Shown one piece after another: positions 1-64,000 of a DNA stretch of 64,000 nt. The stretch comes from a bacterium. GTDB lineage: Bacteria; Bacillota; Sulfobacillia; UBA995. The notes under the pieces are model-generated. The model made no database searches. It was not told where the DNA came from and saw nothing but the letters and a program-made list of their open reading frames with translations. How positions within the stretch are numbered: the first letter of the stretch is position 1; the number at the start of each line of letters is the position of its first letter. Both the position numbers and the translations under genes were made by a program. Location: positions 301,831-365,830 of the forward strand of contig JAVHLP010000001.1 of assembly GCA_031082145.1 (NCBI GenBank). The letters are read 5' to 3'.

Positions 1-997
1 AGTGCAACTCGATCTCCCGCCGGTTGGTCCGGATGAACTGGTAGAGCCGTGAGCCCTCCTCGGTCAGGCGGTACTCCCTTCGATCGGAGACAACAAGCCC
101 CTGCGCTTCGAGCCGTTCAACCCACTGGCCGGGGGTAGGGAACCGCTTGAGCCGGTTCTGCAAGCTCTGCCATCCGGGGTCGCCCTGGAAGCTCTCCAGG
201 AGATCCTGCAGTTCACCCACGCTGCCCAGGTCATCGGCCAGGTCCATGGCCGTCTGCAACTGAACCTGGCGCTTGACCTGCTGGTCGACTGGACTGGTGT
301 CCCGCCGCTGCAGCAGCGAATCCGAATAGCTGCCATAGGGGGAGAAATCGGAACCCCCCCCGGGACCACCTTCGACCGGCCGCAAGCGCTCGACCTTGCG
401 GATCTCGTACCCCTGCGAAACCACTTCCCGTTCCACCGCCGCGCCCAGGTAGAAGAGCACCGGCAGGTGGGCCTCGTCCACCTTCAGCGCCAAATGTACG
501 TGGTTCAAGTGAGCCCGCCGTAGCGATTCCTTTCGACCGTAGGCAAGCGATCCCGAGAGCCGACCGCCGCCGGTACCCGTCTGCAGGTCGACGTAGTCGG
601 CCAGCCGGCGAGAACCCGGCGCCAGGTGCGCCCCCTCCACCCAGGCGAAATCTCGCCAGTAACGGTCAACCGCCTTGAGCAGCGAGCGGGCGACCCGGCG
701 GTGGTCGACTTGGGCTACCTGGTGGAAGACGTCCACGTGGATGACCTCTCCGGTGCGCTGCCGCCGGTAGAAGATCCGGCCCGCATCGCCGTCGACAAGG
801 ACCTGGACCTCGGAAGGCTCGGCAGGGGAAACGGCGTGGACTCGGCGGCTCACCACCATGGTATGGCCCAGCCGCACTCCGAGCCCCCGGTCGAGAATGG
901 CGGGCAAGGCACGGGTGGCCTGGCGAATGGCCTCCAGCTGGCGGCTGTTGAACTGGCCGCCACCGGCGAATCCGGGGATACCCGGCTCGGGCCTCAT
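1..997 (-). CDS. Hypothetical protein, partial (C-terminus runs off the window start). The C-terminal region carries a winged-helix (PadR/MarR-like) motif.
   Basis: Hand translation of the minus strand gives an uninterrupted frame from ATG at 997 to position 1: MRPEPGIPGFAGGGQFNSRQLEAIRQATRALPAILDRG...HLNHVHLALKVDEAHLPVLFYLGAAVEREVV...VERLEAQGLVVSDRREYRLTEEGSRLYQFIRTNRREIELH. The ATG overlaps the stop of the upstream ChlI-like gene (ATGA). It is absent from the ORF track, probably because it has no in-window stop. Confidence 0.5.
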   Translation of the reverse strand, partial: MRPEPGIPGFAGGGQFNSRQLEAIRQATRALPAILDRGLGVRLGHTMVVSRRVHAVSPAEPSEVQVLVDGDAGRIFYRRQRTGEVIHVDVFHQVAQVDHRRVARSLLKAVDRYWRDFAWVEGAHLAPGSRRLADYVDLQTGTGGGRLSGSLAYGRKESLRRAHLNHVHLALKVDEAHLPVLFYLGAAVEREVVSQGYEIRKVERLRPVEGGPGGGSDFSPYGSYSDSLLQRRDTSPVDQQVKRQVQLQTAMDLADDLGSVGELQDLLESFQGDPGWQSLQNRLKRFPTPGQWVERLEAQGLVVSDRREYRLTEEGSRLYQFIRTNRREIELH

Positions 998-2472
998 GAC
1001 TGGACTTCCGGCAACCTCACCAGTTCATCCGGAGGCAGTTCCACCATGGGCCTGGCCAAGGCTGGCGGCGCGAAAGGCGTTACCTGCATGGGATCGGCCA
1101 GGGCGCCGGGAGCGGTGAGATCTCTCGATCGAGACCCGCGGTCCACCATGCGGCGCGCCATCCCGGCCGAGCCCGAGTCGCCACCCTGCCACCCCGCGGT
1201 CCCGCCCACCTTGCCGCCACCGCCGCTTACAGCTCCAGGACCGTCCAGAGAGCGCTTCAGCTTGGCCAGGAGCCCCCCCCAGGAGCGGGCCGGCGTGGCG
1301 GGAGGTGCCGCCACGGCCATCTCGCCAGGGGTCTCCACCTGGCCGTCGGCCCCACCGTCACCGTCGGCCGCCCTGCGCGGCATTTCCCGGTCCGGCCGGT
1401 TGCCCCACTCCTCCAGGTGCTTCATGATCTCGGTGATGGTAGCCAGGTCGGCCCGGTGGTGCAGGGCAAGCGGCGCCACGGCCAGGACGTCGCGCAACGC
1501 TACCTCGTCCCGCCCTTCCAGTACGGCGTGGATGTGGGCCCCGAGCTGAAGTGCTTCCACCGACCGGAGGCTCTCCAGGCTGAAGTCAACGTACAAGCTG
1601 GCCACCAGACGGCGCAGCGGGAGGGGAAAGACGACGACGCCATACCTGGCCAGCACACGGTGCCAGATCTCGCTCTCATCGACGGGCAGGGATGCTTCCC
1701 GGCGGCCAGAACCCCGGCAGGCAAGGATCTCGGCCACAACTTCAACCCTGCCCGGTCGGGACATGCCGATGACGAAGTCGAAACGGTCGGATAGCTGCTT
1801 GCGAATATCCTCCAGGGGACCGGGGTCCTCGTCGGGGTTGGAGGCTGCCCACACCGAGACACTCAGCGGCAGCTCTACCCGTGGCAAGCCTGTCTCCTCG
1901 ATCTGGATGCGGCCAGGTTTGGTCCCCATCACGTCCAAGAGCACGTCGGCCAGTTCGGGCGCGGTGTCGGCCAGCCGGTTGATCTCATCCACGAAGATGA
2001 TGCCCCTGTGCGCCTGGGGTAGGGAACCCGGCAGCAGGGCCGCCTGGGGCCTGGTCGCTTCGGTCAGGCGCCCCAAGTCTACGCTTCCAACCACCGTGCC
2101 CACTTTTGCCGAGTGCGAGATCTCCAGGAAAGGCATGGGGATCCACTCCGCCTCCCACTCCCCGCCCGGCCCATGCTGGGGGCAGTGGGGGCGTTCCGGG
2201 TCGCAGTTGAACAGGCAGCTCTTGATGCGACGGACGCGTGGGAGAGCTTGCCGGGCTGCCCGCAGGATGGTGGTCTTGCCGGTACCCCGAAGCCCTTCGG
2301 CATGCAGGTGCAGGGGGGAGCCCGCCAGGGTGGAGAGGATGGACATCTCCACCGAGCGGAACAGCTGTGCGTTACCGTCGTGCCGTACCAAGCCGGGTGA
2401 GAGTCGCAAGGTAGCCTCCAGTGGCATTTGCCACGCCCTATTCTCCCCGTCGCTGAGTCGAGCGTATTCCAA
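994..2472 (-). CDS. ChlI/BchI-like AAA+ ATPase (Mg-chelatase subunit I family) with a ~150-aa Gly/Ala/Pro-rich C-terminal extension.
   Basis: Walker A GLRGTGKTTILRAARQALP. Walker B/sensor block AHRGIIFVDEINRL...VLLDVMGTKPGRIQIEETG...SNPDEDPGPLEDIRKQLSDRFDF, collinear with BchI/ChlI. LFNCDPERPHC insertion as in ChlI. Low-complexity C-terminus. Confidence 0.8.
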   Translation of the reverse strand: MEYARLSDGENRAWQMPLEATLRLSPGLVRHDGNAQLFRSVEMSILSTLAGSPLHLHAEGLRGTGKTTILRAARQALPRVRRIKSCLFNCDPERPHCPQHGPGGEWEAEWIPMPFLEISHSAKVGTVVGSVDLGRLTEATRPQAALLPGSLPQAHRGIIFVDEINRLADTAPELADVLLDVMGTKPGRIQIEETGLPRVELPLSVSVWAASNPDEDPGPLEDIRKQLSDRFDFVIGMSRPGRVEVVAEILACRGSGRREASLPVDESEIWHRVLARYGVVVFPLPLRRLVASLYVDFSLESLRSVEALQLGAHIHAVLEGRDEVALRDVLAVAPLALHHRADLATITEIMKHLEEWGNRPDREMPRRAADGDGGADGQVETPGEMAVAAPPATPARSWGGLLAKLKRSLDGPGAVSGGGGKVGGTAGWQGGDSGSAGMARRMVDRGSRSRDLTAPGALADPMQVTPFAPPALARPMVELPPDELVRLPEVQS

Positions 2473-2507
2473 CCGAGATCTGGCACGACGCCACCCGGCG
2501 TGGCAAG

Positions 2508-2780
2508 ATGTCCCGGGGGTGGTCAGTGGTGAAAGCGGCGGTGTTCCACCTGCTCGTGGACTGGGCCTTCGGCGCCCTGAACCTCCACCGCCTGGCTGTC
2601 GGGGTGGTCGCCTTAAACACCTCGGCCTTGCTTTTGTGGGAAAAGGTCGGTTTCCGCCGCGAGGGGGTGTGGCGGGACGGCTACTTCTGCAAACATGAGT
2701 TCAATGACTTCGTGATCATGAGCTTGCTAGAGGACGAGTTCAGAAGCGCCCGCGAGAACGCCGCCGGTCCTCCGGGCTAG
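2508..2780 (+). pseudogene. GNAT-family N-acetyltransferase remnant (C-terminal ~85 aa only; N-terminal half missing, motif A degraded).
   Basis: HLLVDWAFGALNLHRLAVGVVALNTSALLLWEKVGFRREGVWRDGYF...FVIMSLLEDEF matches the RimL/RimJ-type GNAT C-terminal beta5-alpha4-beta6-beta7 region. SRGWS sits where the GxGxG acetyl-CoA motif should be. There is an in-frame stop ~18 codons upstream and no N-terminal domain anywhere in the 330-nt gap. Confidence 0.5.
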
Positions 2781-2803
2781 CGGCTTCCAGCGCATCGGCC
2801 GGC

Positions 2804-3241
2804 TTACCGGTCGGCAACCGCCTGCAGTCCCACCTCCTCTCCCAGCGCCGCGAGGAAGGCCAGATCCACCGGCCGCGGCCCGGGCGCACCGGCCAGAACA
2901 TGGCGGGAAGTGCGGGGCGGGTAGGGCCGGCGGGCGAGGCCCCTGTCCACCACGCTGTCCTTGTCTACCGGGGTATCTTGCCGCCAGGGCCACACCTGGA
3001 TCCCCTGGCTCCGGTAGTCCACCAGGTAGGCGGGCACCAGAAGGCAGCCCAAGGCCTGGAGGGCCTGCACCCGGTGATGGCCGTCCAGGATGATCAGCGT
3101 CACCCGGTCGACCAGTACCGGCTCCCGCAAGCAGCCATCCCTCCGGATCTCGTCGGTCAGCGAGGCCAGCCGGTCCTCCTCCACCTCTTCGTGGGGCAGC
3201 AACGCCCCGGTCTCCATAAGGGCAAAGCTCAACTCACTCAC
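2804..3241 (-). CDS. ParB/Srx (sulfiredoxin)-fold domain protein, 145 aa.
   Basis: PVLVDRVTLIILDGHHRVQALQALGCLLVPAYLVD matches the ParB N-terminal / Srx core (DGHHR; compare GGCHR in Srx and GERRxRA in ParB). GTG start 3 nt after the trpB2 TAG, with a GGGAGG RBS 9 nt upstream inside the trpB2 3' end. Confidence 0.65.
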   Translation of the reverse strand: MSELSFALMETGALLPHEEVEEDRLASLTDEIRRDGCLREPVLVDRVTLIILDGHHRVQALQALGCLLVPAYLVDYRSQGIQVWPWRQDTPVDKDSVVDRGLARRPYPPRTSRHVLAGAPGPRPVDLAFLAALGEEVGLQAVADR

Positions 3242-3243
3242 GG

Positions 3244-4605
3244 CTACCGGCCTCCCGCCACCTGCGGCAGCTGGGCGAGCGCTCGCTCGATCTCCTCCCG
3301 CGGATGCTGGTAATCCTCCAGGAGCCCGTCCAAGTAAGCCTCGTAAGCGCCCATGTCGAAGTGGCCGTGACCGCTCAGCCCGAAGACAATGCAGGGTTCC
3401 GTCTTCTCCCGCTCAGCCTCCCGAGCCAGTTCCACCACGACTTGGATGGCGTGGGCGGATTCGGGAGCGGGGAGGATGCCCTCGGTACGGGCGAAGAGGC
3501 TGGCAGCGGCGAAGGCGTCGAGCTGCCCTACCGCCCGGGCGGAGATCAGGCCGTGATGCAGGAGAGCGCTGGCCAGCGGGGCAGCCCCATGGTAGCGCAG
3601 GCCTCCGGCGTGAATGCGGGGCGGGACGAAGCTGTGCCCCAAAGTGAACATGTGAGCAACGGGCGCAATCCCCGCCGCGTCACCGTAGTCGTAGGCGTAG
3701 ACTCCCCGGGTCAGGGTAGGGCAAGCGGCCGGCTCGGCGGCGATCACCTGAGGGCCGGTGCCGTCAAGACTCAGGAGGGGGAAAGCCAGGCCGGCGAAGT
3801 TGCTGCCGCCCCCGAAGCAGCCGACCACCGCGTCCGGCCGTTCGCCGGCCATCTCCAGTTGCCGTCGGGTCTCCAGACCGATGACCGTCTGGTGCAGCAG
3901 GACATGGTTCAGCACACTTCCCAGCGAGTAGCAGGCACGGGGGTCGCCCGCCGCGTCCTCCACCGCCTCGCTGATGGCGATGCCAAGACTGCCGGGGGAG
4001 TCGGGCTGGTCTTCCAGGATGGCCCGGCCGCAGGCGGTGCGAGAACTGGGACTTGGGGTCACGTCGGCCCCATGCACGCGCATGAAGGCTTTCCGGTAGG
4101 GTTTCTGCTCGTAGCTAATCCGCACCATGTAGACCGTGCATTCCAAGCCGAAGAAGGAGCAAGCCAGGGCCAGGGCGGACCCCCACTGGCCGGCGCCGGT
4201 CTCCGTGGTCAGCCGCCGGGTACCGTCGCGGTGATTGTAGTGGGCTTGGGCGACGGCGGTATTCGGTTTGTGGCTGCCGGCCGGGCTGACCCCCTCGTAC
4301 TTGTAGTAGATCCGGGCCCGGGTCGGCAGGGCCCGCTCCAGCCGCCGGGCCCGCACCAGCGGCGTGGGCCGCCACAACCGGTAGACATCCAGCACCTCGC
4401 CGGGGATGTCAACGAACCGCCGGGAGGTCATCTCCTGCTCGATGAGTGACGGCGGGAAGAGTGTCGCCAGGTCGTCCGGGCCCAGGGGCTCAAGTGTTCT
4501 CGGGTGCAGGGGGGGGTTGGGACGGAAAGGCAAATCCGCCGCCAGGTTGTACCAAGCCGTGGGGATCTCGTTCTCAGCCAGCAGGTACTTGATCGATCCG
4601 GTCAC
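3244..4605 (-). CDS. trpB2: Tryptophan synthase beta-like PLP enzyme, TrpB2 clade.
   Basis: [17 protein letters not shown]-terminal signature of TrpB2 and a ~450-aa PLP fold (GSHKPN lysine motif). The likely start is GTG at 4605, preceded by GAGGAGGAG at 6-nt spacing. The ORF-track start TTG at 4629 lies inside the terminator U-tract. Confidence 0.85.
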
Positions 4606-4927
4606 TCTCTGCTCCTCCTCTCGAAGCAAGAAACCCGTCCCCTATGGGGACGGGTCTTGTCCGCGGTGCCACCCCGCTTGAGAAACCGCCTCCGCCCGGC
4701 GGCGTTCTCGCTCTGGGGGTACGGGGCCCATCAGGCGGATGAAGGCCCTTATACCCTTTCCCGGTAACGGGGGAAGGCCGGCGTTGTCTACTCGGTCGGA
4801 GCCTTTGGATACGCGGCTCCCGGGTCCATTCGGGCGCGCCTCCCGGCGCCGGGCTCACACCGACCCCGGCTCGCTAGGCCGGCAGGGCTGCGCCTACTAG
4901 TCCCGTTCATGGCCTATGGTATTTGGT
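4606..4927 (-). promoter_or_regulatory. Candidate T-box riboswitch leader, tRNA-Trp specific (UGG specifier), with a terminator/antiterminator directly upstream of trpB2.
   Basis: Minus-strand leader contains GGGGUGGCACCGCGG (T-box consensus AGGGUGGNACCGCGG; the UGGC bulge pairs with tRNA-Trp GCCA) at 4674..4661. It is followed immediately by hairpin CCCGUCCCC-AUAG-GGGGACGGG plus UUUCUU (4654..4628). A GAAUGGA specifier-like loop with the Trp codon UGG lies at 4831..4825. Leader length ~320 nt. Confidence 0.6.
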
Positions 4928-4934
4928 TGGGTAC

Positions 4935-4953
4935 ACTTTAGCACGCCCAAAAA
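4935..4953 (-). promoter_or_regulatory. Sigma-A-type promoter for the T-box/trpB2 transcript.
   Basis: Minus strand TTGACA (4953..4948), 17-nt spacer, TAAAGT (4940..4935). Confidence 0.45.
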
Positions 4954-5038
4954 CCCATGTCAAGCGGCGGCCTGGAACAACCGCAGTCCGAAACGGGTGC
5001 CAGTGAGCCCCGCAGCCAGAGTGGCCGGGACGATACGC

Positions 5039-6358
5039 TCAGATCACCCGGCCATGCCGGGAGCAGTAGTCGAGGATGATACCGGCGCCGAGGCGGCACC
5101 CGACAACCAGGCTGTCTTCATCAATATCAAAGCCCGGCGTGTGCAACATGGCCGCTATCCCCACAGCGCGGTTGGCCACTCCCAGCCAGAATAGAACCCC
5201 CGGCAGTTGCCGCTGGAAGACCGAGAAATCCTCCGACCCCACCGGCAGCGGCGCCCGGAAGGAGATGAGATTGGCGGGACCCACGGCCGCCGCGGCCGCC
5301 GGCGCGACCTCCGCCGTCAGCACCGGATCGTTCACCGTGGCCGGCACCGCTTCTTGCCAGTCGAGCTGGTAGCCCAGCCCCGTCCCTGCCGTGACCTGGT
5401 CCAGGACAGCTCTGACCCTTGCCGGCAAGGCGGCCCGCTCCTCCGGGTGGGCCGCCCGGGCAATCCCCACCAGGTCGGCCCCACCCGCCTCAACCCCGGC
5501 GGCCTGGGGGGAGAAACCAACCTCAACCGCCTTTAGCAGTTGCGGCTCACCCCGGATGACGGCGGCGAGCAGATCGTCGAAGGCCTCGACGCTCCCCGGC
5601 AGCTGGACGTTGCTCAAGCCCCGGACGGCCGTGGCGCACCGTTCCCGGACCGCCTGGCGATCAGCCGGAGTGGTTCGGCCCAGGAGATTCCGGAGAGCGA
5701 CCCGCACGTCGTCGAGAGGGGGGAGGTTGACGCCAGGACCCAGCCCGACTTGACCGACCGGCAACGGGAAGGCGTGAAGCGCGAAGATGGCCTCCGGGCG
5801 GGGGTTGTCCAAGACCCCGGCGCCGATCATCGCCCGGGCCCCCAGGGCAGGCTCCTCAGCCGGCTGGAAGATGAAGACCACCGTACCCGGCAACTGGCGG
5901 CGAACCCCGGCCAGCACTTCGGCGATTCCCAGCCCGATAGCCGTGTGGGCGTCGTGGCCGCAGCAGTGCTTGACCCCGGGAACCCGGGAGCGGTAAGGAG
6001 CCGTGAGGCCGTCACTGAGCGGCACGGCATCCATGTCCGCCCGCCAGGCCACGACCGGTCCCGGCCCGCCTCCCTGCAGCACGCCAACCACTCCGTGCCC
6101 GCCAACACCACACCGGACCTCGTCCAAGCCCAGCCGGGTGAGACGCTCGGCCACCACCCCGGCAGTCCGTTCTTCCTCAAGCGAGAGCTCGGGATGGGCG
6201 TGAAAGTCCCGGCGCAGGGACACCAGCCGTTGCTTCAGACCGGGACCCCTGCTCTCAAGTGAGCTCGGGTCAACCAGCAGTCTCGACTCCCTCCCATAGA
6301 ACCGGTGGTGGAGGCTACCGGACGATCTTGCCCCCCGCCATGACCCGAACCCCGTCAA
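5039..6358 (-). CDS. M20D-family amidohydrolase (N-acyl-amino-acid / hippurate hydrolase-like). The true start is probably downstream of 6315.
   Basis: LRRDFHAHPELSLEE...T signature, GHDAH metal ligands, ~390-aa core. The ORF-track N-terminus overlaps the upstream M29 gene, and a GGGAGGGAG RBS sits near 6295. Confidence 0.8.
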   Translation of the reverse strand: MTGFGSWRGARSSGSLHHRFYGRESRLLVDPSSLESRGPGLKQRLVSLRRDFHAHPELSLEEERTAGVVAERLTRLGLDEVRCGVGGHGVVGVLQGGGPGPVVAWRADMDAVPLSDGLTAPYRSRVPGVKHCCGHDAHTAIGLGIAEVLAGVRRQLPGTVVFIFQPAEEPALGARAMIGAGVLDNPRPEAIFALHAFPLPVGQVGLGPGVNLPPLDDVRVALRNLLGRTTPADRQAVRERCATAVRGLSNVQLPGSVEAFDDLLAAVIRGEPQLLKAVEVGFSPQAAGVEAGGADLVGIARAAHPEERAALPARVRAVLDQVTAGTGLGYQLDWQEAVPATVNDPVLTAEVAPAAAAAVGPANLISFRAPLPVGSEDFSVFQRQLPGVLFWLGVANRAVGIAAMLHTPGFDIDEDSLVVGCRLGAGIILDYCSRHGRVI

Positions 6359-7358
6359 GGTACAGATCCGGCTCGGGGATGACGAAGTCCTGGTGGTAGT
6401 CGGCGGTCACGACTCCCCCCATGTGCGAGCTGTCACCCAGTGCCAGGTGCACGGTGCCGCCGATCTTCTCCGCCTCCACCGTTACGTCCAGCCGCCTGGC
6501 GTTGGGATTGGTGCCCACCCCCAACTCCGCCAGGTTGCGCCGGGGGGCCAGGGCAGCTTCGGGCTGGCCGGTCAAGCCAAGCACCTCGCGTAGGACGTCC
6601 CCCACCCGGCCGCCGCCGGTCACCTGGTGGGCCTCACCCCCGGCCAAGGTGATGGTCATGTCCTCCTCGAGGCGTGGATGCCACCCGGCCCGGACCACCA
6701 GCCGTCCCTCACCGGTTCCCTCTACAGGAGCGGTGAAGGCCTCTCCCGCCGGCAGGTTGCCCCAGCGTCCGGGAGTCCGGTATATCCCGTCGTCCGGTCT
6801 GCCCTCGCGCCCCTCCAGGCTGAACCTGATATCAGTGCCGGCCGGACAGGTAACTCGGGCCGACCGGGCCGCCGTCAACCAGGAAGCGATGCGGGCGGTC
6901 TCCTCGGCCAGCTTCTCATAGTCGCAAGACATGGCCCCGCCGGGGTAGAACATCTCCGGCAGGAAAGCGGGCATGCTGGCGAGCCGCGCGCCCGCCCGGC
7001 AGGCCTCCTGGCGGGCATCGGTGTGGCTCAGGGAGTAGCTGGTTATGGCCACCACGACATCGTGCTCCCGCATGGCCCCGGGAGCAGGCGGGGGAGGCTC
7101 GGCTCCCGAACGCCCGGTGGACTCGAAGGTGAGGAAACTGACGGCCCGGTGGCCCTCGGCTGCCACCTCCGCCACCTGACGGGCCAGGAGTGCCCGCCGC
7201 AGGTTCTGCTCGAGCACCTCCGGGTCAAGGCCAGTCCAATGCTCGGGCCGGGGCCGATCGGTGATCACCAGCAGCTTGTCGTCGGCCCCCAGGCCGAGGT
7301 TCACCCGGAGCATGTTCCAGACCCCGTCGCGGATCTGATCCCGGTCAACCCAGGTCAC
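6315..7358 (-). CDS. M29-family (aminopeptidase T / AmpS-like) metallopeptidase.
   Basis: ELGVGTNPNA...GTVHLALGDS...HQDF blocks typical of thermophilic aminopeptidase T-fold proteins. Confidence 0.7.
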   Translation of the reverse strand: MTWVDRDQIRDGVWNMLRVNLGLGADDKLLVITDRPRPEHWTGLDPEVLEQNLRRALLARQVAEVAAEGHRAVSFLTFESTGRSGAEPPPPAPGAMREHDVVVAITSYSLSHTDARQEACRAGARLASMPAFLPEMFYPGGAMSCDYEKLAEETARIASWLTAARSARVTCPAGTDIRFSLEGREGRPDDGIYRTPGRWGNLPAGEAFTAPVEGTGEGRLVVRAGWHPRLEEDMTITLAGGEAHQVTGGGRVGDVLREVLGLTGQPEAALAPRRNLAELGVGTNPNARRLDVTVEAEKIGGTVHLALGDSSHMGGVVTADYHQDFVIPEPDLYLDGVRVMAGGKIVR

Positions 7359-7502
7359 GTCATCACCCCTTCGCCATGGTTCGCAGCCGTCCTCCGGCCG
7401 CCGGGATCAGTTTCCGGCAGGAGGGATCTTTCTCCTTCCCAAGGCAAAAAGGGAAACGCGCCGCCGGGGAGAAAGCCTGGAAGGACAACAGGGGGTGCCC
7501 AT

Positions 7503-8696
7503 GTGTCCGTCCGTCCCAAGCTGCTCGCCGCCTTTCTGCTTCTCCTCATCCTGTCGGCCCCGGCGGGGTCGGTGGCCGCCTACGAGCCGTCGCCGGATCC
7601 CGTGCCGGCCCGGGCCAGGGTACTGACGGTCCTGGAAGATGAGGAGGCCGAGGAAGGTCCCTGGGGTTTCGCCCTGCGGCGACAGACGGTAACCCTGCGC
7701 ATCCTGACCGGCCCCTACCGTGGACAGAGCTTCACCGTTGATAACTACATCCCCGGACAGCCGGCCTACGACATCATCCTCAGCGCCGGCGACACCGTGC
7801 TGGTCGCCATCGAGGAGGCCGAAGGCGAGCCGGTGGCCATCTTCATCGAGGACTTCGTGCGCGACCAATACCTGTACGTCCTGGCCGCGCTGTTCGCCCT
7901 GAGCCTGGTGGCGGCCGGCGGTAGAAAGGGGCTTCGTGCCCTGCTGGTGCTGGTCCTGACCATCCTGGGAGTCTTCTTTGTCCTGCTCCCCCGCCTGCTG
8001 GCCGGCTCCGCGCCGGTTCCCACCACCATATGCGTCTGCGCCCTGGTCACCCTGGTCACCATGCTGATGGTGGCCGGTCCCGGCCGCAAGGCTCTGGCTG
8101 CCACCCTGGGGGCCACCGGCGGGGTTGCCGTGGCCGGGATGCTGGCCCTTTACAGCGGCGGCCTGGCCAGGCTAATGGGGCTCAACGCCCAGGAAGCCCA
8201 GCTCCTCTATTACGTGGAAGACCTGACCCTGGACTTCCGGGGACTCCTGTTCTCCGGTATGATCCTGGGAGCCCTGGGCGCCATCATGGACGTGTCAATG
8301 TCCATCGCGTCGGCCACCGAGGAGGTACGCCGGGCAGCTCCCCGGCTGAGCCCGCTGGCTCTGTTTCAGGCCGGCATGAACGTGGGCCGCGACGTCATGG
8401 GAACCATGGCCAACACCCTGATCCTGGCCTACACCGGTGGCGCCCTCCCCCTATTGCTGCTGCTCATGGCCTACAATGCCAGCCTCATCAAGGTCATCAA
8501 CCTGGACCTGATAGCCACCGAGGTGGTCCGGGCCTTGACCGGCAGCATCGGCGTCGTGCTCTCCGTTCCCATCACCGCCGCGCTGGCCAGCGCCGTATTC
8601 GCCCGCCCCGCCGGGCGGAGAACCGTTATCCGGGCGCGGGCGATCTCCCGCCCACCGGTCCAGAGAGATCTCCCTCCAGGGTCACCCCCGCAGTGA
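7503..8696 (+). CDS. YibE/F-family integral membrane protein.
   Basis: GTG start with GGGGG 7 nt upstream. Signal-like RPKLLAAFLLLLILSAPAGSVAA followed by multiple TM helices. The first 290 codons of the ORF-track frame are antisense to the M29 gene and are rejected. Confidence 0.7.
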   Translation: MSVRPKLLAAFLLLLILSAPAGSVAAYEPSPDPVPARARVLTVLEDEEAEEGPWGFALRRQTVTLRILTGPYRGQSFTVDNYIPGQPAYDIILSAGDTVLVAIEEAEGEPVAIFIEDFVRDQYLYVLAALFALSLVAAGGRKGLRALLVLVLTILGVFFVLLPRLLAGSAPVPTTICVCALVTLVTMLMVAGPGRKALAATLGATGGVAVAGMLALYSGGLARLMGLNAQEAQLLYYVEDLTLDFRGLLFSGMILGALGAIMDVSMSIASATEEVRRAAPRLSPLALFQAGMNVGRDVMGTMANTLILAYTGGALPLLLLLMAYNASLIKVINLDLIATEVVRALTGSIGVVLSVPITAALASAVFARPAGRRTVIRARAISRPPVQRDLPPGSPPQ

Positions 8697-11600
8697 TTCC
8701 CGCCGCCAGGAAGTGGAGATAGGCCCCCTGCACCGGGCGCCCGAGGATGGTGGCCGCCGCCCGGGCGTACAAGCGGAGCTGTGGTGAATACCTCTCAACC
8801 AGGGTGGCGATGCTCGCGGGAGTCGCCCGGTCGGTCTTGAAATCCACCACCACCAGACCTCCCACCTCGTCGAAGAGACAGTCGATGACCCCTTGGACCA
8901 GGACTTGCTCTTCTCCCGCCTCGTCCGGGGGTACCTCCGGATACACTTCGGCGGCGGGCAGGGCCAGGGTGAACGCCACCTCCCGGCGGACGCGGGCCGG
9001 TTCCACCTTCAGCCGGCGGCCCAGGGGACTGGAGAAGAACCGTCCGATGGCCACCCGGTCCACCAGCCCGGCTTGGGTCGGGCTGAGCAGTTCGCGTTCC
9101 ACCATGCTCTCTACCTGAGCGGCGACGTCCGCCGGGTCAAGAGCGGTCTCGAGGCGCAGGTGTCTGAGCACAAGGTGGGTGGCGATGCCGGCCTCGACTC
9201 CGCTCCCCGCTCCCGCCGAGGGCCGCTCGCCACCGGCCACCCAGTCCCTCCCCTTCAGCTCCGTCACCGTAGCCTTGGCCGCCCTCCCGGCCAGTCGCGT
9301 CCACGGGTAGCGCCATTCCAGCGCCCTCTGGAACCGTTCCTCCAGTTCAGGCACGGGCGGGACGGACTCCGGCCGGGCCGCCTCCCGCCGGCCCGGCGGG
9401 TCGGGCAGCCGTTCCCAGCGGATCACCCGGAAACGGGACGGCTCGCCGGCCGGCAAGCGATCGGCGGCGGGAAGACCCCAGTCCAGCCCGGGGTGCCGGG
9501 CCAGCGCCATCCCCAGCCACTCCAGCGGGGTCTCGACTTCCGCCAGCAGGGCGTCCGGCAGCCTCCAGTCCCGGTGGCCGGCGACCGCCACCTGCCAACG
9601 GGTCACGGCCCGATCCAACCCTCGTGCCGAACCAACCAGGCACAGCCGCTCGCGGGCACGCGTCATCGCCACGTACAAGATCCGGAGCTCCTCGGCCAGG
9701 CTCTCGAGGCGCAAGCGGCCCGCCACTGCCCGCTGGGCCAGGCTCGGGTAGACGACATCGGCCGCCCGATCCACCACCGCCGGCCCCAGACCCAGCCTGC
9801 GGTGGAAGAGCAGATCGGGGTTGTCCCCGCCCAGGCGGAGCCTCCGGCCCAGGCCGGCGAGGAAGACCACCGGGAACTCCAGGCCCTTGCTGCGATGTAC
9901 ACTCATAACCCGGACCGCGTCCTCTCCCTCGCTCAGGGCCATAGCCGCCCCCAGATCTTCATCCGCCTCCTCCAACCCTTCAAGCAGCCGCAAGAAGCTG
10001 ACCAGACCCCGGGTGGCATAGCGGTCAAAGGCCCGGGCCCGGTCCTGGAGGGCCATGAGATTGGCCTGGCGCTGAGCTCCTGCCGGCATCGCCCCCACGT
10101 ACTCGGGGTAGCGCGTCTCCCGGTAGATGGTGCCGATGAGATCGGCCAGGGGGCCCCGCCGGGCCAGGGTGCGCCAGGCATCGAGGCGCTCCCGAAACCG
10201 CTCCAGGCGGGGATCGGTCGAGACGAGGGCGGCATCGGCGAAGCTCTGCGGGTCACCCAGGCGGAGCCGGGCCATGTCGGCCGGATCCAGTCCCACCAGC
10301 GGTGATCTGAGCACGCAGGCCAGGGGAATGTCCTGTCTCGGGTTGTCGATGAGGCGCAGTACAGACAGGACTACCTGTACCTCGATGGCCTGGAAGTACC
10401 CGGTGGCCAGTTCACCGCAAGCGGGCACCCCCGCCAGGCGCAGCGTCTCCACCACCTGGTTGGCGTGGCCCCGGGTGGCTCTGAGAAGCACGGCGAAGTC
10501 ACGGTATCGAAGCGGGCGAGGTGGATCGCCCACCAACTCCGGACCATCAACCATGGCCCGAATGCGGTGAGCAACCAACCGGGCCTCCCGCTCCATCGTC
10601 TCCAGGAAGTCCCCCCGGGGATCGCCTTCGTCCGCTCCCTCCCGCTCCAGCAGGTGAACCTCCACCCCGCCGCCGCCATCGGGCAAGTGGGCCACCAGCT
10701 CGGCGTCCTGGTCGTATGCCAGTTCGCCCACCCCCGGCGTCAGCAGCTGCCGGAACAGGTAGTTGACGGCGTGGATGATGGCCGGGCGGCTGCGGAAGTT
10801 GACGGCCAGGGGGATGCGCCGGCACCGGGGGCGCTCGGGGTAGGCGTGGTAGCGGGACAGGAAGAGTCCCGGCTCGGCCAGCCGGAAGCGGTAGATGCTC
10901 TGCTTGACGTCGCCTACCAGAAACAGGTTGGGCGAGGGGTCGTCGTCGCCCCGGGAGACAAGCCCCAGAATGGCATCTTGCAATGGGTTTATGTCCTGGT
11001 ACTCGTCAACCAGCACCTCGTGGAAAGCCAGGCGCAACTCGGTGGCCACCGGTGAGGACCCTTGCAGCAGGCGCAGGCAATAACGCTCCAGGTCGGCGAA
11101 GTCAAGTAGGGATCGGGCCGCCTTGGCAGCGGTGTAGACATCGTCAAAGGCGGCCACCAGGCCGGTCAGACAGGCCATACGGGGGGCCAGCGCCCTCAAC
11201 TCGTCCACCTGCTCGCCGGGCGACCGGGTGAAGTAGGCTTCCCGGAGTGCGTTCAGCGCGGCCTTGGCCTCATCCCGCACAGACCGGGCTTGCTCGCGGA
11301 CGGCCTCGTCCACGGCCCCCCGGTGGCCAGGCAACCTCGCGAAGGTCAACTCCTGGACGGCCGCGTACGCCGCTCCCCAGCCGTCCCCCAGGCTCCCGAG
11401 GATCCCGGCGGCGGCCGCTGCCTCTGTCTCCAGTACCGGGAGCCAGGCCGTCGGGCCCCCGGGTCGACGGGCCAGCCGGAGGGCCGCTTCCACAAGGCCG
11501 GCAACTCGACCCAGCCCCAACCGGACCCCTTCTTCCAGGGCTGGCCACCAGGGCAGGTCTTCGATCCGAGTCCCGGCAGGCACTTGAAAGGCCTCCCCCG

Positions 11601-12168
11601 CCGCCCGCAACCAGCCCCGGGGATCGGGTTGGCTCCCGGCGAAGGCATGGAGGTCGAGCACCGCCCGTTTCAGGCGCAGGTCCCCGCCGGGATGGCTATA
11701 GGCGTCCACCAGGTCCAGGAAATCGGTCCCGGCTTGCTCGTAGCAATCCTCGAAGAGCTCGTCCGCCGCCTCCAGGCGCAGCAAGAGAGCTTCTTCCTCC
11801 GCCGCCACCCGGAAGCCGGGATCAAGGTCCAGGAGGTAGAAGTACTTGCGAAGGAGCCGGAGACAGAAGGAGTGCAGGGTCGAGATCCAGGCCCGGTCGA
11901 CCAGGGCCAGTTGCCGCCGGAGTTCGGGACGGGTGGCTGCCGCCAGGTGCAGGGCTTCCCGTACCCGGGCGCGGACCTCCCGGGCGGCCGCCTCGGTGAA
12001 GGTCACGACCAGCAGACGATCGATGTCGGCCGGCCGCTCAGCTACGGTCAGGTGCCGGATCACCCGCTGGACCAGGACGGCCGTCTTGCCGGCACCCGCC
12101 CCCGCTGAGACCAGGAGGCTCCGGCCGGTGGTCTCGATGGCTGCCCGCTGCTCGGCGGTCCAGTTCAC
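8626..12168 (-). CDS. addA: ATP-dependent helicase/nuclease subunit A (AddA; UvrD-like helicase plus C-terminal nuclease).
   Basis: 1180 aa. N-terminal GAGAGKTAVLV Walker A with UvrD/PcrA-type motifs, and a C-terminal PD-(D/E)xK region. Start overlaps the addB stop. Confidence 0.9.
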   Translation of the reverse strand: MNWTAEQRAAIETTGRSLLVSAGAGAGKTAVLVQRVIRHLTVAERPADIDRLLVVTFTEAAAREVRARVREALHLAAATRPELRRQLALVDRAWISTLHSFCLRLLRKYFYLLDLDPGFRVAAEEEALLLRLEAADELFEDCYEQAGTDFLDLVDAYSHPGGDLRLKRAVLDLHAFAGSQPDPRGWLRAAGEAFQVPAGTRIEDLPWWPALEEGVRLGLGRVAGLVEAALRLARRPGGPTAWLPVLETEAAAAAGILGSLGDGWGAAYAAVQELTFARLPGHRGAVDEAVREQARSVRDEAKAALNALREAYFTRSPGEQVDELRALAPRMACLTGLVAAFDDVYTAAKAARSLLDFADLERYCLRLLQGSSPVATELRLAFHEVLVDEYQDINPLQDAILGLVSRGDDDPSPNLFLVGDVKQSIYRFRLAEPGLFLSRYHAYPERPRCRRIPLAVNFRSRPAIIHAVNYLFRQLLTPGVGELAYDQDAELVAHLPDGGGGVEVHLLEREGADEGDPRGDFLETMEREARLVAHRIRAMVDGPELVGDPPRPLRYRDFAVLLRATRGHANQVVETLRLAGVPACGELATGYFQAIEVQVVLSVLRLIDNPRQDIPLACVLRSPLVGLDPADMARLRLGDPQSFADAALVSTDPRLERFRERLDAWRTLARRGPLADLIGTIYRETRYPEYVGAMPAGAQRQANLMALQDRARAFDRYATRGLVSFLRLLEGLEEADEDLGAAMALSEGEDAVRVMSVHRSKGLEFPVVFLAGLGRRLRLGGDNPDLLFHRRLGLGPAVVDRAADVVYPSLAQRAVAGRLRLESLAEELRILYVAMTRARERLCLVGSARGLDRAVTRWQVAVAGHRDWRLPDALLAEVETPLEWLGMALARHPGLDWGLPAADRLPAGEPSRFRVIRWERLPDPPGRREAARPESVPPVPELEERFQRALEWRYPWTRLAGRAAKATVTELKGRDWVAGGERPSAGAGSGVEAGIATHLVLRHLRLETALDPADVAAQVESMVERELLSPTQAGLVDRVAIGRFFSSPLGRRLKVEPARVRREVAFTLALPAAEVYPEVPPDEAGEEQVLVQGVIDCLFDEVGGLVVVDFKTDRATPASIATLVERYSPQLRLYARAAATILGRPVQGAYLHFLAAGITAGVTLEGDLSGPVGGRSPAPG

Positions 12169-15100
12169 GCCCTCGCCTCCTCGGCCAGGTCTTGCCAGGT
12201 CAAGGCCGTCCCCGCCTCCCGGTAGACGTCACCCACCAGCGGGTCAAACCCACAGGCGGCCCGGAACTCGCAATAGCGGCATGCCCGTTCCTTTCCTCCC
12301 CGGTAGGGACGTATGGAGACGTCGCCGCCCGCCAGCCGGTTGCCGAGGCCGGCCAGGCGGGCGCGCACCGCCCGCAGGACCCCGACCAGATCCTTCGGGC
12401 CCACGGCACCCGATCCGGCCGCCGGGGCGCCATCCACTCGCAGCCTGGCCCGGACGAGGTGCCCGGCCGGAGAGTCACCCTCGCCCCGGTCAAGTAGGCG
12501 GATGACCTCCGGGTCGGCGACGGCCAGCCCGTCCAGGCGGAACCGGTCCAGACGCCTCCGGTCGGCCTCTTCGGGCGAGAGTGGTCCCCCGGCCCGAACC
12601 GGCTGGGCTAGCAGTGGCAGGTAGAAGGCGCCGGCCGCCCGGACCCGCTTTCGCCCGGGCCACTCATGCTCCAGGACCACCGCCAGGTAGCAGAGAAGCT
12701 GCAGGTCAAGGCCGGCGGCCACGGCCCCCGGATCAAGGCGGCGGCGGCTTGATTTGTAGTCGATGACCCGGAGATAGGTCACTCCTTCCCGTTCGGCGGC
12801 GTCCACCCGGTCGATGCGGCCGCGCAGTTCCAGGCTCCGGCCGCCCTCCAGTTCTTGACGGAGCGGCGGCAGGTCCTGGCCGGGGCCGAAGGCGACCTCC
12901 GCCGCCAGTGGCCGGAAGCCGCTGCGACGGGCGTGCCGCCCCAGCACCGCCACCGCCTGCCGGAAAGAACGGGCCAGGACACCGCCGAGAAAGCGGTAGC
13001 GGGACGAGCTCATCAGCACGGCCCTCCCCACGCCGGGTACTAGCTGCTCCAGGACTTGATCGGCCAGTCGCTCCCTGGCTCGCTCATGCTCGGCGCTCCA
13101 GTCCAGTCCCTGGTCATCCATCTCCTCCACCAGGAGCTTGAGGGCGTCGTGGAGCAGGGTCCCCACGTCCCGCGACTCAAGCCGGAAACGGAGACGTTCC
13201 TGCAAGCCGAGGCCATAGCTCAGGAAATGAGCGTAGGGGCAGGCGGCGAAGCGCTCGAGCCTTGATACGCTGGCCCGGAGGGGTTCGCCGTACAGCCGCA
13301 GGACCAGTTCGGGTGGGAGAGGAGCCACCCGGTTGGTGTGATCCAGCCCCGCCAGGGCCAAACGGAGCTTCTCGGGGCCTCCCGGGCGGCGCTTGAACCA
13401 CTCGAGAAAACACCGCCATACCGGAGCCATCGGGGCCCCCTCCCGGGCCCGGCCGAGTTCCCGGGACAGTTGGGCCAGGGCCGTCTCCTCGCTGGCCAGG
13501 TAATCCAGCGGATCCTCCTCCGCCGGCTCCAGCCCGGGGAATAGCTCACCCAGCCGGCGCACCAGGGTGGAGTGGAACACCGCCTTACCGTCCTCGGTCC
13601 CGCGGGGGTAGCTGACCCACAGCCGTTCCGAGGCCCGGGTAAAGGCGATATAGCCCAGGTAACCCTCCCCCAGCAGCCGTACCCGGCTGGTGGCGGCAAG
13701 CTCCAAGCCGTGGGCCAGGAGCAGTTCCCGTTCGCCATCGTCAAACAGCGCGTCCTCCTGGGGAGGGCGCGGGAAAAACCCCTCGGCGACCCCGAGGACG
13801 AAGGCCGCCCGGGCTTCCGGTAACCGGGAGCGATCCACCTGGCCCACCAACACCTGGTCCAGGGCGGGGGGGACAAGTCCCAGCCGCAAGGTAGACAACC
13901 CGGTCTCGACGACATCGGCCACAGCCCGGGCCTCCAGTTCTTCCTCCCCCAGGGCGGATCCCATCTCCTCCAGTAGATCGGTGACCTCCGCCCAGACCCG
14001 GTCATGTTCCTGGGCTTCTTCCGGGCGCCCGGTGGTCAGGGCTTCCTGCCGCCACTCCTCCAGGCGAAGGCCCGCGCCCAGGCGATCCAGAAACTCGCGC
14101 AGGGCCGCGGCCCACTCCCCGGCCGGGGCCGGTCTCCTCCCCATCCGCTGGGCCAGTTCCTCCAGGGGCGCCATCGCTCGCCGGCGAGCACCCTCCAGTT
14201 CTTGCGGCCAGGGTCTTGTCCAGGCGGCCCCCCGGATGCCATGGGCCAGGGCGTGGTTTTCCAGGCGGTCAGCCTCGTCGCGTTCCACCGGGGCCAGGTC
14301 CGTCTTCAGGTAGCGGAAGACCGCCTGCTGGGGCCAGCCGGAGACCAGCGCCTCAAGGGCGGAGCGAACCACCTCTACCAGCGGGTGATGGAGACCCGAG
14401 CGCCGCTCGTCCAGGAACCAGGGTACCTCGCAGCGGTCCAGGGCTCCCAGAAGGTCCCGGTAGGGTTCGACCTCTCGGAAGAGGACCACCATCTCGCGCC
14501 AGCGATACCCGTTGTCGCGCACCAGGCGGGTGATCTCCCGAGCGGCCATCTCTACCTCCACCCGAGGGTCGGTCGCTTCCACCAGGCAGATGTCCTTGGG
14601 ACGGCCCCCGCGACTGCCCGCGCGGCCGAAATGGGCTTCCAGAAAGGCCAACTCTGGAGCCCCGGCGAACCGCGGGGGCTTGCCGGCCAGCAACAAGGGG
14701 GGGTCAAGGGTGAGCCCGGTCGCCAGCGCCCGCGAGCGCAGCCGCCGGTACGTATCCCGAGTTGGGAAGAAGAGGTCGGTGGGGTCGGGATCCTGCTCCA
14801 GCTCGTCAGGATCCAGGCACAGGGTGATGTTCATCCTCCGGGCCGCCACGGCCATCGCTTCCAGTACCCGGTACTCCTGGGGGGTGAAGCCGGCGAAGCC
14901 GTCCACCCAGACCTCGGCGCCGGCGGCGACCGCCGCCTGGCCGAGCCGGCAGGCCGCCAGCCCAAGGGTGTCATCGGGATCCAGGAAGCGCCCGGCCAGA
15001 TAGTCGTCATAGGCTCTGACTAGCAGTTCGAGATCCTTGAGCTTGGCCAGCAGGCCCGGGGGACCCCCGGCTCCCTGCAGACGCCGGCCGGCAGCCTGGA

Positions 15101-15515
15101 TGGCGGCAACTCCCAGGTCCTGAGCCCGCAACTCGGCAAGGGTCCGGGCAGCCTGCTCCACAAAGCCCCGTCGCCGGGCGGCCCGGGCGAACAACCGGAG
15201 TTCCCCCTGATGACGGTGGAGCAGGGCGCGCAGGGCCATCAACCGGCCTACCTCGGTCAGGCGGGGACGCGCGGCTCCTCCCTCTTCCTCCAGCACCCGC
15301 AGGGCTAGCCGGCGAAAACCGAGCACCTGGGCCCGGAGAAACCCTCCCCCGGCGGCGGCCAGTTCGCCCTCCGCCTGGAAGGTAGCCTGCTCGGGAACCA
15401 GTAGCAGGAGAGGAGGGCCGTCGGGCGCCTGGCGGAGTTGCCGGACGATCTCCTCCCGGCAGGTATGGGTTTTCCCGCTGCCCGCCCGGCCGAGGATGAA
15501 CCGGAGGCTTCCCAT
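12165..15515 (-). CDS. addB: ATP-dependent helicase/nuclease subunit B (AddB).
   Basis: 1116 aa. N-terminal GRAGSGKT. C-terminal Cys cluster CPYAHF...CRYCEFRAACGF (AddB Fe-S nuclease domain). Confidence 0.85.
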   Translation of the reverse strand: MGSLRFILGRAGSGKTHTCREEIVRQLRQAPDGPPLLLLVPEQATFQAEGELAAAGGGFLRAQVLGFRRLALRVLEEEGGAARPRLTEVGRLMALRALLHRHQGELRLFARAARRRGFVEQAARTLAELRAQDLGVAAIQAAGRRLQGAGGPPGLLAKLKDLELLVRAYDDYLAGRFLDPDDTLGLAACRLGQAAVAAGAEVWVDGFAGFTPQEYRVLEAMAVAARRMNITLCLDPDELEQDPDPTDLFFPTRDTYRRLRSRALATGLTLDPPLLLAGKPPRFAGAPELAFLEAHFGRAGSRGGRPKDICLVEATDPRVEVEMAAREITRLVRDNGYRWREMVVLFREVEPYRDLLGALDRCEVPWFLDERRSGLHHPLVEVVRSALEALVSGWPQQAVFRYLKTDLAPVERDEADRLENHALAHGIRGAAWTRPWPQELEGARRRAMAPLEELAQRMGRRPAPAGEWAAALREFLDRLGAGLRLEEWRQEALTTGRPEEAQEHDRVWAEVTDLLEEMGSALGEEELEARAVADVVETGLSTLRLGLVPPALDQVLVGQVDRSRLPEARAAFVLGVAEGFFPRPPQEDALFDDGERELLLAHGLELAATSRVRLLGEGYLGYIAFTRASERLWVSYPRGTEDGKAVFHSTLVRRLGELFPGLEPAEEDPLDYLASEETALAQLSRELGRAREGAPMAPVWRCFLEWFKRRPGGPEKLRLALAGLDHTNRVAPLPPELVLRLYGEPLRASVSRLERFAACPYAHFLSYGLGLQERLRFRLESRDVGTLLHDALKLLVEEMDDQGLDWSAEHERARERLADQVLEQLVPGVGRAVLMSSSRYRFLGGVLARSFRQAVAVLGRHARRSGFRPLAAEVAFGPGQDLPPLRQELEGGRSLELRGRIDRVDAAEREGVTYLRVIDYKSSRRRLDPGAVAAGLDLQLLCYLAVVLEHEWPGRKRVRAAGAFYLPLLAQPVRAGGPLSPEEADRRRLDRFRLDGLAVADPEVIRLLDRGEGDSPAGHLVRARLRVDGAPAAGSGAVGPKDLVGVLRAVRARLAGLGNRLAGGDVSIRPYRGGKERACRYCEFRAACGFDPLVGDVYREAGTALTWQDLAEEARA

Positions 15516-15594
15516 CCTCCCACCCCCGGGAGGACTTCCACCTCCGCCCCCCGGGTCTCCTGCCCCGACGGCCTGAGGGCCGCCCGGGCGCCCC

Positions 15595-16464
15595 TCAGGC
15601 GCCCGGATCCACGTGCACCATGACGTCGGCCACCTCTTCCACCCGCTTCATGACCACCTCCCGGGCCTGGTGGGCGATGGCGTGACCGGCGGCCACACTG
15701 AGGGCCGGGTCAACCCCTATCTTCAAGTCGACCAGGATCTCGTGGCCCACATGGCGGGCCCGGATGGAGTGCACTGCCGGCGCACCGGGCATTGCCGCCA
15801 CCGCCTCAGCTATGGCCCGGATGAGTTCGGGGTGGTCGAACTTGTCCATCAGCTCATCGGCAAACTTGCGAAAAAGCCGGTAGCCAAGGCCGACCACCAT
15901 GGCGGCCACCAGCGCGCCGGCGAGGGGGTCCAGGAAGGAGAACCCGGCCCGGGCGCCGGCCACACCCAGCAGGGCCGCCACCGATGAAAGGGAGTCCGCC
16001 CGCTGTTCCCAGGCACTGGCCAGGAGGGCGTCGCTGGCGATCCGGCGGGCCGCGCCCGCGTGGTAGTGAAACATTCCCTCCTTCACAAGAATGCTGAAGG
16101 CCGCGGCGGCCAGGGCCAGGGGCCCCGGGGCGGTTCCGGAGAAGCCAACCAGCGCCCGTCGCAGGGACCAGAGGCCGATGTTCAGGCCGGCCAGGATGAG
16201 GAGGACCGCGACGACCTTGCCGGCGATCGTCTCCGCCTTGCCGTGGCCATAGGGGTGGCAGGAGTCGGCGGGTCGCCGGGCGACGGAGAAGCCCACCAGG
16301 AGAGCCCCGGAGGCCAGGGCGTCACCGGCGGAGTGCCCGGCGTCGACCAGGAGGGCGGTGCTGCCCGCGGCAACCCCCGCGCCACCCTTGAGCAGGGCCA
16401 GGACCAGGTTGACCAGGATCCCTACCAGGCTGGCCCGCTGTCCCTTAGCGGCGCGCCTCTTCAT
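15595..16464 (-). CDS. Cation diffusion facilitator (CDF) family metal efflux transporter.
   Basis: TM region with HSAGDALAS and HPYGHGKAE motifs, and a C-terminal cytoplasmic domain. ATG at 16464 with GGGAGG 8 nt upstream. Confidence 0.8.
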   Translation of the reverse strand: MKRRAAKGQRASLVGILVNLVLALLKGGAGVAAGSTALLVDAGHSAGDALASGALLVGFSVARRPADSCHPYGHGKAETIAGKVVAVLLILAGLNIGLWSLRRALVGFSGTAPGPLALAAAAFSILVKEGMFHYHAGAARRIASDALLASAWEQRADSLSSVAALLGVAGARAGFSFLDPLAGALVAAMVVGLGYRLFRKFADELMDKFDHPELIRAIAEAVAAMPGAPAVHSIRARHVGHEILVDLKIGVDPALSVAAGHAIAHQAREVVMKRVEEVADVMVHVDPGA

Positions 16465-16688
16465 GGGACATGCCTCCCAGAGAAGGTGAAAACCCGGGGA
16501 CCTCGGAGTCCCACGGGTCGACGCTGCTGCCCGCTGCCCGACCGGGCCCGGCACCATGGGTTTCCCGGCCCCCGGCCGGTCAGCCCATCGCCTGCTCTCC
16601 AGAGCATAATAGCATGCCGGGCCGTGGCCTGCAACTTGGCCCCGGCCCGGCAGTGGCCCGCTCGAACGGGCCAGACATCTAGGAGAGC

Positions 16689-16907
16689 CTACTCACCGCC
16701 CTCGCGCCGGCGGAGGCGCCCCAGCTGAAGAACGCCTACCAGCCCGGTCATCATCCCGGCGAGCAGGCTGGCGTAGCTCAGGAAGCTCAAGGTGAAGCTG
16801 GGTGTCAAGAGCTTCAGCACCATCAGGAAAGGCAGCAGCCACCCGGCCAGGATCAGGATGGCCGAGACAACCAGCAGCCGGGTGGGGTTACCGCTAGCCA
16901 TCAGCAT
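16689..16907 (-). CDS. Possible small two-helix membrane protein.
   Basis: LLVVSAILILAGWLLPFLMVLKLL and LSYASLLAGMMTGLVGVL hydrophobic segments. Tail position of the peptide ABC operon. No homology support. Confidence 0.3.
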   Translation of the reverse strand: MLMASGNPTRLLVVSAILILAGWLLPFLMVLKLLTPSFTLSFLSYASLLAGMMTGLVGVLQLGRLRRREGGE

Positions 16908-17886
16908 ACAGCCAGCAGGCAGTGCGGTGCCTCGGGGTTGACTCCACCCGGGGTGGCTCCTCGGCATCGCACTTCCCAGCGATTACCGACGGGCACCGGG
17001 GATGGAACCGGCACCCCGGTGGCGGGTTCAGGAGGCTCGGCGGCTCCCCGGGGGGAACCTCTCGCATGGCGTCGGCGTTCTCCGGCTCGGGGTCGGGGAT
17101 GGCCGCCAGCAAGGCCCGGGTATAGGGGTGCATCGGGCTGTCCAGGAGAGCCTTCACCGGTGCCTCCTCGATGACCTTACCCCCGTACATGACCAGTATC
17201 CGCTCACAGAAGAAACGTACGGTGGAGAGGTCATGGGTGATGTAGATGAGGCTCAAGCCCGTGTTGCGCTGAAGCTCCCGGAAGAGCTGCAGGATCTCCA
17301 CCCGTACCGAGGCGTCCAGCATGGAAACGGGCTCATCGGCCACGATCAGCTTCGGGTCCAGGACCTTGGCCCGGGCGATGACAACCCGCTGTTGCTGGCC
17401 GCCGCTGAGCATATGGGGGAACTTGGGCAGGAACTGCTCCACCGGAGTGAGCTTGACCGCCTCCAACACCTTGTGGGCCCGGCGCAACCGTTCCCGGGGA
17501 TCCCGGATGCCGTGGATCAGCATGGGTTCCTCCAGGATGCGGCGAACGGGGAAGAAGGGCGCCATCGCCCCGTAGGGATCCTGCTTGACGTAGCCCACGT
17601 GCGGGCGGTACCACCTCAGGGCAGCGGCGCCCTTGAGCTCCCGGCCCTCGAAGGTCATCTCTCCTCGCGTGGGCGGGTAGAGGCCGAGAATGGTGCGCGC
17701 CAGCGTGGTCTTGCCGCAGCCGCTCTCGCCTACCACGGCCACTGCTTCGCCCCGCCCGAGCTCGAAATCCACGCCATCCACGGCCCGGACCGACCCGATG
17801 CGGAAGAACCCAAAACGCCGCAACTCGAACCAGGTATGCAAGTTCTTCGTTGAGAGCAGGACTTCTCCGTTGGTTGCTTCAGACAT
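16894..17886 (-). CDS. Oligopeptide/dipeptide ABC transporter ATP-binding protein (OppF/DppF-like).
   Basis: GESGCGKTT Walker A, LSGGQQQR signature, C-terminal oligopeptide-type extension. Confidence 0.85.
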   Translation of the reverse strand: MSEATNGEVLLSTKNLHTWFELRRFGFFRIGSVRAVDGVDFELGRGEAVAVVGESGCGKTTLARTILGLYPPTRGEMTFEGRELKGAAALRWYRPHVGYVKQDPYGAMAPFFPVRRILEEPMLIHGIRDPRERLRRAHKVLEAVKLTPVEQFLPKFPHMLSGGQQQRVVIARAKVLDPKLIVADEPVSMLDASVRVEILQLFRELQRNTGLSLIYITHDLSTVRFFCERILVMYGGKVIEEAPVKALLDSPMHPYTRALLAAIPDPEPENADAMREVPPGEPPSLLNPPPGCRFHPRCPSVIAGKCDAEEPPRVESTPRHRTACWLYADG

Positions 17887-18835
17887 GGAGCCAGCACCTC
17901 ACCTGGCGCCGATCCCCGGTCTCCGCGAGTTTCGGCTCATCCTCGCAACGCTCGAAGCGCGACGGGCAGCGATCCTTGAACCGGCAGCCCCCGGGCGGGC
18001 GGATCAGGCTGGGAGGCTGGCCGGGGATGAATTCCAGTTTCTTCTCTTGACGCAAGGTAGGCACGCTGGCCATCAGTTTCTTGGAGTAGGGGTGCACCGG
18101 GTTGGGGTAGAACTGCCGCGCGTCCGCGATCTCCACTAGGTGCCCGGCGTACATCACCGCCACCCGATCGGCCAGCTCGCTGGAGGTAGCGATATCATGG
18201 GTGATCAACATGAAGCTGGTCTGACTATCCTGCTTGATCGTCTTGAGGACGTTCATCAGGTTGGCCTGAGTCAGGACGTCCAGGGCGCTCGTGGGTTCGT
18301 CCAGGACCACCAGGTCGGGCTTGATGACCAGGGCCATGGCGATCGCCACTCGCTGCCGCATCCCGCCCGACAACTCGAACGCATAGCGGGTGAGGAAATC
18401 GGTTGGCACGCCCACCAGGGCGAAAGCCTTGGCGGCGCGCTCCATCGCCTCGGCCTTGCTTGCCGCCCGGCGGTGGATTACGAGCGATTCGGCCACCTGA
18501 TCGCCCACCCGGACCACCGGGTTGAGCGCGTTCATGGCCGCCTGGGGCACCAGGGCCATGCGGACCCAGCGCACCTCCCGCCGGAACCGGTCGTCGTCCA
18601 GCTTCATTACGTCGGTGCCGTTCAGGTAGACGCTCCCCTTGTAGGTCTGGATGTTGCGGGGGAGGAGCCTGAGGATCGCCCGGGCAAGGGAAGTCTTCCC
18701 GCAGCCCGACTCACCGATGACCGCCAGCGTCAGTCCCCGGGGCAAGGTGAACGACGCCTGATCGACGGCCTGAACCGGACCCCTGGAGGTACGGAAGTGT
18801 AGAGTTACGTTTTCGACGCGTAATTGGTCCATCAT
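17879..18835 (-). CDS. Oligopeptide/dipeptide ABC transporter ATP-binding protein (OppD/DppD-like).
   Basis: GESGCGKTS Walker A, LSGGMRQR signature, C-terminal Cys-containing extension. Confidence 0.85.
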   Translation of the reverse strand: MMDQLRVENVTLHFRTSRGPVQAVDQASFTLPRGLTLAVIGESGCGKTSLARAILRLLPRNIQTYKGSVYLNGTDVMKLDDDRFRREVRWVRMALVPQAAMNALNPVVRVGDQVAESLVIHRRAASKAEAMERAAKAFALVGVPTDFLTRYAFELSGGMRQRVAIAMALVIKPDLVVLDEPTSALDVLTQANLMNVLKTIKQDSQTSFMLITHDIATSSELADRVAVMYAGHLVEIADARQFYPNPVHPYSKKLMASVPTLRQEKKLEFIPGQPPSLIRPPGGCRFKDRCPSRFERCEDEPKLAETGDRRQVRCWLHV

Positions 18836-20169
18836 TGCTCCCTCAGCCTCGGATTGAAGACGCGATCAAGGGCGAACCCCAGCATGGCAAAACCGAGCCC
18901 GGTGAACATGAGCAGGGACGCCGGCGCCAGGACCCAGTAATAGTGCCCGGCATACAGGGCCCCGTTGCTGAAGGCGTCGTTCAGCACCTTGCCCCAGGTG
19001 GGCAAGATCGGATCGCCCAGGCCCAGCACGGCCAGGGTGGCCTCCAGGAACACGAAGCCGGGGATCAAGGTGACGAACTGGGGAACCAGGACCGGTATGA
19101 CCCGGGGGACCAGGTACAGGAAGACGATCCGGGGATTGCTGGCCCCGTAGGCCCGGGCCGCCTCCACGTAGGGGGCTTCCTTAACCTGCAGGAACATGGC
19201 CCGGAAAGTCCGGATCCCGGTGAAGATCCCCATAAATATGACCACGCCCAAGATCACCCAGATGCTCCGGGAGTACAGCATACCGACCATGATCAGGACA
19301 ACCAGGCCCGGCACGATCAGGAAGACCTCGTTGAGCCGCTGGATCAACCCGTCCACCCAGCCTCTGTACCAGGCGGCAATGGCCGCGAGGAGGAGCGTGG
19401 TCAAGGTGGAACCGACGGCCGCCAGCAGGCCGAAAGCCATCGCTATGGGCGCGCCCCAGATCAGGGCCACCGTTATGTCCCGGCGCATGTGGTCGGTGCC
19501 GGCCAGGCCATGGAGTTGCCCGTAGAGCACGAAGCTGACTTCAAAATCGGATTCTGGCTCGAAGACGACGCCATCCACAACCAGCTCGTAGCGTCCCTTG
19601 AGCGGCCTCGGCGGGTCCGACCCCGGTTCGGCGAACATGCCGATATGGGCTTCCCGTCCGAACATCTCCGTCACCCGCCGGTCCTGGGAGATGCGGTAGG
19701 CATCCTTGGCCCGCAACCTCTGCCCCAGGAGGGGATACTCCCTGCCGTCGGGAGTCCGCCAGGTGAAGGAGACATGCGGGCTCAACGCCTTGAAGTCGGC
19801 CGTCATGAAGACGGCGACCTCGCGGGGAAACTCGTCGTACTGGAAGTCGACGGGGAAGGTGATCGTGATGTCGGCGTCGCCACCCTCGAAGTCCTCGCGG
19901 TCCTTCAACTCCGGGCTACTGGCGCTCCCCAAGAGCATGGTAGGCGGCCGCTTCACCTTCAGGAAGAAGTTAAGCCAGGCCGGTGGAGCCTGCCGGGGAT
20001 TGAGTTCCCACACCCCTTCACCGCCTCGCCAGAGAGTGACCGCCCTGGTCTGCCCCAGGCCAATCAAGGCATAGACGGCAAGCAACACCAGAAGCATGAT
20101 AATGGCCCCGCCGGCCACCGCCGAGGGGTAGCGGCTGAGTTCCTGGAACCGAGCCCGCCAGCTGCTCAT
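18832..20169 (-). CDS. ABC transporter permease (OppC/DppC-like) with a long N-terminal extracytoplasmic extension.
   Basis: C-terminal ABC TM1 domain with the EAA-like region. 445 aa, versus ~300 for typical OppC. Confidence 0.8.
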   Translation of the reverse strand: MSSWRARFQELSRYPSAVAGGAIIMLLVLLAVYALIGLGQTRAVTLWRGGEGVWELNPRQAPPAWLNFFLKVKRPPTMLLGSASSPELKDREDFEGGDADITITFPVDFQYDEFPREVAVFMTADFKALSPHVSFTWRTPDGREYPLLGQRLRAKDAYRISQDRRVTEMFGREAHIGMFAEPGSDPPRPLKGRYELVVDGVVFEPESDFEVSFVLYGQLHGLAGTDHMRRDITVALIWGAPIAMAFGLLAAVGSTLTTLLLAAIAAWYRGWVDGLIQRLNEVFLIVPGLVVLIMVGMLYSRSIWVILGVVIFMGIFTGIRTFRAMFLQVKEAPYVEAARAYGASNPRIVFLYLVPRVIPVLVPQFVTLIPGFVFLEATLAVLGLGDPILPTWGKVLNDAFSNGALYAGHYYWVLAPASLLMFTGLGFAMLGFALDRVFNPRLREQ

Positions 20170-21287
20170 TGCTCGCTCCTCCCCCCGACCCCGACCCGCG
20201 GGTCCAAAATGGCGTACACGATCTCCAGGACAAAGACGGTCATGGCCAGGAGATAGGCATAGATGACCTGGGCGCCCACGATCACCGGGGTATCGTACAG
20301 ACCGATGGCCTGCCAGAGCAACCGGCCCAGGCCGGGCCAGCGGAAGACCGTCTCCAAGACGATGGCCCCCGTCCAGAGAGCGATGACCATGAACGCGAAG
20401 GCGGTGACGATGGCCGGCAGCGTCGGTCGCAGGATGTACCGGCGCTCCACGGTCCGCGAGGACAGCCCCTTGGCCTTGGCCATCTCCACGTAGTCCTCAC
20501 GAGAGAAGATCAGGAAGAAGGTCCGCCAGAAGTAGATGGCCTGGAAAACAGCTCCCATCATGATGGCGGTGACGGGCAGGACCAGGTGCTTGAGCAGGCT
20601 CAAGGCATACCGCCAGGTCTCCGCCGGAGGCGGCGTGGCCACCATCCCGCCGAACGGCATCACCTTCAGCACGGCGGCGAAGATCAGGATCAGGAAGATC
20701 CCGTAGAACCAGGCCGGCGCGGCAGAAGTGGGCGCCAGGGCCACCAAGATGCGGTCCAGGGTGCTGGCGTAGCGCTGGGAAAGGTACAGGGCGGTGAAAA
20801 CGGCGGTGAAGAAGAGGAGGATCTGACCCGTGAACATGAGGTAGAGAGTCGGTGGCAGGCGCTCCAACAGGATCAGCCGTACCTGCCGGGATCCGGAGTC
20901 GCTGAACAGCTGCTCCGCCCGGCCCAGGTTGAGAGTCAGCGCGTTGCGCAGGTAAGTGAAGCTCCTGATCATGAAGGGTGTGTTCAGGCCCAGTCGCTCT
21001 TCCTCCAGCGCCACGATCTGGTCCATCAGGGCCACGCGTTCCTCGGCAGGCATCATCTGGACATCGGGGTTGTTCAGGAAGAACATCCCGACGCCCTCCC
21101 GGATCTGGGCCTTGCGGATCACGTCCACGTGGCCACCCATGTTCGCGATGAGGATCACGATGTAGACGGCGACTACCATCGTGGCGAGGATGGCTACCAA
21201 GCGGGTGGCGGTGTACCTGGCGACCCGGATCAGGCTTCTGGTAGCCGCCCCGGTGCCGCGTCGTGCGGGTGTGGGTCCGATGGCCAT
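20166..21287 (-). CDS. ABC transporter permease (OppB/DppB-like).
   Basis: BPD-transport permease fold. Start overlaps the OppC stop. Confidence 0.85.
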   Translation of the reverse strand: MAIGPTPARRGTGAATRSLIRVARYTATRLVAILATMVVAVYIVILIANMGGHVDVIRKAQIREGVGMFFLNNPDVQMMPAEERVALMDQIVALEEERLGLNTPFMIRSFTYLRNALTLNLGRAEQLFSDSGSRQVRLILLERLPPTLYLMFTGQILLFFTAVFTALYLSQRYASTLDRILVALAPTSAAPAWFYGIFLILIFAAVLKVMPFGGMVATPPPAETWRYALSLLKHLVLPVTAIMMGAVFQAIYFWRTFFLIFSREDYVEMAKAKGLSSRTVERRYILRPTLPAIVTAFAFMVIALWTGAIVLETVFRWPGLGRLLWQAIGLYDTPVIVGAQVIYAYLLAMTVFVLEIVYAILDPRVGVGGRSEQ

Positions 21288-21361
21288 GTTGGTTGTTTCA
21301 CCCCAGGGCTGCCGCCGGAGAGACGGGGCGCGGGGCCCGGCCCCGCGCCCCCTGTGCTCTC

Positions 21362-23818
21362 CTAGCGGCGGATGACGACGTCGAGCGAACCGAAGGCGGG
21401 GATGCTCACCATCTTGGATACCACCACGGCCTCGATCTCGGCGGTGCCGATCGGAAGAGCGCCGGTGTGGGCGGCGGTAAGGCTAACCCGCCACAGCCCG
21501 TCGCGCACGGCGGTAGCCGGACCCTGCAGGGCGAGTTCGCCTGCGGCGTCAAACAGGAGGAACTTGACCTCCTGGATGTCGGCTATCTTGTAGTCGGCGC
21601 CGTTGGTGGTCACCTTGACGTCGAAGCTGGCCGCCGTTCCCGGGACTATCCGGGCCGGGCCACTGACCGTCACCGTAGCCAGCATGGGAGCCCCGAAGAG
21701 GTCCCACTTGCCGGCCGGGTCGTGGAAGCCGGTGTAGTTGCGGACGACGACCGTCTTCTCAACCGGGTAGACCTTCTCGATATACAGCGGGCCGTTGGCT
21801 ACCCACATGTGACCCTTCTCGGCCCACCAGCGGGTCAGGTTCGACCAGCGCTCCCACGCCTCGAAGGACGTGATGAAGCCGCCCAGAGTCGGGGCGTAGG
21901 GGATGTACTTCTCGCGGAGCACCCGCGGCAGGTGGTTCCGGAGAATCTGCAGGCTGGGCCCGGCGACGAAGTTCATCCACTCCACCTTGTTAGCGGTGGC
22001 CTTGCCCGAAGAGAAGGCGAGCTTGCCCTCGGCCTCGGTCAGGACGCCGATGGCGATGGTGTGCCACGGACCGGGACCCTGCGCGTAGTCCGGCCACATA
22101 GCCTCATTGGCCACGCAGACCTCGGCGTCGAGCGTGTAACGATCGCTGTAGTGCTCGATCACCAGCGGGTTGCGGGATGCGATCCGCCAGCCCTTGAAGT
22201 GCGTCTGGAAGGACTTGAAAGCGGGGACGGCAGCGGAGTCGTAGATGGCGCTGTCGGGGTTCGCCCGGTCGAAGGGAAGGATCATGCTCATGACGATGTC
22301 GGCCGCCGAGAACCGGCTGCCGTCATGCCACTTGATCTGGTACAGGTCCCTCGGATAGTGGAAGACGACCTTCTTGTTGGCCGTCAGCCCCGCGGGGAAC
22401 TTCTCACCGACGGTGATCCACTTCTGGGTCTTGGCGTTCCAGTCTATGTAGGCGTCGGTGGGTACCTTGATCTCATCATGGAAGGTCAGGGACACCCAGT
22501 CGCTGGTCTTGGTTACCGGCAGTCCCTTCTTCATATGGACCTCGGCCCGATCCAGCCGCTGGGGCATGTGCAGCCCGGTGTACGGGTTGGGGTAGACCAG
22601 GTGGTCGCGGCAGCCCCGGATCAGCATCATGTCGAAGAGCCAGTTGCTACCGGCCACCGGGTTCCACGGGTTGGTCAGCATGCTCGGAAGCGCGATCCTG
22701 AGCGATGCGCCGACCTTGTTGTGGTCCTTGATGGTGTGGCCCCACAGCCAGGCGCCGGAGACGCCACCGGCCAGGTCGGCGGCCATGGTGATGTTCTTGT
22801 GCTTGGGGAAGTAGCTGAGCCGCTCCACCAGCCAGACGCGTACCGAGTCCTTCATGGACAGCTCGAGGACCTTGGCGTAAAGCTCGTTGCGCTCCGCGAT
22901 GGTCTTGAAGTCGGAGCGGGCCAGCCGGTTGGAGAGCTGGTCGAACTCGGGGTCGACCTTGTAGTTGACCCACAAGGTGTCCGACCGGCCACGGCTGGTG
23001 TAGAAGAAGTCGAAGTTACCGCCCTGGTCGCGGGCGATAACGGTGGTGCTCCAGCCGCCGGTGCAGATGTTCCACTTGCCTTCGTTGGGATCGCCGGTCA
23101 TCCAGATCGGGCCCGCCTGCGCGGCCGTCACGTAGCGGCGTTCAACGGTGAAGCCAAGCCCTTCCAGCAACCCGGCGACGTAGTCGCCGATCAGGCGGCG
23201 CTCGTCCTCGGTCCGGATCAGGAAGACGCACTCAACCGGCTTGCCCTGGTACATCCACTTGCCGCCGGAAAGGCTCGCGCCGAGCTTCACCATTTCCTCG
23301 TCGATGACCTTCTTGGCCCGGGCGGGGTCGTGGGCGTACTTGCGCTCAAGCACCCGGGCGATGTCGGCTACCCGGGCATAGTCCGGGAATACGGAGTTGA
23401 TGGCGAAGTAACGCGGCTTAGCCAGCCCGCCGTGGTGCTCGCTGACGATGTAGTCCCGGTCCACAAGCCAGTTCATGGCCTCGCGGATGCGGGCTACCCC
23501 CCACGGGTTCAGCCGGCCGTCGGTGAACTTGGTTATGGGGTTGAAGGTCAGCTCGGTATAGAGCCCGAACGACGGGTAGGCGTCCAGGTTGGGGGCCGCC
23601 AGGACCCGCCCGTACTGCTCCGGGTTGGAGATGGTCTGGGCGAAGACCTGGATATCGCCGGCCTCCAACCGGGTGATACCCTTGGATATGTCCGGCTCCT
23701 CGACGAAGACGACCTCGTCCACCCAGGCGCCCCGGCGGACGGCCTGGGCACCGGCGGTCGCCGACACCGCGAAGACCATTGAGACGAGCAAAATCAGGGC
23801 GACAAACCTCTTGCTCAT
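21362..23818 (-). CDS. Family-5 extracellular solute-binding protein (OppA/DppA-like) with a ~200-aa C-terminal extension.
   Basis: ATG at 23818 with GGGAGGTG 8 nt upstream. Signal peptide MSKRFVALILLVSMVFAVSATAGAQA. SBP_bac_5 core. Extra C-terminal beta-rich region. Confidence 0.8.
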   Translation of the reverse strand: MSKRFVALILLVSMVFAVSATAGAQAVRRGAWVDEVVFVEEPDISKGITRLEAGDIQVFAQTISNPEQYGRVLAAPNLDAYPSFGLYTELTFNPITKFTDGRLNPWGVARIREAMNWLVDRDYIVSEHHGGLAKPRYFAINSVFPDYARVADIARVLERKYAHDPARAKKVIDEEMVKLGASLSGGKWMYQGKPVECVFLIRTEDERRLIGDYVAGLLEGLGFTVERRYVTAAQAGPIWMTGDPNEGKWNICTGGWSTTVIARDQGGNFDFFYTSRGRSDTLWVNYKVDPEFDQLSNRLARSDFKTIAERNELYAKVLELSMKDSVRVWLVERLSYFPKHKNITMAADLAGGVSGAWLWGHTIKDHNKVGASLRIALPSMLTNPWNPVAGSNWLFDMMLIRGCRDHLVYPNPYTGLHMPQRLDRAEVHMKKGLPVTKTSDWVSLTFHDEIKVPTDAYIDWNAKTQKWITVGEKFPAGLTANKKVVFHYPRDLYQIKWHDGSRFSAADIVMSMILPFDRANPDSAIYDSAAVPAFKSFQTHFKGWRIASRNPLVIEHYSDRYTLDAEVCVANEAMWPDYAQGPGPWHTIAIGVLTEAEGKLAFSSGKATANKVEWMNFVAGPSLQILRNHLPRVLREKYIPYAPTLGGFITSFEAWERWSNLTRWWAEKGHMWVANGPLYIEKVYPVEKTVVVRNYTGFHDPAGKWDLFGAPMLATVTVSGPARIVPGTAASFDVKVTTNGADYKIADIQEVKFLLFDAAGELALQGPATAVRDGLWRVSLTAAHTGALPIGTAEIEAVVVSKMVSIPAFGSLDVVIRR

Positions 23819-24321
23819 ACTACCCGCACCTCCCAAATCTTGCGGTCGAACCTGTATATCGCCGATTTCGGTTGCCACTCAACCGGCTCCCGCGCACCCC
23901 CCTCCTCACGTTTCTGGATATACCGTCGCATGGACACCAACGGTACCCGGACCAGCCCAACAGTAGCCCGGGTTAAGCAGGGTAATTCCTCCAGTCCCCT
24001 TGAGTTCCCTCTTAAGGGTCCTGGTTGATGACCGCAAATTTCGACACCAGCCGGCAATAGACCTCCTCCGAGCGGATCTCTTTTTTGGGCGCCTCCCTCG
24101 CCGATCCTGTCCCGTGACATCGGTTGACCCACCGATACCCGCGTGCGGGGCACGATTGCCGAGTGGGTCAGGTGCATTCACCATTGGCATTGCGATCTCC
24201 TTCCCCGTTCCGCTCCGGCGCAGCATGAGGCACATATGGGTCCAACTCAAGAGATCCCCATGAAGAGTAGGGAACCGGCAGTGGAGGGCTGCCGCCCGGG
24301 GAAGCAGGGGAGTCGGGGACT

Positions 24322-25239
24322 TTAGCGAGCCTTCGCCGCCGCCTTGCGCAGGCTCCTGGCTTGCCGGGCCCGCTCGTCCCGCTCCTTCCAGGAACACCAC
24401 AGCGGCCCGGCGACGAAGACCGAGGAGTAGGTGCCGCAGGCGATGCCGATGATGAGGGCTAGGGCGAAGTCCCCGATCGTCTTCCCCCCGAAGAGGTAGA
24501 TGGCGCCCAGGGCCATCAGGGTAGTGAGTGAGGTGTTGATGCAGCGGCTCAAGGACTCGTTGATGCTTCGGTTGACGATCCCGGCGTAGCCCTCCTTGCG
24601 CCGGTCCTTCAGGTTCTCCCGGATACGGTCGTAGATAACGATGGTGGCGTTGATGGAATACCCGACGATGGTCAGCACGGCCGCCACGAAGGGCGCCGTG
24701 ATGGCCAGGCCGAGCAGGGAGAAGGCGCCGACGGTGATGAGGATGTCGTGCAGGATGGCCACCACCCCGGTCACGCCAAAGCGGAACTCGAAGCGGATAC
24801 TGATGTAGAGGATCATGCCCGCCGCGGCGACGGCCAGAGCCAGCATGGCCTCCCGCAGCAACTCGGCTCCGATCAGGGGGTGTACCATCTCGACACCCAT
24901 GGACTCGAAGCCCGCCACCTCCTCCCGGAGGCCGGCGTACAGCTTGGCCCGGGTGGCGTCCTCCAGCGGCGGGGTGCGGACGAAGACCTGCCAGGCCCGG
25001 TCCCGATCGACCTGGATGACCGCCGTCCCGAGGCCGTGTTGGGCGAGCACTGTTCGCAGTTCGCCGGTAGTCACCGGCCTCTCGAAGCTCAGGCTCAGTT
25101 CCGTGCCGCCCGTGAAGTCGATGCCCAGGTTAAGGCCCCGGGTGGCCAGGGAAGCCAGGCCCAGGGCGATGAGCACCAGCGATATCGCGAACCAGATTCT
25201 TCTTCTTCCCACCAGGTCATACCGTGTCAGTTTGAACAT
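24322..25239 (-). CDS. secF: Protein translocase subunit SecF.
   Basis: MFKLTRYDLVGRRRIWFAISLVLIALG...GIDFTGGT SecF N-terminus and a six-TM architecture. Confidence 0.9.
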   Translation of the reverse strand: MFKLTRYDLVGRRRIWFAISLVLIALGLASLATRGLNLGIDFTGGTELSLSFERPVTTGELRTVLAQHGLGTAVIQVDRDRAWQVFVRTPPLEDATRAKLYAGLREEVAGFESMGVEMVHPLIGAELLREAMLALAVAAAGMILYISIRFEFRFGVTGVVAILHDILITVGAFSLLGLAITAPFVAAVLTIVGYSINATIVIYDRIRENLKDRRKEGYAGIVNRSINESLSRCINTSLTTLMALGAIYLFGGKTIGDFALALIIGIACGTYSSVFVAGPLWCSWKERDERARQARSLRKAAAKAR

Positions 25240-25259
25240 CCCCCGGGGATCCCCTCCGT

Positions 25260-26507
25260 CTAGACGCCGAAGAAGAAGCGGGTATTGCGGACCAGATCGG
25301 CCCGTATGAGCTGGCGCAGCAGGAAGCGGGTGATCACCACGGCGGTGAACATGCTGGCCAGAATGCCCAGGGACAACGTCACCGCAAACCCCTGGATGCG
25401 GTCGGACCCGAACTTGTACAGGACGCCGGCGGCGATCAGGGTGGTCACGTTGGCGTCCAGGATGGCCCGGAGGGCCCGGCTGAAACCGCCCTCCACGGCC
25501 GACCGGACGGTCTTGCCCAGACGTAGTTCCTCCCGGATACGCTCGAAGACGATGACGTTGGCATCCACCGCCATCCCCACCGACAGGATGATGCCGGCAA
25601 TCCCCGGCAGCGTGAGAGCGGCGTTGAGGCCGGCCAGGAGCCCCAGGAGGAGGAACACGTAGATGGTGAGGGCCAGGTTGGCCACCAGGCCGGCTCCCCG
25701 GTAGTACAGGACCATGTAGGCGACCACCAGACTGATGCCGATGAGAGCGGCAGTCTTGCTCCTGGCCAGGGAGTCCTGGCCGAGGGTCGCGCTGACCGCC
25801 CGGGTCTCCACCACCCTGAGTTCCACTGGCAGTGCTCCCGAGTTGAGGACGATGGCTACCCGGTTGGCGGCGTCGAGTGACTCATAGCCGGTAATCTCGG
25901 CACTGCCGCCGGTGATGTGATCCTGCACGATGGGCGACTGCACAACCTCTCCGTCCAGGACGATGTGGATGGGTCGCTGGATCAGGCGGGCGGTAGCGTC
26001 GCCGAACTTCCGGGTGCCCTCCGGGTTCAAGGCCAGCAGCACCACGTTGCGCCCTCGCTCAATGGCCGGTTGGGCTTCCTTGAGGTCGGCCCCGGTGATG
26101 ATGGCCTCATACTCCTCGCCCGCCTGCTTGAGCTCGAGGTTCTGATCGTCCAGGAACTCCAGGAGGGCGGTCCGCCCGATAACGTCCAGCGCCCGATCGG
26201 GATCGCCGATCCCGGGAAGCCCCACGATTATGCGGTCGACCCCGATGCGCTGGACCCGGGTTTCTCCCACGCCAAGCCGGTCCACCCGGAAGCGGATGAT
26301 GTCCACCGCCTTGCGCATGCTGTGGTCGTTGACGGCGGCTTGGGGGCTATCGACCGCCTCCAGGAGCACGTGAATGCCGCCCTGCAGTTCCTCGCCTTGC
26401 TTGATCGAGTCCAGCAGGGGGCGCTCGTAGCCGAAGTACCATGCCCCGCTCAAAACCAAGGCGAACACGACCGCCAGGGTCACCAGGCCCTTGAGGCGTT
26501 CCGGCAT
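25260..26507 (-). CDS. secD: Protein translocase subunit SecD.
   Basis: N-terminal TM, periplasmic P1 domain, C-terminal SecD/SecF-type TM bundle. Immediately upstream of secF. Confidence 0.9.
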   Translation of the reverse strand: MPERLKGLVTLAVVFALVLSGAWYFGYERPLLDSIKQGEELQGGIHVLLEAVDSPQAAVNDHSMRKAVDIIRFRVDRLGVGETRVQRIGVDRIIVGLPGIGDPDRALDVIGRTALLEFLDDQNLELKQAGEEYEAIITGADLKEAQPAIERGRNVVLLALNPEGTRKFGDATARLIQRPIHIVLDGEVVQSPIVQDHITGGSAEITGYESLDAANRVAIVLNSGALPVELRVVETRAVSATLGQDSLARSKTAALIGISLVVAYMVLYYRGAGLVANLALTIYVFLLLGLLAGLNAALTLPGIAGIILSVGMAVDANVIVFERIREELRLGKTVRSAVEGGFSRALRAILDANVTTLIAAGVLYKFGSDRIQGFAVTLSLGILASMFTAVVITRFLLRQLIRADLVRNTRFFFGV

Positions 26508-26542
26508 GTTCCCACCCTCCCGAGACGGACAAGCCGAACCTT

Positions 26543-26571
26543 ATTATAACGGCAAGCCGCAGAGACGTCAA
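26543..26571 (-). promoter_or_regulatory. Sigma-A-type promoter for secDF, within a local AT-rich island.
   Basis: Minus strand TTGACG (26571..26566), 17 nt, TATAAT (26548..26543), ~35 nt upstream of the secD ATG. This is the only strongly AT-rich 60-nt stretch in this part of the window. Confidence 0.5.
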
Positions 26572-26582
26572 TTTACATAATG

Positions 26583-27245
26583 TCAGATCAGCTTCTGCTC
26601 GTTGATGGTGAGCGCGAAGCGGCACCCCAGGAAGGCGGCGGCTCTACGGCAGAGGACCATGCGGGTTAGGAAGATCTCGAAGTAGTCCATCACCGAAGCC
26701 GACGCCGTGTCCGTGCGCAGTTCCAGGGTGACCGTCCGCCGCCGGCCGTCCACCCGCAGGAAGGAGTGCTGTACGGCATGGTTCACCCGGTCGTGGATGT
26801 CGAAGGTGCTGGGGTCCTGGTTCCTGACCCGGGACCGGTGAACATCCGACTTGTCGGCCAGGAACAGCGCTGCCGACAGGTTGTTGACCGGCACCGCCTC
26901 GTCACCGTGGTTGCCGATGGCCCCCGCCACCAGGGCCGCTTCTTCCGGCGGCATTCCCAGCCGGCGCAAGATGCCCAGCGCCAGTTGCGCCCCGACCTGC
27001 TCGTGCCCGTGGCGGCTGATGACGTTCCCGACGTCGTGAAGGTAGCCAGCAATGGAGCCCAGTTCGGCCTCCCGCTCGGGGAAGCCGAGATGGGTCAACA
27101 CGTTGGCGGCGATGCTGGCCACCAGGCCGGCGTGACGATGGCCGTGCTCGGTGAAGCCCATGGCGCCGAGGAACTCCTCACCCCGTTGAAGGTAGACTCG
27201 CACCTCGGCGTCTCGCTTCACATCGTCCAGGCTGACCCGGGTCAC
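26583..27245 (-). CDS. HD-domain phosphohydrolase.
   Basis: HGHRHAGLVAS...YLHDVGN...HGHEQVGA HD motif set. 220 aa. Confidence 0.7.
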   Translation of the reverse strand: MTRVSLDDVKRDAEVRVYLQRGEEFLGAMGFTEHGHRHAGLVASIAANVLTHLGFPEREAELGSIAGYLHDVGNVISRHGHEQVGAQLALGILRRLGMPPEEAALVAGAIGNHGDEAVPVNNLSAALFLADKSDVHRSRVRNQDPSTFDIHDRVNHAVQHSFLRVDGRRRTVTLELRTDTASASVMDYFEIFLTRMVLCRRAAAFLGCRFALTINEQKLI

Positions 27246-27282
27246 CCCACCACCCCCCCGGGCACCGGGCCGGGAATGAGAA

Positions 27283-27612
27283 TCAGAGCGCCGGCCCCAG
27301 CCGCCGGTTCAAGTCAGCCTGCGAGACCGGACCCATGATCCGCTCCCGCTCCTCCCCGCCCTGGAAAAAAATCAGGGTGGGTATGCTCATGACCCGGTAG
27401 CGCCCGGGCGTCTCCGGGTTGTCATCCGTGTTCATCTTGAGCACGACGACCTTGCCGGCGTTCTCGGCGGCAAACGCCTCCAGGTTCGGCGCCAGCCTGC
27501 GGCAGGGCCCGCACCAGGGCGCCCAGAAGTCCACCAGCACCGGCCCTTCCGCCTCCAGCACCCGGGAAGCGAACTCCCCGTCCGTCACCGTTCCCACATG
27601 CTCCCCCGCCAT
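27283..27612 (-). CDS. trxA: Thioredoxin.
   Basis: WAPWCGPCR active site, 109 aa. Confidence 0.9.
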   Translation of the reverse strand: MAGEHVGTVTDGEFASRVLEAEGPVLVDFWAPWCGPCRRLAPNLEAFAAENAGKVVVLKMNTDDNPETPGRYRVMSIPTLIFFQGGEERERIMGPVSQADLNRRLGPAL

Positions 27613-27615
27613 GCC

Positions 27616-28539
27616 TCAACCTCCTTCTCCCACCAGGTACTTCTCGGCCGCGATGGCCGCCGCGGCGCCGTCGGCCACCGCCGTCACGATCTGGCGGAGC
27701 TCCTTGGACCGGACGTCGCCGGCCGCGAACACGCCACGGAGTGACGTGGTGGTGTCCTCGCCGGCGAGGACGTAGCCACCCCTGTCCAGTGCCAACTGGC
27801 CCCCCAGGAAGCCGGTCACCGGATCGGCTCCCACGTAGATGAAGACGCCGTCGACCTCGAGCCGGGACTCCTTACCAGCGCTGAGGAGGTTGACCGCCTC
27901 GACCTGGTCGCCACCTTCGATGGCCGTCACCACCGTGTTCCAGTGCCAGGCGAGGCGGGGGTTCTCCTCGGCGCGCCGCCGGGCCACCTCGGCCGCCCGC
28001 AGGCGATCGCGCCGGTGCACGATGCTGACCTTGCGGGCGAACCGGGTGAGAAAGAGAGCTTCCTCCACGGCGGCGTTGCCGCCACCGACCACCACCAACT
28101 CCCGATCCCGGAAGAAGGCCCCGTCGCAAGTAGCGCAGTAGGAGACACCCCGCCCCCGCAGGCGGTCCTCGCCGGGAACGCCCAGCTTACGAGGTCCGGC
28201 CCCGGTAGCCACGATCACTGCCAGAGCCTGGATCTCCTCATCCGCTGTGAAGATGGTCTTGACCCGGCCTTCCAGGCGAACTCCGGTGGCCGGGACAGGC
28301 AGCCATCCGGCTCCTTGCCGCAGGGCACCCTGTTCGAGCCGGGCCGCCAGTTCGGCCCCGTCCACGCCATCGGGGAAGCCGGGGTAGTTCTCGACGCGGT
28401 GCACGTTGGCGACTTGCCCCCCGGCCAGCCCTGGCTCCAGCACCAGGGTCGACAAGCCTCCCCGGGCCGCATACAAGGCCGCAGCCAGCCCCGCGGGTCC
28501 TCCACCGATGACCACGACATCCTGAATATCCCTGGCCAT
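27616..28539 (-). CDS. trxB: Thioredoxin-disulfide reductase.
   Basis: VVIGGGPAG FAD motif, CATCDG redox-active disulfide, GGGNAA NADPH motif. Confidence 0.9.
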   Translation of the reverse strand: MARDIQDVVVIGGGPAGLAAALYAARGGLSTLVLEPGLAGGQVANVHRVENYPGFPDGVDGAELAARLEQGALRQGAGWLPVPATGVRLEGRVKTIFTADEEIQALAVIVATGAGPRKLGVPGEDRLRGRGVSYCATCDGAFFRDRELVVVGGGNAAVEEALFLTRFARKVSIVHRRDRLRAAEVARRRAEENPRLAWHWNTVVTAIEGGDQVEAVNLLSAGKESRLEVDGVFIYVGADPVTGFLGGQLALDRGGYVLAGEDTTTSLRGVFAAGDVRSKELRQIVTAVADGAAAAIAAEKYLVGEGG

Positions 28540-28551
28540 ATCTTTACCTGT

Positions 28552-29334
28552 TTACCGCGGGGAGGCTCCCGTTTCCTTCCCGGGTTGCCGGACACTGCCC
28601 CTCCTGGCGTCCAGGCGGCTCTGGCGGATGACCTCCCGGTGGGCCATCAGGTCCATCTGATCGTCCAGCACTTCGAGCTCCGCCTCGCCGTAGCGTCGCT
28701 CCAGGGCCAGAGCGATCAGCCGGTCGGCAAACCAGGGATTACCGGGCAGCAGCGGGCCGTGCAAGTACGTCCCGAAAGCATTCCGGTAGAAGGCCCCCTC
28801 GGTGCCATCTCGCCCGTTGTTGCCGTACCCCCACAGTACCTTCCCCAAGGGTCTGGCGACCGGACCCAGGGTCGTCCGGCCACCGTGGTTCTCGAACCCC
28901 GCCAGTGTCCCGCCCTCGGCAGCGACAGCTATGTGGCCCACCAGACGGCCGTCACCACCCTCGGTTACCAGGTCGAAGACACCCACGCCGGGGAAAGTCT
29001 CCCCGCCCGCCGTCACATAGTATTTCCCCAGCAACTGATAGGCGCCGCAGACGGCCAGCAGGCAGACGCCATCCTCGACGGCCGCGGCCAACGCATGGCC
29101 GCGGTCCCCGGCCAGATCCCGGGAGACCAGTCGCTGTTCCCGATCCTGGCCGCCGCCGATAACGATCACGTCATAAGCCCCGTAGTCGATCCGGGCACCC
29201 AGGCTCGCGGTCTCCACGCGGGGATCGATGCCGTGCCAGCGGCACCGCGCCCGCAGGGCCAGCACATTGCCGCGGTCCCCGTACAGGTTCATGAGTTCCG
29301 GGTAGAGATGGAGAATTCGCAGGCTCCGGCGCAT
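28552..29334 (-). CDS. gatD: Lipid II isoglutaminyl synthase glutaminase subunit GatD (CobQ/CobB-type GATase).
   Basis: Class-I GATase fold (LAVCGAYQLLG catalytic Cys, H-G-P-L-L-P His region), immediately downstream of a MurT-type Mur ligase. Confidence 0.75.
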   Translation of the reverse strand: MRRSLRILHLYPELMNLYGDRGNVLALRARCRWHGIDPRVETASLGARIDYGAYDVIVIGGGQDREQRLVSRDLAGDRGHALAAAVEDGVCLLAVCGAYQLLGKYYVTAGGETFPGVGVFDLVTEGGDGRLVGHIAVAAEGGTLAGFENHGGRTTLGPVARPLGKVLWGYGNNGRDGTEGAFYRNAFGTYLHGPLLPGNPWFADRLIALALERRYGEAELEVLDDQMDLMAHREVIRQSRLDARRGSVRQPGKETGASPR

Positions 29335-30699
29335 CTAGGCCTCCCAGTAGCGGCGCGCATAGCCCAAGCGCCGGATGGCGTCCCGGAGTCCCAGCATGGC
29401 GGTGTAGGTCGGCAAGACGTAGAGCCGCCCACCCGGCCCGGGCCCTTGCAGGGCAACCCGCAGGGCGTCACCGAGGTCTGAGCACATCGTCACGCCCCGG
29501 TCCAGGCCCGCGTACTTGAGCCTCACGGCCATGGCCTCAGCCCGGGTGCCGGCCACCGTGACCCGATCGAGCCGGGCCCCTGCCACCAGGCGCTCAAAGT
29601 CCACGTCCCACAGCCAGGAGACATCGGTGCCGTCCGCGTACTTGTTATTGATGGCGATCAGGACGTCGGCGCAGTCGCCATCGCGCAGCAGGATGCGAAT
29701 GACCTCGTTGAACCCGGCGGGGTTCTTCACCAAGATCAGGAGGACTTCCCGGCCGTCTACGGCCAACCGCTCCATCCGGCCGAAGGAGGCGGTGAAGGCG
29801 GCCAACCCCTCTTCCACCGCCTGCCAGGGCAGATCCAGTGCATCGGAGCAGGCCACCGCGGCCAAGGCGTTGTAGACGTTGTACATGCCCGGCAGGGGTA
29901 CGGCCAACTCAACCGGTCCCCGGCCGGTACGGACGGCCAGCAGCGATCCCGCGCCGGCACCCCCCTGCCAGATGCCGGTGACGGCGATATCGGGGACCGG
30001 CCGGCCGTCGCCGCAACCGGGGCACCGGTAGTGCCCCAGGTGCCCGTAAGTGACTGCCAGGTACCGGAAAGGAAGCTCGCAACGGGAGCAGTAGCGGATC
30101 TCGCGGGCGGGGTGATGCTCGCCGGGATCGGCATCGGCCTCGACCCCGTAGAACGTGATCGGCCCCCGCCGGGCACCGGCCAAGCCGGCAACCAGCGGAT
30201 CGTCGGCGTTGAGGAGGGCCCAGGCCTTGTCGCCGAGCAGCTCGAGGCCCCGTCCCACCAGGGTTACGGTGTGATCCAGCTCCCCGAAGCGGTCGAGTTG
30301 ATCGCGGAAGAAGTTGGTGACGACAATCGCCCGGACCGGCATCTCCCTTACCACTCGAGCCACGCTGGCCTCATCCACCTCGGCGACACCGATCGCCGCC
30401 TTCATCCTCCCCCGCCAATCGCAGGCTTGCAGGTAGGTAGCAGTTATCCCCGAGATCAGGTTGGCGCCGCTGCGGTTGTGGACAACGGTCAGACCGGCCC
30501 GGTTGAGGATGCCGGTCAACATCAGCGCCGTGGTGGTCTTGCCGTTAGTGCCGGTTACCAGCACGGCCCCTGACCGGCACTGCCCGGACAGCCGGGCCAG
30601 GATGCGCGGATACAGGAACAACGCCACCCGGCCGGGCAGGTTGGAGCCGGCGTAGCCCAACGCACGGCAGAGCTTGATCAGGAGCTTGCTCAAGAGCAC
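29335..30699 (-). CDS. murT: Lipid II isoglutaminyl synthase ligase subunit MurT (Mur-ligase family with C-terminal DUF1727).
   Basis: TGTNGKTTT P-loop, Mur ligase central domain, Cys4 ribbon CSRCE...CPGCG, paired with gatD. GTG start at 30699. Confidence 0.8.
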   Translation of the reverse strand: MLLSKLLIKLCRALGYAGSNLPGRVALFLYPRILARLSGQCRSGAVLVTGTNGKTTTALMLTGILNRAGLTVVHNRSGANLISGITATYLQACDWRGRMKAAIGVAEVDEASVARVVREMPVRAIVVTNFFRDQLDRFGELDHTVTLVGRGLELLGDKAWALLNADDPLVAGLAGARRGPITFYGVEADADPGEHHPAREIRYCSRCELPFRYLAVTYGHLGHYRCPGCGDGRPVPDIAVTGIWQGGAGAGSLLAVRTGRGPVELAVPLPGMYNVYNALAAVACSDALDLPWQAVEEGLAAFTASFGRMERLAVDGREVLLILVKNPAGFNEVIRILLRDGDCADVLIAINNKYADGTDVSWLWDVDFERLVAGARLDRVTVAGTRAEAMAVRLKYAGLDRGVTMCSDLGDALRVALQGPGPGGRLYVLPTYTAMLGLRDAIRRLGYARRYWEA

Positions 30700-30758
30700 G
30701 ACCAGGCAGAAACGGATCAGGGGTGCACCCTCCCGATTTATGTCGACCGGCGCCTCCT

Positions 30759-30767
30759 ATTATAACA
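30759..30767 (-). promoter_or_regulatory. Extended -10 promoter upstream of murT.
   Basis: Minus strand TGTTATAAT (TGn plus perfect TATAAT), ~60 nt upstream of the murT GTG. Confidence 0.4.
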
Positions 30768-30833
30768 CAGGGTCTGGCCCGGTATGTGCCAACCAGCGGG
30801 CGCATAAGCAGTATATGGAAGGGAGGAGCGCCC

Positions 30834-31403
30834 ATGGAGCCTGCCGCTCCCCGCCCGCGCCCGGCCAGTGTGTTTTTCCGGCGCCTGGCTTTGTTCCTGC
30901 TCATCCTGGTCGTGGCCGGCACCGCCGCCGCCGGCGCGGTCCTGCTGGAGCGCGAGTTGAGACCTCCCCCGCCACCCGCCGCCGACCCGGACGCGGTGCG
31001 GCAACTGGAGGCGAAGCTGGCGGGGCTTATGCGAGCGTGGGAGGGTCTTGAGATCCGGGTAGCGCAGGTTGAGGCAACTTCTCCCCTCGCTGTCATCGCC
31101 GGCGGCGAACCGGGGGCTGAGACCGAGTTGAGGCTCGCCCTCCTGGAGGTACAGGCTCGGCTAATGAAGGCCCTCCTCGAGGCCTCTGGAGGCAATCGTG
31201 GCCGGGCTACCCGGGAACTCGAGTCGGTGGAGAGAGTCCTCGGCCGCGCTGCCGCCCTGCCGGGGATACCGGCGGCCTGGCGGGAAACCCTGGCCGCTCT
31301 GGGGCCGGAGGTGGCCCGGGCCCAGCTGGACCTGGCAGCGGGGCGCCTCTCCGGGCTGGACCGGCTTGAGCTAGTCTGGCACGAACTCGACGGGCTGGAC
31401 TGA
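30834..31403 (+). CDS. Hypothetical membrane-anchored protein (N-terminal TM then Ala/Leu-rich coiled region).
   Basis: ATG at 30834 with GGAAGGGAGGAG 6-8 nt upstream. FFRRLALFLLILVVAGTAAAGAVLL TM segment. No recognisable domain. Confidence 0.5.
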   Translation: MEPAAPRPRPASVFFRRLALFLLILVVAGTAAAGAVLLERELRPPPPPAADPDAVRQLEAKLAGLMRAWEGLEIRVAQVEATSPLAVIAGGEPGAETELRLALLEVQARLMKALLEASGGNRGRATRELESVERVLGRAAALPGIPAAWRETLAALGPEVARAQLDLAAGRLSGLDRLELVWHELDGLD

Positions 31404-31451
31404 GATCAAGCCGGCCTGAGGCGATGCAGCCCAAGGATGGCGCGAGCCGCA

Positions 31452-32258
31452 TCAGTCACGCGAACACTCATGATCAGGCCCCGGAGGCACCCCGCCCCGG
31501 CCCTCGAGAAAGGAGAAATCCCGCCGGACGCAGGCAGGGCAGCCGTCGGCTCGATCGAACTGGAGCGTCGCCAGGTACCCCTCCCAGACGTCCACGTGCT
31601 TGAGTGCGGTGTCGGTGGGTCCGGCCTTCCCCAAAAGCACCCTGAGGCCTTGTGCGGTCTCCAGGGCGGCCACCGCCGCCGGCGCCGGCCCCAGGATACC
31701 GACGGTCTCGCCTGACGGCAGGGTTCCCGGGGGTGGCGGATGGCTGACAAAACAGCGGAGGCAAGGCCCCTGCCCGGGCAGTACGGTGAAGGTCATCCCC
31801 AGGCTGGCCACGCAGGCCCCGTAGACCCAGGGGATTCCGAGCTTAAGACAGGCGTCGTTCAGGATGTAACGCGTCTCCAGGTTGTCGGTGCCATCGATCA
31901 CCACCCCCGCGCCACCCACCGTGGCCTCCACGGTGCCGCGATCCACGTATCGCACCAGGGGTTCGTACCTGAGCTGGGAGTTCACCAGGCCCAGGCGTCT
32001 GGCCGCCGCCACCGCCTTGGGCACCGAGTGCTGGCAGTCCTCCTCGGTATATAGGATCTGCCGCCCGAGATTGGACCATTCCACGACGTCCCCGTCCACC
32101 AGCCGGATGCAACCCACGCCGGCCCGGGCCAAGAGTTCGGCCACGCCACCCCCGAGTCCCCCCAGTCCCACGACTACCGCCGTCGCCGAGGCGAGGCGGG
32201 CCTGACCCTCAGGGCCGATGGGGGCGAACCGGACATGGCGGGAGTAGCGAGCTTCCAT
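31452..32258 (-). CDS. ThiF/MoeB/HesA-family E1-like adenylyltransferase.
   Basis: RYSRHVRFAPIGPEGQARL...VVGLGGLGG nucleotide-binding motif. C-terminal CLRCF...CPAC zinc motif. ATG at 32258 with AGGAG 9 nt upstream. Confidence 0.8.
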   Translation of the reverse strand: MEARYSRHVRFAPIGPEGQARLASATAVVVGLGGLGGGVAELLARAGVGCIRLVDGDVVEWSNLGRQILYTEEDCQHSVPKAVAAARRLGLVNSQLRYEPLVRYVDRGTVEATVGGAGVVIDGTDNLETRYILNDACLKLGIPWVYGACVASLGMTFTVLPGQGPCLRCFVSHPPPPGTLPSGETVGILGPAPAAVAALETAQGLRVLLGKAGPTDTALKHVDVWEGYLATLQFDRADGCPACVRRDFSFLEGRGGVPPGPDHECSRD

Positions 32259-32263
32259 TCCTC

Positions 32264-32713
32264 TCACTCCTGGTCGGCCCGGCGGCACTCCAGGCAGTAT
32301 CCGTAGAAGCGAAGGCTGTGGTCGATCACCTTGAAGCCGGTCTCGCGGGCCTCTTCCTCCAACTCCTCCAGCCCATCCGGCTCGAACTCCTGGATCTTCC
32401 CACACCTCAGGCAGATCAGGTGGTGGTGGAAGTGTCCGTCACCGGGCGGGCTCAGTTCATACTGGCTACGAACGGATCCGAAGTCCAGCTTCTGAAGGAT
32501 GCCCAGTTCGGCGAGAAGCTCGAGGGTGCGGTAGACGGTGGCCAGGCCGATGTCGGGGTGCCGGTCGCGCATGCGGGTGAATACGTCGTCGGCGCTCAGG
32601 TGCTCGCCCGGCCAGTCCAGGAAGAGACGGACGATGGCCTCCCGTTGCGGGGTAAGCCGGTACTCCCTCCGGGCCAGTTGCTCCTTGATCTCCCGCAGCC
32701 TCTTCTTCACCGC
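32264..32713 (-). CDS. Fur-family transcriptional regulator (PerR/Zur-like).
   Basis: LTPQREAIVRLF DNA-binding helix. HHH plus two CxxC pairs (HFHHHLICLRCGK...CLECR). The likely start is GTG at 32713 (AAGGGGG 7 nt upstream). The ORF-track TTG at 32752 is inside the -35 box. Confidence 0.8.
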   Translation of the reverse strand, partial: AVKKRLREIKEQLARREYRLTPQREAIVRLFLDWPGEHLSADDVFTRMRDRHPDIGLATVYRTLELLAELGILQKLDFGSVRSQYELSPPGDGHFHHHLICLRCGKIQEFEPDGLEELEEEARETGFKVIDHSLRFYGYCLECRRADQE

Positions 32714-32732
32714 CCGGCCCCCTTGCAGCCCC

Positions 32733-32752
32733 AGTATAGACGCAGCTGTCAA
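32733..32752 (-). promoter_or_regulatory. Sigma-A-type promoter for the fur-family gene, overlapping the stop codon of the upstream alpha/beta-hydrolase gene.
   Basis: Minus strand TTGACA (32752..32747), 18 nt, TATACT (32738..32733). A second TTGACA lies 4 nt further downstream. Confidence 0.45.
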
Positions 32753-33543
32753 GGCCTGTCAATTTCCGGCCTGATGAACTCCAGCACGGCCCGATCGAAG
32801 GATTCCGGCGCCAGGAGATTGGAGGGGTCTCCTCCTCCTTCCAGCACCTTCAAGGTGGCGCCGGGGATGCCGGAGGCTGTGGCCCGAGCCAGCCGCAGAG
32901 CGTAGGAGCCGAAGAGATCGCCGACCAACACCAAAGTGGGGGCCTTGATCCGGGGCAGTTGGTCCAGGACCGAGAACCGGCCGGCGCCGATGCGGATCGC
33001 CCGTAGGGTGGCCAGGCTGGACTCCTCCAGCCGCCGTTCGAAATAGCGGCGGACGAGTTCGTGCTCGGGCTTGCGGTAGACAAGACCAGGCGTCTTCTGC
33101 AGCATGGGCTTGGGGACCAACCGCAGGAGTAGCTCCGACAGCAGAGCGCCGAGGGGGGTGCCGCTACCCGTCTGGCCACTGAAGCTGTCGGCCAGGACCA
33201 GCTTCTCCACCTTCTCGGGGTAGTCCAGAGCGAACTGCTGGGCGACGGCGCCTCCCAGGCTGACCCCTACCAGGGCGGCCCTGGGGACGCCGAGATGGAC
33301 GAGCAGCGCCTCAAGATCGCCGGCGCAATCGGAGACGCGGAAGGCGCGGGTCGCGGATGAACGCCCGTGTCCCCGCAGCACGGGCACTATTGCCCTGAAC
33401 CCTTCTGACGGATAGCGGGCAATCTGAGGCCGCCACATCTCCTCGTCGGCCCCTAGCCCGTGCAGGAGCACGACCGGTGGCCGGTCCGGTTCGCCGTGGA
33501 CCTCGTAGTACAGCCTGATACCTTCACGGGCTTCAAGAAACAC
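32749..33543 (-). CDS. Alpha/beta-fold hydrolase.
   Basis: VVLLHGLGAD...GVSLGGAVAQ nucleophile elbow (GxSxG). 264 aa. Confidence 0.8.
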   Translation of the reverse strand: MFLEAREGIRLYYEVHGEPDRPPVVLLHGLGADEEMWRPQIARYPSEGFRAIVPVLRGHGRSSATRAFRVSDCAGDLEALLVHLGVPRAALVGVSLGGAVAQQFALDYPEKVEKLVLADSFSGQTGSGTPLGALLSELLLRLVPKPMLQKTPGLVYRKPEHELVRRYFERRLEESSLATLRAIRIGAGRFSVLDQLPRIKAPTLVLVGDLFGSYALRLARATASGIPGATLKVLEGGGDPSNLLAPESFDRAVLEFIRPEIDRP

Positions 33544-33556
33544 CGGGTTCTCCCGA

Positions 33557-34078
33557 TCAGCGGAGGGCGAGAGCCCCGAACACCAGCGCCCCGGCCACCA
33601 CCAGGGCCGGGTGCACCCCCGCTAGCTTTATGAGGGCCAGGCTGACGCCGCCGATCGCCAGAGCCGTCCAGTTCAGGCCCCGGGGCAGGAGATCCCAGAT
33701 CAAGAGGGCCAGCAGGACGATGACGACGGGTCGGATGGCCTGGAGCATGCCGCCGACCGCCGGGTGGTGCCGGAAGGCCAGGAAGGCACGGTACAGGACC
33801 AGCATGGCAATGACCGACGGCAGGACCATGCCCAGGAGGCCGGCCGTGGCGCCGGGTATGCCGGCCACGCGGTAGCCTATGAAAGCCGCCATCTTGGTGG
33901 CGATAGGACCGGGGAGGGCATTCCCCAACGCCAGTACCTCCACGAACTCGTCGGCGCTCAGCCAGCCGAAGTTGTCAACCGCTTCGATCTTGACCAAAGG
34001 GATGGATGAGGGGCCACCGCCGTAGCCCAGGACCCCCACCCGGGCCATGCCCAGGAACAAGTCCCAAAGAGCTCTCAT
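33557..34078 (-). CDS. Chromate transporter (ChrA) family protein, single half-size module.
   Basis: GVLGYGGGPSSIPL...NALPGP chromate-transporter repeat motif. Only one ~175-aa module is present. Confidence 0.65.
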   Translation of the reverse strand: MRALWDLFLGMARVGVLGYGGGPSSIPLVKIEAVDNFGWLSADEFVEVLALGNALPGPIATKMAAFIGYRVAGIPGATAGLLGMVLPSVIAMLVLYRAFLAFRHHPAVGGMLQAIRPVVIVLLALLIWDLLPRGLNWTALAIGGVSLALIKLAGVHPALVVAGALVFGALALR

Positions 34079-34085
34079 GCCGTCA

Positions 34086-35312
34086 TCACCCTCGTTCAGC
34101 CAATTCTGCCCCTTCGGGCTGTGACCGCCGCTGCCGGCCAACTCCCCGCAGTACGGGGACGAGTAGCGTTGCCGGCCCGAGAGCCAGGACGGTCAGCCCC
34201 AGGGCGGCGCCCAGGCCCAGGCTGTTGGCAAGCCAGCCGGTAGCGGCCACCCCCAGCCCGCCCACGCCGAACGTCAGACCCATCATCATCCCGGCCGCCA
34301 TCCCAGCGCTCCCCGGCAGCAACTCCTGGGCCAGGACGATAGACCCGGGAAAGGCGGCATGTAGAGCCGCTCCCGCCAGCGCGAGGGAGACAACCTGGAG
34401 CCCTCCCCCGGTCGCCAGGAAGCCGGTGAACGACGCCGCCGAGACCAGCCCCGACCACCATAAGACGGCGAGATTGCCGAAACGATCGTTGAGGATCCCG
34501 CCCACCACGACCCCGGCAACGCCCGCCAGCAGGTAGGCCGAGAGCAGAGCGGCGGCCCGGGTGGGGTCAGCCCCGGCGGCCATCAGGTACCAGACCAAGA
34601 AGGTAGTGAAGGCCGAAGCCACCCAATGCCTCAAGGCCATTATAGCCTGGAGCCAGGCGAGGGCGCGGTAGCACGCCGGCCCACCGGCCTGGCGGGGAAC
34701 AGCAGGACCGGCCGGGCCGGTGGCTGCCGCCCTCCCGGTGTAGAGCTTCCCGGCGGCCACCAGTAGACCGGGTACAAGAAGGAAGAGAGAGGACTGCAGG
34801 CCCACCCGCAGTACTAAAGGGACCGCCACCAGGGGCGCCAGGGCAAAGCCGAGACTGCCGCTGGCGGTGAAGGCAGACGTGGCCTTCGCCTTGTGGGCGG
34901 GGAACAACCGGCCTGCCCGCACCGAGCCCAAAGGGTGGAAGCAGGCAGATCCCAGGGCCGCCAGGAGAGCCACCAACACGAAGGCGGTGAAACTCCGCGT
35001 GAGCCCGAGCAGGGCGGTGAAGGCCGAAGTCCATAGCACACAGGCGGGCAGCAGTCCCCAGCCTCCCACCCGTTCACCGAGCCAACCCAGCAGCGGCTGG
35101 CTGAAAGATGAGACGGTAGTGACAACGGCAACCCCCGTTCCCGCCAGGGCCAAGCTCATGCCAAGGTGCTCGGCCATAAAGGGCAGGATCGGGGGCAGCC
35201 AGCCCATGCACAGATCCACCAGGAAATGACCGGCGGTTATGCTTGCCAGGCCCGCGAACGCAGATGAAGCCAATCGCTCCGTGGGCCTCACAGAGCTAGC
35301 ATTGATGGCCAC
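34086..35312 (-). CDS. MFS transporter.
   Basis: 12-TM pattern. 408 aa. Confidence 0.8.
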   Translation of the reverse strand: MAINASSVRPTERLASSAFAGLASITAGHFLVDLCMGWLPPILPFMAEHLGMSLALAGTGVAVVTTVSSFSQPLLGWLGERVGGWGLLPACVLWTSAFTALLGLTRSFTAFVLVALLAALGSACFHPLGSVRAGRLFPAHKAKATSAFTASGSLGFALAPLVAVPLVLRVGLQSSLFLLVPGLLVAAGKLYTGRAAATGPAGPAVPRQAGGPACYRALAWLQAIMALRHWVASAFTTFLVWYLMAAGADPTRAAALLSAYLLAGVAGVVVGGILNDRFGNLAVLWWSGLVSAASFTGFLATGGGLQVVSLALAGAALHAAFPGSIVLAQELLPGSAGMAAGMMMGLTFGVGGLGVAATGWLANSLGLGAALGLTVLALGPATLLVPVLRGVGRQRRSQPEGAELAERG

Positions 35313-35352
35313 GAACCTAGCATACCACGGGTCCGGGGGGGCGGCAAGGCGG

Positions 35353-35850
35353 CTACCCCTCGCCGGGCCCCCCCGTCCGGTACACTATGCTGACCCTGCG
35401 CGGTTCAGGGGGGCCCGACACGGGCCGGGGGGCTCGCGGCCGGGGACCCGGTGGCATGGGCGTCGGTGCCTCAGCGCGTTCCGGCGCCAGTCCCACGGGT
35501 TCCGGCGGAACGGGCGCCAGCGTCTTCCGCTCCGCAGCCGACTCCGGCTCCGGGGGGACGGGCGCCGGAACCTCACTCCCCTCGGCTGGAGGGACAGGCG
35601 CCGCCGCCGGCAGTGGCTCCCGGCGGACCGTACGCCGCTGGCAGCCGGCCACGGCCAGCAGGGGATCCAGGTGCAGCTCGTACACCGACACCCAGGCCAC
35701 CCTTCCCTCCTCCGTCTGCTCCTCGGACTCCCGCACCTCGACCCTGACCAGCCAGCCAGTCGGTTCAGGCAAGCAGTCGATGATGGTGCCTTCCTGACCG
35801 GTCAGGTTTAGCATGAACTCGCCTGACCGTCTGGCTATCTCCTGTTCCAC
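35353..35850 (-). CDS. Hypothetical protein with a compact N-terminal domain and a Pro/Glu-rich low-complexity tail.
   Basis: MEQEIARRSGEFMLNLTGQEGTIIDCLPEPTGWLVRVEV... then a PVPPEPESAAE/PVPPEPVGLAPE tail encoded by imperfect ~21-nt repeats. Confidence 0.5.
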   Translation of the reverse strand: MEQEIARRSGEFMLNLTGQEGTIIDCLPEPTGWLVRVEVRESEEQTEEGRVAWVSVYELHLDPLLAVAGCQRRTVRREPLPAAAPVPPAEGSEVPAPVPPEPESAAERKTLAPVPPEPVGLAPERAEAPTPMPPGPRPRAPRPVSGPPEPRRVSIVYRTGGPGEG

Positions 35851-35910
35851 TGCCTTCCCTCCGGTCCTCCAGGATCGCTCTCCACCATGCCTATGCCGCG
35901 GTTCCGGAAT

Positions 35911-36762
35911 TCAGGCCTCCCCGCCAGCGCCACCCCCTGCCAGCCGGCCGGCAACCAGGTCCTCGATGAACTGGGCTAGCCCGTGCCGATCATGGTCACC
36001 GATCACCACGTCCGCCCGGCGTTTTAGCTCAGGCTGAGCGTTACCCATGGCCACCCCGAGGCCGGCGAACTCCAGTAGATCCAGGTCGTTTAGGTGATCC
36101 CCCACCGCGACCACTTCGGCTGCGCTGAACCCTAAGTGCTGGCAGACGTACTGCAGCCCGGCGGTCTTGGTGGCCCCGTGAGGGTCCACCTGGTAGTGCC
36201 AGGTGCCGTTGTAATCGCGGAAGTGGTGAACCCGGACCCGCTCGAGATCCAGACGGGGTTCGGCCAGCCGGCGGGCACCGCGGACTGCTTCTTCGCCGTC
36301 GCGCACCACCACCCGGAGCGGCTCCCAGTCCAAATCGGCGGGGGAGGAGAGCCGGGCGGCGTTGGCGCCGGCAGCCGCGATGTAGGCCGCCGACTGGGGC
36401 CAGTCCGGATGCCGGGTGTAGAAGATGTCGGGCTCTCCCTTGTAGACAAGGCGGTAAGCGAAGACGCTGAGGTCTTCCCCGTTCCACATCCGCATTGTGT
36501 CACCGACCACTTCCCGGGGCATGGTGACGGATCGCAGGGGTCTGAGGGTCGCCGGGTCAACCACCAGGCCGCCGTTGAAAGCGACCAGCGGACAAGTCAG
36601 TTCCAGCGCTTGGGCTAGCCCGGCCATGGAGCGCGGGCGGCGGTTGCTCACCAGGCAGACTTCCAACCCGCTGCGGCGGGCCATTCTCACCGCCTCGCGC
36701 ACCCGCTCGGTGAGTCGACCCTGACCGTCAAGCAAGGTCCCGTCGACGTCGAGGGCGAGCAT
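35911..36762 (-). CDS. Cof-type HAD-IIB family hydrolase (sugar-phosphatase-like).
   Basis: LALDVDGTLL motif I, VSNR motif II region, GDHLNDLDLLEFAGLGVAMGNA motif III/IV. Confidence 0.8.
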   Translation of the reverse strand: MLALDVDGTLLDGQGRLTERVREAVRMARRSGLEVCLVSNRRPRSMAGLAQALELTCPLVAFNGGLVVDPATLRPLRSVTMPREVVGDTMRMWNGEDLSVFAYRLVYKGEPDIFYTRHPDWPQSAAYIAAAGANAARLSSPADLDWEPLRVVVRDGEEAVRGARRLAEPRLDLERVRVHHFRDYNGTWHYQVDPHGATKTAGLQYVCQHLGFSAAEVVAVGDHLNDLDLLEFAGLGVAMGNAQPELKRRADVVIGDHDRHGLAQFIEDLVAGRLAGGGAGGEA

Positions 36763-36770
36763 CCTATGTC

Positions 36771-37082
36771 CTACTCCGGTCCCCTCCCCCCGCACGGGCC
36801 CGCGCTGACGTCGCGCTCGACGGCCACGGCTTCCCAGTCAAAGCGGTAGACCTTTCCGAGCAGCCGCCTCCATTCGGTTTCCTCCGTCAGGCTGGACAGA
36901 TAGCCCGGTTTCTGGGTGGCCTTGCTGACCACTACTGCCGTCAACGATGGCCATCCGTTCTCCACGCACTGCTGGTGAACGGCCCACAAGACCCTGGGCA
37001 CCACCCGGCGGTGGGTGAGGATTCCCTGGGCCACTTCACCGTAGGTGATCAGGCCACCTATACGAGCGGTCGCGATTAGCAA
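36771..37082 (-). CDS. Hypothetical small protein (103 aa).
   Basis: Non-overlapping tandem arrangement with the HAD gene, and reasonable codon usage (ITYGEVAQGI...WPSLTAVVVSKATQKPG). No family assignment possible. Confidence 0.35.
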   Translation of the reverse strand: MLIATARIGGLITYGEVAQGILTHRRVVPRVLWAVHQQCVENGWPSLTAVVVSKATQKPGYLSSLTEETEWRRLLGKVYRFDWEAVAVERDVSAGPCGGRGPE

Positions 37083-37350
37083 GCGGATTGTCCCCGGAAG
37101 CAGAGATTGAATCGTTGCCAGAGCACTACCTCCCCAGGTTCGGCTAAGAGCAAGCGGCGGTTCCGACGTGAGTTCTCACCGGCAGAACAGCGCACTTGAC
37201 GGTGACGATGGGCGGGATTCTGCGCCGAGGTGAAAACCCCTGTCACCGGCGAAGCCGCCCTTGTCTGCACCGGATAAGTCCTCTCCGGCCACAACCCTTA
37301 CCACTTGCGACGCCCCACTGTCGCCATCCGGATTCCGGCCGAGGTTCTGC

Positions 37351-37379
37351 TTGCCCCGGGACCCGGGACGTGGTAGAAT
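37351..37379 (+). promoter_or_regulatory. Candidate extended -10 promoter for the DEAD-box helicase gene.
   Basis: TTGCCC (37351..37356), 17 nt, TG-n-TAGAAT (37371..37379), ~90 nt upstream of the ATG at 37472. Confidence 0.35.
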
Positions 37380-37471
37380 GGGTGGCAAAGCAGAGCGCTG
37401 ACCGTCAGTAGAGGCGTCGGCATTTGGCTGGCGCTTCGTTGCTTTGCGGATACTCATTGCGAGGTGCCTTG

Positions 37472-38662
37472 ATGTTTGACCAGTTCCGATTGGCTCCTGT
37501 TCTGCTTCAGAACGCCCGCGGGCAAGGCTATCGTACCCCAACCCCCGTTCAGACGGCAGCCATTCCGCCGGCGACGGCCGGCCTGGACGTGGTGGCCACC
37601 GCCGAAACAGGCAGCGGCAAGACCGCGGCCTTTGTGCTGCCCCTGCTTCACCGCCTGCTGAAGACAGATCGGGGCGGCGTCCGGGGCCTGATCCTCTGCC
37701 CCACCCGGGAGATAGCCCTGCAGACCGAAGAGGAAATACGCAAGCTCGGCCGGGCCACCGGGCTGCGAAGCGTCGCCATCTATGGTGGGGTGGGTTATGA
37801 ACCCCAGTTCCAGGCCTTGCGGAGCGGTGTGGACATCGTGGTAGCGACGCCCGGCCGCTTGCTGGATCACCTGGAGCGGAAGACCGTGCGCCTGCAGGAA
37901 GTGCAGACGCTGGTCCTGGACGAGGCTGACCGCATGCTCGACATGGGCTTCCTGCCCGACCTGAAGCGCATCATCGGCCATCTCCCCGCCGTCCGTCAGA
38001 ACCTGCTGTATTCCGCCACCATGCCCGACGACATCCTGGCCCTCACCAACCGCTTGATGAAGCAGCCTGTGCGGGTGGCCATAGGGCGGCTGACCACGCC
38101 CCCCAGCACGGTGGAGCAGTCACTCTACCATGCCTCCCAGCAGGAGAAGACCCAACTGCTCATCCGCCTGCTGCGGGCCCGGGAGGCCGAGAGCGTCCTG
38201 GTGTTCACCCGCACGAAGCACCGGGCCGACCGCCTGACCCGGCAGTTGATCCAGGCGGGCCTCGGAGCCGCCGCCATTCACGGCAACCGCTCCCAGCGAC
38301 AGCGCGAGGCCGCCCTTGCCGGCTTCCGCCGCGGGAGCTTCCGAGTCCTGGTGGCCACCGACATTGCCGCCCGGGGCCTGGACGTCAAGGGGATAACCCA
38401 CGTCATTAACTATGACCTCCCGTCGGTCGCCGAGGACTACGTCCACCGGATCGGGCGGACCGCCCGGGCCGGCGCCCAGGGTTACGCTGTGAGCCTAGTG
38501 ACCGATGATGATCTCGGGGCCTTGGCGGACATCGAGCGCGCCCTCGGGCAACGCATCCGCCAGGCAGGCGCTCCATCGGCGATCTTGGCGTCAAGGTCCC
38601 GCCAGCCAGAGCTTGACCAGGGCGGCGGCCATGCCCGGCCAGTTCTGCGCCCTTGTCGCTGA
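37472..38662 (+). CDS. DEAD-box ATP-dependent RNA helicase.
   Basis: Q-motif GYRTPTPVQ, AETGSGKT, PTRELA, DEAD, SAT and HRIGRTAR motifs. The ORF-track N-terminus (37424) is probably 16 codons too long. Confidence 0.85.
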   Translation: MFDQFRLAPVLLQNARGQGYRTPTPVQTAAIPPATAGLDVVATAETGSGKTAAFVLPLLHRLLKTDRGGVRGLILCPTREIALQTEEEIRKLGRATGLRSVAIYGGVGYEPQFQALRSGVDIVVATPGRLLDHLERKTVRLQEVQTLVLDEADRMLDMGFLPDLKRIIGHLPAVRQNLLYSATMPDDILALTNRLMKQPVRVAIGRLTTPPSTVEQSLYHASQQEKTQLLIRLLRAREAESVLVFTRTKHRADRLTRQLIQAGLGAAAIHGNRSQRQREAALAGFRRGSFRVLVATDIAARGLDVKGITHVINYDLPSVAEDYVHRIGRTARAGAQGYAVSLVTDDDLGALADIERALGQRIRQAGAPSAILASRSRQPELDQGGGHARPVLRPCR

Positions 38663-38696
38663 ACTCATGCTGGCCACGCGAGCCACGCGAGCCACG

Positions 38697-38725
38697 TTGA
38701 CAAAGAACTGGTCGCGGGGTAAGAT
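38697..38725 (+). promoter_or_regulatory. Promoter for tRNA-Pro.
   Basis: TTGACA (38697..38702), 17 nt, TAAGAT (38720..38725), ~30 nt upstream of the tRNA 5' end. Confidence 0.5.
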
Positions 38726-38756
38726 CGAAAGCGAAGCTGCAGGGTCTTGATGTCGT

Positions 38757-38833
38757 CGGGGTGTGGCTCAGCTTGGTAGAGCGCCTGGTTCGGGACCAGG
38801 AGGCCGGCGGTTCAAATCCGCCCACTCCGACCA
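38757..38833 (+). tRNA. tRNA-Pro, anticodon CGG.
   Basis: Folded by hand: acceptor CGGGGUG/CACUCCG (one G-U), D-stem GCUC/GAGC, anticodon stem CCUGG/CCAGG with loop UUCGGGA (C34 G35 G36, G37), variable AGGCC, T-arm GGCGG-UUCAAAU-CCGCC, discriminator A, encoded CCA. 77 nt. Confidence 0.9.
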
Positions 38834-38855
38834 GAAAATGAGTGCTTGACTGTGT

Positions 38856-38890
38856 GAGGAGGTCGCCCACCCGGGCGGCCTCTCTGCGTT
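38856..38890 (+). terminator. Intrinsic terminator after tRNA-Pro.
   Basis: 11-bp GC-rich stem GGAGGUCGCCC-ACCC-GGGCGGCCUCU (38858..38883), followed by a U/C-rich CUGCGUUCUC. Confidence 0.45.
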
Positions 38891-39130
38891 CTCGGGCTCG
38901 AGCCGGTCTACCGCCGCATGAACGTCGCTGACCGGGCCGGCGGCGACTAGAAGGCAGCAGGGTTGACGCAAACGCAGGTGCAGCCGTTACGCAGTCCGGC
39001 CGGCCGGTCCCCGATCCGGCGGCAGGATACCTCCAGCAACGAACCGAAGGATCACAACAACCTGCAACCTGATAGCTCAGGCGCAGTCTCCATTCTGGCT
39101 TCGACCGCCACAGGAAGGGTGGGGTTCTTC

Positions 39131-40753
39131 TTGTTCTGCAACCAGTGTGAGCAAACGGCTCGCGGAATAGCGTGTACCACGGGTGGGGTCTGTGGAAAGA
39201 GCCCGGATGTGGCAGCGCTTCAAGATCTCCTGATTCACGGTGTGAAGGAGCTCTCCGCGCTCGCGGTGGCGGCGCGAGAACTCGGGGTCGTCGACGCCGA
39301 GGTCAACCGCTTTGTCTGCGAAGGCCTGTTCCTAACGGTCACCAACGTCAGCTTCGATCCCGAACGCCTGGGAGAGAGCGTCCACCGCGCCGCCGAACTC
39401 ACCGCTGCCCTCAAGGACAGATTGGCGCAAGCTGGGGGTAAGGCGCCGCCCTCGAAGTCAGCCGCTTTCAGGCCGGCCGGCGACCTGGCCGCCATGGTCG
39501 AACAGGGTCAGGCGTTGGGACCACCGGTGGCGTACGACCCTGGCTGCGACACCAGTTCGCTCCAGCTGACCACGCTATACGGCTACAAGGGTGTAGCCGC
39601 CTACGCTTACCATGCCTCCTTGTTGGGCGAGGAAGACGATGCGGTCTACGCCAGCATGCAGGGCGCTCTCGCTCAGTTGCTGAGCGAGGCCGATGAGCAG
39701 CGATGGTTGCAACTCCTGCTTGAGTGCGGCAAGGCCAACCTGCTGGCTATGGAGCTCCTGGACCGGGGTCACACCGGGCGCTATGGCCATCCAGTGCCAA
39801 CCCGGGTTCCTCTTGGCCCCAAGCAGGGCAAGTGTATCCTGGTATCCGGGCACGACCTGCTTGACCTGGAGGCCGTCCTGCAAGCTACCGCGGACAAGGG
39901 CGTTGACGTCTACACGCACGGCGAGATGCTCCCGGCCCACGGCTACCCCCGGCTGAAGGCCTACCCGCACTTCTACGGTCACTACGGAACCGCCTGGCAT
40001 AACCAGGCCCGGGAGTTCGCCGGGTTTCCCGGCGCCATCATCATGACCACCAACTGCATTCAGAAGCCCCGCCCGGCGTACGCCGGCAACATCTTCACCT
40101 CCGGCCCGGTAGGCTGGCCCGGCATCCCCCACCTGCACGGAGACTTCTCCCCGGCCGTCCAGAAGGCGCTGGCGATGCCCGGTTTCAGCGCCGCCGAGGA
40201 CCGGGGCAGTGTGACAGTGGGCTTCGGCCACCGTACGGTGCTGGCTCGTGCCGGCCAGGTTCTGGAGGCCATTCGTGCCGGCCGGCTTAAGCACATCTTC
40301 CTGGTGGGCGGCTGCGACGGGGCCCGGGAGTCCCGCTCGTACTACTCGAGCCTGGTCTCCAGGTTGCCGGGGGACGCCCTGGTGCTGACCCTGGCCTGCG
40401 GCAAGTATCGTTTCTTCGACCAGGACCTGGGCACCATTGGGGAGTTGCCCCGCCTCCTGGACATCGGCCAGTGCAACGACGCCTTCTCGGCCGTCCGGAT
40501 CGCCGGGGCTCTGGCCGAGGCCCTGGACTGCGGGATCAACGATCTGCCGCTCTCACTCGTCGTGTCCTGGTATGAGCAGAAGGCGGTGGGAGTGCTCCTG
40601 ACCCTCCTCTACCTCGGGGTCAGGAACATACACCTGGGCCCCACCTTGCCGGCATTTGTCTCACCAGGCGTCTTGCGCATGCTGGCCGATGAGTTCAACC
40701 TGCGGCCGATAACATCGCCCGAGCAAGATCTTGCCGCCATGATCGGCGGGTAG
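39131..40753 (+). CDS. hcp: Hydroxylamine reductase / hybrid-cluster protein.
   Basis: N-terminal (M)FCNQCEQTARG...C...GVCGK cysteine motif of Hcp, with full-length collinearity (~540 aa). The likely start is TTG at 39131 (GGAAGGGTGGGG 6 nt upstream). The ORF-track N-terminal 56 codons are probably leader. Confidence 0.85.
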   Translation: MFCNQCEQTARGIACTTGGVCGKSPDVAALQDLLIHGVKELSALAVAARELGVVDAEVNRFVCEGLFLTVTNVSFDPERLGESVHRAAELTAALKDRLAQAGGKAPPSKSAAFRPAGDLAAMVEQGQALGPPVAYDPGCDTSSLQLTTLYGYKGVAAYAYHASLLGEEDDAVYASMQGALAQLLSEADEQRWLQLLLECGKANLLAMELLDRGHTGRYGHPVPTRVPLGPKQGKCILVSGHDLLDLEAVLQATADKGVDVYTHGEMLPAHGYPRLKAYPHFYGHYGTAWHNQAREFAGFPGAIIMTTNCIQKPRPAYAGNIFTSGPVGWPGIPHLHGDFSPAVQKALAMPGFSAAEDRGSVTVGFGHRTVLARAGQVLEAIRAGRLKHIFLVGGCDGARESRSYYSSLVSRLPGDALVLTLACGKYRFFDQDLGTIGELPRLLDIGQCNDAFSAVRIAGALAEALDCGINDLPLSLVVSWYEQKAVGVLLTLLYLGVRNIHLGPTLPAFVSPGVLRMLADEFNLRPITSPEQDLAAMIGG

Positions 40754-40960
40754 AGCAGTACAAGGTAGTTCACGTCTATCGCAGGTATTGGCGACCTGTT
40801 TCACGGTGAGGGGCAGGTCGACTTGTGGCCGATGCCCGGCGACGACCCTGACCAGATAGGTGGTCATGAGCTGGCCGGGCATCCCGCTTCCAGTGGAGGA
40901 CGTGAAGCGGGCGATACGGGGCCCGACCGGTGCTGATCCCGCGGGCTCGGGCGAGTACGC

Positions 40961-41404
40961 TCACCGGCCTGCCATCTGGTAGAGCATTAGCCGGCGCCCG
41001 AGGGCGCGGATGGCGGCAGCTCGGACCGTGGGGTGGGGATCCTCGGACGCCTGGGCCAGCGCCCGGTCAACCATCCCAACGTCATAATCCGGCTCCCCGG
41101 CGCGGGCCAGCGCTCCAGCCACTACAGCCCGAACCTCAGGCGAAGCGGCAGCGTCACCTAGCTTCGCCAGCAGACTGACCACGCCCTCGTAGTCGGCGAC
41201 CTTGAGCAGGGCCTCGGTCGCAGCCCGGCTTACACTCAGGTCCCTGTCGTTTAGAGCCTCGACCAGAGCGGATAGGGCCGGCGACGGAACGGAGTCCAGC
41301 CGGGCCATTGCCTCGCAGGCCGCGCGGCGCACGATCACCAACGGGTCCTTGACGGCGTTCCGGAGCTTACGAAAAGGAATGATATCCCACACCGGTTCGA
41401 CCAT
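40961..41404 (-). CDS. HEAT-repeat (PBS-lyase-like) protein.
   Basis: Repeated DP/DxxVRxxAxxALxxxG HEAT-like units (DPLVIVRRAACEAMARL, DRDLSVSRAATEALLKV, SPEVRAVVAGALARAG, HPTVRAAAIRALG). ATG at 41404 with GGGAGGG 6 nt upstream. The ORF-track N-terminus is overextended. Confidence 0.6.
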   Translation of the reverse strand: MVEPVWDIIPFRKLRNAVKDPLVIVRRAACEAMARLDSVPSPALSALVEALNDRDLSVSRAATEALLKVADYEGVVSLLAKLGDAAASPEVRAVVAGALARAGEPDYDVGMVDRALAQASEDPHPTVRAAAIRALGRRLMLYQMAGR

Positions 41405-41642
41405 GCCCCGCCCTCCCTTCGGCCCTGGCAACCGGGGCGCCACGGGCCTCGCACGGACTGGAAGGTTCCACCATGCCGGGGCTTGTTCCTGCCGCGCCCG
41501 CAACATGCCCGGGTTGACGGGCCGGGGCGGCCCCCGCTGGGTGCGGAGGCATGCCGTCGTCCGGGCGGAAGGTGCGGCAGGGGATCGGGCAGAATCCAGC
41601 GGTCTGGGCGCGATCGACAAGAAGGCTCGGGGAGGTCAGGTC

Positions 41643-43454
41643 ATGGCCAAGCGGTTGACCCGCCAGCAAGTCCCAGCAGAAGAGACCTGGAACCTGGATG
41701 ACCTGTTCGCATCGACCGAAGCTTGGGAAGCCGAACTGGCTTCCTTGGAGGCCGCGGCAGCCGGCGTGACCGCCTTCAAGGGGAAGCTCGGCGACGGCCC
41801 GGCCGCGCTGCTGGCGTGCCTCGAAGCGGCAGAGGCACTGGAGATCAAGGCCACCCGCATCGCCACCTTTGCCCGGCTCAAGATCGCCGGCGACGGGACC
41901 TGTCCGGCGAACCAGGCTGCGGCCGGCCGGGTAGGCGCCTTACTGGCCAGGTTGGGTGCCGAGTCCTCGTTCGTCAAGTCGGAGATCCTGGAGTTGCCGG
42001 AGGGAGCGATAAACCGGTACCTCGAGGAGGAGCCCGGATTGGCCCCTTTCCGGCGTAAGCTGGAGGAGATCCTCGAGTTGAGGCCCCACCGGCTCACCCC
42101 GGATGCTGAGACCGCGGTGGCCGCATTGGGCGAGGTACTCAACGCTCCTTATACCATCTACAGCCGGGCCAAGAGCAGCGACATGGAGTTCGAGCCCTTC
42201 GTGGACCCAGAGGGACGACAGGTCCCGAACTCCTTTGCCCTGTACGAATCCTGGTACGAACAGTCTCCGCAGGCGGCAGTGCGCCGGGCGGCCTATGCCT
42301 CCTTTGTCCGAGGGCTAGAGCGATACCAGAACACGTTCGCGGCTACCTTCGCCGCCGAGATCGCCAAGAACGTGACCCTCGCCCGCCTCCGGCGTTATCC
42401 ATCGGCAACCCACATGCTGCTGCACCCGCAGCAGGTGCCGCCGGAGACGTACGAGAGGGTCCTGGATATCATCCAGGAGGAACTCGCACCCGTCATGCGC
42501 CGGTACGCGAACCTGCGGCGGAGGGAGCTGGGGCTGGACAAGCTCTACTACTGCGACATCAAGGCCCCCCTGGACCCCGACTACAAGCCGGGCTGCACCT
42601 TCGAAGAGGCGGCGGCCCTGATCGGGGAGGCTCTTGCCGTGCTGGGTCCCGAGTACGGCCAGATCCTGAAGGCTGCCTTCGAGTGCCGCTGGATCGACCG
42701 GGCCGACAACGTTGGCAAGTCAACCGGGGCCTTCTGCTCAACCGCCTATGGAGTCCACTCCTACATCCTCGTGACCTGGACGGAAACCATGCGGTCGGCC
42801 TTCACGCTGGCCCACGAGCTTGGCCACGCGGGCCACTTCATGATCGCCGGCCGCTACCAGCGTCATGCGAATGTCCGTCCCTCCATGTTCTTCACCGAGG
42901 CGCCCTCGACGATGAACGAGATCATCCTCGGCAACCACATCCTGGCCGGTTCGGATGACCCCCGGATCCGCCGCTGGGTGATCATGCAGCTCCTGGGCAC
43001 CTTCCACCACAACTTCGTGACCCACCTCCTGGAGGGGGAACTCCAGCGGCGGATCTACGCCATGGCCGAGGCGGGATTGCCGATCACGGCCAAGGTGCTC
43101 TCCGAGACCAAGGGGGATCTTCTGGCCGCCTTCTGGGGCGACGCGGTGGAGATCGACGACGGCGCCCGGCTCACCTGGATGCGCCAGCCTCACTACTACA
43201 TGGGACTATATCCCTACACCTACGCGGCCGGGCTGGCGGCCGCCGTCGCCGTCTACCAGAGGATCCAGCGGGAGGGCCAGCCGGCGGTGGAGAATTGGCT
43301 CCGGGCCCTGAAGGCCGGCGGCACCCTAAAGCCGATGGAACTCATGCGAGTGGCCGGCGTGGACATGACCGGCCCGGACCCCATCCGGGAGGCCGTGCTC
43401 CTCGTCGGGACACTCGTGGATGAACTGGAGTCGAGCTTCGGGGCAGCCACCTAG
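41643..43454 (+). CDS. pepF: Oligoendopeptidase F (M3B family).
   Basis: HELGHAGHF zinc motif in an M3B-type ~600-aa frame. ATG at 41643 with GGGGAGG 8 nt upstream. The ORF-track N-terminus overlaps the divergent HEAT gene. Confidence 0.85.
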   Translation: MAKRLTRQQVPAEETWNLDDLFASTEAWEAELASLEAAAAGVTAFKGKLGDGPAALLACLEAAEALEIKATRIATFARLKIAGDGTCPANQAAAGRVGALLARLGAESSFVKSEILELPEGAINRYLEEEPGLAPFRRKLEEILELRPHRLTPDAETAVAALGEVLNAPYTIYSRAKSSDMEFEPFVDPEGRQVPNSFALYESWYEQSPQAAVRRAAYASFVRGLERYQNTFAATFAAEIAKNVTLARLRRYPSATHMLLHPQQVPPETYERVLDIIQEELAPVMRRYANLRRRELGLDKLYYCDIKAPLDPDYKPGCTFEEAAALIGEALAVLGPEYGQILKAAFECRWIDRADNVGKSTGAFCSTAYGVHSYILVTWTETMRSAFTLAHELGHAGHFMIAGRYQRHANVRPSMFFTEAPSTMNEIILGNHILAGSDDPRIRRWVIMQLLGTFHHNFVTHLLEGELQRRIYAMAEAGLPITAKVLSETKGDLLAAFWGDAVEIDDGARLTWMRQPHYYMGLYPYTYAAGLAAAVAVYQRIQREGQPAVENWLRALKAGGTLKPMELMRVAGVDMTGPDPIREAVLLVGTLVDELESSFGAAT

Positions 43455-43481
43455 ACTCCTCGCCATGCGAGGCGCCCGGCC

Positions 43482-43910
43482 CTAGTCCCGGTGGGCGGCC
43501 AGGCAACGAGCGGCTCGCTCCAGGACGTCCCGGTTCTCCGGGTAGTACGACCGGGTCAGGGCCTTTTCCACCGGCAGCCAGGCCACCTCGGCCACTTCTC
43601 CCGGGTTGGCCCGGGCCTGCCCACCGGTGGCGTCCACCAGGTAGTAAGTGACCGTCTTGGCGACTTCCCGCAGGCCGCCATCGAGGTAGGTATAATGCGA
43701 CACACCCACGACGGCCCGGATCTCCCCGGCAATCCCCGTTTCCTCCTTGATCTCCCGTAGGGCGGCCTGGGCTAGCTCTTCCCCTGGGTTCAGCCTACCC
43801 TTGGGTAGGGTCCAGCAACCGAACCGGTCCCGGATCATCAGCACCTCCGGACCCCCGGCCGCTCGCCGGAAAACCACTCCACCGGCCGCGATTTCGCTCT
43901 CCATGGGCAC
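43482..43910 (-). CDS. Nudix hydrolase.
   Basis: Nudix box GRLNPGEELAQAALREIKEETGI. 142 aa. Confidence 0.8.
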   Translation of the reverse strand: MPMESEIAAGGVVFRRAAGGPEVLMIRDRFGCWTLPKGRLNPGEELAQAALREIKEETGIAGEIRAVVGVSHYTYLDGGLREVAKTVTYYLVDATGGQARANPGEVAEVAWLPVEKALTRSYYPENRDVLERAARCLAAHRD

Positions 43911-45263
43911 CTACCGCAGCAGCTTCACGTAGAGGACCCCGTCGGCATCATACAGCACGCCCTGCCTCGCCCGGACCTTGACCTCGGGGATATCCAGGGC
44001 CAGCCCACCGGTGAACTCAGCCGGGATCTGCAGGGTGAAAGGGCGCCGGTCGCCCTCAAAGCGCAACCGCCCGGGTCGGGTTGCCACCTGCAGGAGTCCG
44101 GTGAGACGGTCCTCCAGCAGCCGCACCCCTCCAAACTCCAACGTGGTTGGCCCAAAGCGGAAACTACAGGGCCCATGGTACAGGAGGATGTGGTTCTTGA
44201 GGGGCTCCACCCGCCGGTGCCCGGTCACCAGCGCCGGGTCAAGGGCCGATACGTCAAAGACGAGCTTGAGGCCTGACGTATGGAATAGCTCGGCCAGCAG
44301 TTGCTCCCGCCGCCCGGCCAGGTCGCGCAACCACTGCCGTTCCTGCAACACTTCCTCGAAGTAGCCATGGCGCTCCTTGGCCCGCAGTAGGACGGCCTCG
44401 TCGTTGTCGCCACCGTCAAAGGCCACCTTGCGCTCCACCAGATCGTCGAGGGACACGGTGGGGCCAAGCTCGGCCGCCCATCCGGGGTACACCCGGTCCA
44501 GGCACAGGGCCAGGGCCATGCCGGTGTGGGCAAACCGCGAGGCTCCCCGGTTCATGGCCCGCAACCCCTCGTAGCGGGAACCCAGGACCTCCTGAAACCC
44601 GGCATGGCCACCCGTCAGCGCTCGGAACGCGGCCGTCGGCCGGTAGTGAGCGGTGGTCGCGGCCAGGAAAGCCCGCAGCTCGATGTACAGCCCCAGGCCG
44701 AGCCGTATCTCGCATGCTTGTTCGACGGCCACCAGGGCGTCGTCCAGGCGCTCCCGCCGCTCCCGGCGGACCAGGGCGAAGGCGGTCAGGGCTTCATCTC
44801 CGGCGCCGCCGGTGAGGAGATCGTGCAACAGCATGCCCTCGATCCGGCCGAGGACGTTGTTGGTGGCCGAGGCCTCGGGGTACCGGCCGGCGGCCCCGGG
44901 GTACGGCGGGACCCGCCCGGCACGGTGGAAGGCAAAGGCCTCGCGCAGGATCAAGCCGACGAACTCAGCCGGTCCCTGGGGGTGCTCGGAGTCCAGAGCG
45001 TTTGTCGTCACCAGGGCGGCGAGAGGGTCGTCACCGGCTTGAGCGGGACCTCGGTAAAGGGGGAGAGCCCACCCGTCGAAGGACCGAAAGCCCTCCCGGG
45101 CGCCGTTGGTCCCTACGAGGTAGCTACAGTCATCACCGGCCAGAAGGATGGGGGTGGAAGCCAGATCCCATCCCGGCCACAAGGGCCCGGCCTGCTCCTC
45201 CAGGTGGTAGGCCTCACCCACACAGGCCAGGGAGGCCGTCTTAGCATCGGATCGGGTGGCCAT
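43911..45263 (-). CDS. Hypothetical protein (450 aa), translationally coupled to the Nudix gene.
   Basis: Long minus-strand ORF with no internal stops. Its stop abuts the Nudix start. No recognisable motif by eye. Confidence 0.5.
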   Translation of the reverse strand: MATRSDAKTASLACVGEAYHLEEQAGPLWPGWDLASTPILLAGDDCSYLVGTNGAREGFRSFDGWALPLYRGPAQAGDDPLAALVTTNALDSEHPQGPAEFVGLILREAFAFHRAGRVPPYPGAAGRYPEASATNNVLGRIEGMLLHDLLTGGAGDEALTAFALVRRERRERLDDALVAVEQACEIRLGLGLYIELRAFLAATTAHYRPTAAFRALTGGHAGFQEVLGSRYEGLRAMNRGASRFAHTGMALALCLDRVYPGWAAELGPTVSLDDLVERKVAFDGGDNDEAVLLRAKERHGYFEEVLQERQWLRDLAGRREQLLAELFHTSGLKLVFDVSALDPALVTGHRRVEPLKNHILLYHGPCSFRFGPTTLEFGGVRLLEDRLTGLLQVATRPGRLRFEGDRRPFTLQIPAEFTGGLALDIPEVKVRARQGVLYDADGVLYVKLLR

Positions 45264-45459
45264 GTCGCCTCCAGGAGATCGCCGTCGGCTATATTCTTGT
45301 CTGGGCCGGGCATAATCCTGCCTTCGGCGGGGCGGACAGAAAGCGGATCCCTGGGCTGTGGCGCGAATTACCAGCCGGCTGAGACCAGGACCCCCTCATG
45401 CGCTCTCCTCCCCGCGATGTATATGACAGGAGCCCCTGGAACAAGGAGGTTATCCTGAC

Positions 45460-48234
45460 ATGCGCACCTACCAGCGTATTCTGGTCTCCGTGCTGGCCGT
45501 GTTGTTCACCTTCTCGCTCGGCCTGAGCGCCTTCGCGGCGCCGGCTTGGAGCCAGGGCGGCTGGATGCCTCCGGGCTTGGCCAAGAAGGCCGACAAGTAC
45601 GGATGGCTTTACTTGGACGCCGACCAGGCCCCCTGGGCCTTTCCCTACCTCGCCGAGTTGACGCTGGCGGGGATCTTCCAGGGAGCCAACGGTTATGTAC
45701 AGCCCAACCAGCCGGTCAAGATCGTGGAGGCCATCGCCCTGTGCGTCCGACTCATGGGTGAGGAGGAGTCGGCACTGGCCCGGCCCAACCCGTCCCTCCC
45801 CTACGCGGACGCCCGGCAGATCCCCGATTGGGCCCGTGGCTACGTGGCGGTCGCTCTTGACCGAGGGCTGATCATGCCCCATTCCCGCAACCTTAACCCC
45901 AACCAGGCGGCCGATCGCCTGACGGTAGCGGTGATGGTGGTGCGGGCTATCGGCCGGGAAGGGGAAGCCCTGGCCAGGATGAACCAGCCGCTACCCTTCC
46001 GGGATTCGCCGGCGGTACCCGGGTGGGCCGCAGGCTACCTGGTAGTCGCCCTAGACCTCGGCATCCTCACCGGTTACACCGATCGAACCCTGCAACCCCA
46101 CAAACCCGTCACCCGAGCTGAGATGGCCGCCCTGTTGAGCCGAGCCGGGTACCACCTCGATCTGGTCTCCCCTTCCCGGATCAACGGCCAGGTGGTGGCG
46201 GTCAAGACCACCGACCCGCGGACTCTCACCCTCAAGCATGGGAGCGCCACCTCGACCTACCCGGTGGCGGATTACTGCGCTGTCTACGCCGGAGCCCTGG
46301 AGAAAAGCCTCGCCGACCTCAAGCCCGGTGACCAGGTCAAGGCCTATCTCAACGCCGCCGGCGAGGTCGTGTTGGTATTCATCCAGGCCCAGCAGCTGGT
46401 CCACGAGGGCACGCTGGTGCAGGTGACCCTCCCCGCGGGCAACGCGGCCGGTCATATCACCATCCTGGACGCCCAGGCCGCCCAGTTGAGCTGGGCCCTG
46501 GCCCCCGGCGCCCAGGCCGTCGCCGGCGGCCAGGTCATACCCTTCTCCCAGCTGCCGGCCGGCAGCTGGGTTCGCGTGCACCTGGAGGGCAACCTGGCGG
46601 TCAAGGTCGAACTGGCTACGGCCCAGGCGGTGCGGGGAACGGTCGTGGAGACGGCGACTAACCAGCACGGCCACCCGGCCACGATCAGGCTGCAGCTGGC
46701 CCAGGGCGGGACCGTTACCTACCAGGTCAAGGCGGACGTGCAGGTCACCTACCAGGGCCAGCCCGCCGCCTTCGCCGCCCTCCGCCCCGAGGATCAGGTG
46801 GAAGTCCTGCTCCAGGATGGCAGCGTCTCCCGCATCGACATCCTGGTGAAGACGGCGATGCTTGCCGGCACCGTCGCGTCCACCCAGGTCAACCAGCATG
46901 GCCACCCCTCCGCCGTCACCCTGACCTCGGGCACGACCTACCCGGTGGCGGCCGACGTGACCGTGACCAGCCCCGCCGGGCAGCCCCTGACCTTCTCCGC
47001 ACTGAACGCCGGTGACCAGGTGGAGCTGTATTTGGAGCAGCAGGTTGTGCGGAGGATCCGCGTGCTGGGGCAGTTCACCCTGGTCACCGGCACGGTGGTG
47101 GAGATCGGCCGGAATGCCTTCGGGCATCCCGAGAGCATAGCCCTGCTGCTGGGTAGCGGCAGCCAACAGACCTTCGCCGTAGCCGTCGACGTTCGGGTCT
47201 CCCTGAACGGCGTCCCCATGGAGTTCGCCGGCATCCTCTCCGGCGACCAAGCCAGCCTCAAGCTCCAGGGCGACCTGGTGCGGGAGATCGCCCTCGGCGC
47301 CCGGCCCGCCACCGTAGCCGGCGAGGTGATAGTCCGGACGGTGAACGCCTTCGGCCACCCGAAGTCCATCAGCATCCGGACCAGCGATGGGCAGCAACAG
47401 CAGTTCGCCGTCGCCGTCACCGTCCAGGTCACCTGCGAGGGTAACCCCTCGAGCTTCGTCGATGTGGTAGCCGGCGACCAGGTCGAGCTGACGGTGGAGA
47501 ATGGCAAGGTGACCTTCATCGTCGTGGCCGCTCGTGCCCAGACCATCACCGGAGTCGTTCAAAGCCGGGAACTGAACGCCTACGGGCACCCCCACCGCAT
47601 CACTCTCGAGACGGGCGACCCCTACCCGGTGTCCGCCGCCGTGACCGTAACCCACGGTAGCACCCCCCTGGCTTTCGCCGACCTGCGGCCCGGGGATCGG
47701 GTGGAACTACGCCTGGAGTCGGCTGTGGTGACCAGCGTTAGTGTGCTATCGCGTACCACTGAAGCGGTGGGAGCACTGGTGAGCAAGACCACCAACGCCT
47801 ACGGGCATCCGGCCAGTATCACCCTCCGGATCGACGGCCAGAACCAGACGCTCGCCGTCGCCGCCGGTGTTCAGGTGTACCGCGACGGGAACCCGGCCGC
47901 CTTCTCAACCTTGCAGGTCGAGGACTATGTACGGGCGCTGGTGGAACGCGACCTCGTCACCGTCATCAGCGTGGTCATCCGCGCCGATGCTTTCACCGGA
48001 GTGGTAAAGGGACTCAACTCGTCCGACCTGACGTTGCTGGCCCGGGTGACCGTCGCCGGCCCCGAAGGTCCCCCCTTGACCCTGGACCGCCTGGTGAAGG
48101 TGACCCCCGCCACGGTCATCAGTCGGGGCGGTGAGTCGCTCAGCTTCGCCGACCTCGCCCTGGAGCAGGTCGTCGCCGTGACCGCGCGATGGGAAGACGG
48201 CCGGTGCGTCGCGCTCACCATTAGCGTGAACTGA
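45460..48234 (+). CDS. S-layer-homology (SLH) domain cell-surface protein with ~7-9 tandem ~75-aa repeat domains.
   Basis: AAGGAGG RBS. Signal peptide MRTYQRILVSVLAVLFTFSLGLSAFA. Three SLH units (WAFPYLAELTLAGIFQG..., IPDWARGYVAVALDRGLI..., VPGWAAGYLVVALDLGILTGY). Then repeats sharing N(Q/A)(H/F/Y)GHPxxIxL...V...V...V......G.P..F..L..GD.V.L. Confidence 0.8.
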   Translation: MRTYQRILVSVLAVLFTFSLGLSAFAAPAWSQGGWMPPGLAKKADKYGWLYLDADQAPWAFPYLAELTLAGIFQGANGYVQPNQPVKIVEAIALCVRLMGEEESALARPNPSLPYADARQIPDWARGYVAVALDRGLIMPHSRNLNPNQAADRLTVAVMVVRAIGREGEALARMNQPLPFRDSPAVPGWAAGYLVVALDLGILTGYTDRTLQPHKPVTRAEMAALLSRAGYHLDLVSPSRINGQVVAVKTTDPRTLTLKHGSATSTYPVADYCAVYAGALEKSLADLKPGDQVKAYLNAAGEVVLVFIQAQQLVHEGTLVQVTLPAGNAAGHITILDAQAAQLSWALAPGAQAVAGGQVIPFSQLPAGSWVRVHLEGNLAVKVELATAQAVRGTVVETATNQHGHPATIRLQLAQGGTVTYQVKADVQVTYQGQPAAFAALRPEDQVEVLLQDGSVSRIDILVKTAMLAGTVASTQVNQHGHPSAVTLTSGTTYPVAADVTVTSPAGQPLTFSALNAGDQVELYLEQQVVRRIRVLGQFTLVTGTVVEIGRNAFGHPESIALLLGSGSQQTFAVAVDVRVSLNGVPMEFAGILSGDQASLKLQGDLVREIALGARPATVAGEVIVRTVNAFGHPKSISIRTSDGQQQQFAVAVTVQVTCEGNPSSFVDVVAGDQVELTVENGKVTFIVVAARAQTITGVVQSRELNAYGHPHRITLETGDPYPVSAAVTVTHGSTPLAFADLRPGDRVELRLESAVVTSVSVLSRTTEAVGALVSKTTNAYGHPASITLRIDGQNQTLAVAAGVQVYRDGNPAAFSTLQVEDYVRALVERDLVTVISVVIRADAFTGVVKGLNSSDLTLLARVTVAGPEGPPLTLDRLVKVTPATVISRGGESLSFADLALEQVVAVTARWEDGRCVALTISVN
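46150..48231 (+). repeat. Tandem coding repeats (~225-231 nt unit) inside the SLH surface-protein gene.
   Basis: Recurrent protein blocks TNQHGHPATIRL / VNQHGHPSAVTL / RNAFGHPESIAL / VNAFGHPKSISI / LNAYGHPHRITL / TNAYGHPASITL, each followed by a GD(Q/R)VEL motif at matching spacing. Confidence 0.7.
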
Positions 48235-48341
48235 CCGCGACCCCAGTGCCGGATGTCAGGGGCCTCCCTCCGAGGGGCCCCTTGGCCACGGGGAGGACAG
48301 GGGCCGGACACCGGGAATAGGGAGGGAGAGGAGGCGAGCTC

Positions 48342-49550
48342 ATGCCCGCCCGTGAGCGGCTCTATTCCGACCTGGCCCGCCGCCCGGCCAGTCCGGCCCT
48401 GGCCGAGCTGTTCAAGCTCACCGAACGGCCCGATGTCATCTCCTTCGCCGGGGGGTTTCCCTCGCCAGACATGTTCCTGCCGGAGGAAGCCCGGGCGATC
48501 ACCCGCCGGCTTCTGGCCGAGGAACCGGCGGCGGTCCTCGGCTACAGCCCCACTCCCGGGTTCTCCGAGTTCCGCGAGTTCTTGGCCGCTCGCCAGTCCC
48601 GCCAGGGCATGGCTGCCACCGGCGATGAAATCCTGGTGACCAGCGGGGCTCTCCAGGGACTGGACCTCCTCTGCCGGGTCTTCCTGGACCGCGGTGACCG
48701 GGTGGTGGTTGAGTCCCCCACTTACCTGGGCGCGCTGACCACCCTGGGCGCCTTCCGGGTGGAACTGACCCCGGTCCCCCTGGACGAGAACGGACTGGAC
48801 ACGGCCCGGCTGGCCGAACACCTGGAGGCGTGGCAGCGGTCGGGCCGGCTCCCCAAGCTCCTGTACACCGTGCCCACTTTCCAAAACCCCTCCGGGCTGA
48901 CCCTTAGCATCCAGCGGCGCCGGCACCTCCTGGAGTTGGCGGAGGCGTACGGCTTCACCATCCTGGAGGACAACGCTTATGGCGAGCTCCGCTTCGACGG
49001 CGACACCGTCCCAACGCTGAAGGCGCTGGACCGGCAGGGCGTGGTCGTCTACCTGGGCACGCTGTCCAAGGTGCTCTCGCCGGGGATCCGCATCGGCTGG
49101 ATCCACGCCGAACACGAGATCATCGAGCGAGCCATCCTGCTCAGGCAAGGCATGGACCAGTGCTCGAACTCGCTCGGGCAACTGCTCGCCCTGGAGTTCG
49201 GGCGACGGGGCCTGATCGAGCGGCAGATCCGCAAGACGGGGAGGCTGCTGGCGGCGAAAGCCGGACTCACCCTGGATCTCCTGGCCCGGGAGTTCCCCGC
49301 CGGGACGGCCTGGACCAAGCCCGAGGGAGGGTTCTACACCTGGGTGACCTTGCCCGGAGACATCGACACCGCCCTCGCCCTGACCCGCTGCATAGAGGAA
49401 GCGAGGGTAGCCTACGTGGCCGGCAGCGCCTTCTACGCCGGTGGGGGCGGCCACAACCAGTTCCGGCTCTGTTATTCCCAGCCGAGCTTGGAGGAGATCA
49501 GGCGGGGAGTGCCCCGGCTGGCCCAGACCCTGGCCGGACTACAGCGGTAG
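48342..49550 (+). CDS. PLP-dependent aminotransferase, 2-aminoadipate/LysN-KAT2-like subfamily (class I).
   Basis: ISFAGGFPSPDMFP N-terminal signature of the AadAT/LysN/MocR-type aminotransferase domain. No HTH. 402 aa. Confidence 0.75.
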   Translation: MPARERLYSDLARRPASPALAELFKLTERPDVISFAGGFPSPDMFLPEEARAITRRLLAEEPAAVLGYSPTPGFSEFREFLAARQSRQGMAATGDEILVTSGALQGLDLLCRVFLDRGDRVVVESPTYLGALTTLGAFRVELTPVPLDENGLDTARLAEHLEAWQRSGRLPKLLYTVPTFQNPSGLTLSIQRRRHLLELAEAYGFTILEDNAYGELRFDGDTVPTLKALDRQGVVVYLGTLSKVLSPGIRIGWIHAEHEIIERAILLRQGMDQCSNSLGQLLALEFGRRGLIERQIRKTGRLLAAKAGLTLDLLAREFPAGTAWTKPEGGFYTWVTLPGDIDTALALTRCIEEARVAYVAGSAFYAGGGGHNQFRLCYSQPSLEEIRRGVPRLAQTLAGLQR

Positions 49551-50507
49551 CCTGGTTCCCCGCCCTCGGGCCACCGCTTCCCGGTACACCAGGCGGGCCG
49601 CCGCCAGGTCCTCAATGGCCAGCCCCAGGTTGATGGAGATGATCCGCTGGCCGGGGCTGGTGCGGCCGGGGACCTTGCCGGCCACGATGTCGCCCAGATC
49701 GGCCCTGACGGGCGGGGTGTCGGTGAAGAAGCCCACCGTCCGGTAGTAGTCTAACTGGTCCCGGTCATCACTGGCCACGAGGTCGGCCGCCCGCAGGGCG
49801 TCGCCGGTCCAGTAGGAGTCAAAATCCAGGGCGATGCCGACAACTCCCTCGGCCAGCCACTCCGGCCGCAAGACGGGCGCCGGGTTATTCAGGATGGGTC
49901 CGGCCGTCACCACCACGTCCGCCCCCCGCACCGCCTCCTCCGGGTCCGGCGCCAGGGTTACCCGCACGCCATGCCGGTCTGTCATCTCCCGGGCGTAGCG
50001 GTCGGCCGCCTCCGGGTTCACATCATATCCCTGCACCCGGCGGAGACCGGGACACACCGCCAGGATGGCCTCCAGGTTGGTCCTCCCCTGAACGCCGAGG
50101 CCCAGGATGGCGGCAACCTCGGCGCCGGGCCGGCCCAGGTGGCGTACCGTCACGCCGGTGGCCGCTCCGGTACGGAAAGCGGTGATCCAGGACGCGTCCA
50201 TGACGGCCAGCGGGAGTCCGGTCCCGGGGTCGTTCAGCACCACCAGGCCGCTTATGTAGGGAAGCCCGCGGCGGGGATTGGCCGGATAGCCGGCCACCCA
50301 CTTCAGCCCGGCAACATCGATCCCGGAAAGGTAGGCAGGCATAGCATGCAGGAAGGAGTCCTGCCGGGGGTGGACGCCCGGCTTGGGCGGCATCTCCACT
50401 CCGCCCCGGCCCTTCTCCCGGAAGGCATCCTCGACGGCGTCGATGAGGTCACCCATGGCGACTCCCAGGCTCTCGACCTCCGCCCGGCTCAGGTACAGGA
50501 GTTCCAT
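49539..50507 (-). CDS. Ornithine cyclodeaminase / mu-crystallin family protein (cyclodeaminase or Pyr2C/Pip2C reductase type).
   Basis: Rossmann GLGVQG motif and family-typical N-terminal domain. ATG at 50507 overlaps the stop of the upstream FAD oxidase by 1 nt (TGATG). Confidence 0.8.
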   Translation of the reverse strand: MELLYLSRAEVESLGVAMGDLIDAVEDAFREKGRGGVEMPPKPGVHPRQDSFLHAMPAYLSGIDVAGLKWVAGYPANPRRGLPYISGLVVLNDPGTGLPLAVMDASWITAFRTGAATGVTVRHLGRPGAEVAAILGLGVQGRTNLEAILAVCPGLRRVQGYDVNPEAADRYAREMTDRHGVRVTLAPDPEEAVRGADVVVTAGPILNNPAPVLRPEWLAEGVVGIALDFDSYWTGDALRAADLVASDDRDQLDYYRTVGFFTDTPPVRADLGDIVAGKVPGRTSPGQRIISINLGLAIEDLAAARLVYREAVARGRGTRLPL

Positions 50508-51688
50508 CAGATAACCGTCTCCTCGTGGATCAGCTCGCCCCGGGCGAATCGCTCCAGGCAATAGGGGGTGGCGTCGACCGCCTCGTATCTCCCCTTGAGG
50601 ATCAGGTCGGCCAGGGCCCGGCCAGCCGCCGGAGCCTGCATCATCCCGTGCCCGGAGAACCCGCCGATGAGGTAGAACCCGGGCAGGTCGGGGTGCTCAC
50701 CGATGATCGCGTTGTGGTCGGGCGTGACCTCGTACAGTCCCGCCCAGAAGCGTTCCAGGCCCACCCGGTCCAGGAGCGGAAGGCGCCCGGCCAGCGCAGG
50801 CCAGATCACGTCCAGGAAGTAGGAGCGGTCGGGGGCGAAGTTGAACCCGGCCGGCTCCTCCGGGTCGGCCCGTCCGGTCAGGATGCGGCCGCCGGTCTCG
50901 GTCCGCACGAACACCCCGGAGGGGTCGACCACCATGGGGAGTTCGTAGTCCAACTCGGCGGGGATCTTGCAGGTAAACACGTGGCGGCGCACGGGCACGA
51001 CCGGCACTTCCACCCCGGCCATCGTCCCCACCTCGCCCGCCCAGGGTCCGGCGGCATTCACCACTATCGGGGCCAGCATCTGCTCGCCACCGGCGGTGAC
51101 CACTCCCGCCACCCGGCCCCGCTCCCGGGTGACACCCACTACGGCCTCCGCCCGGTAGTCGGCCCCCAGCGAACGGGCCTTCTTCTCATACCCGGCCATG
51201 ACCGCATAGGGGTCCAGGTAGCCATCACGGGGGCAGAAGGCGGCGGCGGCTATCCCCTCCAGGCTCAGATGGGGCACCCTGGCCTGGGCCTCCTCCGGGG
51301 TCAACAGCGACACCTCGACGCCCAGGGAGCGCTGCAACTCGTACCGGCGGCGGAGGGCCGCGAGGCCGTCCTCGCCGGCCAGGATCAGGTAGCCCTTTTG
51401 CCGGAAGTCGATCTCCGGCGCCTCGCCGTCAACCGCCATGAGTTCCCCGAAGCGCTCGAAGAAACCGACACTGTATCGGGAGAACAGCACATTGTCGCGA
51501 TAACCGAACTGTTGCCGGATTCCCCCTGCGCTGAGCCCGGTTGAGCTCCGCTCGTGGACGGGATCCCGTTCGAAGACGACCAGGCGGCCGTCAAGGCCAT
51601 CGCTTAGCAAGTTACAGGCGGCGGAAGAGCCCATAACCCCGCCGCCGATGATGATGACGTCCGCCGTGGCTGTCATGCCTATCCCCAC
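50507..51688 (-). CDS. FAD-dependent oxidoreductase, DAO / sarcosine-oxidase-beta / D-proline dehydrogenase-like.
   Basis: N-terminal DVIIIGGGVMGSSAA dinucleotide fold. ~390-aa monomeric amine-oxidase layout. Confidence 0.8.
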   Translation of the reverse strand: MGIGMTATADVIIIGGGVMGSSAACNLLSDGLDGRLVVFERDPVHERSSTGLSAGGIRQQFGYRDNVLFSRYSVGFFERFGELMAVDGEAPEIDFRQKGYLILAGEDGLAALRRRYELQRSLGVEVSLLTPEEAQARVPHLSLEGIAAAAFCPRDGYLDPYAVMAGYEKKARSLGADYRAEAVVGVTRERGRVAGVVTAGGEQMLAPIVVNAAGPWAGEVGTMAGVEVPVVPVRRHVFTCKIPAELDYELPMVVDPSGVFVRTETGGRILTGRADPEEPAGFNFAPDRSYFLDVIWPALAGRLPLLDRVGLERFWAGLYEVTPDHNAIIGEHPDLPGFYLIGGFSGHGMMQAPAAGRALADLILKGRYEAVDATPYCLERFARGELIHEETVI

Positions 51689-51718
51689 CCCCTGTATGCT
51701 GCTCGCGGTTCGCCGGGC

Positions 51719-52782
51719 CTAGACGGTGAAGATGTCGCGGGGCAGCCGGCTCAGACGGCGGCAACCGTCCGCGGTGACCGCCACGATCTCCTCCAGCCGG
51801 ACACCGAACCGGCCGGGGAGGTAGATCCCCGGCTCCACCGAGAAGACCATCCCCGTTTCCAGCAGTTGATCGTTGCTTCCGGTCAAGTAAGGGGGTTCGT
51901 GAACCGAGACGCCGATGCCGTGGCCGGTCCGATGGGTGAAGTACTCGCCGTAGCCGGCCCGTTCGATCACCCCCCGGGCGGCCCGGTCCACGGCAGCGCA
52001 GGCGGCGCCGGGGCCTACCGCCGCCATGCCGGCCTGCACCGCCGCCTCCACGACATCGTGTATCTCCCGGTACTCCGGCGAGGGCTCGCCCAGAAAGGCC
52101 ACGCGGGTTATGTCCGACGCGTACCCCTCGAGCCGGCAGCCGATGTCGATGACCAGCGGCTCGCCCACCGCCAGCCGGCGGCCTGACGTGTGGTGATGGG
52201 GGTAGGAGCTATTGGGTCCCGAGGCGACGATTGCGAACAGGGTCTCCGCCGCGCCGCCCTGCAGAAAGGCCCGGTTGACGGCCTCGGCGACCTCGCGCTC
52301 GCTAATCCCCGCCCGGCACGCCCCGACCGCCGCCTCCAGCGCTCGATCGGCCAGGGCGGCCGACGCCAGGAGCCGGGCGAGCTCGGCTTCCGACTTCCGC
52401 AGGCGCAAGGGGCCTACCAGTGCTGATGCCAGCTCGGGGCGGGCTCCCGGCCACAGCTCCATGAGCCGGAGCAGGGCATCCACCCGCATGGCGTCACCCA
52501 CGGCCAGCCGGCGGCAGGCCGGCGCCAGTCCGGCGGCCCGGGCTGCCGCGGCCAGGGCCGCCCCCGGCCCCTCGGCGTCGGTATAGGGGAAGATCGGGAG
52601 CCCGGTGTGGCACACGGCCTGATCGGCATTGAGCGAGGGCACCACGAAAGCCGCCCCCGCCCCGCCGGTCAGCAGGTAACAGGGGCGTTCATCGGCCACC
52701 GGGGAGAAGCCCAACAAGTAGAACAGATCGTCGCCGGGAGGAATGGCCAGGGCATCCACCCCGGCCCGGGCGATCTGCGCCA
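51719..52782 (-). CDS. M24-family Xaa-Pro dipeptidase / aminopeptidase P-like.
   Basis: Pita-bread C-domain with HGIGVSVHEPPYL and metal ligands D..D..H..E..E. The ORF-track frame continues upstream, but those ~320 codons have no peptidase similarity. The likely start is the ATG near 52782. Confidence 0.7.
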
Positions 52783-53042
52783 TGAGCTCTGCCAGTACGG
52801 CGTTTTCCGGTTCGCGACGCACAGCCGCCGCCTCCCCCGGGACCGGCCGGCCGGCCCCGGCGGAGGATTCGTCGCCCACCCGGCGCTCCCCTGCCCGGGT
52901 GGTGCCAGGACGGTGGTTGAGCCTCTGGCCACCGTCAGGTACGGACTGACCCCTATCGCACCGGCGGCCCGTCGGGCCCGGTGGAAGGAGCAGGGATCCC
53001 CGTTTCGACCCCCGAAGCCTGGTGAGAAGGGTGGTGCCGGAA

Positions 53043-53854
53043 TGGAACTGGCCTGGCACGGTGGTCCGTCGGTGAGCCTCAGGCTGGAAGGCCAGGTGGT
53101 GGTCGTCGATCCCTCGTTGTCCGGCCCGGGCGACTACGGAGACTGGTTCATGCCCAACCGCAACGCCCCCGACCCGGATACCTATCTCCGGGAGTTCCGA
53201 CCAGACGCGGTCCTCATCACCCATGGCCACTTCGACCATTTCGACCTGGAGACGGTCCGACTGCTGGCCCGGACGTGCCGCCCCCTGTTCGGGGGCAGCT
53301 CCGATGTAGTCGCCACCATTGGGCGGCATTTCGCCGAGTTGGAACCTCGGGCGCTGCCATTGGAACCCGGCCGGACCGAACCCCTCTCTCGCAGCCTCAC
53401 CGTCGGCGCCCTGGAGGGGATCCACTGGCTCACCGGAGAGGAGGGTCGACGGGTAGCCGCCCGCTTTGAGGGCCGTCCGGATCGCTGGGGAGTCATGCCC
53501 TGCGGCGGTCCCATGCTCTCCTTTGTCGTGCGGGGAGGGGAGCACCAGATCTACTTCAGCGGCGACACCGAGCTCGAGGGCATTCCCTCGCTGACAGTCA
53601 CGGTAGCCGTCATCAACGTCGGTGGCCCGGTGCGCGATCCCGTCACCAAGCAGCCTGTCCAGTGCATCGCCAGTCCCGGCGACGTGGCCCGGGCCTTGAG
53701 TGAGAGGCTGGCAGCCCGCGTGGTCGTCCCCATCCACTACGACCACCCGGTGTTCCTGGAGCGAGTGGACCCGGGAGACATCGAGGCCCTGCTGCCGGAA
53801 GGCCCGCCGGTGCTCCGCCTTCCGTTCAACCGGTGGGTCAAGGTGGAGCTCTAG
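53043..53854 (+). CDS. MBL-fold metallo-hydrolase.
   Basis: ITHGHFDHFD metal-binding motif. ATG at 53043. The ORF-track upstream extension is antisense to the M24 gene. Confidence 0.7.
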
Positions 53855-53922
53855 CGGGGCAGTCCGCCAGTAGACCGGACGCCGGCGAGGCGCCGGCGTC
53901 CGGGTGGGAGGAGAGGGCGTTT

Positions 53923-55176
53923 TCAGTCCTTAACCTGGAAATCCCGTCCGAGCATGCCGCTCATGTTGAGCACGCCGTCTCGGGTGACCACGACGTCGTC
54001 TTCGATGTTGAAGAAGGGGAGAGTGACTCCGGGGAGCTCAATCGACATCTCGTAGGTGAACATCATGCCCGGCTCAAACACCACCTTGCCCTCCTTGTCC
54101 TGCACCAGCGGCTGGGCGGCGGATGGCACCAGATTGGGCTGCTGGTAAGGCTCGAGCCCGATGCCGTGACCAATGAAGGGAACCCCCCCGATCGCTTGCA
54201 GCACATAGCCCTGGCCGGAGACATAGTCATCAGCGGCGCTCACGACGTCGTCCAGGCACACGCCCGGCTTGATCAGCCGGTCCATCAGCTCGCTCACACC
54301 TCGCCGGCAGGCGTACAAGCGCTCTTCCTCCGGCGTCGGCCGGCGGCCGAGGAATATCCCCCGGTTGACGTCGGACTGGTATCGCTTATACCTGGCTCCG
54401 AGGTCCAAGTGCACCCAGCCCTTGCCGATGGGCCGGTCAACCGCGTCGCAACTCACCAGTTTCATGCCTTCACCCTCGGCCATCACCTGGGCATGGCTGA
54501 TAGCGTCGGCGCCCTCTTCCAGCATGAAGCGCTTGGCCAGCGTGGCGACTTCCAGTTCGTTCATCCCGATCTCGATCAGATCGTAGATCCTCTGCATCGC
54601 CCGGCAGGAGGCAGTCACCGCCACTTTCATGCGTTCTATCTCGAGTTCAGACTTGACCGCCATGATCCGCCACAGGACGCCGGTAGCATCCACCACCGAG
54701 GCCCCCAGATCGTCCTCCAGCCGCTGCTTCAGGGCCATGAACTTGAGGGGGTTGATACCGGCGACCAGGCCCTTTCCCCACTCAGTGCCTATCCTGGCTC
54801 CCCGGCCGATGCCGTAGTCTCTCAGGACGTTCACCAGTTCGAGTTCATCGTCGTAGTACTCCAGCGATGCGTTGGCGGTGGTGTGCAGTCCGACTTCGTC
54901 GGTGTCAAAAGGGCCGAAGCGCTGGCAGTAGACGTCCGCCTCGGGGGTGATGATCACCGTGGACTGAGGGGCCAGCGCGACCGGGGCGTCCATACCCACG
55001 AAGACGAAGCGGGTGCCCGAGAAGTAGAAGACGTTGACGTTCCTGGCCACCAGCAGGGCATCCAATCCCTGTTCGTTCATGATCCGGCGCGCCCGCTCGA
55101 TCCTGTGCCGATGCTCGCTGACGGGGTGTTCCGGATAGGCTGGATCGCAGGTTCGCCTGACGCTTCTCCTCGCCAT
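53923..55176 (-). CDS. M24-family peptidase (creatinase/prolidase type, with creatinase-N domain).
   Basis: N-terminal creatinase/prolidase-N domain plus C-terminal pita-bread (HGIGLEPYQQP). ATG overlaps the stop of the upstream creatininase-family gene by 1 nt. Confidence 0.8.
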   Translation of the reverse strand: MARRSVRRTCDPAYPEHPVSEHRHRIERARRIMNEQGLDALLVARNVNVFYFSGTRFVFVGMDAPVALAPQSTVIITPEADVYCQRFGPFDTDEVGLHTTANASLEYYDDELELVNVLRDYGIGRGARIGTEWGKGLVAGINPLKFMALKQRLEDDLGASVVDATGVLWRIMAVKSELEIERMKVAVTASCRAMQRIYDLIEIGMNELEVATLAKRFMLEEGADAISHAQVMAEGEGMKLVSCDAVDRPIGKGWVHLDLGARYKRYQSDVNRGIFLGRRPTPEEERLYACRRGVSELMDRLIKPGVCLDDVVSAADDYVSGQGYVLQAIGGVPFIGHGIGLEPYQQPNLVPSAAQPLVQDKEGKVVFEPGMMFTYEMSIELPGVTLPFFNIEDDVVVTRDGVLNMSGMLGRDFQVKD

Positions 55177-55997
55177 CAGATCCTCTCCTTCCGGTCGCCG
55201 CGGTCAGACGCCGCGGGCTTGTTCTCAAACCAGGCGATCAGGCTCCGAACCTCATCGGCCACCAGGTCAACCATGCGCTCGAAGACCTCGGCGCCAAGTT
55301 TGGCCGTAGCCCCCCGGGGGCGGCCAAGGACGCCACTGGCGGACAGGTGGGCCACCGACCCGTGGAAGAGCGGCACGCCGGCATCCTTGAGGGAGGCGGA
55401 ACCTAACCCGATGTCCTCGTCCACCGCGGCGCTCATGTCCACCAGATGGGGAGCAAGGTGAAGCATCCAGGCGGTCTCGATCAGGTTGGCATGGAGACCT
55501 TCCTCGCGGCCGAAGAAAGGCCGGTCACCGGTGGCGTACTGCATGAGGTCGTAGATGGGAACTACGTGGACCCGAGGCAGCCGGCGCTGGATGGCGTGGC
55601 AGGCCAGCCGGATGGTGGGGCTGTTCCCGCCGTGAGAGCATAGCACCGCGATGTTGGTGAAGCCGTGGGCCGCCAGGCTCTCGCAGTAGTCGCCGATGAC
55701 GGCCGCCAGCGTGTCGTGCCCGACGGTGAGGGTGCCGGGAAAGGCCAGGTGGTGTGGTGAGAAACCCGGACGGACGGTCGGCGCGACCAGGGCGTCGCCC
55801 AGCCGACGGGCCACCCCGCAGGCAAGGGCCGTCCCCAGGAGCTCGTCGGTACAGATGGGCAGATGAGGGCCGTGCTGCTCGGTGGAACCAACGGCGACCA
55901 CGGCCGTCCGCCATCCGGCGAGGATCCTGTCTCTTACCTTGGGCCAGGCCATGAACTCGAGCCGGATGTCGCGGTCCAGGTTGTCGAGCACCTGCAT
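55176..55997 (-). CDS. Creatininase-family amidohydrolase (creatinine amidohydrolase / ArfB / MftE superfamily).
   Basis: VVAVGSTEQHGPHLP hallmark. The start is either the ATG at 55997 (MQVLDN) or the upstream ATG at 56039, which overlaps ecfT. Confidence 0.75.
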   Translation of the reverse strand: MQVLDNLDRDIRLEFMAWPKVRDRILAGWRTAVVAVGSTEQHGPHLPICTDELLGTALACGVARRLGDALVAPTVRPGFSPHHLAFPGTLTVGHDTLAAVIGDYCESLAAHGFTNIAVLCSHGGNSPTIRLACHAIQRRLPRVHVVPIYDLMQYATGDRPFFGREEGLHANLIETAWMLHLAPHLVDMSAAVDEDIGLGSASLKDAGVPLFHGSVAHLSASGVLGRPRGATAKLGAEVFERMVDLVADEVRSLIAWFENKPAASDRGDRKERI

Positions 55998-56010
55998 CCC
56001 CTCCAGGTGG

Positions 56011-56859
56011 CTATCCCTCGAAGTGCCAGTGGATGACACCGAGCTGGACCAGGATGACGAGGGCGGCCAGGGTCCCCAAGGTGCTGGCCAGCACCAGCCA
56101 GTCCAGGGGCCGCATGGGCAGTTCTCGGAGATGGGTCCGGCGCCGGTTGGCCAGGTCCAGGCCCCGGGACTGGAAGACTATGGACATGAGGTCCACCGTC
56201 TTCAGCAAGATAAGCATCAGTGGGGTCAGCAGGGACCCGATCTGCCGGATGCGTTCCCGGAACCCGCCCCGGTCGAGTTCGAGCCCTCTCGCCCGCTGGG
56301 CGTTGTAGGTGATCTTCAGGCTGTTGGTGACCATCGGAATGCAGCGCACAGAAGTGGCCGTTATCATCGCTACCGCGTAGGGAACCCCGATACGGTTCAC
56401 GCTGAAGGTGAGATCGGACAGGGGTGTCGACTTCAGCAGCATGATCACGCTGACCAGAGAACTCAACAAGAAGAAGGTCTTGGAGATGGCGAAGTGCACA
56501 CTAACGCTGGTGACGGTGAACCAGGGCGGGATGTGGAAGTAGACGTGACCCATCTGGGTACCCCGGCCGAAGAAGAGGTTCATCAGGCCGAACATGAGCA
56601 CGATGGCGATCACGTAGGGCTTCCGGGCCGCCAGTTCCTTCCCGATGTTGACCCCGCCGGTCATGCACAGGAGATACACCGCCACGAACAGCATGAACCC
56701 CCAGTACCAGGATGTAGACGGCGAGGCTGCGTAGATCCCGAAACCAAGCACGGCAACGACCAGCCCCAGCTTCGTCAACGGGTTCCAGCCATGGAGGTAG
56801 CCCTTTCCCGGCTCGTAGCTGACCAGCGTCTCAGCCATATCGAGGATGTCAAACAACAC
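56011..56859 (-). CDS. ecfT: ECF transporter transmembrane (T) component.
   Basis: CbiQ/EcfT-type TM protein with the conserved ARG...R coupling helix region (AQRARGLELDRG). Start overlaps the ATPase gene stop. Confidence 0.8.
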   Translation of the reverse strand: MLFDILDMAETLVSYEPGKGYLHGWNPLTKLGLVVAVLGFGIYAASPSTSWYWGFMLFVAVYLLCMTGGVNIGKELAARKPYVIAIVLMFGLMNLFFGRGTQMGHVYFHIPPWFTVTSVSVHFAISKTFFLLSSLVSVIMLLKSTPLSDLTFSVNRIGVPYAVAMITATSVRCIPMVTNSLKITYNAQRARGLELDRGGFRERIRQIGSLLTPLMLILLKTVDLMSIVFQSRGLDLANRRRTHLRELPMRPLDWLVLASTLGTLAALVILVQLGVIHWHFEG

Positions 56860-58564
56860 GTCCGATCACCCCCTTGGAGACCAGGAATGGCATGAGTTCC
56901 TCCACTGACCGCACGAACCAGGGAACGCCGGTGTCACTGAGCAGCGAGGTGATCTGGAGGACCTCCGGCAGGTCCAGGCTCGATGCCTGGAGCCGCCCGG
57001 CATCCCCGAAGGCCTCAGCCGTCTGACCCTGCCACACGATCCGCCCCCGGTCCAAGAGGACCACCCGGTTCGCGTGCTTCAGGGCCAGTTCCATGTCGTG
57101 CGTGATCATGATCACGGTCTTGCCCGTGGCGTTGAGGCGGGTGGTGATGTCCATGAGCATCTCCAGGGTGGATTCATCCTGGCCGGTAGTGGGCTCATCC
57201 AGGATCAGCACGTCGGGGTCCATGACCAGGATCGAAGCCAGCGCCACCCGCTGCTTCTGGCCGATGCTGAGCCGCTCGGGGTCACGTTCCTCCATCCCTT
57301 CCAGGCCGACCAGGTCGAGGATCCGGGCGACGGCGTGCTTCACCCGTTCCTCCTCCCAACCCAGGTTGCGGGGGCCGAAACTGACCTCCTTGAAGACGGT
57401 GTCGTTGAAGATCTGGTGGTTGGGATTCTGGAAAATGAAGCCCACCTTGCGAGCCATCTGGGCAACCGTGAAGTTGGCCGATTGCTGGCCGTCGATCAGC
57501 ACCGTCCCCCCGGTGGGCCTCAGGATGCCGATGATGTGCAGCACCATCGTGGACTTGCCGGCGCCGTTCATGCCCAGCAACGCTACGAAGTCACCCCGAC
57601 CGACCGCCAGGTCCACCGAGTCCAGACCCTTGTACCCGTTCTTGAACTGGTGAGTGACGCCGTGGAAGGCGACGATCACCTCGTCCTCGACGGCCGGCGA
57701 TGGGGCTGGCGGTTCCGGAGTGCCGAGACGGGGGAGGACTGCTCCCAGGTCCCGGGGAGACAACGGCAGCATCCCGAACTCAACGCCATGTTCCTCCAAG
57801 AAGAGCGCCACCCGGACGGTCGCCGGGACCTTGATACCACACCGCTCGAGGAGATCCAGGCGGCGCAGGACCTCCCGTGGGGTCCCGGTGGCGATCGCCC
57901 GTCCCTCGTCAATCAGCACCACCCGGTCGACCAGGTCAACCACGGGGCCGATGTCTTTCTCCACCAGCAGCACTGTATGGTTCCCCTTGTTGCAGATGGA
58001 CCGGATGGTCTCGAGCACTGCCCGGGAACTGGCCGGATCGAGGTTCCCCGTCGGCTCGTCGAAGATGAGGACCTCCGGCTCCCTTGCCAGCACGGACGCA
58101 ATGGCCACCCGCTGCTTCTGACCTCCGCTCAGACTGGCGGGAGATCGTTCCTCAAGGTCCCGGAGGCCAACCGTGTCCAGGGCCCAGTCCACCCGCCTGC
58201 GCATCTCGTCCCTGGGCATACCCAAGTTCTCAAGGGACATGGCGATCTCGTCTTCGACCGACATCGCGAACAACTGGATCTCGGGGTCCTGGAAAACGAA
58301 ACCGACCTTGCGGGCCATCACCGACGGGTTACTCTCCAAGACGTTGGTGCCGCACACTGTCACCGCGCCCTCGGCCTTTCCCCCGGTGAGATGTGGCACG
58401 ACCCCGTTCAGGGCGAGCGCGAGTGAGCTCTTACCACACCCGGAGCTGCCCAGGACCAACATGATCTCCCCTGCCCGGACGTCCAGGGTGATGTCCCGCA
58501 AGACCCAGTCGGCGCTATCCTCGTACCGGAATGAGAAGTCCCGCACGGCGATGACCGCATCCAT
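56849..58564 (-). CDS. ECF transporter ATPase with two fused nucleotide-binding domains (EcfA-EcfA', YkoD-like).
   Basis: Two complete ABC units: GSSGCGKSS / LSGGQKQRVAIA / IFDEPT and GMNGAGKST / LSIGQKQRVALA / ILDEPT. 571 aa. Confidence 0.85.
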   Translation of the reverse strand: MDAVIAVRDFSFRYEDSADWVLRDITLDVRAGEIMLVLGSSGCGKSSLALALNGVVPHLTGGKAEGAVTVCGTNVLESNPSVMARKVGFVFQDPEIQLFAMSVEDEIAMSLENLGMPRDEMRRRVDWALDTVGLRDLEERSPASLSGGQKQRVAIASVLAREPEVLIFDEPTGNLDPASSRAVLETIRSICNKGNHTVLLVEKDIGPVVDLVDRVVLIDEGRAIATGTPREVLRRLDLLERCGIKVPATVRVALFLEEHGVEFGMLPLSPRDLGAVLPRLGTPEPPAPSPAVEDEVIVAFHGVTHQFKNGYKGLDSVDLAVGRGDFVALLGMNGAGKSTMVLHIIGILRPTGGTVLIDGQQSANFTVAQMARKVGFIFQNPNHQIFNDTVFKEVSFGPRNLGWEEERVKHAVARILDLVGLEGMEERDPERLSIGQKQRVALASILVMDPDVLILDEPTTGQDESTLEMLMDITTRLNATGKTVIMITHDMELALKHANRVVLLDRGRIVWQGQTAEAFGDAGRLQASSLDLPEVLQITSLLSDTGVPWFVRSVEELMPFLVSKGVIGRVV

Positions 58565-58647
58565 CCTGGCATGACTCCTTTGCAGTTCAGGGGCAAGGCC
58601 CCTGCCTTCCTCCCCCCGAATGAGGAGGCAGGGGCTGCCCTAGGGTT

Positions 58648-59199
58648 CTACTCGGCCCAAGGATGCCGCAGGAAGCCGCCTGGCACCAAGCCGTGCACTC
58701 TGACGGCGGGGATTCGCTTGCGCAAGGCGGGAATCACGATGATGCCTTCAGTTATGAGCGCGGCGACAACTAGCTGGATCGCCATGGTCCCCATGCCCAG
58801 GTAGAAGATGGGCATGGGCAGCCCGAGCCAAGTAACAAGCATCCAGAATAGGTACGGAAGGGTGACAATGTGGGTCAAAGCAGACGAGAACAAGGGCCGC
58901 AATCCTACCTTGCTGCAGAGTAATCCTGTGCCAATACCCAGCAGCGCACCGTAGACAATGGACCCTGGGTGTCCCCAGAGGACGATGGTGTATAGAGCAC
59001 CGATGGCCCCAGCTATCCCGCCCAGCAGCCACCCGCTGGTGGCCCCGACCAGCACGGCCGGGAGCACGTACAGGTTAATGTGGATATTGGGGCCGATCGG
59101 AATGGCGAATAGGGTGAGGATATCCCCCAAGGCCCCGATCACGGCGGCATAGATCGCCGCCTTGATGGTAATCCCGGCAGCAGCTTTCAAACTAGACAC
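58648..59199 (-). CDS. Probable ECF transporter substrate-specific (S) component.
   Basis: 183-aa, 5-6-TM small membrane protein directly upstream of the ECF A and T genes. GC content is noticeably lower than the flanks. Confidence 0.6.
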   Translation of the reverse strand: MSSLKAAAGITIKAAIYAAVIGALGDILTLFAIPIGPNIHINLYVLPAVLVGATSGWLLGGIAGAIGALYTIVLWGHPGSIVYGALLGIGTGLLCSKVGLRPLFSSALTHIVTLPYLFWMLVTWLGLPMPIFYLGMGTMAIQLVVAALITEGIIVIPALRKRIPAVRVHGLVPGGFLRHPWAE

Positions 59200-59228
59200 C
59201 TCCCGCTCTCACGTAGTAGGGTAAGATC

Positions 59229-60212
59229 TCAGCCGTCCGCGAAGATCCCGTCACGCACCACCTCCTTGCCATCAACCGACAGGGTCGCTCCCACCAGGAT
59301 GGTGTCCACGTGAACGCGACAGGCCGTCCTGCCCTGCAGTTGGGGGATGTTGTTGCCGCCGAAGGCGACGTTGATCCCACCGTCGTAACTCTCCCAATTC
59401 CCGATGTCGGCTCCCCAGATATCGGCCCGGGGGTCCATGCCGAACCCCGTGTGGGCTATCACCCGGGCGTTGGGGTCACCGCTCTCCTCGAAGAAACGAG
59501 CGATGATCTTCGCCTCGCGGCCCTCGCCGGTGGTGCCGACGACTCGCCCGCCGGCCAACTCAAACACCACCGGTGTCTCGACGTGGAAGTTCAGGCGTGG
59601 TCCCAGGTATACAGGGCCGTTGACGATCACCCGGCCCTCGGCTTTGGTTTCCGGTGGGGCGAAAGCGGCCACCACCACGCCGAGGCTATCCCAGTCGCCA
59701 GCATGGGTCACGCATCCGTCCTGGAAGTGGACCGGGCGGTCGTCCCGCTCCACCCTCAGGTCGGTGCCGAGTTGGGACGTGATGCGGATGCGCTGTCCCT
59801 TGAGCCGGGCGGCTAGTCTGGCCGAGCGCTCGCTGATCTCCGGCGTGGGCGGCCGGTGGATGACCGAGGATTCGTCGGCCAGGACCTGGAGAACCCGGGC
59901 TCCCCGCCCCAGGATCTTGTTGGTCGCCTCGGTATACAGCCATGGCTGAGTGGCCAGGTCGAAGACCATGTCGGCCTCCATCATGGCGGCAACCGCAGCG
60001 GCCGGGGGGTCGACCAGCGGGACCCTCTCCGCCTTGCTCAAGACCAGCGTCGCCTGGGCTCCCATGGAGACGGCAGCCGCGTAGAAGGCTTCCACCAGAA
60101 CCTCGTTCTTGGTGGTGTCGGAGAACACCACCACCGCCTCGCCGGCCTTGACCCGGCAGGCCTGGCAGGTCTGCCGGGCGGCCTCCAAGAGCTCGATGTA
60201 CTGCGCCCGCAT
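59229..60212 (-). CDS. M29-fold (aminopeptidase T / NicX-like superfamily) protein.
   Basis: C-terminal HTGFGMD...GGNNIPQLQGRTACRVHVDTIL block aligns with the metal-binding region of the other two M29-like paralogs in this window. 327 aa. Confidence 0.55.
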   Translation of the reverse strand: MRAQYIELLEAARQTCQACRVKAGEAVVVFSDTTKNEVLVEAFYAAAVSMGAQATLVLSKAERVPLVDPPAAAVAAMMEADMVFDLATQPWLYTEATNKILGRGARVLQVLADESSVIHRPPTPEISERSARLAARLKGQRIRITSQLGTDLRVERDDRPVHFQDGCVTHAGDWDSLGVVVAAFAPPETKAEGRVIVNGPVYLGPRLNFHVETPVVFELAGGRVVGTTGEGREAKIIARFFEESGDPNARVIAHTGFGMDPRADIWGADIGNWESYDGGINVAFGGNNIPQLQGRTACRVHVDTILVGATLSVDGKEVVRDGIFADG

Positions 60213-60216
60213 GGTG

Positions 60217-61518
60217 CTATACCTCCCCGCAGCGGCGATCTGGTCCCGCCGGTTCGGCCACGCCGTACTTGGCCAGCATCCTGAGAACCCGTGCCAGTCT
60301 GTCCCGCTCCAGCCCCGAGGCCAGAGCCAGGTCGGAGGAAGCCGCCGGGCCAGCTTGCAGGGCCCGGTATACCCGGACCGCCAGCCGGGAGGAGACGCCG
60401 GTTCCCACCCGGGTCAGGTGGGTTCGCCCCATGGCGTCCGTCCAGGCCAGCCTCAGGTGGTCGTCCTCGGCGGTCACGGCGGCCCCCGGCCGCAGGGTGA
60501 TTGGCCCGGGTAGTGGATCCGGGGTGTACGTGGCGTGATCCTCAAAGCGCTTCGGCCCCAGGCAGAGCCAACCCTCCTCTACCAGGGCCTCGCCGTCCAG
60601 GTAGATGGTGGGTTTCTTGAACAGCGCATCCAGGTGGACGTTGCTGTAGACCGTCCCGCCTATGCACTGGCCGTTTCCGATACCGACGTGAGCCGTCCCC
60701 TCCAGTTTCTCGTCAAGGAGCATGTTCCCGATGATCTCCGCCTTGGGGTTTAGCCCAATGGCCAATTCGGCCAGGTTGGTCGCGTTCTCGTCCCTCTCCT
60801 CCAGGATCCGGGCCAGCGCATCGGCCTGCGGGCCTCCCTCAACCCCTACGACCCGCCCTCTCTTGACCGTGAGAACCACGTCTCCCGTGAGCAAGCCGAT
60901 GCCGCCGGACAGGGAAGCGTCGATCACCAGGGAGCCTTCGGCCTGCCCCTCGATGGGAGCGGTGAGGGCCTCCCCGGCCGGGAGGTTGCCGGCAACCCCC
61001 GGCTCGGTCACCTCCCCGGTATCGGCTCCGGCCGGGCGTCGCCAACCCCCGAGCGGGACATGTAGCTCGGTACCCTTGGCCGTCTTGACCAGCGCCTGCT
61101 CCGCGAAGTTGAGCAGTTCGGCCGCGCGTACCGTTCTGGCTGCCATCTCGGCCCCTCCGAAGATGGCCGGCGAGAGAAACAAGCGGTCGTTCAGGTTAGG
61201 CATGCTCAGGATCCGGGCACCCTCTCGTCTCGCCTCCAGGGTGGCCAGACCGTGAGTGAGAGTCCGGGCGGTGACGGCCACGACTAGGCTGGCCCGGCGC
61301 ATCGCGCCACCGACGACCGATGGCGGGTCCGCCCCGTCGGTCCTCGTCTCCGGCATCACCATCAACGTGGCCGGGTGACCCCGGTTGGCAAACGCCTGCG
61401 CAAAAGCGTCTCCGAACGGCCGGCTGACCGGATCGGTGACGACCAGTACAACATCGTCTCGGCGAAGGCCCAGAGCTTCTTCGATGATGGTCTCGGCCAC
61501 TCTCACGTAGCGGCGCAT
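60217..61518 (-). CDS. M29-family aminopeptidase-like protein with a C-terminal ~90-aa extension.
   Basis: GNLPAGEALTAPIEG, LAIGLNPKAEIIG and GTAHVGIGNG...NVHLDALF blocks parallel the M29 gene at 6315..7358. The C-terminal tail contains helix-turn-helix-like RLARVLRMLAKYGV. Confidence 0.65.
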   Translation of the reverse strand: MRRYVRVAETIIEEALGLRRDDVVLVVTDPVSRPFGDAFAQAFANRGHPATLMVMPETRTDGADPPSVVGGAMRRASLVVAVTARTLTHGLATLEARREGARILSMPNLNDRLFLSPAIFGGAEMAARTVRAAELLNFAEQALVKTAKGTELHVPLGGWRRPAGADTGEVTEPGVAGNLPAGEALTAPIEGQAEGSLVIDASLSGGIGLLTGDVVLTVKRGRVVGVEGGPQADALARILEERDENATNLAELAIGLNPKAEIIGNMLLDEKLEGTAHVGIGNGQCIGGTVYSNVHLDALFKKPTIYLDGEALVEEGWLCLGPKRFEDHATYTPDPLPGPITLRPGAAVTAEDDHLRLAWTDAMGRTHLTRVGTGVSSRLAVRVYRALQAGPAASSDLALASGLERDRLARVLRMLAKYGVAEPAGPDRRCGEV

Positions 61519-61543
61519 GTCAGCCTCCCCTGTAAACCGTGGG

Positions 61544-62479
61544 TCAGTGCTCGCCAGGTTGCCCTCCCAACCGCTGGCGCAACAGACGCACGGAGCTCTC
61601 CTGAATCAAGAAGCTCACCACAATCGTGGAGACGCCCAGTTGTTCGGGAGCGAGCTTGGCATGACTGGAGGGAATGGTGACCAGCACGTCGATCTCCCCA
61701 GTGGCCGCCGCCCGCAGTATCTCCTCTGCCTCGCAGTCCTCTCCCAGGCGGTAGGGCGCGCCGTGGAACATCGCCACCAGGCCGCTCAGAACCTTGTTGG
61801 TGCGGGAGTTGGGAGACACGACGGCAATCCGGGCGCCGGCCGGGATGCGTGCGATCTGGGCCAGGGCGTCATCGGAAGGGGCATGATGCAGGGGTACTAC
61901 CTCCCCGGGCAGTAGCCGCTCCGCCTCCCCGATGTGGTAATAGGTGGTACAGACCAACGCCAGTCCCTCCAGCAGTTCGGGGCTGCTCTGGAGCTGCTCG
62001 AAGCTGAGCGGCACCACGGGAATCTGTAGCTGCATCTCTAGGGCCCTGGCCAGGCTCCTGGCGTCCTCGACGTTGCACTCCACGAGGCCTACCCGGCTAC
62101 GGCGGCCCTCGAACGCCTCGTCTACCACCTGGATGGCCATCTTGCGGAAAGCGGACCAGGAGACGCCCCCCATTCGGGCCTCCCAGCACACCGCCTGTAG
62201 CCTCTCGCGGAGGCGGCCGCTGTCTGGCCCCCGCCTCTCCCCGTCACCCACCGCCTGGATCACGAAGAAGCCTTGCCGGGGCCGCGCGGCCACCACTCCT
62301 TGTTTGCTGAGCTGCAGGTAAGCCGAGTGGACAAGGTTATGGCTAACCCCCAGTTCACCGGCAAGGACACGGACGCTCGGAAGCCGGGAACCCTGAGCGT
62401 ATCGTCCCTGGCGAATACGCTCCTCGACCATCCCCTTGATGTCGCGCGAAGAAGGGACGAATCCGGTGCCACTAAACAT
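61544..62479 (-). CDS. GntR-family transcriptional regulator with a large C-terminal effector domain.
   Basis: N-terminal wHTH LPSVRVLAGELGVSHNLVHSAYLQLSKQGVV. ~230-aa C-terminal domain. First gene of the minus-strand M29/ECF/creatininase/M24 array. Confidence 0.75.
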   Translation of the reverse strand: MFSGTGFVPSSRDIKGMVEERIRQGRYAQGSRLPSVRVLAGELGVSHNLVHSAYLQLSKQGVVAARPRQGFFVIQAVGDGERRGPDSGRLRERLQAVCWEARMGGVSWSAFRKMAIQVVDEAFEGRRSRVGLVECNVEDARSLARALEMQLQIPVVPLSFEQLQSSPELLEGLALVCTTYYHIGEAERLLPGEVVPLHHAPSDDALAQIARIPAGARIAVVSPNSRTNKVLSGLVAMFHGAPYRLGEDCEAEEILRAAATGEIDVLVTIPSSHAKLAPEQLGVSTIVVSFLIQESSVRLLRQRLGGQPGEH

Positions 62480-62671
62480 ACCGGCACGCCCTCCGACTGT
62501 CTGCTGTATTCAGACACTAGACAGGCCTTGGGCGCTTAAGTTCGCCAATGCCAAGCAGACTCCTCCTGGCAGGGAAGAAGTCGGAATATTGACGCGCACT
62601 GGAGGTGGTTGGGCGTTGTCACGCGGGAGAGCAGGGGCGGGTCCGGTCGAGGCGACCCGCCCCCGGGGGAA

Positions 62672-63820
62672 CTAGCGTAGCAGGCTCTGGGCGATGATGA
62701 GCTTCATGATCTCCGAGGTACCTTCGTAGATCTCGGTGATCTTGGCATCCCGCATCAGCCGTTCGACCTTGTACTCGCGCATGTAGCCGTACCCGCCATG
62801 AACCTGCACCGCCTTCACGGTGTGCTTCATGGCCGTAGTCGAGGCGAACAACTTGGCCATGGCGAAGAATTCGGAGTGTCGTCCGGGTTGCCCTGCCAGC
62901 TCGGCCGCCCGGTATACCAGCAAGCGGGCAGCCTCGATGTCCACCGCCATCTCGGCAATCATCCACTGGATGGCCTGAAGGGTGGCGATCGGCTTGCCAA
63001 ACTGAACCCGCTGCTTGGCGTAGTTGACCGAAGCGTCCAGGGCCGCCTGGGCAATCCCCAGGGCTTGGGCGGCGATACCGATGCGACCATGGTCGAGGGC
63101 GCCCATGGCGATCTTGAAACCTTCTCCCTCTTCCCCCAGGCGGCGAGCCTCGCGCACCCGCACCCCGTCGAGGATAAGGTCGGCGGTCTTGGAACCCCGG
63201 ATTCCCATCTTGTCCTCGGGCTTGCCAAAGCTGAAGCCGGGCTGCCCCTTCTCCACCAGAAAGGCGGTGATGCCCTTGGTCCCCTTCGACCGGTCCATGG
63301 TCGCGCACACGATGTACCAGTGGGCTACCCCGGCGTTGGAGATGAAGGTCTTCCTGCCATTGAGGACGTACTCGGCACCCTCCCGAACGGCCGTGGTGGT
63401 GATCGCTCCCGCGTCCGAACCTGCCTCGGGCTCGGTAAGGGCGAAGGCGCCGAGCCGCTCACCGGTGGCCACCTGCCGGAGCACCTCTTCCCGTACCGTG
63501 CCGCGGGCAGAGTTCAGTACCGTCTCGCCAAAGAGGATGTTGTGGACACTCATGATCACGGCGGTGGCCGCGCAGCATCGGGCGATCTCCTCTTCGGCCA
63601 CGGTGTGGCTGAGCATGTCCATACCGCCCCCGCCGAACTCCTCCGGCAAGTTCATCCCGAGGTAACCATACTTCCTGAGCTTCTCCACGTTGTCTTCCGG
63701 GAACTCGCCGCTGAGATCAACCTCGATGGCCCGGGGAGCGAGTTCTCGCTCCGCGAATTGCCGTGCCGCCTGACGGATCTGCTCGTGCTCTTCTCCCAGC
63801 GCGTATCTCAAAGCTCTTCC
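62672..63820 (-). CDS. Acyl-CoA dehydrogenase (short/branched-chain type).
   Basis: YLGMNLPEEFGG, GAFALTEPEAGSDAG and C-terminal Glu in YEGTSEIMKLIIAQSLL. The likely start is TTG near 63820 with GGGGGAGGG 7 nt upstream. The ORF-track N-terminal 50 codons are low complexity. Confidence 0.85.
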   Translation of the reverse strand, partial: GRALRYALGEEHEQIRQAARQFAERELAPRAIEVDLSGEFPEDNVEKLRKYGYLGMNLPEEFGGGGMDMLSHTVAEEEIARCCAATAVIMSVHNILFGETVLNSARGTVREEVLRQVATGERLGAFALTEPEAGSDAGAITTTAVREGAEYVLNGRKTFISNAGVAHWYIVCATMDRSKGTKGITAFLVEKGQPGFSFGKPEDKMGIRGSKTADLILDGVRVREARRLGEEGEGFKIAMGALDHGRIGIAAQALGIAQAALDASVNYAKQRVQFGKPIATLQAIQWMIAEMAVDIEAARLLVYRAAELAGQPGRHSEFFAMAKLFASTTAMKHTVKAVQVHGGYGYMREYKVERLMRDAKITEIYEGTSEIMKLIIAQSLLR

Positions 63821-64000
63821 CTCCCCCCGGCGTTGCCGGGTGTTCTCGATAGGAGCGCCGCCTCCCGGTACTCGCGGAACAGCACCTCCGCGCCCCCGTA
63901 AGGATCCACTTGCCTCTCGGTCACCTGATCCAGCACCCGGTTCCAGGCACCGGAGATTCGGGCCCATTCCAGGAGGTGCCTCTCAGCCAGCGACCCGGCC

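Follow-up and report, generated by a model that had tools for sequence, protein, structure and literature searches.

Two overlapping genes at the edge of the window

At one end of the window, by which we mean the whole 64-kb stretch of DNA that was analysed, an AAA+ ATPase gene is followed on the same strand by a second gene, hereafter the partner, which leaves the window at base 1 (Table 1). The initial annotation had proposed that the two are coupled through a 4-nt ATGA overlap, and we found that this overlap is real, with the partner frame remaining open for 332 codons up to the window edge. The longest ORF for the ATPase begins at a TTG codon, but the true start is probably the ATG at 2427, which gives a protein of 477 aa; the same start is used in the NCBI model MDQ7793097.1 (477 aa, 100% identical to the ATPase encoded here). 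The next gene upstream of the ATPase, also on the same strand, is an ORF with a ParB/Srx domain. It had been described as ParB-like and two genes away, whereas it directly adjoins the ATPase and is of the serine-kinase-like SerK/SbnI type. Scans of positions 1-4800 for sigma-70 promoters and intrinsic terminators returned no sites, and Rfam returned no regulatory RNA in positions 1-9000.

Table 1. Positions of the gene pair, its domains and motifs, and the adjoining ORF (residue numbers of the ATPase refer to the 492-aa ORF).
Feature	Position	Strand	Evidence or remark
Partner gene, first 332 codons, leaving the window at base 1	1..997	-	open frame, no stop
Partner winged-helix domain, residues 284-326	20..148	-	internal in the full-length protein
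Partner acidic helical linker, residues 236-283	149..292	-	
Partner orphan alpha+beta N-terminal domain, residues 37-232	302..889	-	model, conservation
ATGA stop/start overlap, ATPase/partner	994..997	-	couples both genes
ChlI/BchI-clade AAA+ ATPase gene	994..2472	-	longest ORF 492 aa, TTG start at 2472
ATPase C-terminal short linear motif DP..(P)..APP..ARP[LIVM]..L.p.e, residues 461-492	997..1092	-	conservation
ATPase Gly/Ala/Pro-rich low-complexity tail, residues 355-460	1093..1410	-	length differs greatly between homologues
AAA+ lid (AAA_lid_2), including ESLR and sensor-2 R303	1441..1602	-	Pfam PF17863, 1e-7
Sensor-1 WAASNPDE (208-215) and Arg finger QLSDRFD (226-232)	1777..1851	-	invariant columns
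Walker B IIFVDEIN, residues 158-165	1978..2001	-	motif alignment
CX3CX6CX2H motif (C86/C90/C97/H100), between Walker A and B	2173..2217	-	family-specific
Walker A GLRGTGKTT, residues 60-68	2269..2295	-	G..G.GK[ST] in 119/120 homologues
SerK/SbnI-type serine-kinase-like ParB/Srx-domain ORF	2804..3241	-	NCBIfam SerK, 8.5e-16

The ATPase belongs to the chelatase clade and carries a family-specific cysteine motif

The ATPase had been called collinear with Mg-chelatase subunit I, and sequence searches agree: residues 60-341 align by phmmer to BchI (1G8P, E 2e-15) as well as to ChlI (8OSF/6L8D), and BchI and ChlI are its only sequence matches in the PDB. Among NCBIfam models it matches BchI-ChlI (1e-23) and TIGR02442 (2e-34), while its scores against TIGR02030 (83.7 bits) and PF01078 (17.9) lie under the respective cut-offs of 466.95 and 20.3. 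The MoxR-type model AAA_3 (PF07726) has no match in this ATPase and reaches 0.003 in one homologue only. With chelatase models scoring best, the protein is by sequence a member of the chelatase sub-clade and not of MoxR. Walker A and Walker B are present as originally reported, and all AAA+ catalytic motifs, which are common to BchI/ChlI, are invariant in an alignment of 22 homologues.

Between the two Walker motifs lies a CX3CX6CX2H motif that is invariant in the same alignment and present in 119/120 homologues. Only the first of its four positions, a cysteine, has a counterpart in BchI 1G8P, and the insertion as a whole is absent from BchI; we regard it as a putative Zn or other metal knuckle. 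Downstream of the catalytic core, the Gly/Ala/Pro-rich tail noted at the outset was also evident, with these three residues making up 42% of positions 355-492 compared with 24% in the core. The tail ends in a short linear motif, a conserved Pro/acidic peptide, in which P469 and A473 show no variation and at least 90% of the 22 homologues retain P461 and P475; 85 of 120 homologues carry the core of this motif within their final 60 aa, and the C-terminal peptide is a candidate for docking to the partner.

Orthologues of the partner continue into a vWA domain

The initial annotation was headed by the claim that the ATPase has no vWA partner. No D-x-S/T-x-S/T motif occurs in the ATPase or in the 332 in-window residues of the partner, just as had been stated. 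However, over its whole length the in-window part can be aligned with residues 1-331 of complete orthologues, and these are ~540-660 aa long, so that ~230-260 partner codons, encoding a linker and a vWA/MIDAS domain, are expected beyond base 1. We identified 32 partner homologues, and a VWA Pfam domain was found in every full-length one, with the MIDAS pattern DxSxS...T...D conserved; in L005, the closest full-length orthologue (72% identical), it reads DSSASM...GLTPL...SDG. Of 111 family representatives clustered at 50% identity, 110 carry the DxSxS motif. Since a vWA domain with a complete MIDAS follows in all full-length orthologues, the apparent lack of a vWA partner is an artefact of the window edge, and calls of missing partner domains at the edges of sequences need to be checked against orthologues. 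The C-terminus in the source organism itself lies off the window, and its vWA domain is deduced from these orthologues; searches of a metagenome collection, by exact 40-mer from the window start and by a protein-guided scan, returned no extending contig. Exact-sequence look-ups of the 492-aa and 477-aa ATPase likewise located no contig, and a GTDB scan yielded relatives with 72% identity at most.

It could still be that the gene is truncated or reaches a contig end in the source genome, and that this organism truly has no vWA domain. The protein database does contain the ATPase of this metagenome-assembled genome, yet it returned no partner closer than 67% identity, and neither protein was located on a contig. 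Against this stand the uninterrupted frame, the end-to-end alignment with orthologues and the near-universal MIDAS of the family, and we consider such a truncation very improbable.

The orthologue vWA domains, which make up the C-terminal ~240 aa, match TIGR02442 (1e-18 to 1e-26) and also BchD/ChlD, in the latter case with 38-62 bits against TIGR02031, under its cut-off of 499.55. TIGR02442, which describes a single-chain AAA+-linker-vWA protein, is the best NCBIfam match of both genes. The ATPase covers positions 31-324 of the 641 in this model and the partner C-terminus covers positions ~402-637; therefore, the pair together reconstitutes the model. The resemblance ends in several places: the pair consists of two genes joined by an ATGA overlap, its scores are far under the cut-off, and ~325 new residues, comprising the orphan domain, the helical linker and the winged helix, precede the vWA half.

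These additional residues bear on whether the partner is a canonical ChlD-like or CobT protein, one of the outcomes that the initial annotation had named as refuting its own reading. A vWA domain is indeed found in every full-length orthologue, which largely refutes that reading, but the AAA+-like N-terminal module of ChlD is absent (hhalign probability 0.2%), a result that also rules out the partner N-terminal domain as a degenerate AAA+ module. Judged by its sequence, the partner is thus not a canonical ChlD or CobT, and an orphan domain stands where ChlD has its AAA+ module.

An orphan His-rich domain and an internal winged helix

The N-terminal domain of the partner contains a set of near-invariant residues, namely H54, D71, G73, H87-x-D89-x-x-H92, H166-x-H168 and E189, and across the 111 representatives the His, Asp and Glu residues among them (H54, D71, H87, D89, H92, H166, H168 and E189) reach 98-100% conservation. 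Two further motifs, DxQTGTGGGR and DLSxYxSxSDSLL, were also recognised. The identity of these residues suggests that the domain may bind metal. Its predicted structure is a confident one (pLDDT 87.6, pTM 0.87). A search of 1.84 billion proteins gave 168 representatives of the family, and the domain was found in no other architecture. It has no sequence match in the PDB and no Pfam match at default thresholds, and a search of 18 members at E<=10 yielded one match to EpmC (0.059) and nothing else. Foldseek comparison with the PDB gave no fold match, the best E value being 0.1 for HPr; the resemblances to HPr and to chorismate synthase were treated as non-significant. The HxD...HxH arrangement recalls metallopeptidases of the LAS/M15/M23 type, a reading that was dropped because no such fold is found among the listed structural matches.

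The partner had been described as ending in a PadR/MarR-like winged helix. A winged-helix fold is present, but it is internal, and in full-length orthologues the vWA domain follows it. Compared with MarR/PadR regulators, it sits within a 570-aa protein, lacks their dimerisation helix arrangement, scores under threshold in Pfam (17.4 bits for HTH_45, cut-off 25.5) and has a neutral, poorly conserved recognition helix.

The pair might alternatively form an ATP-dependent DNA-associated or transcription-regulatory module, in which the winged helix would bind DNA and the ATPase ring would remodel a nucleoprotein complex, possibly in connection with the nearby recJ. A regulatory module had been one of the suggestions made from the sequence alone, and of it the winged helix itself stands, while a DNA-binding role receives weak support. 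Net charge averages -0.1 over the recognition helix, whose mean column identity is 38%, and +2.4 over the whole winged helix, and the strongest conservation in the partner is found not here but in the His-rich domain and the MIDAS. Winged helices also often serve as protein-protein modules in AAA+ systems. We think a DNA-associated or regulatory module quite unlikely.

In related genomes the pair is embedded in a conserved block of core genes

To compare gene neighbourhoods, we examined 79 related loci and found the ATPase directly upstream of the partner in 66, with the same -4 overlap in 32 of these 66, and with median gaps of 84-95 nt between the pair and its flanking genes. The conserved order is secD-secF-[pair]-lapA_dom-recJ-apt-relA-dtd-MBL-hisS, which is kept in Symbiobacterium, Tepidanaerobacter, Thermovorax, Fervidicola, Sporomusa, Pelosinus, Lucifera, Anaerospora and Caldinitratiruptor. 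This core-gene block, with the pair inside it, spans Symbiobacteriia, Thermosediminibacteria and Negativicutes and occurs in dozens of species. In at least one case, P0147 of Thermacetogenium phaeum, an ATPase paralogue occurs without a partner.

The fixed position among core genes was difficult to reconcile with a conflict-system role, which had also been raised for this pair. Several conflict systems do have an AAA+-vWA pair at their core (PMC7159879), and an anti-phage or other conflict module resembling the ternary MoxR-vWA systems could in principle be encoded here. However, neither the ATPase nor two full-length partners matched PADLOC-DB at E<=0.01, and there is no third gene encoding a VMAP, iSTAND or effector protein. 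Several Bacillota classes share one fixed arrangement of core genes around the pair, unlike what is seen in genomic islands, and the ATPase is of the chelatase sub-clade and not of MoxR. We therefore give this possibility very little weight. We take the module to serve a housekeeping role and to be passed on vertically, and not to be a mobile or defence element.

The neighbourhood also bears on the possibility that the pair is an ordinary class I chelatase motor, that is, a diverged ChlI/ChlD (I-D) complex of a cobalto- or other metallo-chelatase, with the gene for its large, tetrapyrrole-binding CobN/ChlH subunit at a distant site in the genome. This would account for the best family matches of both halves, which are all chelatase models (TIGR02442 'putative cobaltochelatase', BchI, BchD), and for BchI and ChlI being the sole PDB matches of the ATPase. 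Those matches are nevertheless distant: scores of 119 and 92 bits compare with a cut-off of 779, and a score of 84 bits with one of 467. Furthermore, no CobN/ChlH, tetrapyrrole or B12 gene was found in the 64-kb window, in agreement with the initial annotation as far as CobN/ChlH is concerned, or within +-10 kb of the 79 related loci, where the surroundings are always the secDF-recJ-relA block. The partner, in turn, has no ChlD AAA+ module and carries the conserved His-rich domain and winged helix instead. We consider an ordinary chelatase motor unlikely, if somewhat less so than a DNA-associated module.

Members go by the database names 'magnesium chelatase', 'putative chelatase' or 'hypothetical' throughout, although the hosts are non-phototrophic anaerobes, and identifying the client would correct a widespread mis-annotation. 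Our literature search found nothing specific to this architecture.

Comparison with known AAA+-vWA machines

To our knowledge, AAA+ motors of the class I chelatase type have been explained only in systems that include the giant H/CobN subunits. Relative to Mg-chelatase, the pair has an ATPase collinear with BchI/ChlI, and the partner orthologues share the D-type vWA domain with a complete MIDAS found in BchD/ChlD; a flexible Pro/Gly/Ala-rich linker between motor and vWA is common to both systems. The pair differs in that this linker resides on the ATPase polypeptide, which also has the Cys3His insertion, in that the partner has an orphan His-rich domain and a winged helix in place of an AAA+-like module, in scores that are 5- to 8-fold under the equivalog cut-offs, and in a neighbourhood that has no H/CobN gene and lies at the secDF-recJ-relA locus of non-phototrophic Bacillota. 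TIGR02442 proteins, for their part, usually occur with cobN or B12 genes, whereas the neighbours here are secDF, recJ, apt, relA and dtd.

Another group of two-gene systems, the MoxR-type pairs CbbQ-CbbO, NorQ-NorD, CoxD-CoxE and RavA-ViaA, likewise combines an AAA+ ATPase with a MIDAS-containing vWA protein. They differ from the present pair in that no client gene (Rubisco, NOR or CODH) adjoins it, and in that the N-terminal module of its partner is unique. Midasin (Rea1), which acts in eukaryotic ribosome biogenesis, unites six AAA modules, a D/E-rich linker and a MIDAS domain in one giant polypeptide. What it has in common with the pair is the general logic, with a ring-forming ATPase, a lengthy flexible linker of low complexity, and a MIDAS through which an acidic client residue is gripped (PMC7159879). 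MoxR-type pairs act on a client by remodelling or metallating it (PMC7159879; PMC3471820 for CoxD) and provide the best analogy for how the ATPase and its partner probably work.

A model for the ATPase-partner module

Combining these results, we propose, with a probability of roughly 60%, that the two genes form a Bacillota module related to the ChlI-ChlD motor of class I chelatases, which would act as a remodelling machine whose working domain binds metal. The first gene product is, by its motifs, a catalytically complete ATPase of the ChlI/BchI clade that presumably assembles into a hexameric ring. The second, translationally coupled to it, would be a D-like adaptor in which the inactive AAA+ module of ChlD has been swapped for a ~200-aa His5/Asp2/Glu domain, the helical linker and the winged helix. 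In Mg-chelatase, the integrin-I/MIDAS domain of ChlD binds the client ChlH (PMC6604950), and AAA+-vWA pairs of the MoxR/chelatase clade work as chaperone and co-chaperone (PMC7159879). By analogy with Mg-chelatase I-D-H and MoxR-vWA pairs, the MIDAS of the partner may clamp an acidic residue, located either on a client or on the tail peptide of the ATPase, and ATP hydrolysis by the ring would be passed on through the adaptor. The His/Asp domain would be the working end, serving as a metal-binding or metal-delivery site or as a metal-dependent catalytic site, and a large H/CobN subunit would play no part in the proposed mechanism.

In the proposed module, the I-D motor would have been reorganised about a compact His-rich domain that is highly conserved and has no structural assignment, and several Bacillota classes would have retained it among core genes. 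Once identified, the client would help to establish a new domain family not yet modelled in Pfam and could point to a new step of ATP-dependent metal handling or remodelling in the physiology of Firmicutes. More tentatively, and with odds clearly against it, the pair could be a self-contained, H-independent AAA+/MIDAS machine whose orphan domain is a new metal-centre fold, working as a new ATP-driven metal insertase or metallochaperone or as an ATP-gated metalloenzyme, in a process central to the cells of much of the Bacillota. If so, the Cys3His knuckle and the tail peptide would represent new regulatory elements of the chelatase clade.

A ChlI-type ATPase overlapping a partner with a predicted vWA domain

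Reading the frames bears out the arrangement proposed in the initial annotation, in which positions 1-2472 hold two ATGA-coupled minus-strand ORFs, the second running off the window edge. GC content is 66-70%, and the closest relatives among the matches listed in a GTDB-wide scan are Symbiobacterium-like Bacillota MAGs. The NCBI model of the first ORF (MDQ7793097.1, 'MAG: magnesium chelatase [bacterium]') is 100% identical and 477 aa long, and its start, the ATG at 2427, agrees with homologue starts.

Features of the ATPase and its partner
Feature	Position	Strand	Description
ATPase ORF	994..2472	(-)	492 aa from TTG start
ATGA stop/start overlap, ATPase and partner	994-997	(-)	
N-domain	partner residues 37-232		alpha+beta with antiparallel sheet (AlphaFold2)
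Acidic helical linker	partner residues 236-283		AlphaFold2
Winged helix	partner residues 284-326		AlphaFold2
H54	partner		99% conserved, 111 representatives
D71	partner		99% conserved, 111 representatives
G73	partner		100% conserved, 111 representatives
H87	partner		100% conserved, 111 representatives
D89	partner		98% conserved, 111 representatives
H92	partner		99% conserved, 111 representatives
H166	partner		98% conserved, 111 representatives
H168	partner		98% conserved, 111 representatives
E189	partner		100% conserved, 111 representatives

The only PDB sequence matches of the ATPase were BchI (1G8P, E 2e-15) and ChlI (8OSF, 6L8D), aligned over residues 60-341. Its NCBIfam matches were TIGR02442 'putative cobaltochelatase' (1.7e-34, model positions 31-324 of 641), BchI-ChlI (1.3e-23) and BchD-ChlD (1.6e-18), with the curated cut-offs far above every score; in Pfam, AAA_lid_2 was over threshold and Mg_chelatase slightly under. 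Among 22 aligned homologues there is no variation in GLRGTGKT (Walker A), FVDEINRL (Walker B), WAASNPDE (sensor-1), QLSDRFD (Arg finger) or ESLR of the lid, and the ATPase therefore looks catalytically competent by its motifs. Equally invariant there is a CX3CX6CX2H motif (C86, C90, C97, H100) lying between the Walker A and B motifs and present in 119/120 top homologues; BchI has a counterpart only for its first Cys (1G8P alignment). The tail is low-complexity and of variable length over residues 355-460 (G+A+P = 42% over 355-492), and its final ~30 residues carry the conserved motif DP...APP..ARP[LIVM]..L.p.e, in which P469 and A473 are invariant in the same alignment and whose core occurs in 85/120 homologues.

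The partner frame stays open over 332 codons up to window base 1. A search with this 332-aa fragment returned 32 proteins, among which the full-length homologues (538-580 aa) all have precomputed VWA/VWA_2 Pfam domains, confirmed by hmmscan at residues 387-540 of one of them (P0001). Aligned with its orthologues, the fragment corresponds to their first ~330 residues, after which every one continues with a basic helix, a linker and a vWA domain whose MIDAS is complete (D-[AS]-S-A-S-M-x-G ... G-L-T-P-L ... T-D-G). The closest full-length orthologue among the matches listed (L005:6805-8577, 590 aa, 72% identity over residues 1-331) reads DSSASM, GLTPL and SDG at these sites, and DxSxS lies C-terminal of residue 300 in 110/111 full-length cluster representatives. 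Because the C-terminus of the window copy lies beyond window base 1, we infer its vWA domain from orthology. The apparent lack of a vWA partner for the ChlI-like ATPase was thus an edge artefact; that the partner gene is genuinely truncated in this genome is very improbable.

The C-terminal part of the partner (~325-570) falls on TIGR02442 positions ~402-637 (E 1e-18 to 1e-26) and, in BchD/ChlD, on positions ~342-547. With the ATPase on the preceding part of TIGR02442, both genes jointly cover one single-chain ChlI-ChlD-like model, and the pair resembles an I-D-type protein split in two. We regard the architecture of the pair as nearly certain.

A conserved histidine-rich domain in the partner

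Partner residues 1-~325 have no counterpart in ChlD. AlphaFold2 modelled the entire fragment confidently (pLDDT 86.6), and likewise the N-domain alone (pLDDT 87.6, pTM 0.87). The N-domain had no Pfam match up to E<=10 beyond one to EpmC at 0.059, and Foldseek against the PDB gave nothing at E<=1e-3; an AAA+ module was rejected (hhalign probability 0.2%). A search of 1.84 billion proteins with its profile gave only 168 cluster representatives, and since nearly all carriers are 540-660 aa long with the domain at residues ~20-220, it appears to be confined to the partner architecture.

The polar residues of this domain are extremely conserved, as are the motifs DxQTGTGGGR and AHxNHVH. Judged by residue identity, five His, two Asp and one Glu placed on adjacent strands and helices would make up a metal-site signature, and we propose metal handling by the domain tentatively, at somewhat under even odds.

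The winged helix could instead point to a DNA-associated or regulatory machine working through it. The recognition helix averages ~0 in net charge and only 38% in column identity, so sequence-specific DNA binding is not the obvious reading, and we consider such a machine unlikely.

Genomic context and distribution

The scan gave at least 125 confirmed species-level matches, of which the best 80 loci were kept; ORFs were clustered over 79 of these, a few of them representing one contig twice. In 66/79 loci the ATPase immediately precedes the partner, with a -4 overlap in 32/66, and median gaps from the pair to flanking genes are 84-95 nt. With flanking clusters named by Pfam, the conserved order is (tgt-yajC...)-secD-secF-[ATPase-partner]-lapA_dom-recJ-apt-relA-dtd-MBL-hisS. 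This secDF-recJ-relA locus is a classical Firmicute housekeeping block, which implies vertical inheritance of the pair and speaks against an island. PADLOC returned no match for the ATPase or for two full-length partners at E<=0.01, and a defence system is a highly improbable reading.

Listed matches include Symbiobacterium, Tepidanaerobacter, Thermovorax, Fervidicola and Thermosediminibacteraceae, the Negativicutes Sporomusa, Pelosinus, Anaerospora and Lucifera, and a few MAGs labelled as other phyla. In the window lineage (the window and related loci L005 and L007), trpB2 and a SerK-like gene stand upstream of the pair in place of secDF; downstream, L001 and L007 have lapA_dom-recJ-apt-relA.

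As the initial annotation had noted, no CobN/ChlH-like large subunit is nearby: the 64-kb window holds no chelatase H subunit, with AddAB, peptidases, YibE/F and a prismane-family protein present instead. Nor do the related loci show a conserved neighbour of CobN/ChlH size near the pair, the large ORFs there being RecJ, RecJ-helicase fusions, ValS and AddA. A class I chelatase of the ordinary type, its CobN lying elsewhere in the genome, is a rival reading; the D-like partner without an AAA+ module, its extra domains and the invariant non-tetrapyrrole gene context argue against it, and we think it improbable, if somewhat less so than the DNA-associated machine.

Public names for the family are only 'magnesium chelatase', 'putative chelatase', 'VWA domain-containing protein' and 'hypothetical', and literature searches found no description of the pair's architecture. 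It is a chelatase-clade AAA+/vWA pair, of a known kind, with one domain currently without family or fold assignment; what remains after the edge artefact is a well-conserved, uncharacterised housekeeping module of moderate interest.

A proposed model for the pair

ChlD bridges the ATP-driven ChlI ring to its client ChlH through a Mg2+-dependent integrin-I/MIDAS domain (PMC6604950). More generally, MoxR/chelatase-clade AAA+ proteins work with vWA co-chaperones, capturing a client peptide and releasing the client remodelled, and several such pairs, e.g. CoxD-CoxE, serve metal-centre insertion (PMC7159879, PMC3471820). The pair described here combines a full ChlI-type AAA+ active site and a D-type, MIDAS-bearing vWA; its genes are tightly coupled in translation, and both the tail peptide and the His/Asp domain are conserved. 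We favour, at a probability of roughly 0.6-0.7, an AAA+/MIDAS remodelling pair that works without a neighbouring H subunit. The ATPase ring would bind the partner, possibly via its C-terminal Pro/acidic tail peptide; the partner MIDAS would grip an acidic residue, either a client's or one in that tail peptide; and ATP hydrolysis would drive a conformational change in which the His/Asp N-domain does the work, be it gated catalysis or the handing over or insertion of metal.

Neighbouring genes and related loci

The TrpB2-type tryptophan synthase beta gene (3244..4629(-); NCBIfam PRK12391, 4.6e-209) is followed after 2 nt by that of a 145-aa 'ParB-like' protein (region 2804-4629(-)), which matches the N-terminal ParB/Srx domain of the ADP-dependent serine kinase SerK (8.5e-16) and SbnI (1.3e-9) and is far shorter than SerK (145 aa vs 244 model positions). 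TrpB2 enzymes are reported to use O-phosphoserine. As this is the product of SerK (PMC5120207), the two may form a kinase-plus-synthase couple. The two closest relatives among the matches listed (L005:3527-5268, L007:6679-8464; identity to the window 74%/72% for TrpB2, 68%/58% for the SerK-like protein) also have both genes immediately before the ATPase, and there trpB2, the SerK-like gene, the ATPase and the partner follow one another almost without gaps on one strand.

A 90-aa ORF (2508-2780(+)), located in the 330 nt that separate the SerK-like gene from the ATPase, matches GNAT acetyltransferases only in their C-terminal third (Acetyltransf_4 positions 97-153 of 155, E 2e-4, under cut-off), and tblastn found no counterpart in the related loci, L005 and L007 included; it looks like a gene remnant. 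Between the M20 peptidase and YibE/F membrane protein genes, a 347-aa ORF (6315-7358(-)) has no Pfam match at E<=1e-5.

A few pair-bearing contigs (L041, L052, L056, L057, L081, L011) labelled as Acetobacteraceae, Pseudomonadota, Chloroflexota, 'Mycobacterium leprae', Betaproteobacteria or Ignavibacteriales MAGs show the Firmicute-type synteny recJ-apt-relA-dtd, and are probably mis-binned or mis-labelled rather than cases of the pair outside Bacillota. Three Negativicutes or related loci (L026:5216-8773, L056:11831-15475, L072:11895-15482) encode, just downstream of the pair, a RecJ fusion of ~1190 aa with the unusual RecJ-HIRAN-helicase architecture DHH-DHHA1-RecJ_OB-HIRAN-DEAD/Helicase_C.

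Thermacetogenium phaeum (CP003732) has two ATPase paralogues, AFV12087.1 and AFV11937.1, in one 90%-identity cluster. One copy (L085/L086:8001-9263) stands alone among SLAC1, Rce1-like, NUDIX and feoAB genes, with ~480 nt of uncalled sequence 3' and no vWA partner, and retains the C-terminal tail motif.

Two large overlapping genes at 8626-15515(-) form an AddA/AddB-type helicase-nuclease pair, whose 1116-aa protein has ADDB_N and PD-(D/E)XK domains and whose 1180-aa protein reads as UvrD/AddA-like from sequence alone; these genes are ordinary and unrelated to the ATPase-partner pair.

What the first reader, a model, noticed from the sequence alone, without database searches (positions are those of the whole stretch)
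2804..4960. Candidate Trp-specific T-box leader controlling a trpB2 / ParB-Srx-fold gene pair, a possible O-phosphoserine-dependent indole-to-tryptophan module
Seen in sequence:
- A ~320-nt leader on the minus strand carries a near-consensus T-box (GGGGUGGCACCGCGG). Its UGGC bulge is complementary to the GCCA 3' end of tRNA-Trp.
- A 9-bp GC hairpin plus UUUCUU terminator ends 20 nt before a strong GAGGAGGAG RBS and the GTG start of trpB2.
- A GAAUGGA element (Trp codon UGG followed by A) lies ~150 nt upstream, in the position expected for a specifier loop.
- A TTGACA-17-TAAAGT promoter sits at the 5' end.
- trpB2 is followed after 3 nt, with an internal RBS, by a 145-aa ParB/sulfiredoxin-fold protein (DGHHR).

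Established knowledge:
- TrpB2-clade enzymes are stand-alone tryptophan synthase beta homologues. Published work reports that they use O-phospho-L-serine rather than L-serine.
- The archaeal free serine kinase SerK, which makes O-phosphoserine, has a ParB/Srx fold.

Inference: the small ParB/Srx protein could supply O-phosphoserine or otherwise partner TrpB2. That would make a tRNA-Trp-sensing indole-salvage operon. I am not aware of this pairing being described.

Alternative: the ParB/Srx ORF is an unrelated nuclease or defence-type domain that happens to be co-transcribed.
Basis: partly seen in the sequence, partly recalled or inferred. Interest (0 to 1): 0.8.

Follow-up and report, generated by a model that had tools for sequence, protein, structure and literature searches.

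The report
Trp T-box operon: TrpB2 plus mini serine kinase
A tRNA-Trp-sensing RNA switch controls a two-gene operon that pairs an indole-salvaging tryptophan synthase (TrpB2, a type reported to use O-phosphoserine) with a previously unrecognised, stripped-down relative of the free-serine kinases that make O-phosphoserine, which suggests a self-contained serine + indole to tryptophan module.

Summary
On the minus strand there is a sigma-70-like promoter, a full-length T-box leader with a UGG (Trp) specifier, a UGGC bulge and a strong terminator that competes with the antiterminator. These are followed by trpB2 and, 2 nt later, a 145-aa gene. The T-box scores below Rfam's cut-off (67.5 vs 93 bits, E=1.8e-12), so routine annotation misses it.

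All 19 closest relatives have trpB2 immediately upstream, and every locus with enough upstream sequence has a Trp T-box. Four further TrpB2 links occur in distant clades. In Crenarchaeota the family sits next to orthologues of A. pernix O-phosphoserine sulfhydrylase, and natural fusions to cysteine synthases exist.

The best explanation is a Trp-starvation-induced serine kinase that feeds O-phosphoserine to TrpB2. No paper I could search makes this link. Kinase activity is inferred, not shown.

The parts
4935..4963 (-). Sigma-70-type promoter: -35 TTGACA (4963..4958), 17-nt spacer with TG extension, -10 TAAAGT (4940..4935)
   Evidence: 10 of 12 matches; the only site in 2500..5300; shuffles give a mean of 0.2.
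4643..4919 (-). T-box leader RNA (Stem I with K-turn/GA motif, AG bulge, distal loop, specifier loop; Stem III; antiterminator)
   Evidence: RF00230, 67.5 bits, model positions 1-219 of 219, E=1.8e-12 for the whole window; aligned with 12 related leaders; 21 of 50 predicted pairs show compensatory changes.
4826..4828 (-). Specifier codon UGG (Trp), within GAA-UGG-A at 4831..4825
   Evidence: aligned to the specifier-loop position. GAAUGG is conserved in all confidently aligned leaders, and the next base varies (A, G, C or U).
4661..4675 (-). Conserved T-box sequence GGGGUGGCACCGCGG. The UGGC bulge (4671..4668) would pair with the 3' GCCA end of a tRNA with discriminator G.
   Evidence: GGUGGCA(C/U)C is present upstream of trpB2 in 17 related loci.
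4622..4656 (-). Intrinsic terminator: stem GACCCGUCCCC / GGGGACGGGUU, loop AUA, then UUCUUGCUU. Its 5' arm (4654..4646) is also the 3' arm of the antiterminator, so the two structures exclude each other.
   Evidence: -23.4 kcal/mol, z=-5.4, 0 of 200 shuffles fold as well; the antiterminator pairing in the model alignment uses CCCGUCCCC; the terminator helix is conserved, with covariation.
3244..4605 (-). trpB2 (453 aa from GTG 4605; RBS GAGGAGGAG at 4620..4612): stand-alone TrpB2-type tryptophan synthase beta homologue
   Evidence: PRK12391 694.6 bits (cut-off 366), TIGR01415 611.6 bits (cut-off 518.85); best solved relatives are the TrpB2 structures 6hul_B, 4qys_B and 6hte_B (E 1e-125 to 1e-114), against about 1e-39 for TrpB1. 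GGLRYHG motif as in 4qys, where TrpB1 has AGLDYPG.
2804..3241 (-). 'Mini-SerK' (145 aa; GTG 3241; RBS GGGAGG at 3256..3251 inside the end of trpB2; 2 nt after the trpB2 stop): SerK/SbnI-type free-serine-kinase homologue lacking SerK's ~88-residue insertion

Best explanation
This is a tRNA-Trp-sensing T-box transcription-attenuation switch that controls a bicistronic, translationally coupled operon, trpB2 followed by a minimal free-serine kinase ('mini-SerK').

How it most likely works:
- When tryptophan is plentiful, charged tRNA-Trp cannot stabilise the antiterminator. The -23 kcal/mol terminator forms and transcription stops about 20 nt before the trpB2 ribosome-binding site.
- When tRNA-Trp is uncharged, its anticodon pairs with the UGG specifier and its free GCCA end pairs with the UGGC bulge. 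The antiterminator then sequesters CCCGUCCCC and both genes are transcribed.
- Mini-SerK phosphorylates free L-serine to O-phospho-L-serine. The phosphate donor is unknown (ATP as in SbnI, or ADP as in SerK).
- TrpB2 condenses O-phosphoserine with scavenged indole to give L-tryptophan plus phosphate.

What is shown: the RNA elements and their conservation; TrpB2 family membership; the specific SerK/SbnI relationship of the small protein; its conserved linkage or fusion to O-phosphoserine-type PLP enzymes.

What is inferred: kinase activity, the donor nucleotide, the use of O-phosphoserine by this particular TrpB2, and indole as the physiological co-substrate.
For: RNA switch:
- Full-length RF00230 match with a UGG specifier, a UGGC bulge and a terminator competing with the antiterminator.
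- The same architecture lies upstream of trpB2 in 17 of 17 related bacterial loci with upstream sequence. It was confirmed with Rfam in 8 loci and shows covariation.

TrpB2:
- Scores above both NCBIfam cut-offs.
- Closest to the solved TrpB2 structures, including 4qys, and carries the TrpB2-type Arg in GGLRYHG where TrpB1 has Asp.
- The O-phosphoserine dependence of TrpB2 enzymes is published (Busch et al. 2014, as cited in PMC11917138).

Mini-SerK:
- E18 aligns with SerK Glu30, the residue mutated in the product-complex structures 5x0e and 5x0j.
- DGHHR and the C-terminal K...P-K-T-(S/T)-R-H motif are invariant or nearly so across the family and shared with SerK.

Genomic association:
- 19 of 19 members of the window's clade have trpB2 directly upstream on the same strand.
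- Separate TrpB2 links occur in L046, L049, L072 and L080. L049 (Saccharibacteria) has the reversed order T-box, mini-SerK, trpB2.
- In 12 archaeal, mostly crenarchaeal, loci the neighbour is a CysK-like PLP enzyme. The representative tested is an orthologue of A. pernix O-phosphoserine sulfhydrylase CysO (E=1.3e-78).
- Natural fusions exist: mini-SerK + OPSS-like (P0063, from three Bathyarchaeia MAG records) and mini-SerK + CysK/M (P0131).
- The logic parallels SbnI-SbnA, a serine kinase plus an O-phosphoserine-using PLP enzyme in one operon.
Against: - No biochemical data exist for any member of the short family.
- The protein lacks about 88 residues (SerK ~117-203), that is, much of SerK's C-terminal domain, which forms one wall of the active-site cleft. 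Serine binding could therefore be impaired or depend on a partner.
- It scores far below the NCBIfam SerK equivalog cut-off (57.8 vs 380).
- Most of the 80 sampled family members (Thermoplasmata, Bipolaricaulota, Fraserbacteria and others) have no PLP enzyme within 6 kb, so the family may not have a single function.
- O-phosphoserine is already an intermediate of the SerA/SerC pathway, so a dedicated kinase is not obviously required.
Confidence: 0.7

Rival explanations
1. The small protein is a non-catalytic or nucleotide-sensing partner of TrpB2: an allosteric activator or scaffold, playing the role TrpA plays for TrpB1. It would not be a kinase. The SerK-like fold would bind a nucleotide or contact the PLP enzyme, and O-phosphoserine would come from the ordinary SerA/SerC pathway.
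For: - It lacks the ~88-residue SerK insertion.
- ParB-fold proteins bind varied NTPs, and a SerK-like protein bound CTP.
- Fusions are equally compatible with a regulatory domain.
Against: - The catalytic-type residues are invariant across about 35 divergent members: PHE with Glu equivalent to SerK E30, DGHHR, and K...PKT(S/T)RH. A pure scaffold would not be expected to keep them. The degenerate N-domain of OPSS shows what loss of function looks like.
- SerK and SbnI, the nearest relatives, are enzymes.
Confidence: 0.15
2. The protein is an active phosphotransferase of the SerK type, but either on a different substrate or running physiologically in the reverse direction. Examples are another hydroxy-amino acid, or O-phosphoserine + AMP/ADP giving serine + ADP/ATP, as proposed for DUF1015 'SerBK'.
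For: - Many family members have no O-phosphoserine-using neighbour.
- Fusions to NTP-transferase and NAD-binding domains exist (P0170 and P0144).
- A bioRxiv preprint (10.1101/2024.10.14.618325, 'GapMind 2026') argues that a remote SbnI-like family can replace SerB.
Against: In the window's clade the gene is always co-transcribed with TrpB2 under a Trp-starvation signal. That makes sense for producing the TrpB2 substrate, not for destroying it. The serine-kinase direction is thermodynamically favoured with ATP (text). The recurrent partners are all O-phosphoserine consumers.
Confidence: 0.1
3. The small ORF is an unrelated ParB-like nuclease, defence or partition-type domain that merely happens to be co-transcribed with trpB2.
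For: Pfam sees only a weak ParB_N match (20.2 bits, below the 26.3 cut-off), and public annotation calls it 'ParB N-terminal domain-containing protein'.
Against: - The pairing with trpB2 is conserved in 19 of 19 clade members across several phyla and recurs independently.
- ParB, Noc and Srx are distant by sequence and structure compared with SerK and SbnI.
- There is no HTH or DNA-binding domain.
- There are no mobile-element or defence genes in the neighbourhood.
Confidence: 0.02

Closest known systems
SerK, the ADP-dependent free L-serine kinase of Thermococcus kodakarensis (TK0378; PDB 5x0b and related; P. furiosus 1vk1)
   Same: - ParB/Srx-type N-domain with the PHE motif (Glu30 equivalent = E18) and DGHHR.
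- The C-terminal segment T-K-x12-15-P-K-T-T-R-H is shared.
   Different: - About 145 aa instead of 242; SerK residues ~117-203 are absent.
- Bacterial, whereas Makino et al. 2016 found clear homologues only in Thermococcales and Desulfurococcales.
- Fails the NCBIfam equivalog cut-off.
- Partnered with TrpB2 under a T-box rather than with CysK, SerA or aminotransferase genes.
- Donor nucleotide unknown.
SbnI-SbnA of the Staphylococcus aureus staphyloferrin B operon (ATP-dependent serine kinase plus an O-phosphoserine-using PLP enzyme)
   Different: SbnI is 254 aa, with a C-terminal domain and a second role as a heme-responsive transcriptional regulator. It is iron-regulated rather than T-box-regulated, and the product is a siderophore precursor, not tryptophan.
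[quoted passage not shown] 2014; S. solfataricus TrpB2a, PDB 4qys; T. maritima TrpB2)
   Same: The window's first gene is a member: it scores above the NCBIfam cut-offs, matches 4qys at E=6.6e-114 and has the GGLRYHG motif.
   Different: In the papers I could search, TrpB2 genes are treated as stand-alone or trp-operon genes, with no dedicated source of O-phosphoserine named. Here TrpB2 is translationally coupled to a SerK-type gene.
Trp-specific T-box leaders (RF00230), including the T-box upstream of a 'trpB-like' gene in Dehalococcoides (Wels et al. 2008)
   Same: Canonical Stem I, specifier, antiterminator and terminator design with UGG and UGGC. T-box control of a trpB-like gene has been noted before (PMC2494555).
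   Different: This clade's leaders score 42-85 bits, below Rfam's gathering score of 93. They carry a long insertion between Stem III and the antiterminator and regulate a two-gene salvage module.
Aeropyrum pernix O-phosphoserine sulfhydrylase (CysO/OPSS, PDB 1wkv) and the SerK-CysK route to cysteine
   Same: In Crenarchaeota the mini-SerK family sits next to OPSS orthologues (E=1.3e-78) and is fused to OPSS- and CysK-type enzymes in other archaea. The principle is the same: a kinase feeds an O-phosphoserine-dependent PLP enzyme.
   Different: The end product there is cysteine rather than tryptophan, and there is no riboswitch control in archaea.

Membership tests
T-box leader (Rfam RF00230) | Covariance-model match over the whole model at or above the family's gathering score | tested here: inconclusive
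   Full-length match (1-219 of 219), 67.5 bits, E=1.8e-12 for the window, but below the gathering score of 93. Related leaders score 42-85 bits.
T-box leader (Rfam RF00230) | Specifier loop presenting a codon after the GAA element, matching the amino acid of the regulated gene | tested here: met
   GAA-UGG-A is aligned at the specifier position. GAAUGG is conserved in all related leaders that aligned. The downstream gene is a Trp-forming enzyme.
T-box leader (Rfam RF00230) | Conserved T-box sequence with a UGGN bulge, and mutually exclusive antiterminator and terminator helices | tested here: met
   GGGGUGGCACCGCGG at 4675..4661. The antiterminator 3' arm CCCGUCCCC is the terminator 5' arm. 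The terminator folds at -23.4 kcal/mol, z=-5.4.
T-box leader (Rfam RF00230) | Structure supported by covariation among homologues | tested here: met
   21 of 50 predicted pairs have compensatory changes in a 13-sequence alignment, for example columns 61:101 (CG 5, UA 4) and 79:99 (CG 8, UA 4).
T-box leader (Rfam RF00230) | Read-through dependent on uncharged tRNA | not testable with these tools
   Needs in vitro transcription or a reporter assay.
TrpB2 (NCBIfam PRK12391 / TIGR01415 TrpB-like PLP enzyme) | Score above the curated equivalog cut-offs | tested here: met
   694.6 bits against a cut-off of 366, and 611.6 against 518.85. The canonical trpB model TIGR00263 gives only 147.2 against 392.45.
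TrpB2 (NCBIfam PRK12391 / TIGR01415 TrpB-like PLP enzyme) | TrpB2-type active-site motif (Arg where TrpB1 has Asp in AGLDYPG) | tested here: met
   GGLRYHG is identical to the solved TrpB2 sequences 4qys and 6hte, while TrpB1 (5ey5, 6amc) has GLDYPG. That this Arg determines O-phosphoserine specificity is my recollection of Busch et al. 2014; I could not check it here.
TrpB2 (NCBIfam PRK12391 / TIGR01415 TrpB-like PLP enzyme) | Preference for O-phospho-L-serine over L-serine | not testable with these tools
   Requires enzyme kinetics.
SerK free serine kinase (NCBIfam NF053625) | Full-length equivalog match (244-residue, two-domain architecture) | tested here: not met
   57.8 bits against a cut-off of 380, covering only profile positions 15-113. 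SerK residues ~117-203 have no counterpart. It should therefore not be filed as a SerK orthologue, but as a shorter sister family.
SerK free serine kinase (NCBIfam NF053625) | Catalytic-site motifs: PHE (Glu30), DGHHR, and the C-terminal K...PKTTRH | tested here: met
   H17/E18, D53-R57, K94, P108 and H114 are invariant, and T111 and R113 nearly invariant. They align to the corresponding SerK residues.
SerK free serine kinase (NCBIfam NF053625) | SerK-like three-dimensional fold, closer to SerK than to ParB or Srx | tested here: met
   [not shown]
SerK free serine kinase (NCBIfam NF053625) | Phosphorylation of free L-serine | not testable with these tools
   Biochemical assay required.
ParB N-terminal domain (Pfam PF02195) | Score above the Pfam gathering threshold | tested here: not met
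   20.2 bits against 26.3. There is no HTH or dimerisation domain.

The most novel reading that the evidence does not exclude
Mini-SerK does not just share an operon with its PLP partner but forms a physical two-enzyme complex with it. In that complex it would hand O-phosphoserine directly to TrpB2 (or to OPSS through the latter's degenerate ParB/Srx-like N-domain). The result would be an alternative 'tryptophan synthase' in which a serine kinase, rather than TrpA, is the activating and channelling subunit. The several hundred short SerK-like proteins in bacteria and archaea would then be a general, previously unrecognised class of kinase subunits for O-phosphoserine-dependent beta-replacement enzymes.
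Probability: 0.2. Interest if true: 0.85.

Novelty: new variant of a known kind. Interest (0 to 1): 0.72.

Why it matters
TrpB2 enzymes have been a puzzle since they were recognised. They bind indole tightly and use serine poorly, and in 2014 they were shown to prefer O-phosphoserine, but no dedicated source of that substrate has been described. An operon that places a SerK-type kinase directly behind trpB2, under a switch that senses uncharged tRNA-Trp, gives a concrete and directly testable pathway: serine + NTP to O-phosphoserine, then O-phosphoserine + indole to tryptophan. The phosphate leaving group would make scavenging of trace indole effectively irreversible.

It also widens the picture of free serine kinases. 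Only two are characterised (archaeal SerK, staphylococcal SbnI). This family has 258 cluster representatives at E<=1e-30 and is spread across Bacillota, Caldisericota, candidate-phyla bacteria, Crenarchaeota, Bathyarchaeia and Thermoplasmata. It recurs next to, or fused with, O-phosphoserine-dependent cysteine synthases.

There are three practical consequences:
- These proteins are currently annotated as 'ParB N-terminal domain-containing protein'.
- Their T-boxes fall below Rfam's threshold, so automated annotation and pathway reconstruction miss both.
- A 145-residue serine kinase paired with a stand-alone TrpB could be useful for making tryptophan analogues.

Tried and rejected
- The default Rfam gathering scan of the window gave no T-box. 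Only the E-value mode revealed it.
- The simple terminator scanner found nothing because the T-run is interrupted. Direct folding shows the hairpin.
- Folding the whole leader gave a weak z-score of -1.9, and folding the antiterminator segment alone did not give the antiterminator as the lowest-energy structure. Both are expected for a tRNA-stabilised structure and neither is informative.
- Literature. No paper in the library holds both 'TrpB2' and 'serine kinase'. The TrpB2+phosphoserine, TrpB2+T-box and other combinations gave nothing that links SerK to TrpB2. The SbnI (JBC 2018), SerK structure (ACS Chem Biol 2017) and Vitreschak 2008 T-box papers are not held. Residue roles in SerK and SbnI therefore rest on PDB entry titles and on my memory.
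- The look-up of encoding contigs for the window protein returned only a 2.3-kb Logan contig, and a distant member (P0050) showed an uninformative context next to thyX.
- The AFDB Foldseek library was not available.
- Several long top hits of the profile search (P0059-P0062, P0067, P0070) have no second Pfam domain and may be over-extended gene calls in GC-rich DNA or tandem duplications. I did not count them as fusions.
- I looked for a TrpB2-mini-SerK fusion among the 150 best representatives and found none. The fusions are to cysteine-synthase-type enzymes.
- I looked for other trp or ser genes in the window. About 26 of roughly 48 large ORFs were scanned against Pfam, all of them in 1..38.7 kb, and none was found.
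Full report
**1. What is in the sequence**

Reading the minus strand from 4963 downwards:
- A sigma-70-type promoter, TTGACA-17-TAAAGT at 4963..4935. It is the only such site in 2500..5300, where shuffles give 0.2.
- A leader of roughly 310 nt from the predicted transcription start to the end of the terminator U-tract.
- The RBS GAGGAGGAG (4620..4612) and a GTG at 4605 opening a 453-codon ORF that ends with TAG at 3246..3244.
- Two nucleotides later, a GTG at 3241 opening a 145-codon ORF that ends at 2804. Its GGGAGG Shine-Dalgarno (3256..3251) lies inside the end of the first gene.

The next gene downstream is convergent, so the operon has two genes. The upstream gene is an M20 amidohydrolase (6358..5039) that ends before the promoter.

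**2. The leader is a Trp T-box**

The default Rfam scan reports nothing here. The reason is that the match, although it covers the whole model (positions 1-219), scores 67.5 bits against a gathering score of 93. In E-value mode the hit is 4919..4643, with E=1.7e-14 locally and E=1.8e-12 for the whole window.

The model alignment places every canonical element:
- the GA/K-turn motif, AGUA, the AG bulge (AGCGAG) and the distal-loop GGUG;
- the specifier loop GAA-UGG-A (UGG at 4828..4826);
- the F-box CCGUUA;
- the T-box sequence GGGGUGGCACCGCGG (4675..4661), with the UGGC bulge.

The 3' arm of the antiterminator (CCCGUCCCC, 4654..4646) is also the 5' arm of a terminator hairpin that folds at -23.4 kcal/mol (z=-5.4), followed by UUCUUGCUU. 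The two structures therefore exclude each other.

UGGC would pair with a GCCA 3' end. That bacterial tRNA-Trp has discriminator G is my own knowledge; no tRNA-Trp gene lies in the window, whose only tRNA is tRNA-Pro(CGG).

**3. The leader is conserved**

- In 17 related bacterial loci with enough upstream sequence, the motif GGUGGCA(C/U)C lies upstream of trpB2.
- Rfam confirms a full-length T-box in all eight loci tested, at 42-85 bits, always below the gathering score.
- In a 13-sequence alignment, GAAUGG is conserved at the specifier position in all leaders that aligned confidently, while the following base varies. L049 misaligned there, but it carries GAAUGGA inside its Rfam hit.
- 21 of 50 predicted pairs show compensatory changes in Stem I, Stem III and the terminator.

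T-box control of a 'trpB-like' gene was already noted in Dehalococcoides (PMC2494555), so this part is a new member of a known kind.

**4. The first gene is TrpB2**

- It exceeds both curated NCBIfam cut-offs for the TrpB-like family (694.6 vs 366; 611.6 vs 518.85) and fails the canonical trpB model (147 vs 392).
- Its best solved relatives are the Sulfolobus TrpB2 structures 6hul_B, 4qys_B and 6hte_B (E=1e-125 to 1e-114), against about 1e-39 for TrpB1 enzymes.
- It has GGLRYHG where TrpB1 has GLDYPG.

[quoted passage not shown] 2014, cited in PMC11917138 and PMC12727527).

**5. The second gene is a stripped-down SerK, not a generic ParB**

Sequence:
- Pfam ParB_N is sub-threshold (20.2 bits).
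- NCBIfam gives SerK (E=8.5e-16) and SbnI (E=1.3e-9) as the only hits.
- phmmer against the PDB gives SerK at 5e-12, SbnI at 1e-6 and ParB at 0.36.
- A profile of 35 family members (A1) hits SerK at E=1.7e-24 in two collinear pieces, SerK 15-116 and SerK 204-241. SbnI scores 2e-12, ParB 1e-4 and sulfiredoxin 0.5.

Structure:
- The AlphaFold2 model is confident (pLDDT 94.8).
- Foldseek puts SerK first (TM 0.80 normalised to the query, rmsd 2.2 A, with a ~85-residue gap), then SbnI; ParB/Noc reach about 0.45 and Srx about 0.4.

Conserved residues:
- invariant: H17 and E18 (the PHE motif), D53-G-H-H-R57, Y76, K94, P108 and H114;
- nearly invariant: T111 and R113.

E18 aligns to SerK Glu30, the residue mutated in the phosphoserine/AMP product complexes 5x0e and 5x0j. 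The C-terminal K...PPKT(S/T)RH matches SerK's TK...SPKTTRH.

What is missing is SerK ~117-203. The protein therefore fails membership of the SerK equivalog family (57.8 vs 380 bits) but plausibly works like it.

**6. Family size**

An exhaustive profile search finds 4708 cluster representatives at E<=1e-3, 1763 at E<=1e-10 and 258 at E<=1e-30. The best 150 are nearly all 120-170 aa. Public names are 'ParB N-terminal domain-containing protein', 'hypothetical protein' or, once, 'L-serine kinase (ADP)'.

**7. Genomic association**

I sampled the 80 best loci from one-genome-per-species GTDB.
- All 19 closest relatives have trpB2 immediately upstream on the same strand. They are MAGs labelled Bacillota/Firmicutes, Clostridia/Clostridiales, Symbiobacterium thermophilum, Fermentithermobacillaceae, Caldisericota and Ignavibacteriales. 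In a neighbour-joining tree they form one clade with the window protein.
- Four further TrpB2 links lie in other parts of the tree. L046 is an unclassified bacterium with a 102-aa ORF between the two genes. L072 is Bathyarchaeia and L080 is Nitrososphaeria. L049 is Saccharibacteria, where the order is reversed: T-box (4770..5012), then mini-SerK, then trpB2.
- Twelve archaeal, mostly crenarchaeal, loci instead have a CysK-like PLP enzyme next to the gene. The representative tested is an orthologue of the A. pernix O-phosphoserine sulfhydrylase CysO (1wkv/3vsa, E=1.3e-78).
- Two natural fusions exist. P0063 (582 aa; three NCBI records from Bathyarchaeia MAGs) is mini-SerK + a degenerate second ParB-like segment + an OPSS-type domain. 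P0131 (436 aa) is mini-SerK + CysK/M, scoring above the TIGR01136 cut-off.
- The remaining sampled members (Thermoplasmata, Bipolaricaulota, Fraserbacteria and others) show no PLP enzyme within 6 kb, so the family need not have one function.

**8. Mechanism proposed**

Shown: a Trp-specific T-box, TrpB2 membership, the SerK/SbnI-specific homology, and recurrent linkage or fusion to O-phosphoserine-type PLP enzymes.

Inferred: under Trp limitation, uncharged tRNA-Trp stabilises the antiterminator and both proteins are made. [quoted passage not shown] The logic is that of SbnI-SbnA and of SerK-CysK, applied to tryptophan.

Two contextual observations fit, although neither is evidence. Peptide-fermenting relatives such as Symbiobacterium are known for tryptophanase and tyrosine phenol-lyase (my own knowledge). 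A tyrosine phenol-lyase gene sits beside the pair in three Fermentithermobacillaceae loci.

**9. Prior knowledge**

- The SerK paper states that clear homologues occur only in Thermococcales and Desulfurococcales, and it never mentions tryptophan.
- The 2025 survey of the ParB-CTPase fold mentions SerK and SbnI but not TrpB.
- The bioRxiv preprint 10.1101/2024.10.14.618325 ('GapMind 2026') proposes a different family, DUF1015, as serine kinases.
- No paper in the searchable library links a serine kinase to TrpB2.

The library lacks many subscription papers, so this is absence in what I could search, not proof of absence.

**10. Verdict**

The T-box and TrpB2 are new members of known kinds. The short SerK-like kinase and its coupling to TrpB2 make a new variant of a known kind. 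My confidence in the full mechanism is about 0.7, and the main uncertainty is whether the truncated protein is catalytically competent on its own.

Noticed in passing
window 16504-16609 (-), with ORF 15595-16557 (-): A NiCo (nickel/cobalt) riboswitch (RF02683, 41.4 bits against a gathering score of 37) lies directly upstream of a cation-diffusion-facilitator efflux gene (Cation_efflux + ZT_dimer). It looks like an ordinary metal-efflux switch.
   Followed up: partly
window 2508-2780 (+): A 90-aa ORF convergent on the operon matches only the C-terminal third of a GNAT acetyltransferase domain (Acetyltransf_4 positions 97-153 of 155, sub-threshold). The space upstream is occupied by the chelatase-like gene on the other strand, so this looks like a truncated GNAT remnant.
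   Followed up: no
L002, L003, L004, L007, L013, L015, L019, L049 (T-box hits listed) and window 4643-4919: All Trp T-boxes of this clade score 42-85 bits, below Rfam's gathering score of 93, although they match the model end to end. Default Rfam-based annotation would systematically miss them.
   Followed up: yes
[not shown]
   Followed up: partly
P0144 (389 aa) and P0170 (422 aa), from the profile search: Other domain fusions of the mini-SerK module exist: with an oxidoreductase NAD-binding domain (P0144) and with a nucleotidyl-transferase domain (P0170). These suggest roles beyond O-phosphoserine supply in parts of the family.
   Followed up: no
L015, L016, L018; for example L018 6523-7896 (-): In three MAG loci (two labelled Fermentithermobacillaceae, one Bacillota) a tyrosine phenol-lyase gene (TIGR02618, 825.6 bits against a cut-off of 720.7; also tryptophanase-like) lies convergently right after mini-SerK. 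This puts an aromatic beta-eliminating lyase next to the indole-salvage pair.
   Followed up: partly
L046 5430-5738 (+): In an unclassified low-GC bacterium, a 102-aa ORF of unknown function lies between trpB2 and mini-SerK on the same strand.
   Followed up: no
L004 4154-4346 (+): A second T-box that scores above the gathering threshold (104.5 bits) lies about 1.8 kb downstream of the trpB2/mini-SerK pair and precedes a leucyl-tRNA synthetase-like ORF. It is unrelated to the Trp module.
   Followed up: partly
window 994-2472 (-) and 2-997 (-): Directly downstream of the operon region is a 492-aa AAA+ protein with only weak Mg/Co-chelatase similarity (ChlI/BchI-type, far below the family cut-offs). 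It is followed by an ORF of at least 332 aa that runs off the window start and has no Pfam match. Both are of unclear function.
   Followed up: no
L019 4362-4529 (-); L013 4302-4709 (-): A group II intron D1-D4 fragment lies near the pair in L019, and a cluster of five tRNA genes lies just downstream of mini-SerK in L013.
   Followed up: no

Follow-up and report, generated by a model that had tools for sequence, protein, structure and literature searches.

The S-layer proteins of Gram-positive bacteria share a general plan in which a wall anchor is combined with several beta domains on short linkers and with no enzymatic domain (PMC13635256). In Peptoclostridium acidaminophilum the plan takes the form of an SLH-anchored lattice protein with ten beta-barrel (CATH 2.4) subdomains, as has been verified experimentally (bioRxiv 10.1101/2025.04.02.646754). 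Slp1 of Viridibacillus arvi provides a solved lattice domain of the S-layer, its domain VI (residues 765-844; PDB 9FS9; PMC11410804). Here we describe a gene in a 64,000-nucleotide stretch of bacterial DNA (the window) whose product can be set beside both. We regard it as secure that its product is secreted, is anchored by SLH modules at the surface and consists of nine OB-like barrels; a role at the cell surface, already proposed in an earlier note on this DNA, is well supported.

Results

The gene, its signal peptide and its wall anchor

The features on which the analysis rests are as follows.

45443..45449, plus strand: Shine-Dalgarno sequence AAGGAGG, 10 nt 5' of the ATG, read from the sequence
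45460..48234, plus strand: complete gene including its stop codon, an open reading frame that specifies the SLH-anchored repeat protein of 924 aa
45460..45537, plus strand: Sec-type signal peptide, aa 1-26, from the sequence, with a predicted cleavage site
45607..46164, plus strand: three SLH modules, aa ~50-108, 113-172 and 177-235, the cell-wall anchor
46174..46623, plus strand: units 1-2 (aa 239-311 and 312-388), predicted degenerate OB-like barrels, from unit HMM matches (i-E 2e-8 and 7e-6) and the strand pattern in the full-length model
46624..47985, plus strand: units 3-8, predicted canonical OB-like barrels with an N-[AQ]-[HFY]-G-H-P beta1-beta2 loop, from motif, HMM and models
47986..48231, plus strand: unit 9 (aa 843-924), predicted C-terminal barrel, from a weak HMM match and the strand pattern in the full-length model

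The product is identical to NCBI entry MDQ7793135.1, 'MAG: S-layer homology domain-containing protein [bacterium]', which is encoded on a contig of 587,826 bp. By its sequence the N-terminus, MRTYQRILVSVLAVLFTFSLGLSAFA followed by AP, has the features of a Sec signal peptide, with a basic n-region (MRTYQR), a hydrophobic core and an A-F-A cleavage motif (AFA before AP); in the full-length model residues 1-49 have pLDDT below 50, with a helix at 4-18. Pfam SLH (PF00395) matches the protein in three stretches, at 73.5 bits where the cut-off is 20.8. The full-length model contains three SLH helix pairs, and the modelled modules have the pseudo-trimer fold of SLH domains. The signal peptide and three SLH modules that the earlier note had described are therefore confirmed. 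The canonical TRAE motif occurs in SLH3 only, with KIVE in SLH1 and DRLT in SLH2 at the equivalent places; variants of this motif are known in SpaA. Besides SLH no Pfam model scored above its cut-off on the protein, NCBIfam gave no match, and neither database showed any sign of an enzymatic domain or of a distinct domain at the terminus. With a pI of 5.9 the mature protein is acidic, and V, A, T and L are abundant in it.

The gene has a strong ribosome-binding site (AAGGAGG) and stands alone. Upstream and on the opposite strand lie genes for a 450-aa protein, which has no Pfam or PDB match, and for a NUDIX hydrolase; downstream are genes for an aminotransferase, an ornithine cyclodeaminase-family protein and an FAD oxidoreductase. 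The 450-aa and NUDIX pair also adjoins the ortholog P0002, and the relatives P0003 and P0007 have different contexts. We rejected an operon or conserved partner because the divergent pair is common to the close ortholog only. The window holds no other SLH or unit-bearing gene, and on its own this one is an ordinary envelope gene. Elsewhere the window encodes AddAB, SecDF, MurT and a hybrid-cluster protein, besides transport and metabolic functions; its GC content is 67 % and its gene content fits an uncultured organism of Bacillota type. A contig scan with the hybrid-cluster protein returned matches of only ~60 %, to unclassified Bacillota MAGs. Two long minus-strand open reading frames antisense to the gene (46051..47655 and 47925..49454) were taken as high-GC artefacts, the plus-strand product being the one with homologs, with matches to Pfam domains and with a confidently modelled fold.

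Nine repeated units

Six copies of N-x-x-G-H-P, at residues 401, 478, 552, 629, 706 and 779 and spaced by 73-77 aa, mark units 3-8 (aa 389-465, 466-539, 540-616, 617-693, 694-766 and 767-842). Among 20,000 shuffled sequences none contained two or more copies, and a single copy was present in 0.13 %. Leave-one-out unit HMMs recovered every canonical unit (E 1e-23 to 1e-28), and the unit HMM also matched units 1 and 2, at 2e-8 and 7e-6, even though these had been absent from its training. Unit 9 has a longer beta2-beta3 region and no GHP loop; it is conserved in P0002, P0007 and P0018, and that of P0002 is 59 % identical to it.

The earlier note had placed a conserved motif in every unit. The regular spacing holds, but the full GHP motif occurs in only six of the nine, unit 2 having a degenerate N-A-A-G-H and units 1 and 9 none. 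A second motif, reported as GD(Q/R)VEL in each unit, fares similarly: GD[QR]V is exact in five of the nine (among units 3-8, in 4, 6 and 7) and variant in the rest, and units 3-8 each have [GE]D-x-[VA] where strand beta4 begins. Between canonical units of the protein the amino-acid identity is about 39 %.

The fold of the unit

A single unit (aa 620-696) modelled from a 23-unit alignment gave pLDDT 96.3, with the strand order beta1, beta2, a long beta3, a short strand, a helical turn, beta4 and beta5. On this model the unit is a five-stranded closed barrel of OB-fold topology; the OB fold is CATH 2.40.50. The N-A-x-G-H-P motif maps to the beta1-beta2 loop, F-x-x-L to the helical turn and GD[QR]VEL to the start of beta4. 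The full-length model (pLDDT 79.3) shows this strand pattern nine times, with starts at residues 240, 312, 389, 466, 540, 617, 694, 767 and 843; a linker of about two residues separates beta5 of each unit from beta1 of its successor. The degenerate units at the N-terminal end and the segment at the C-terminal end are thus the same domain as the canonical ones and the array has nine members, the upper end of the seven to nine beta-rich repeats of about 75 aa counted previously. With a pTM of 0.38, the full-length model leaves the relative arrangement of the domains undefined.

The nearest solved structure to the unit is an S-layer lattice domain, with a match at the generic OB level; a sequence search of the PDB with the unit profile returned nothing below E 0.4. 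The earlier note did not recognise the repeat as a standard Ig, fibronectin, cadherin or Big domain, and it is none of these: neither the whole protein nor the 23 units matched Ig, FN3, cadherin or Big models in Pfam, and the unit is a barrel, not a sandwich. The Pfam scan of the 23 units gave sub-threshold matches only, scattered across small-barrel families. We rejected LysM_OapA, OB_cyt-4, TOBE, CusF, Hint and the other Pfam matches, whose totals add up partial sub-threshold matches to the GD-x-V-x-L segment, none of the stretches being significant by itself.

A large family with a remote link to DUF5666

The unit profile was searched against 1.84 billion cluster representatives, in which the clusters of the family are drawn at 50 % identity, and it matched 3,137 proteins at E<=1e-3, 1,170 at <=1e-10 and 153 at <=1e-30. 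An N-terminal SLH region followed by units was found in 130 of the 156 family proteins examined, which have 3-11 units each at a median spacing of 76 aa and in which Pfam detects SLH only. Named members come from Symbiobacterium, Abyssisolibacter, Wukongibacter, Maledivibacter, Petroclostridium, Proteiniborus, Geosporobacter, Anaerosolibacter and Koleobacter; the family is also present in many Bacillota MAGs, and Peptostreptococcaceae and other Clostridia genera are included. Some members are misnamed 'translation initiation factor IF-1', 'opacity-associated protein A' or 'endo-1,4-beta-xylanase A'.

In several Clostridia relatives DUF5666 (PF18914) scores above its gathering threshold, with up to 55.9 bits and four stretches, and the scoring units sit inside the same periodic arrays. 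On the window protein itself DUF5666 gave no whole-protein match at E<=1 and did not reach the gathering threshold of 27 bits; its best score among the 23 units was E 0.02. In the relative P0204 the DUF5666 match and the window-derived profile overlap on one unit, and hhalign aligned window-type with DUF5666-scoring units at 94.6 % probability (E 7e-8, 65 columns), with the GHP loop as a 4-residue insertion between beta1 and beta2. The overlap and the alignment together argue that the unit is a divergent barrel of DUF5666 type, remotely related to that family. The repeat, which the earlier note thought might be new, has neither a new fold nor a new or rare family: the window protein belongs, as a divergent member, to a large and otherwise ordinary family that is poorly annotated. 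The unit does lie outside characterised families of known function, its nearest family being a DUF, and to that extent the earlier note stands.

The GHP loop

The GHP loop is carried by five known proteins only (P0001, P0002, P0003, P0007 and P0018). Across their 21 loop-bearing units the residues are N in 19, A in 16, F or Y in 19, G in 21, H in 20 and P in 21. Outside the loop, conservation reaches 80 % or more only at core Gly, Val, Pro and Phe residues and at the Asp, shared by the whole family, that starts beta4. There is no second clade-specific ligand residue, nor do the units contain the His/Met/Met/Trp site of CusF. The beta1-beta2 loop of canonical OB folds sits on the ligand-binding face, at a distance from the termini, and we infer that the GHP loop is exposed on the units of the window protein.

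Age of the array

The gene had been described as carrying tandem repeats at the DNA level and hence as a likely site of length variation. Neither part is borne out. TRF found no array in the gene, only a 20-nt hexamer microrepeat, and self-BLASTN found no array either. The codon-aligned DNA of the canonical units is on average 52 % identical (maximum 58 %; 45 % at third codon positions), and the longest exact word repeated among units is 18 nt. The ortholog P0002 is 54 % identical to the window protein and has the same nine units in unchanged order; every unit finds its best match at the corresponding position of the other array: the diagonal of the unit matrix runs from 47 to 68 %, every value being the maximum of its row, and off-diagonal values from 19 to 51 %. 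These diagonal maxima indicate that the array is old and its positions individually conserved. Length variation driven by slippage is not supported by these sequences. A contig scan with the repeat region and two metagenome scans found no near-identical strains, the metagenome scans returning distant relatives only, all of them lacking the GHP loop; unit number varies among distant relatives from 3 to 11.

Discussion

The most likely function of the protein is that of an S-layer-type lattice protein, and we hold this reading, lattice formation included, with moderate confidence. The protein is a secreted envelope protein, its signal peptide being removed upon export by the Sec pathway. Its three N-terminal SLH modules, folded as a pseudo-trimer, would bind a peptidoglycan-linked secondary cell-wall polymer non-covalently and so fix the N-terminus to the wall. 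The other ~690 residues, nine OB-fold-like barrels of divergent DUF5666 type on linkers of about two residues, would be the self-assembling, lattice-building part of an S-layer-type coat, in which each position of the array makes its own contacts. The N-A-x-G-H-P loops, on the canonical binding face of the OB fold, may act as repeated contact or ion-binding points.

Four observations point to a lattice. The architecture, with its wall anchor, several beta domains, short linkers and lack of an enzymatic domain, fits the Gram-positive plan (PMC13635256); the nearest solved structure is a lattice domain; a ten-barrel SLH-anchored S-layer protein has been verified in P. acidaminophilum; and conservation of units by position suits domain-specific lattice contacts better than it suits an interchangeable stalk. 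The acidic composition of the mature protein, rich in V, A, T and L, and the plan of SLH modules plus units seen in 130 of 156 relatives also speak for this reading. The roles offered in the earlier note (adhesin, polymer-binding array, phage receptor) are speculative, and the closest precedents in structure and architecture are lattice proteins of S-layers. Our confidence goes no higher because the structural match does not go beyond the generic OB level and because SLH paralogs are numerous in Bacillota. The inter-domain geometry left undefined by the low pTM and the lack of csaB, the gene indicative of a pyruvylated wall polymer, or other wall-polymer genes among the window ORFs scanned also count against a lattice. 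So do the four Cys residues of the protein, many S-layer proteins having none. Bacillota genomes usually encode many SLH paralogs, most of which are not the S-layer protein.

It is this abundance of SLH paralogs serving as accessory surface proteins that lends some weight to a different assignment, one that we find unlikely and yet the most serious competitor of the lattice. Here the nine barrels would be a stiff stalk or spacer, making the protein a fibrillar surface protein or adhesin outside any lattice, whose binding activity would be distributed over the array or confined to its distal units. The N-terminal position of the wall anchor, the beads-on-a-string array with 2-residue linkers and low pTM, and a C-terminal unit 9 that is unlike the others and conserved across the clade are all compatible with such a fibre. 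In fibrillar adhesins the repeats of the stalk usually resemble one another closely, whereas the units of the window protein share about 39 % identity and are conserved by position. The distinct adhesive domain expected at the end of a fibrillar adhesin is also missing, and the closest solved structure, a lattice domain, again favours the S-layer-type lattice.

A doubtful proposal is that the OB faces, the N-A-x-G-H-P loop included, bind polysaccharide, extracellular nucleic acid or metal ions, so that the array would capture or sequester its ligand multivalently at the wall. The loop's place on the canonical binding face invites the idea, but each unit conserves only one His and one Asn, there is neither a Met- or Trp-type CusF site nor a second clade-specific ligand residue, and all the relevant Pfam matches fall below their cut-offs. 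Nearly all the 3,137 members of the family, moreover, lack the loop, which therefore cannot represent their core function. A narrower claim, that the N-A-[FY]-G-H-P insertion is a dedicated metal- or ligand-binding site present 6-7 times per chain, likewise seems improbable. Were it true, the coat would be of S-layer type with a regular grid of His sites, serving metal-dependent lattice assembly or the capture of a particular ion or polymer at the cell surface. The clade-specific loop offers a small, testable handle on coat assembly or ion binding.

The proposal that the gene is a contingency locus, its array growing and shrinking by slippage or recombination to give strain-level length variation in a surface antigen or phage receptor, is very improbable: the range of 3 to 11 units among distant relatives and the capacity of S-layer proteins to act as phage receptors would suit it, but it is largely refuted by the lack of a TRF array, by inter-unit DNA identity of 52 % with no common exact word beyond 18 nt, and by the retention of nine units in the same order in an ortholog only 54 % identical.

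The wider value of the gene lies in annotation. More than 3,000 clusters, drawn at 50 % identity, represent SLH-anchored proteins built from this OB-like unit, and members are named only 'SLH domain-containing' because current Pfam and NCBIfam models mostly miss it. Taken together, the connections of the unit with DUF5666, with the V. arvi lattice domain and with the barrel type recently described in Peptostreptococcaceae suggest that a coat of this kind may be widespread in Bacillota, and they argue for a broader domain model.

Among known systems, the periplasmic metal-binding OB barrels CusF, SilF and the C-terminal domain of SilB are single domains where the window protein has an array, and all sequence matches to them from its units are below cut-off. 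The Bacillaceae proteins Sap, EA1, SbsB and SbsC assemble through Ig-like beta-sandwich domains in place of OB barrels, and SbsC also differs in its anchor, which is not of SLH type. No function is assigned to Pfam DUF5666, and the window units depart from it by the 4-residue GHP insertion. Domain VI of V. arvi Slp1 is 16-17 % identical to the unit, the unit profile gives no sequence match to it, and it occurs singly among domains of different types, in contrast to the nine-fold array described here. The protein of P. acidaminophilum was verified by EM and mass spectrometry, while the window protein is known from sequence and models and is likened to it by description only. On that description the two agree in having an SLH anchor, a long array of small barrels (ten there, nine here), no other domain type and a host in Bacillota.

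Tandem repeats and antisense reading frames in the SLH gene

TRF found a single tandem repeat in the gene for the 924-aa SLH-anchored surface protein, the hexamer TCGCCG, which is present in 3.3 copies at 47405..47424, lies in frame within unit 6 of the protein's OB-like units and is too short to matter. Two long antisense ORFs overlap the SLH gene and its downstream neighbour:

46051..47655, (-), 534 aa
47925..49454, (-), 509 aa

Both most likely arise spuriously from the 67 % GC content rather than being real genes.

Neighbouring genes

A gene of divergent orientation lies beside the SLH gene:

43911..45263, (-), 450-aa protein, transcribed divergently from the SLH gene

Its product had no match in Pfam or in a sequence search of the PDB. 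At the equivalent position beside the ortholog P0002 (locus L001) there is a gene for a 458-aa protein, itself without matches in Pfam, and then a NUDIX gene; this pairing of a 450-aa-type gene with NUDIX was not found beside the family members P0003 or P0007. In the P0003 locus (L002), the gene immediately downstream of the one for the repeat protein encodes a second SLH protein, of 461 aa (3802..5187), and the next a PQQ_2 beta-propeller protein; a YhcN/YlaJ spore lipoprotein gene is located upstream.

Other genes and ORFs in the window

41202..43454, (+), 750-aa ORF as listed, TTG start
53833..55461, (+), 542-aa ORF
55882..56895, (+), 337-aa ORF
59229..60212, (-), 327-aa ORF

Judging from its translation, the product of the first of these resembles a metallopeptidase of the oligoendopeptidase-F type and has a HELGH motif; its N-terminal extension is of low complexity and rich in Arg and Ala, and the true start is probably the internal MAKRLTRQQ. 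The other three had no Pfam family at E<=1e-5, and the 542-aa candidate is overlapped by a 417-aa candidate ORF on the opposite strand.

Further genes are assigned as follows:

8626..15515, (-), AddA/AddB helicase-nuclease
24322..26507, (-), SecD/SecF
29335..30699, (-), MurT (Pfam domains: Mur ligase middle and MurT C-terminal)

Together they are consistent with a Gram-positive-type (Bacillota) host.

Public labels of the family

Three proteins found with the unit profile carry misleading public labels: P0154 is a 'translation initiation factor IF-1' (Symbiobacterium terraclitae), P0010 a 'cell envelope opacity-associated protein A' and P0158 an 'Endo-1,4-beta-xylanase A' (Koleobacter methoxysyntrophicus). 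The mislabelling appears to arise because the unannotated repeat gives weak matches of OB or OapA type.
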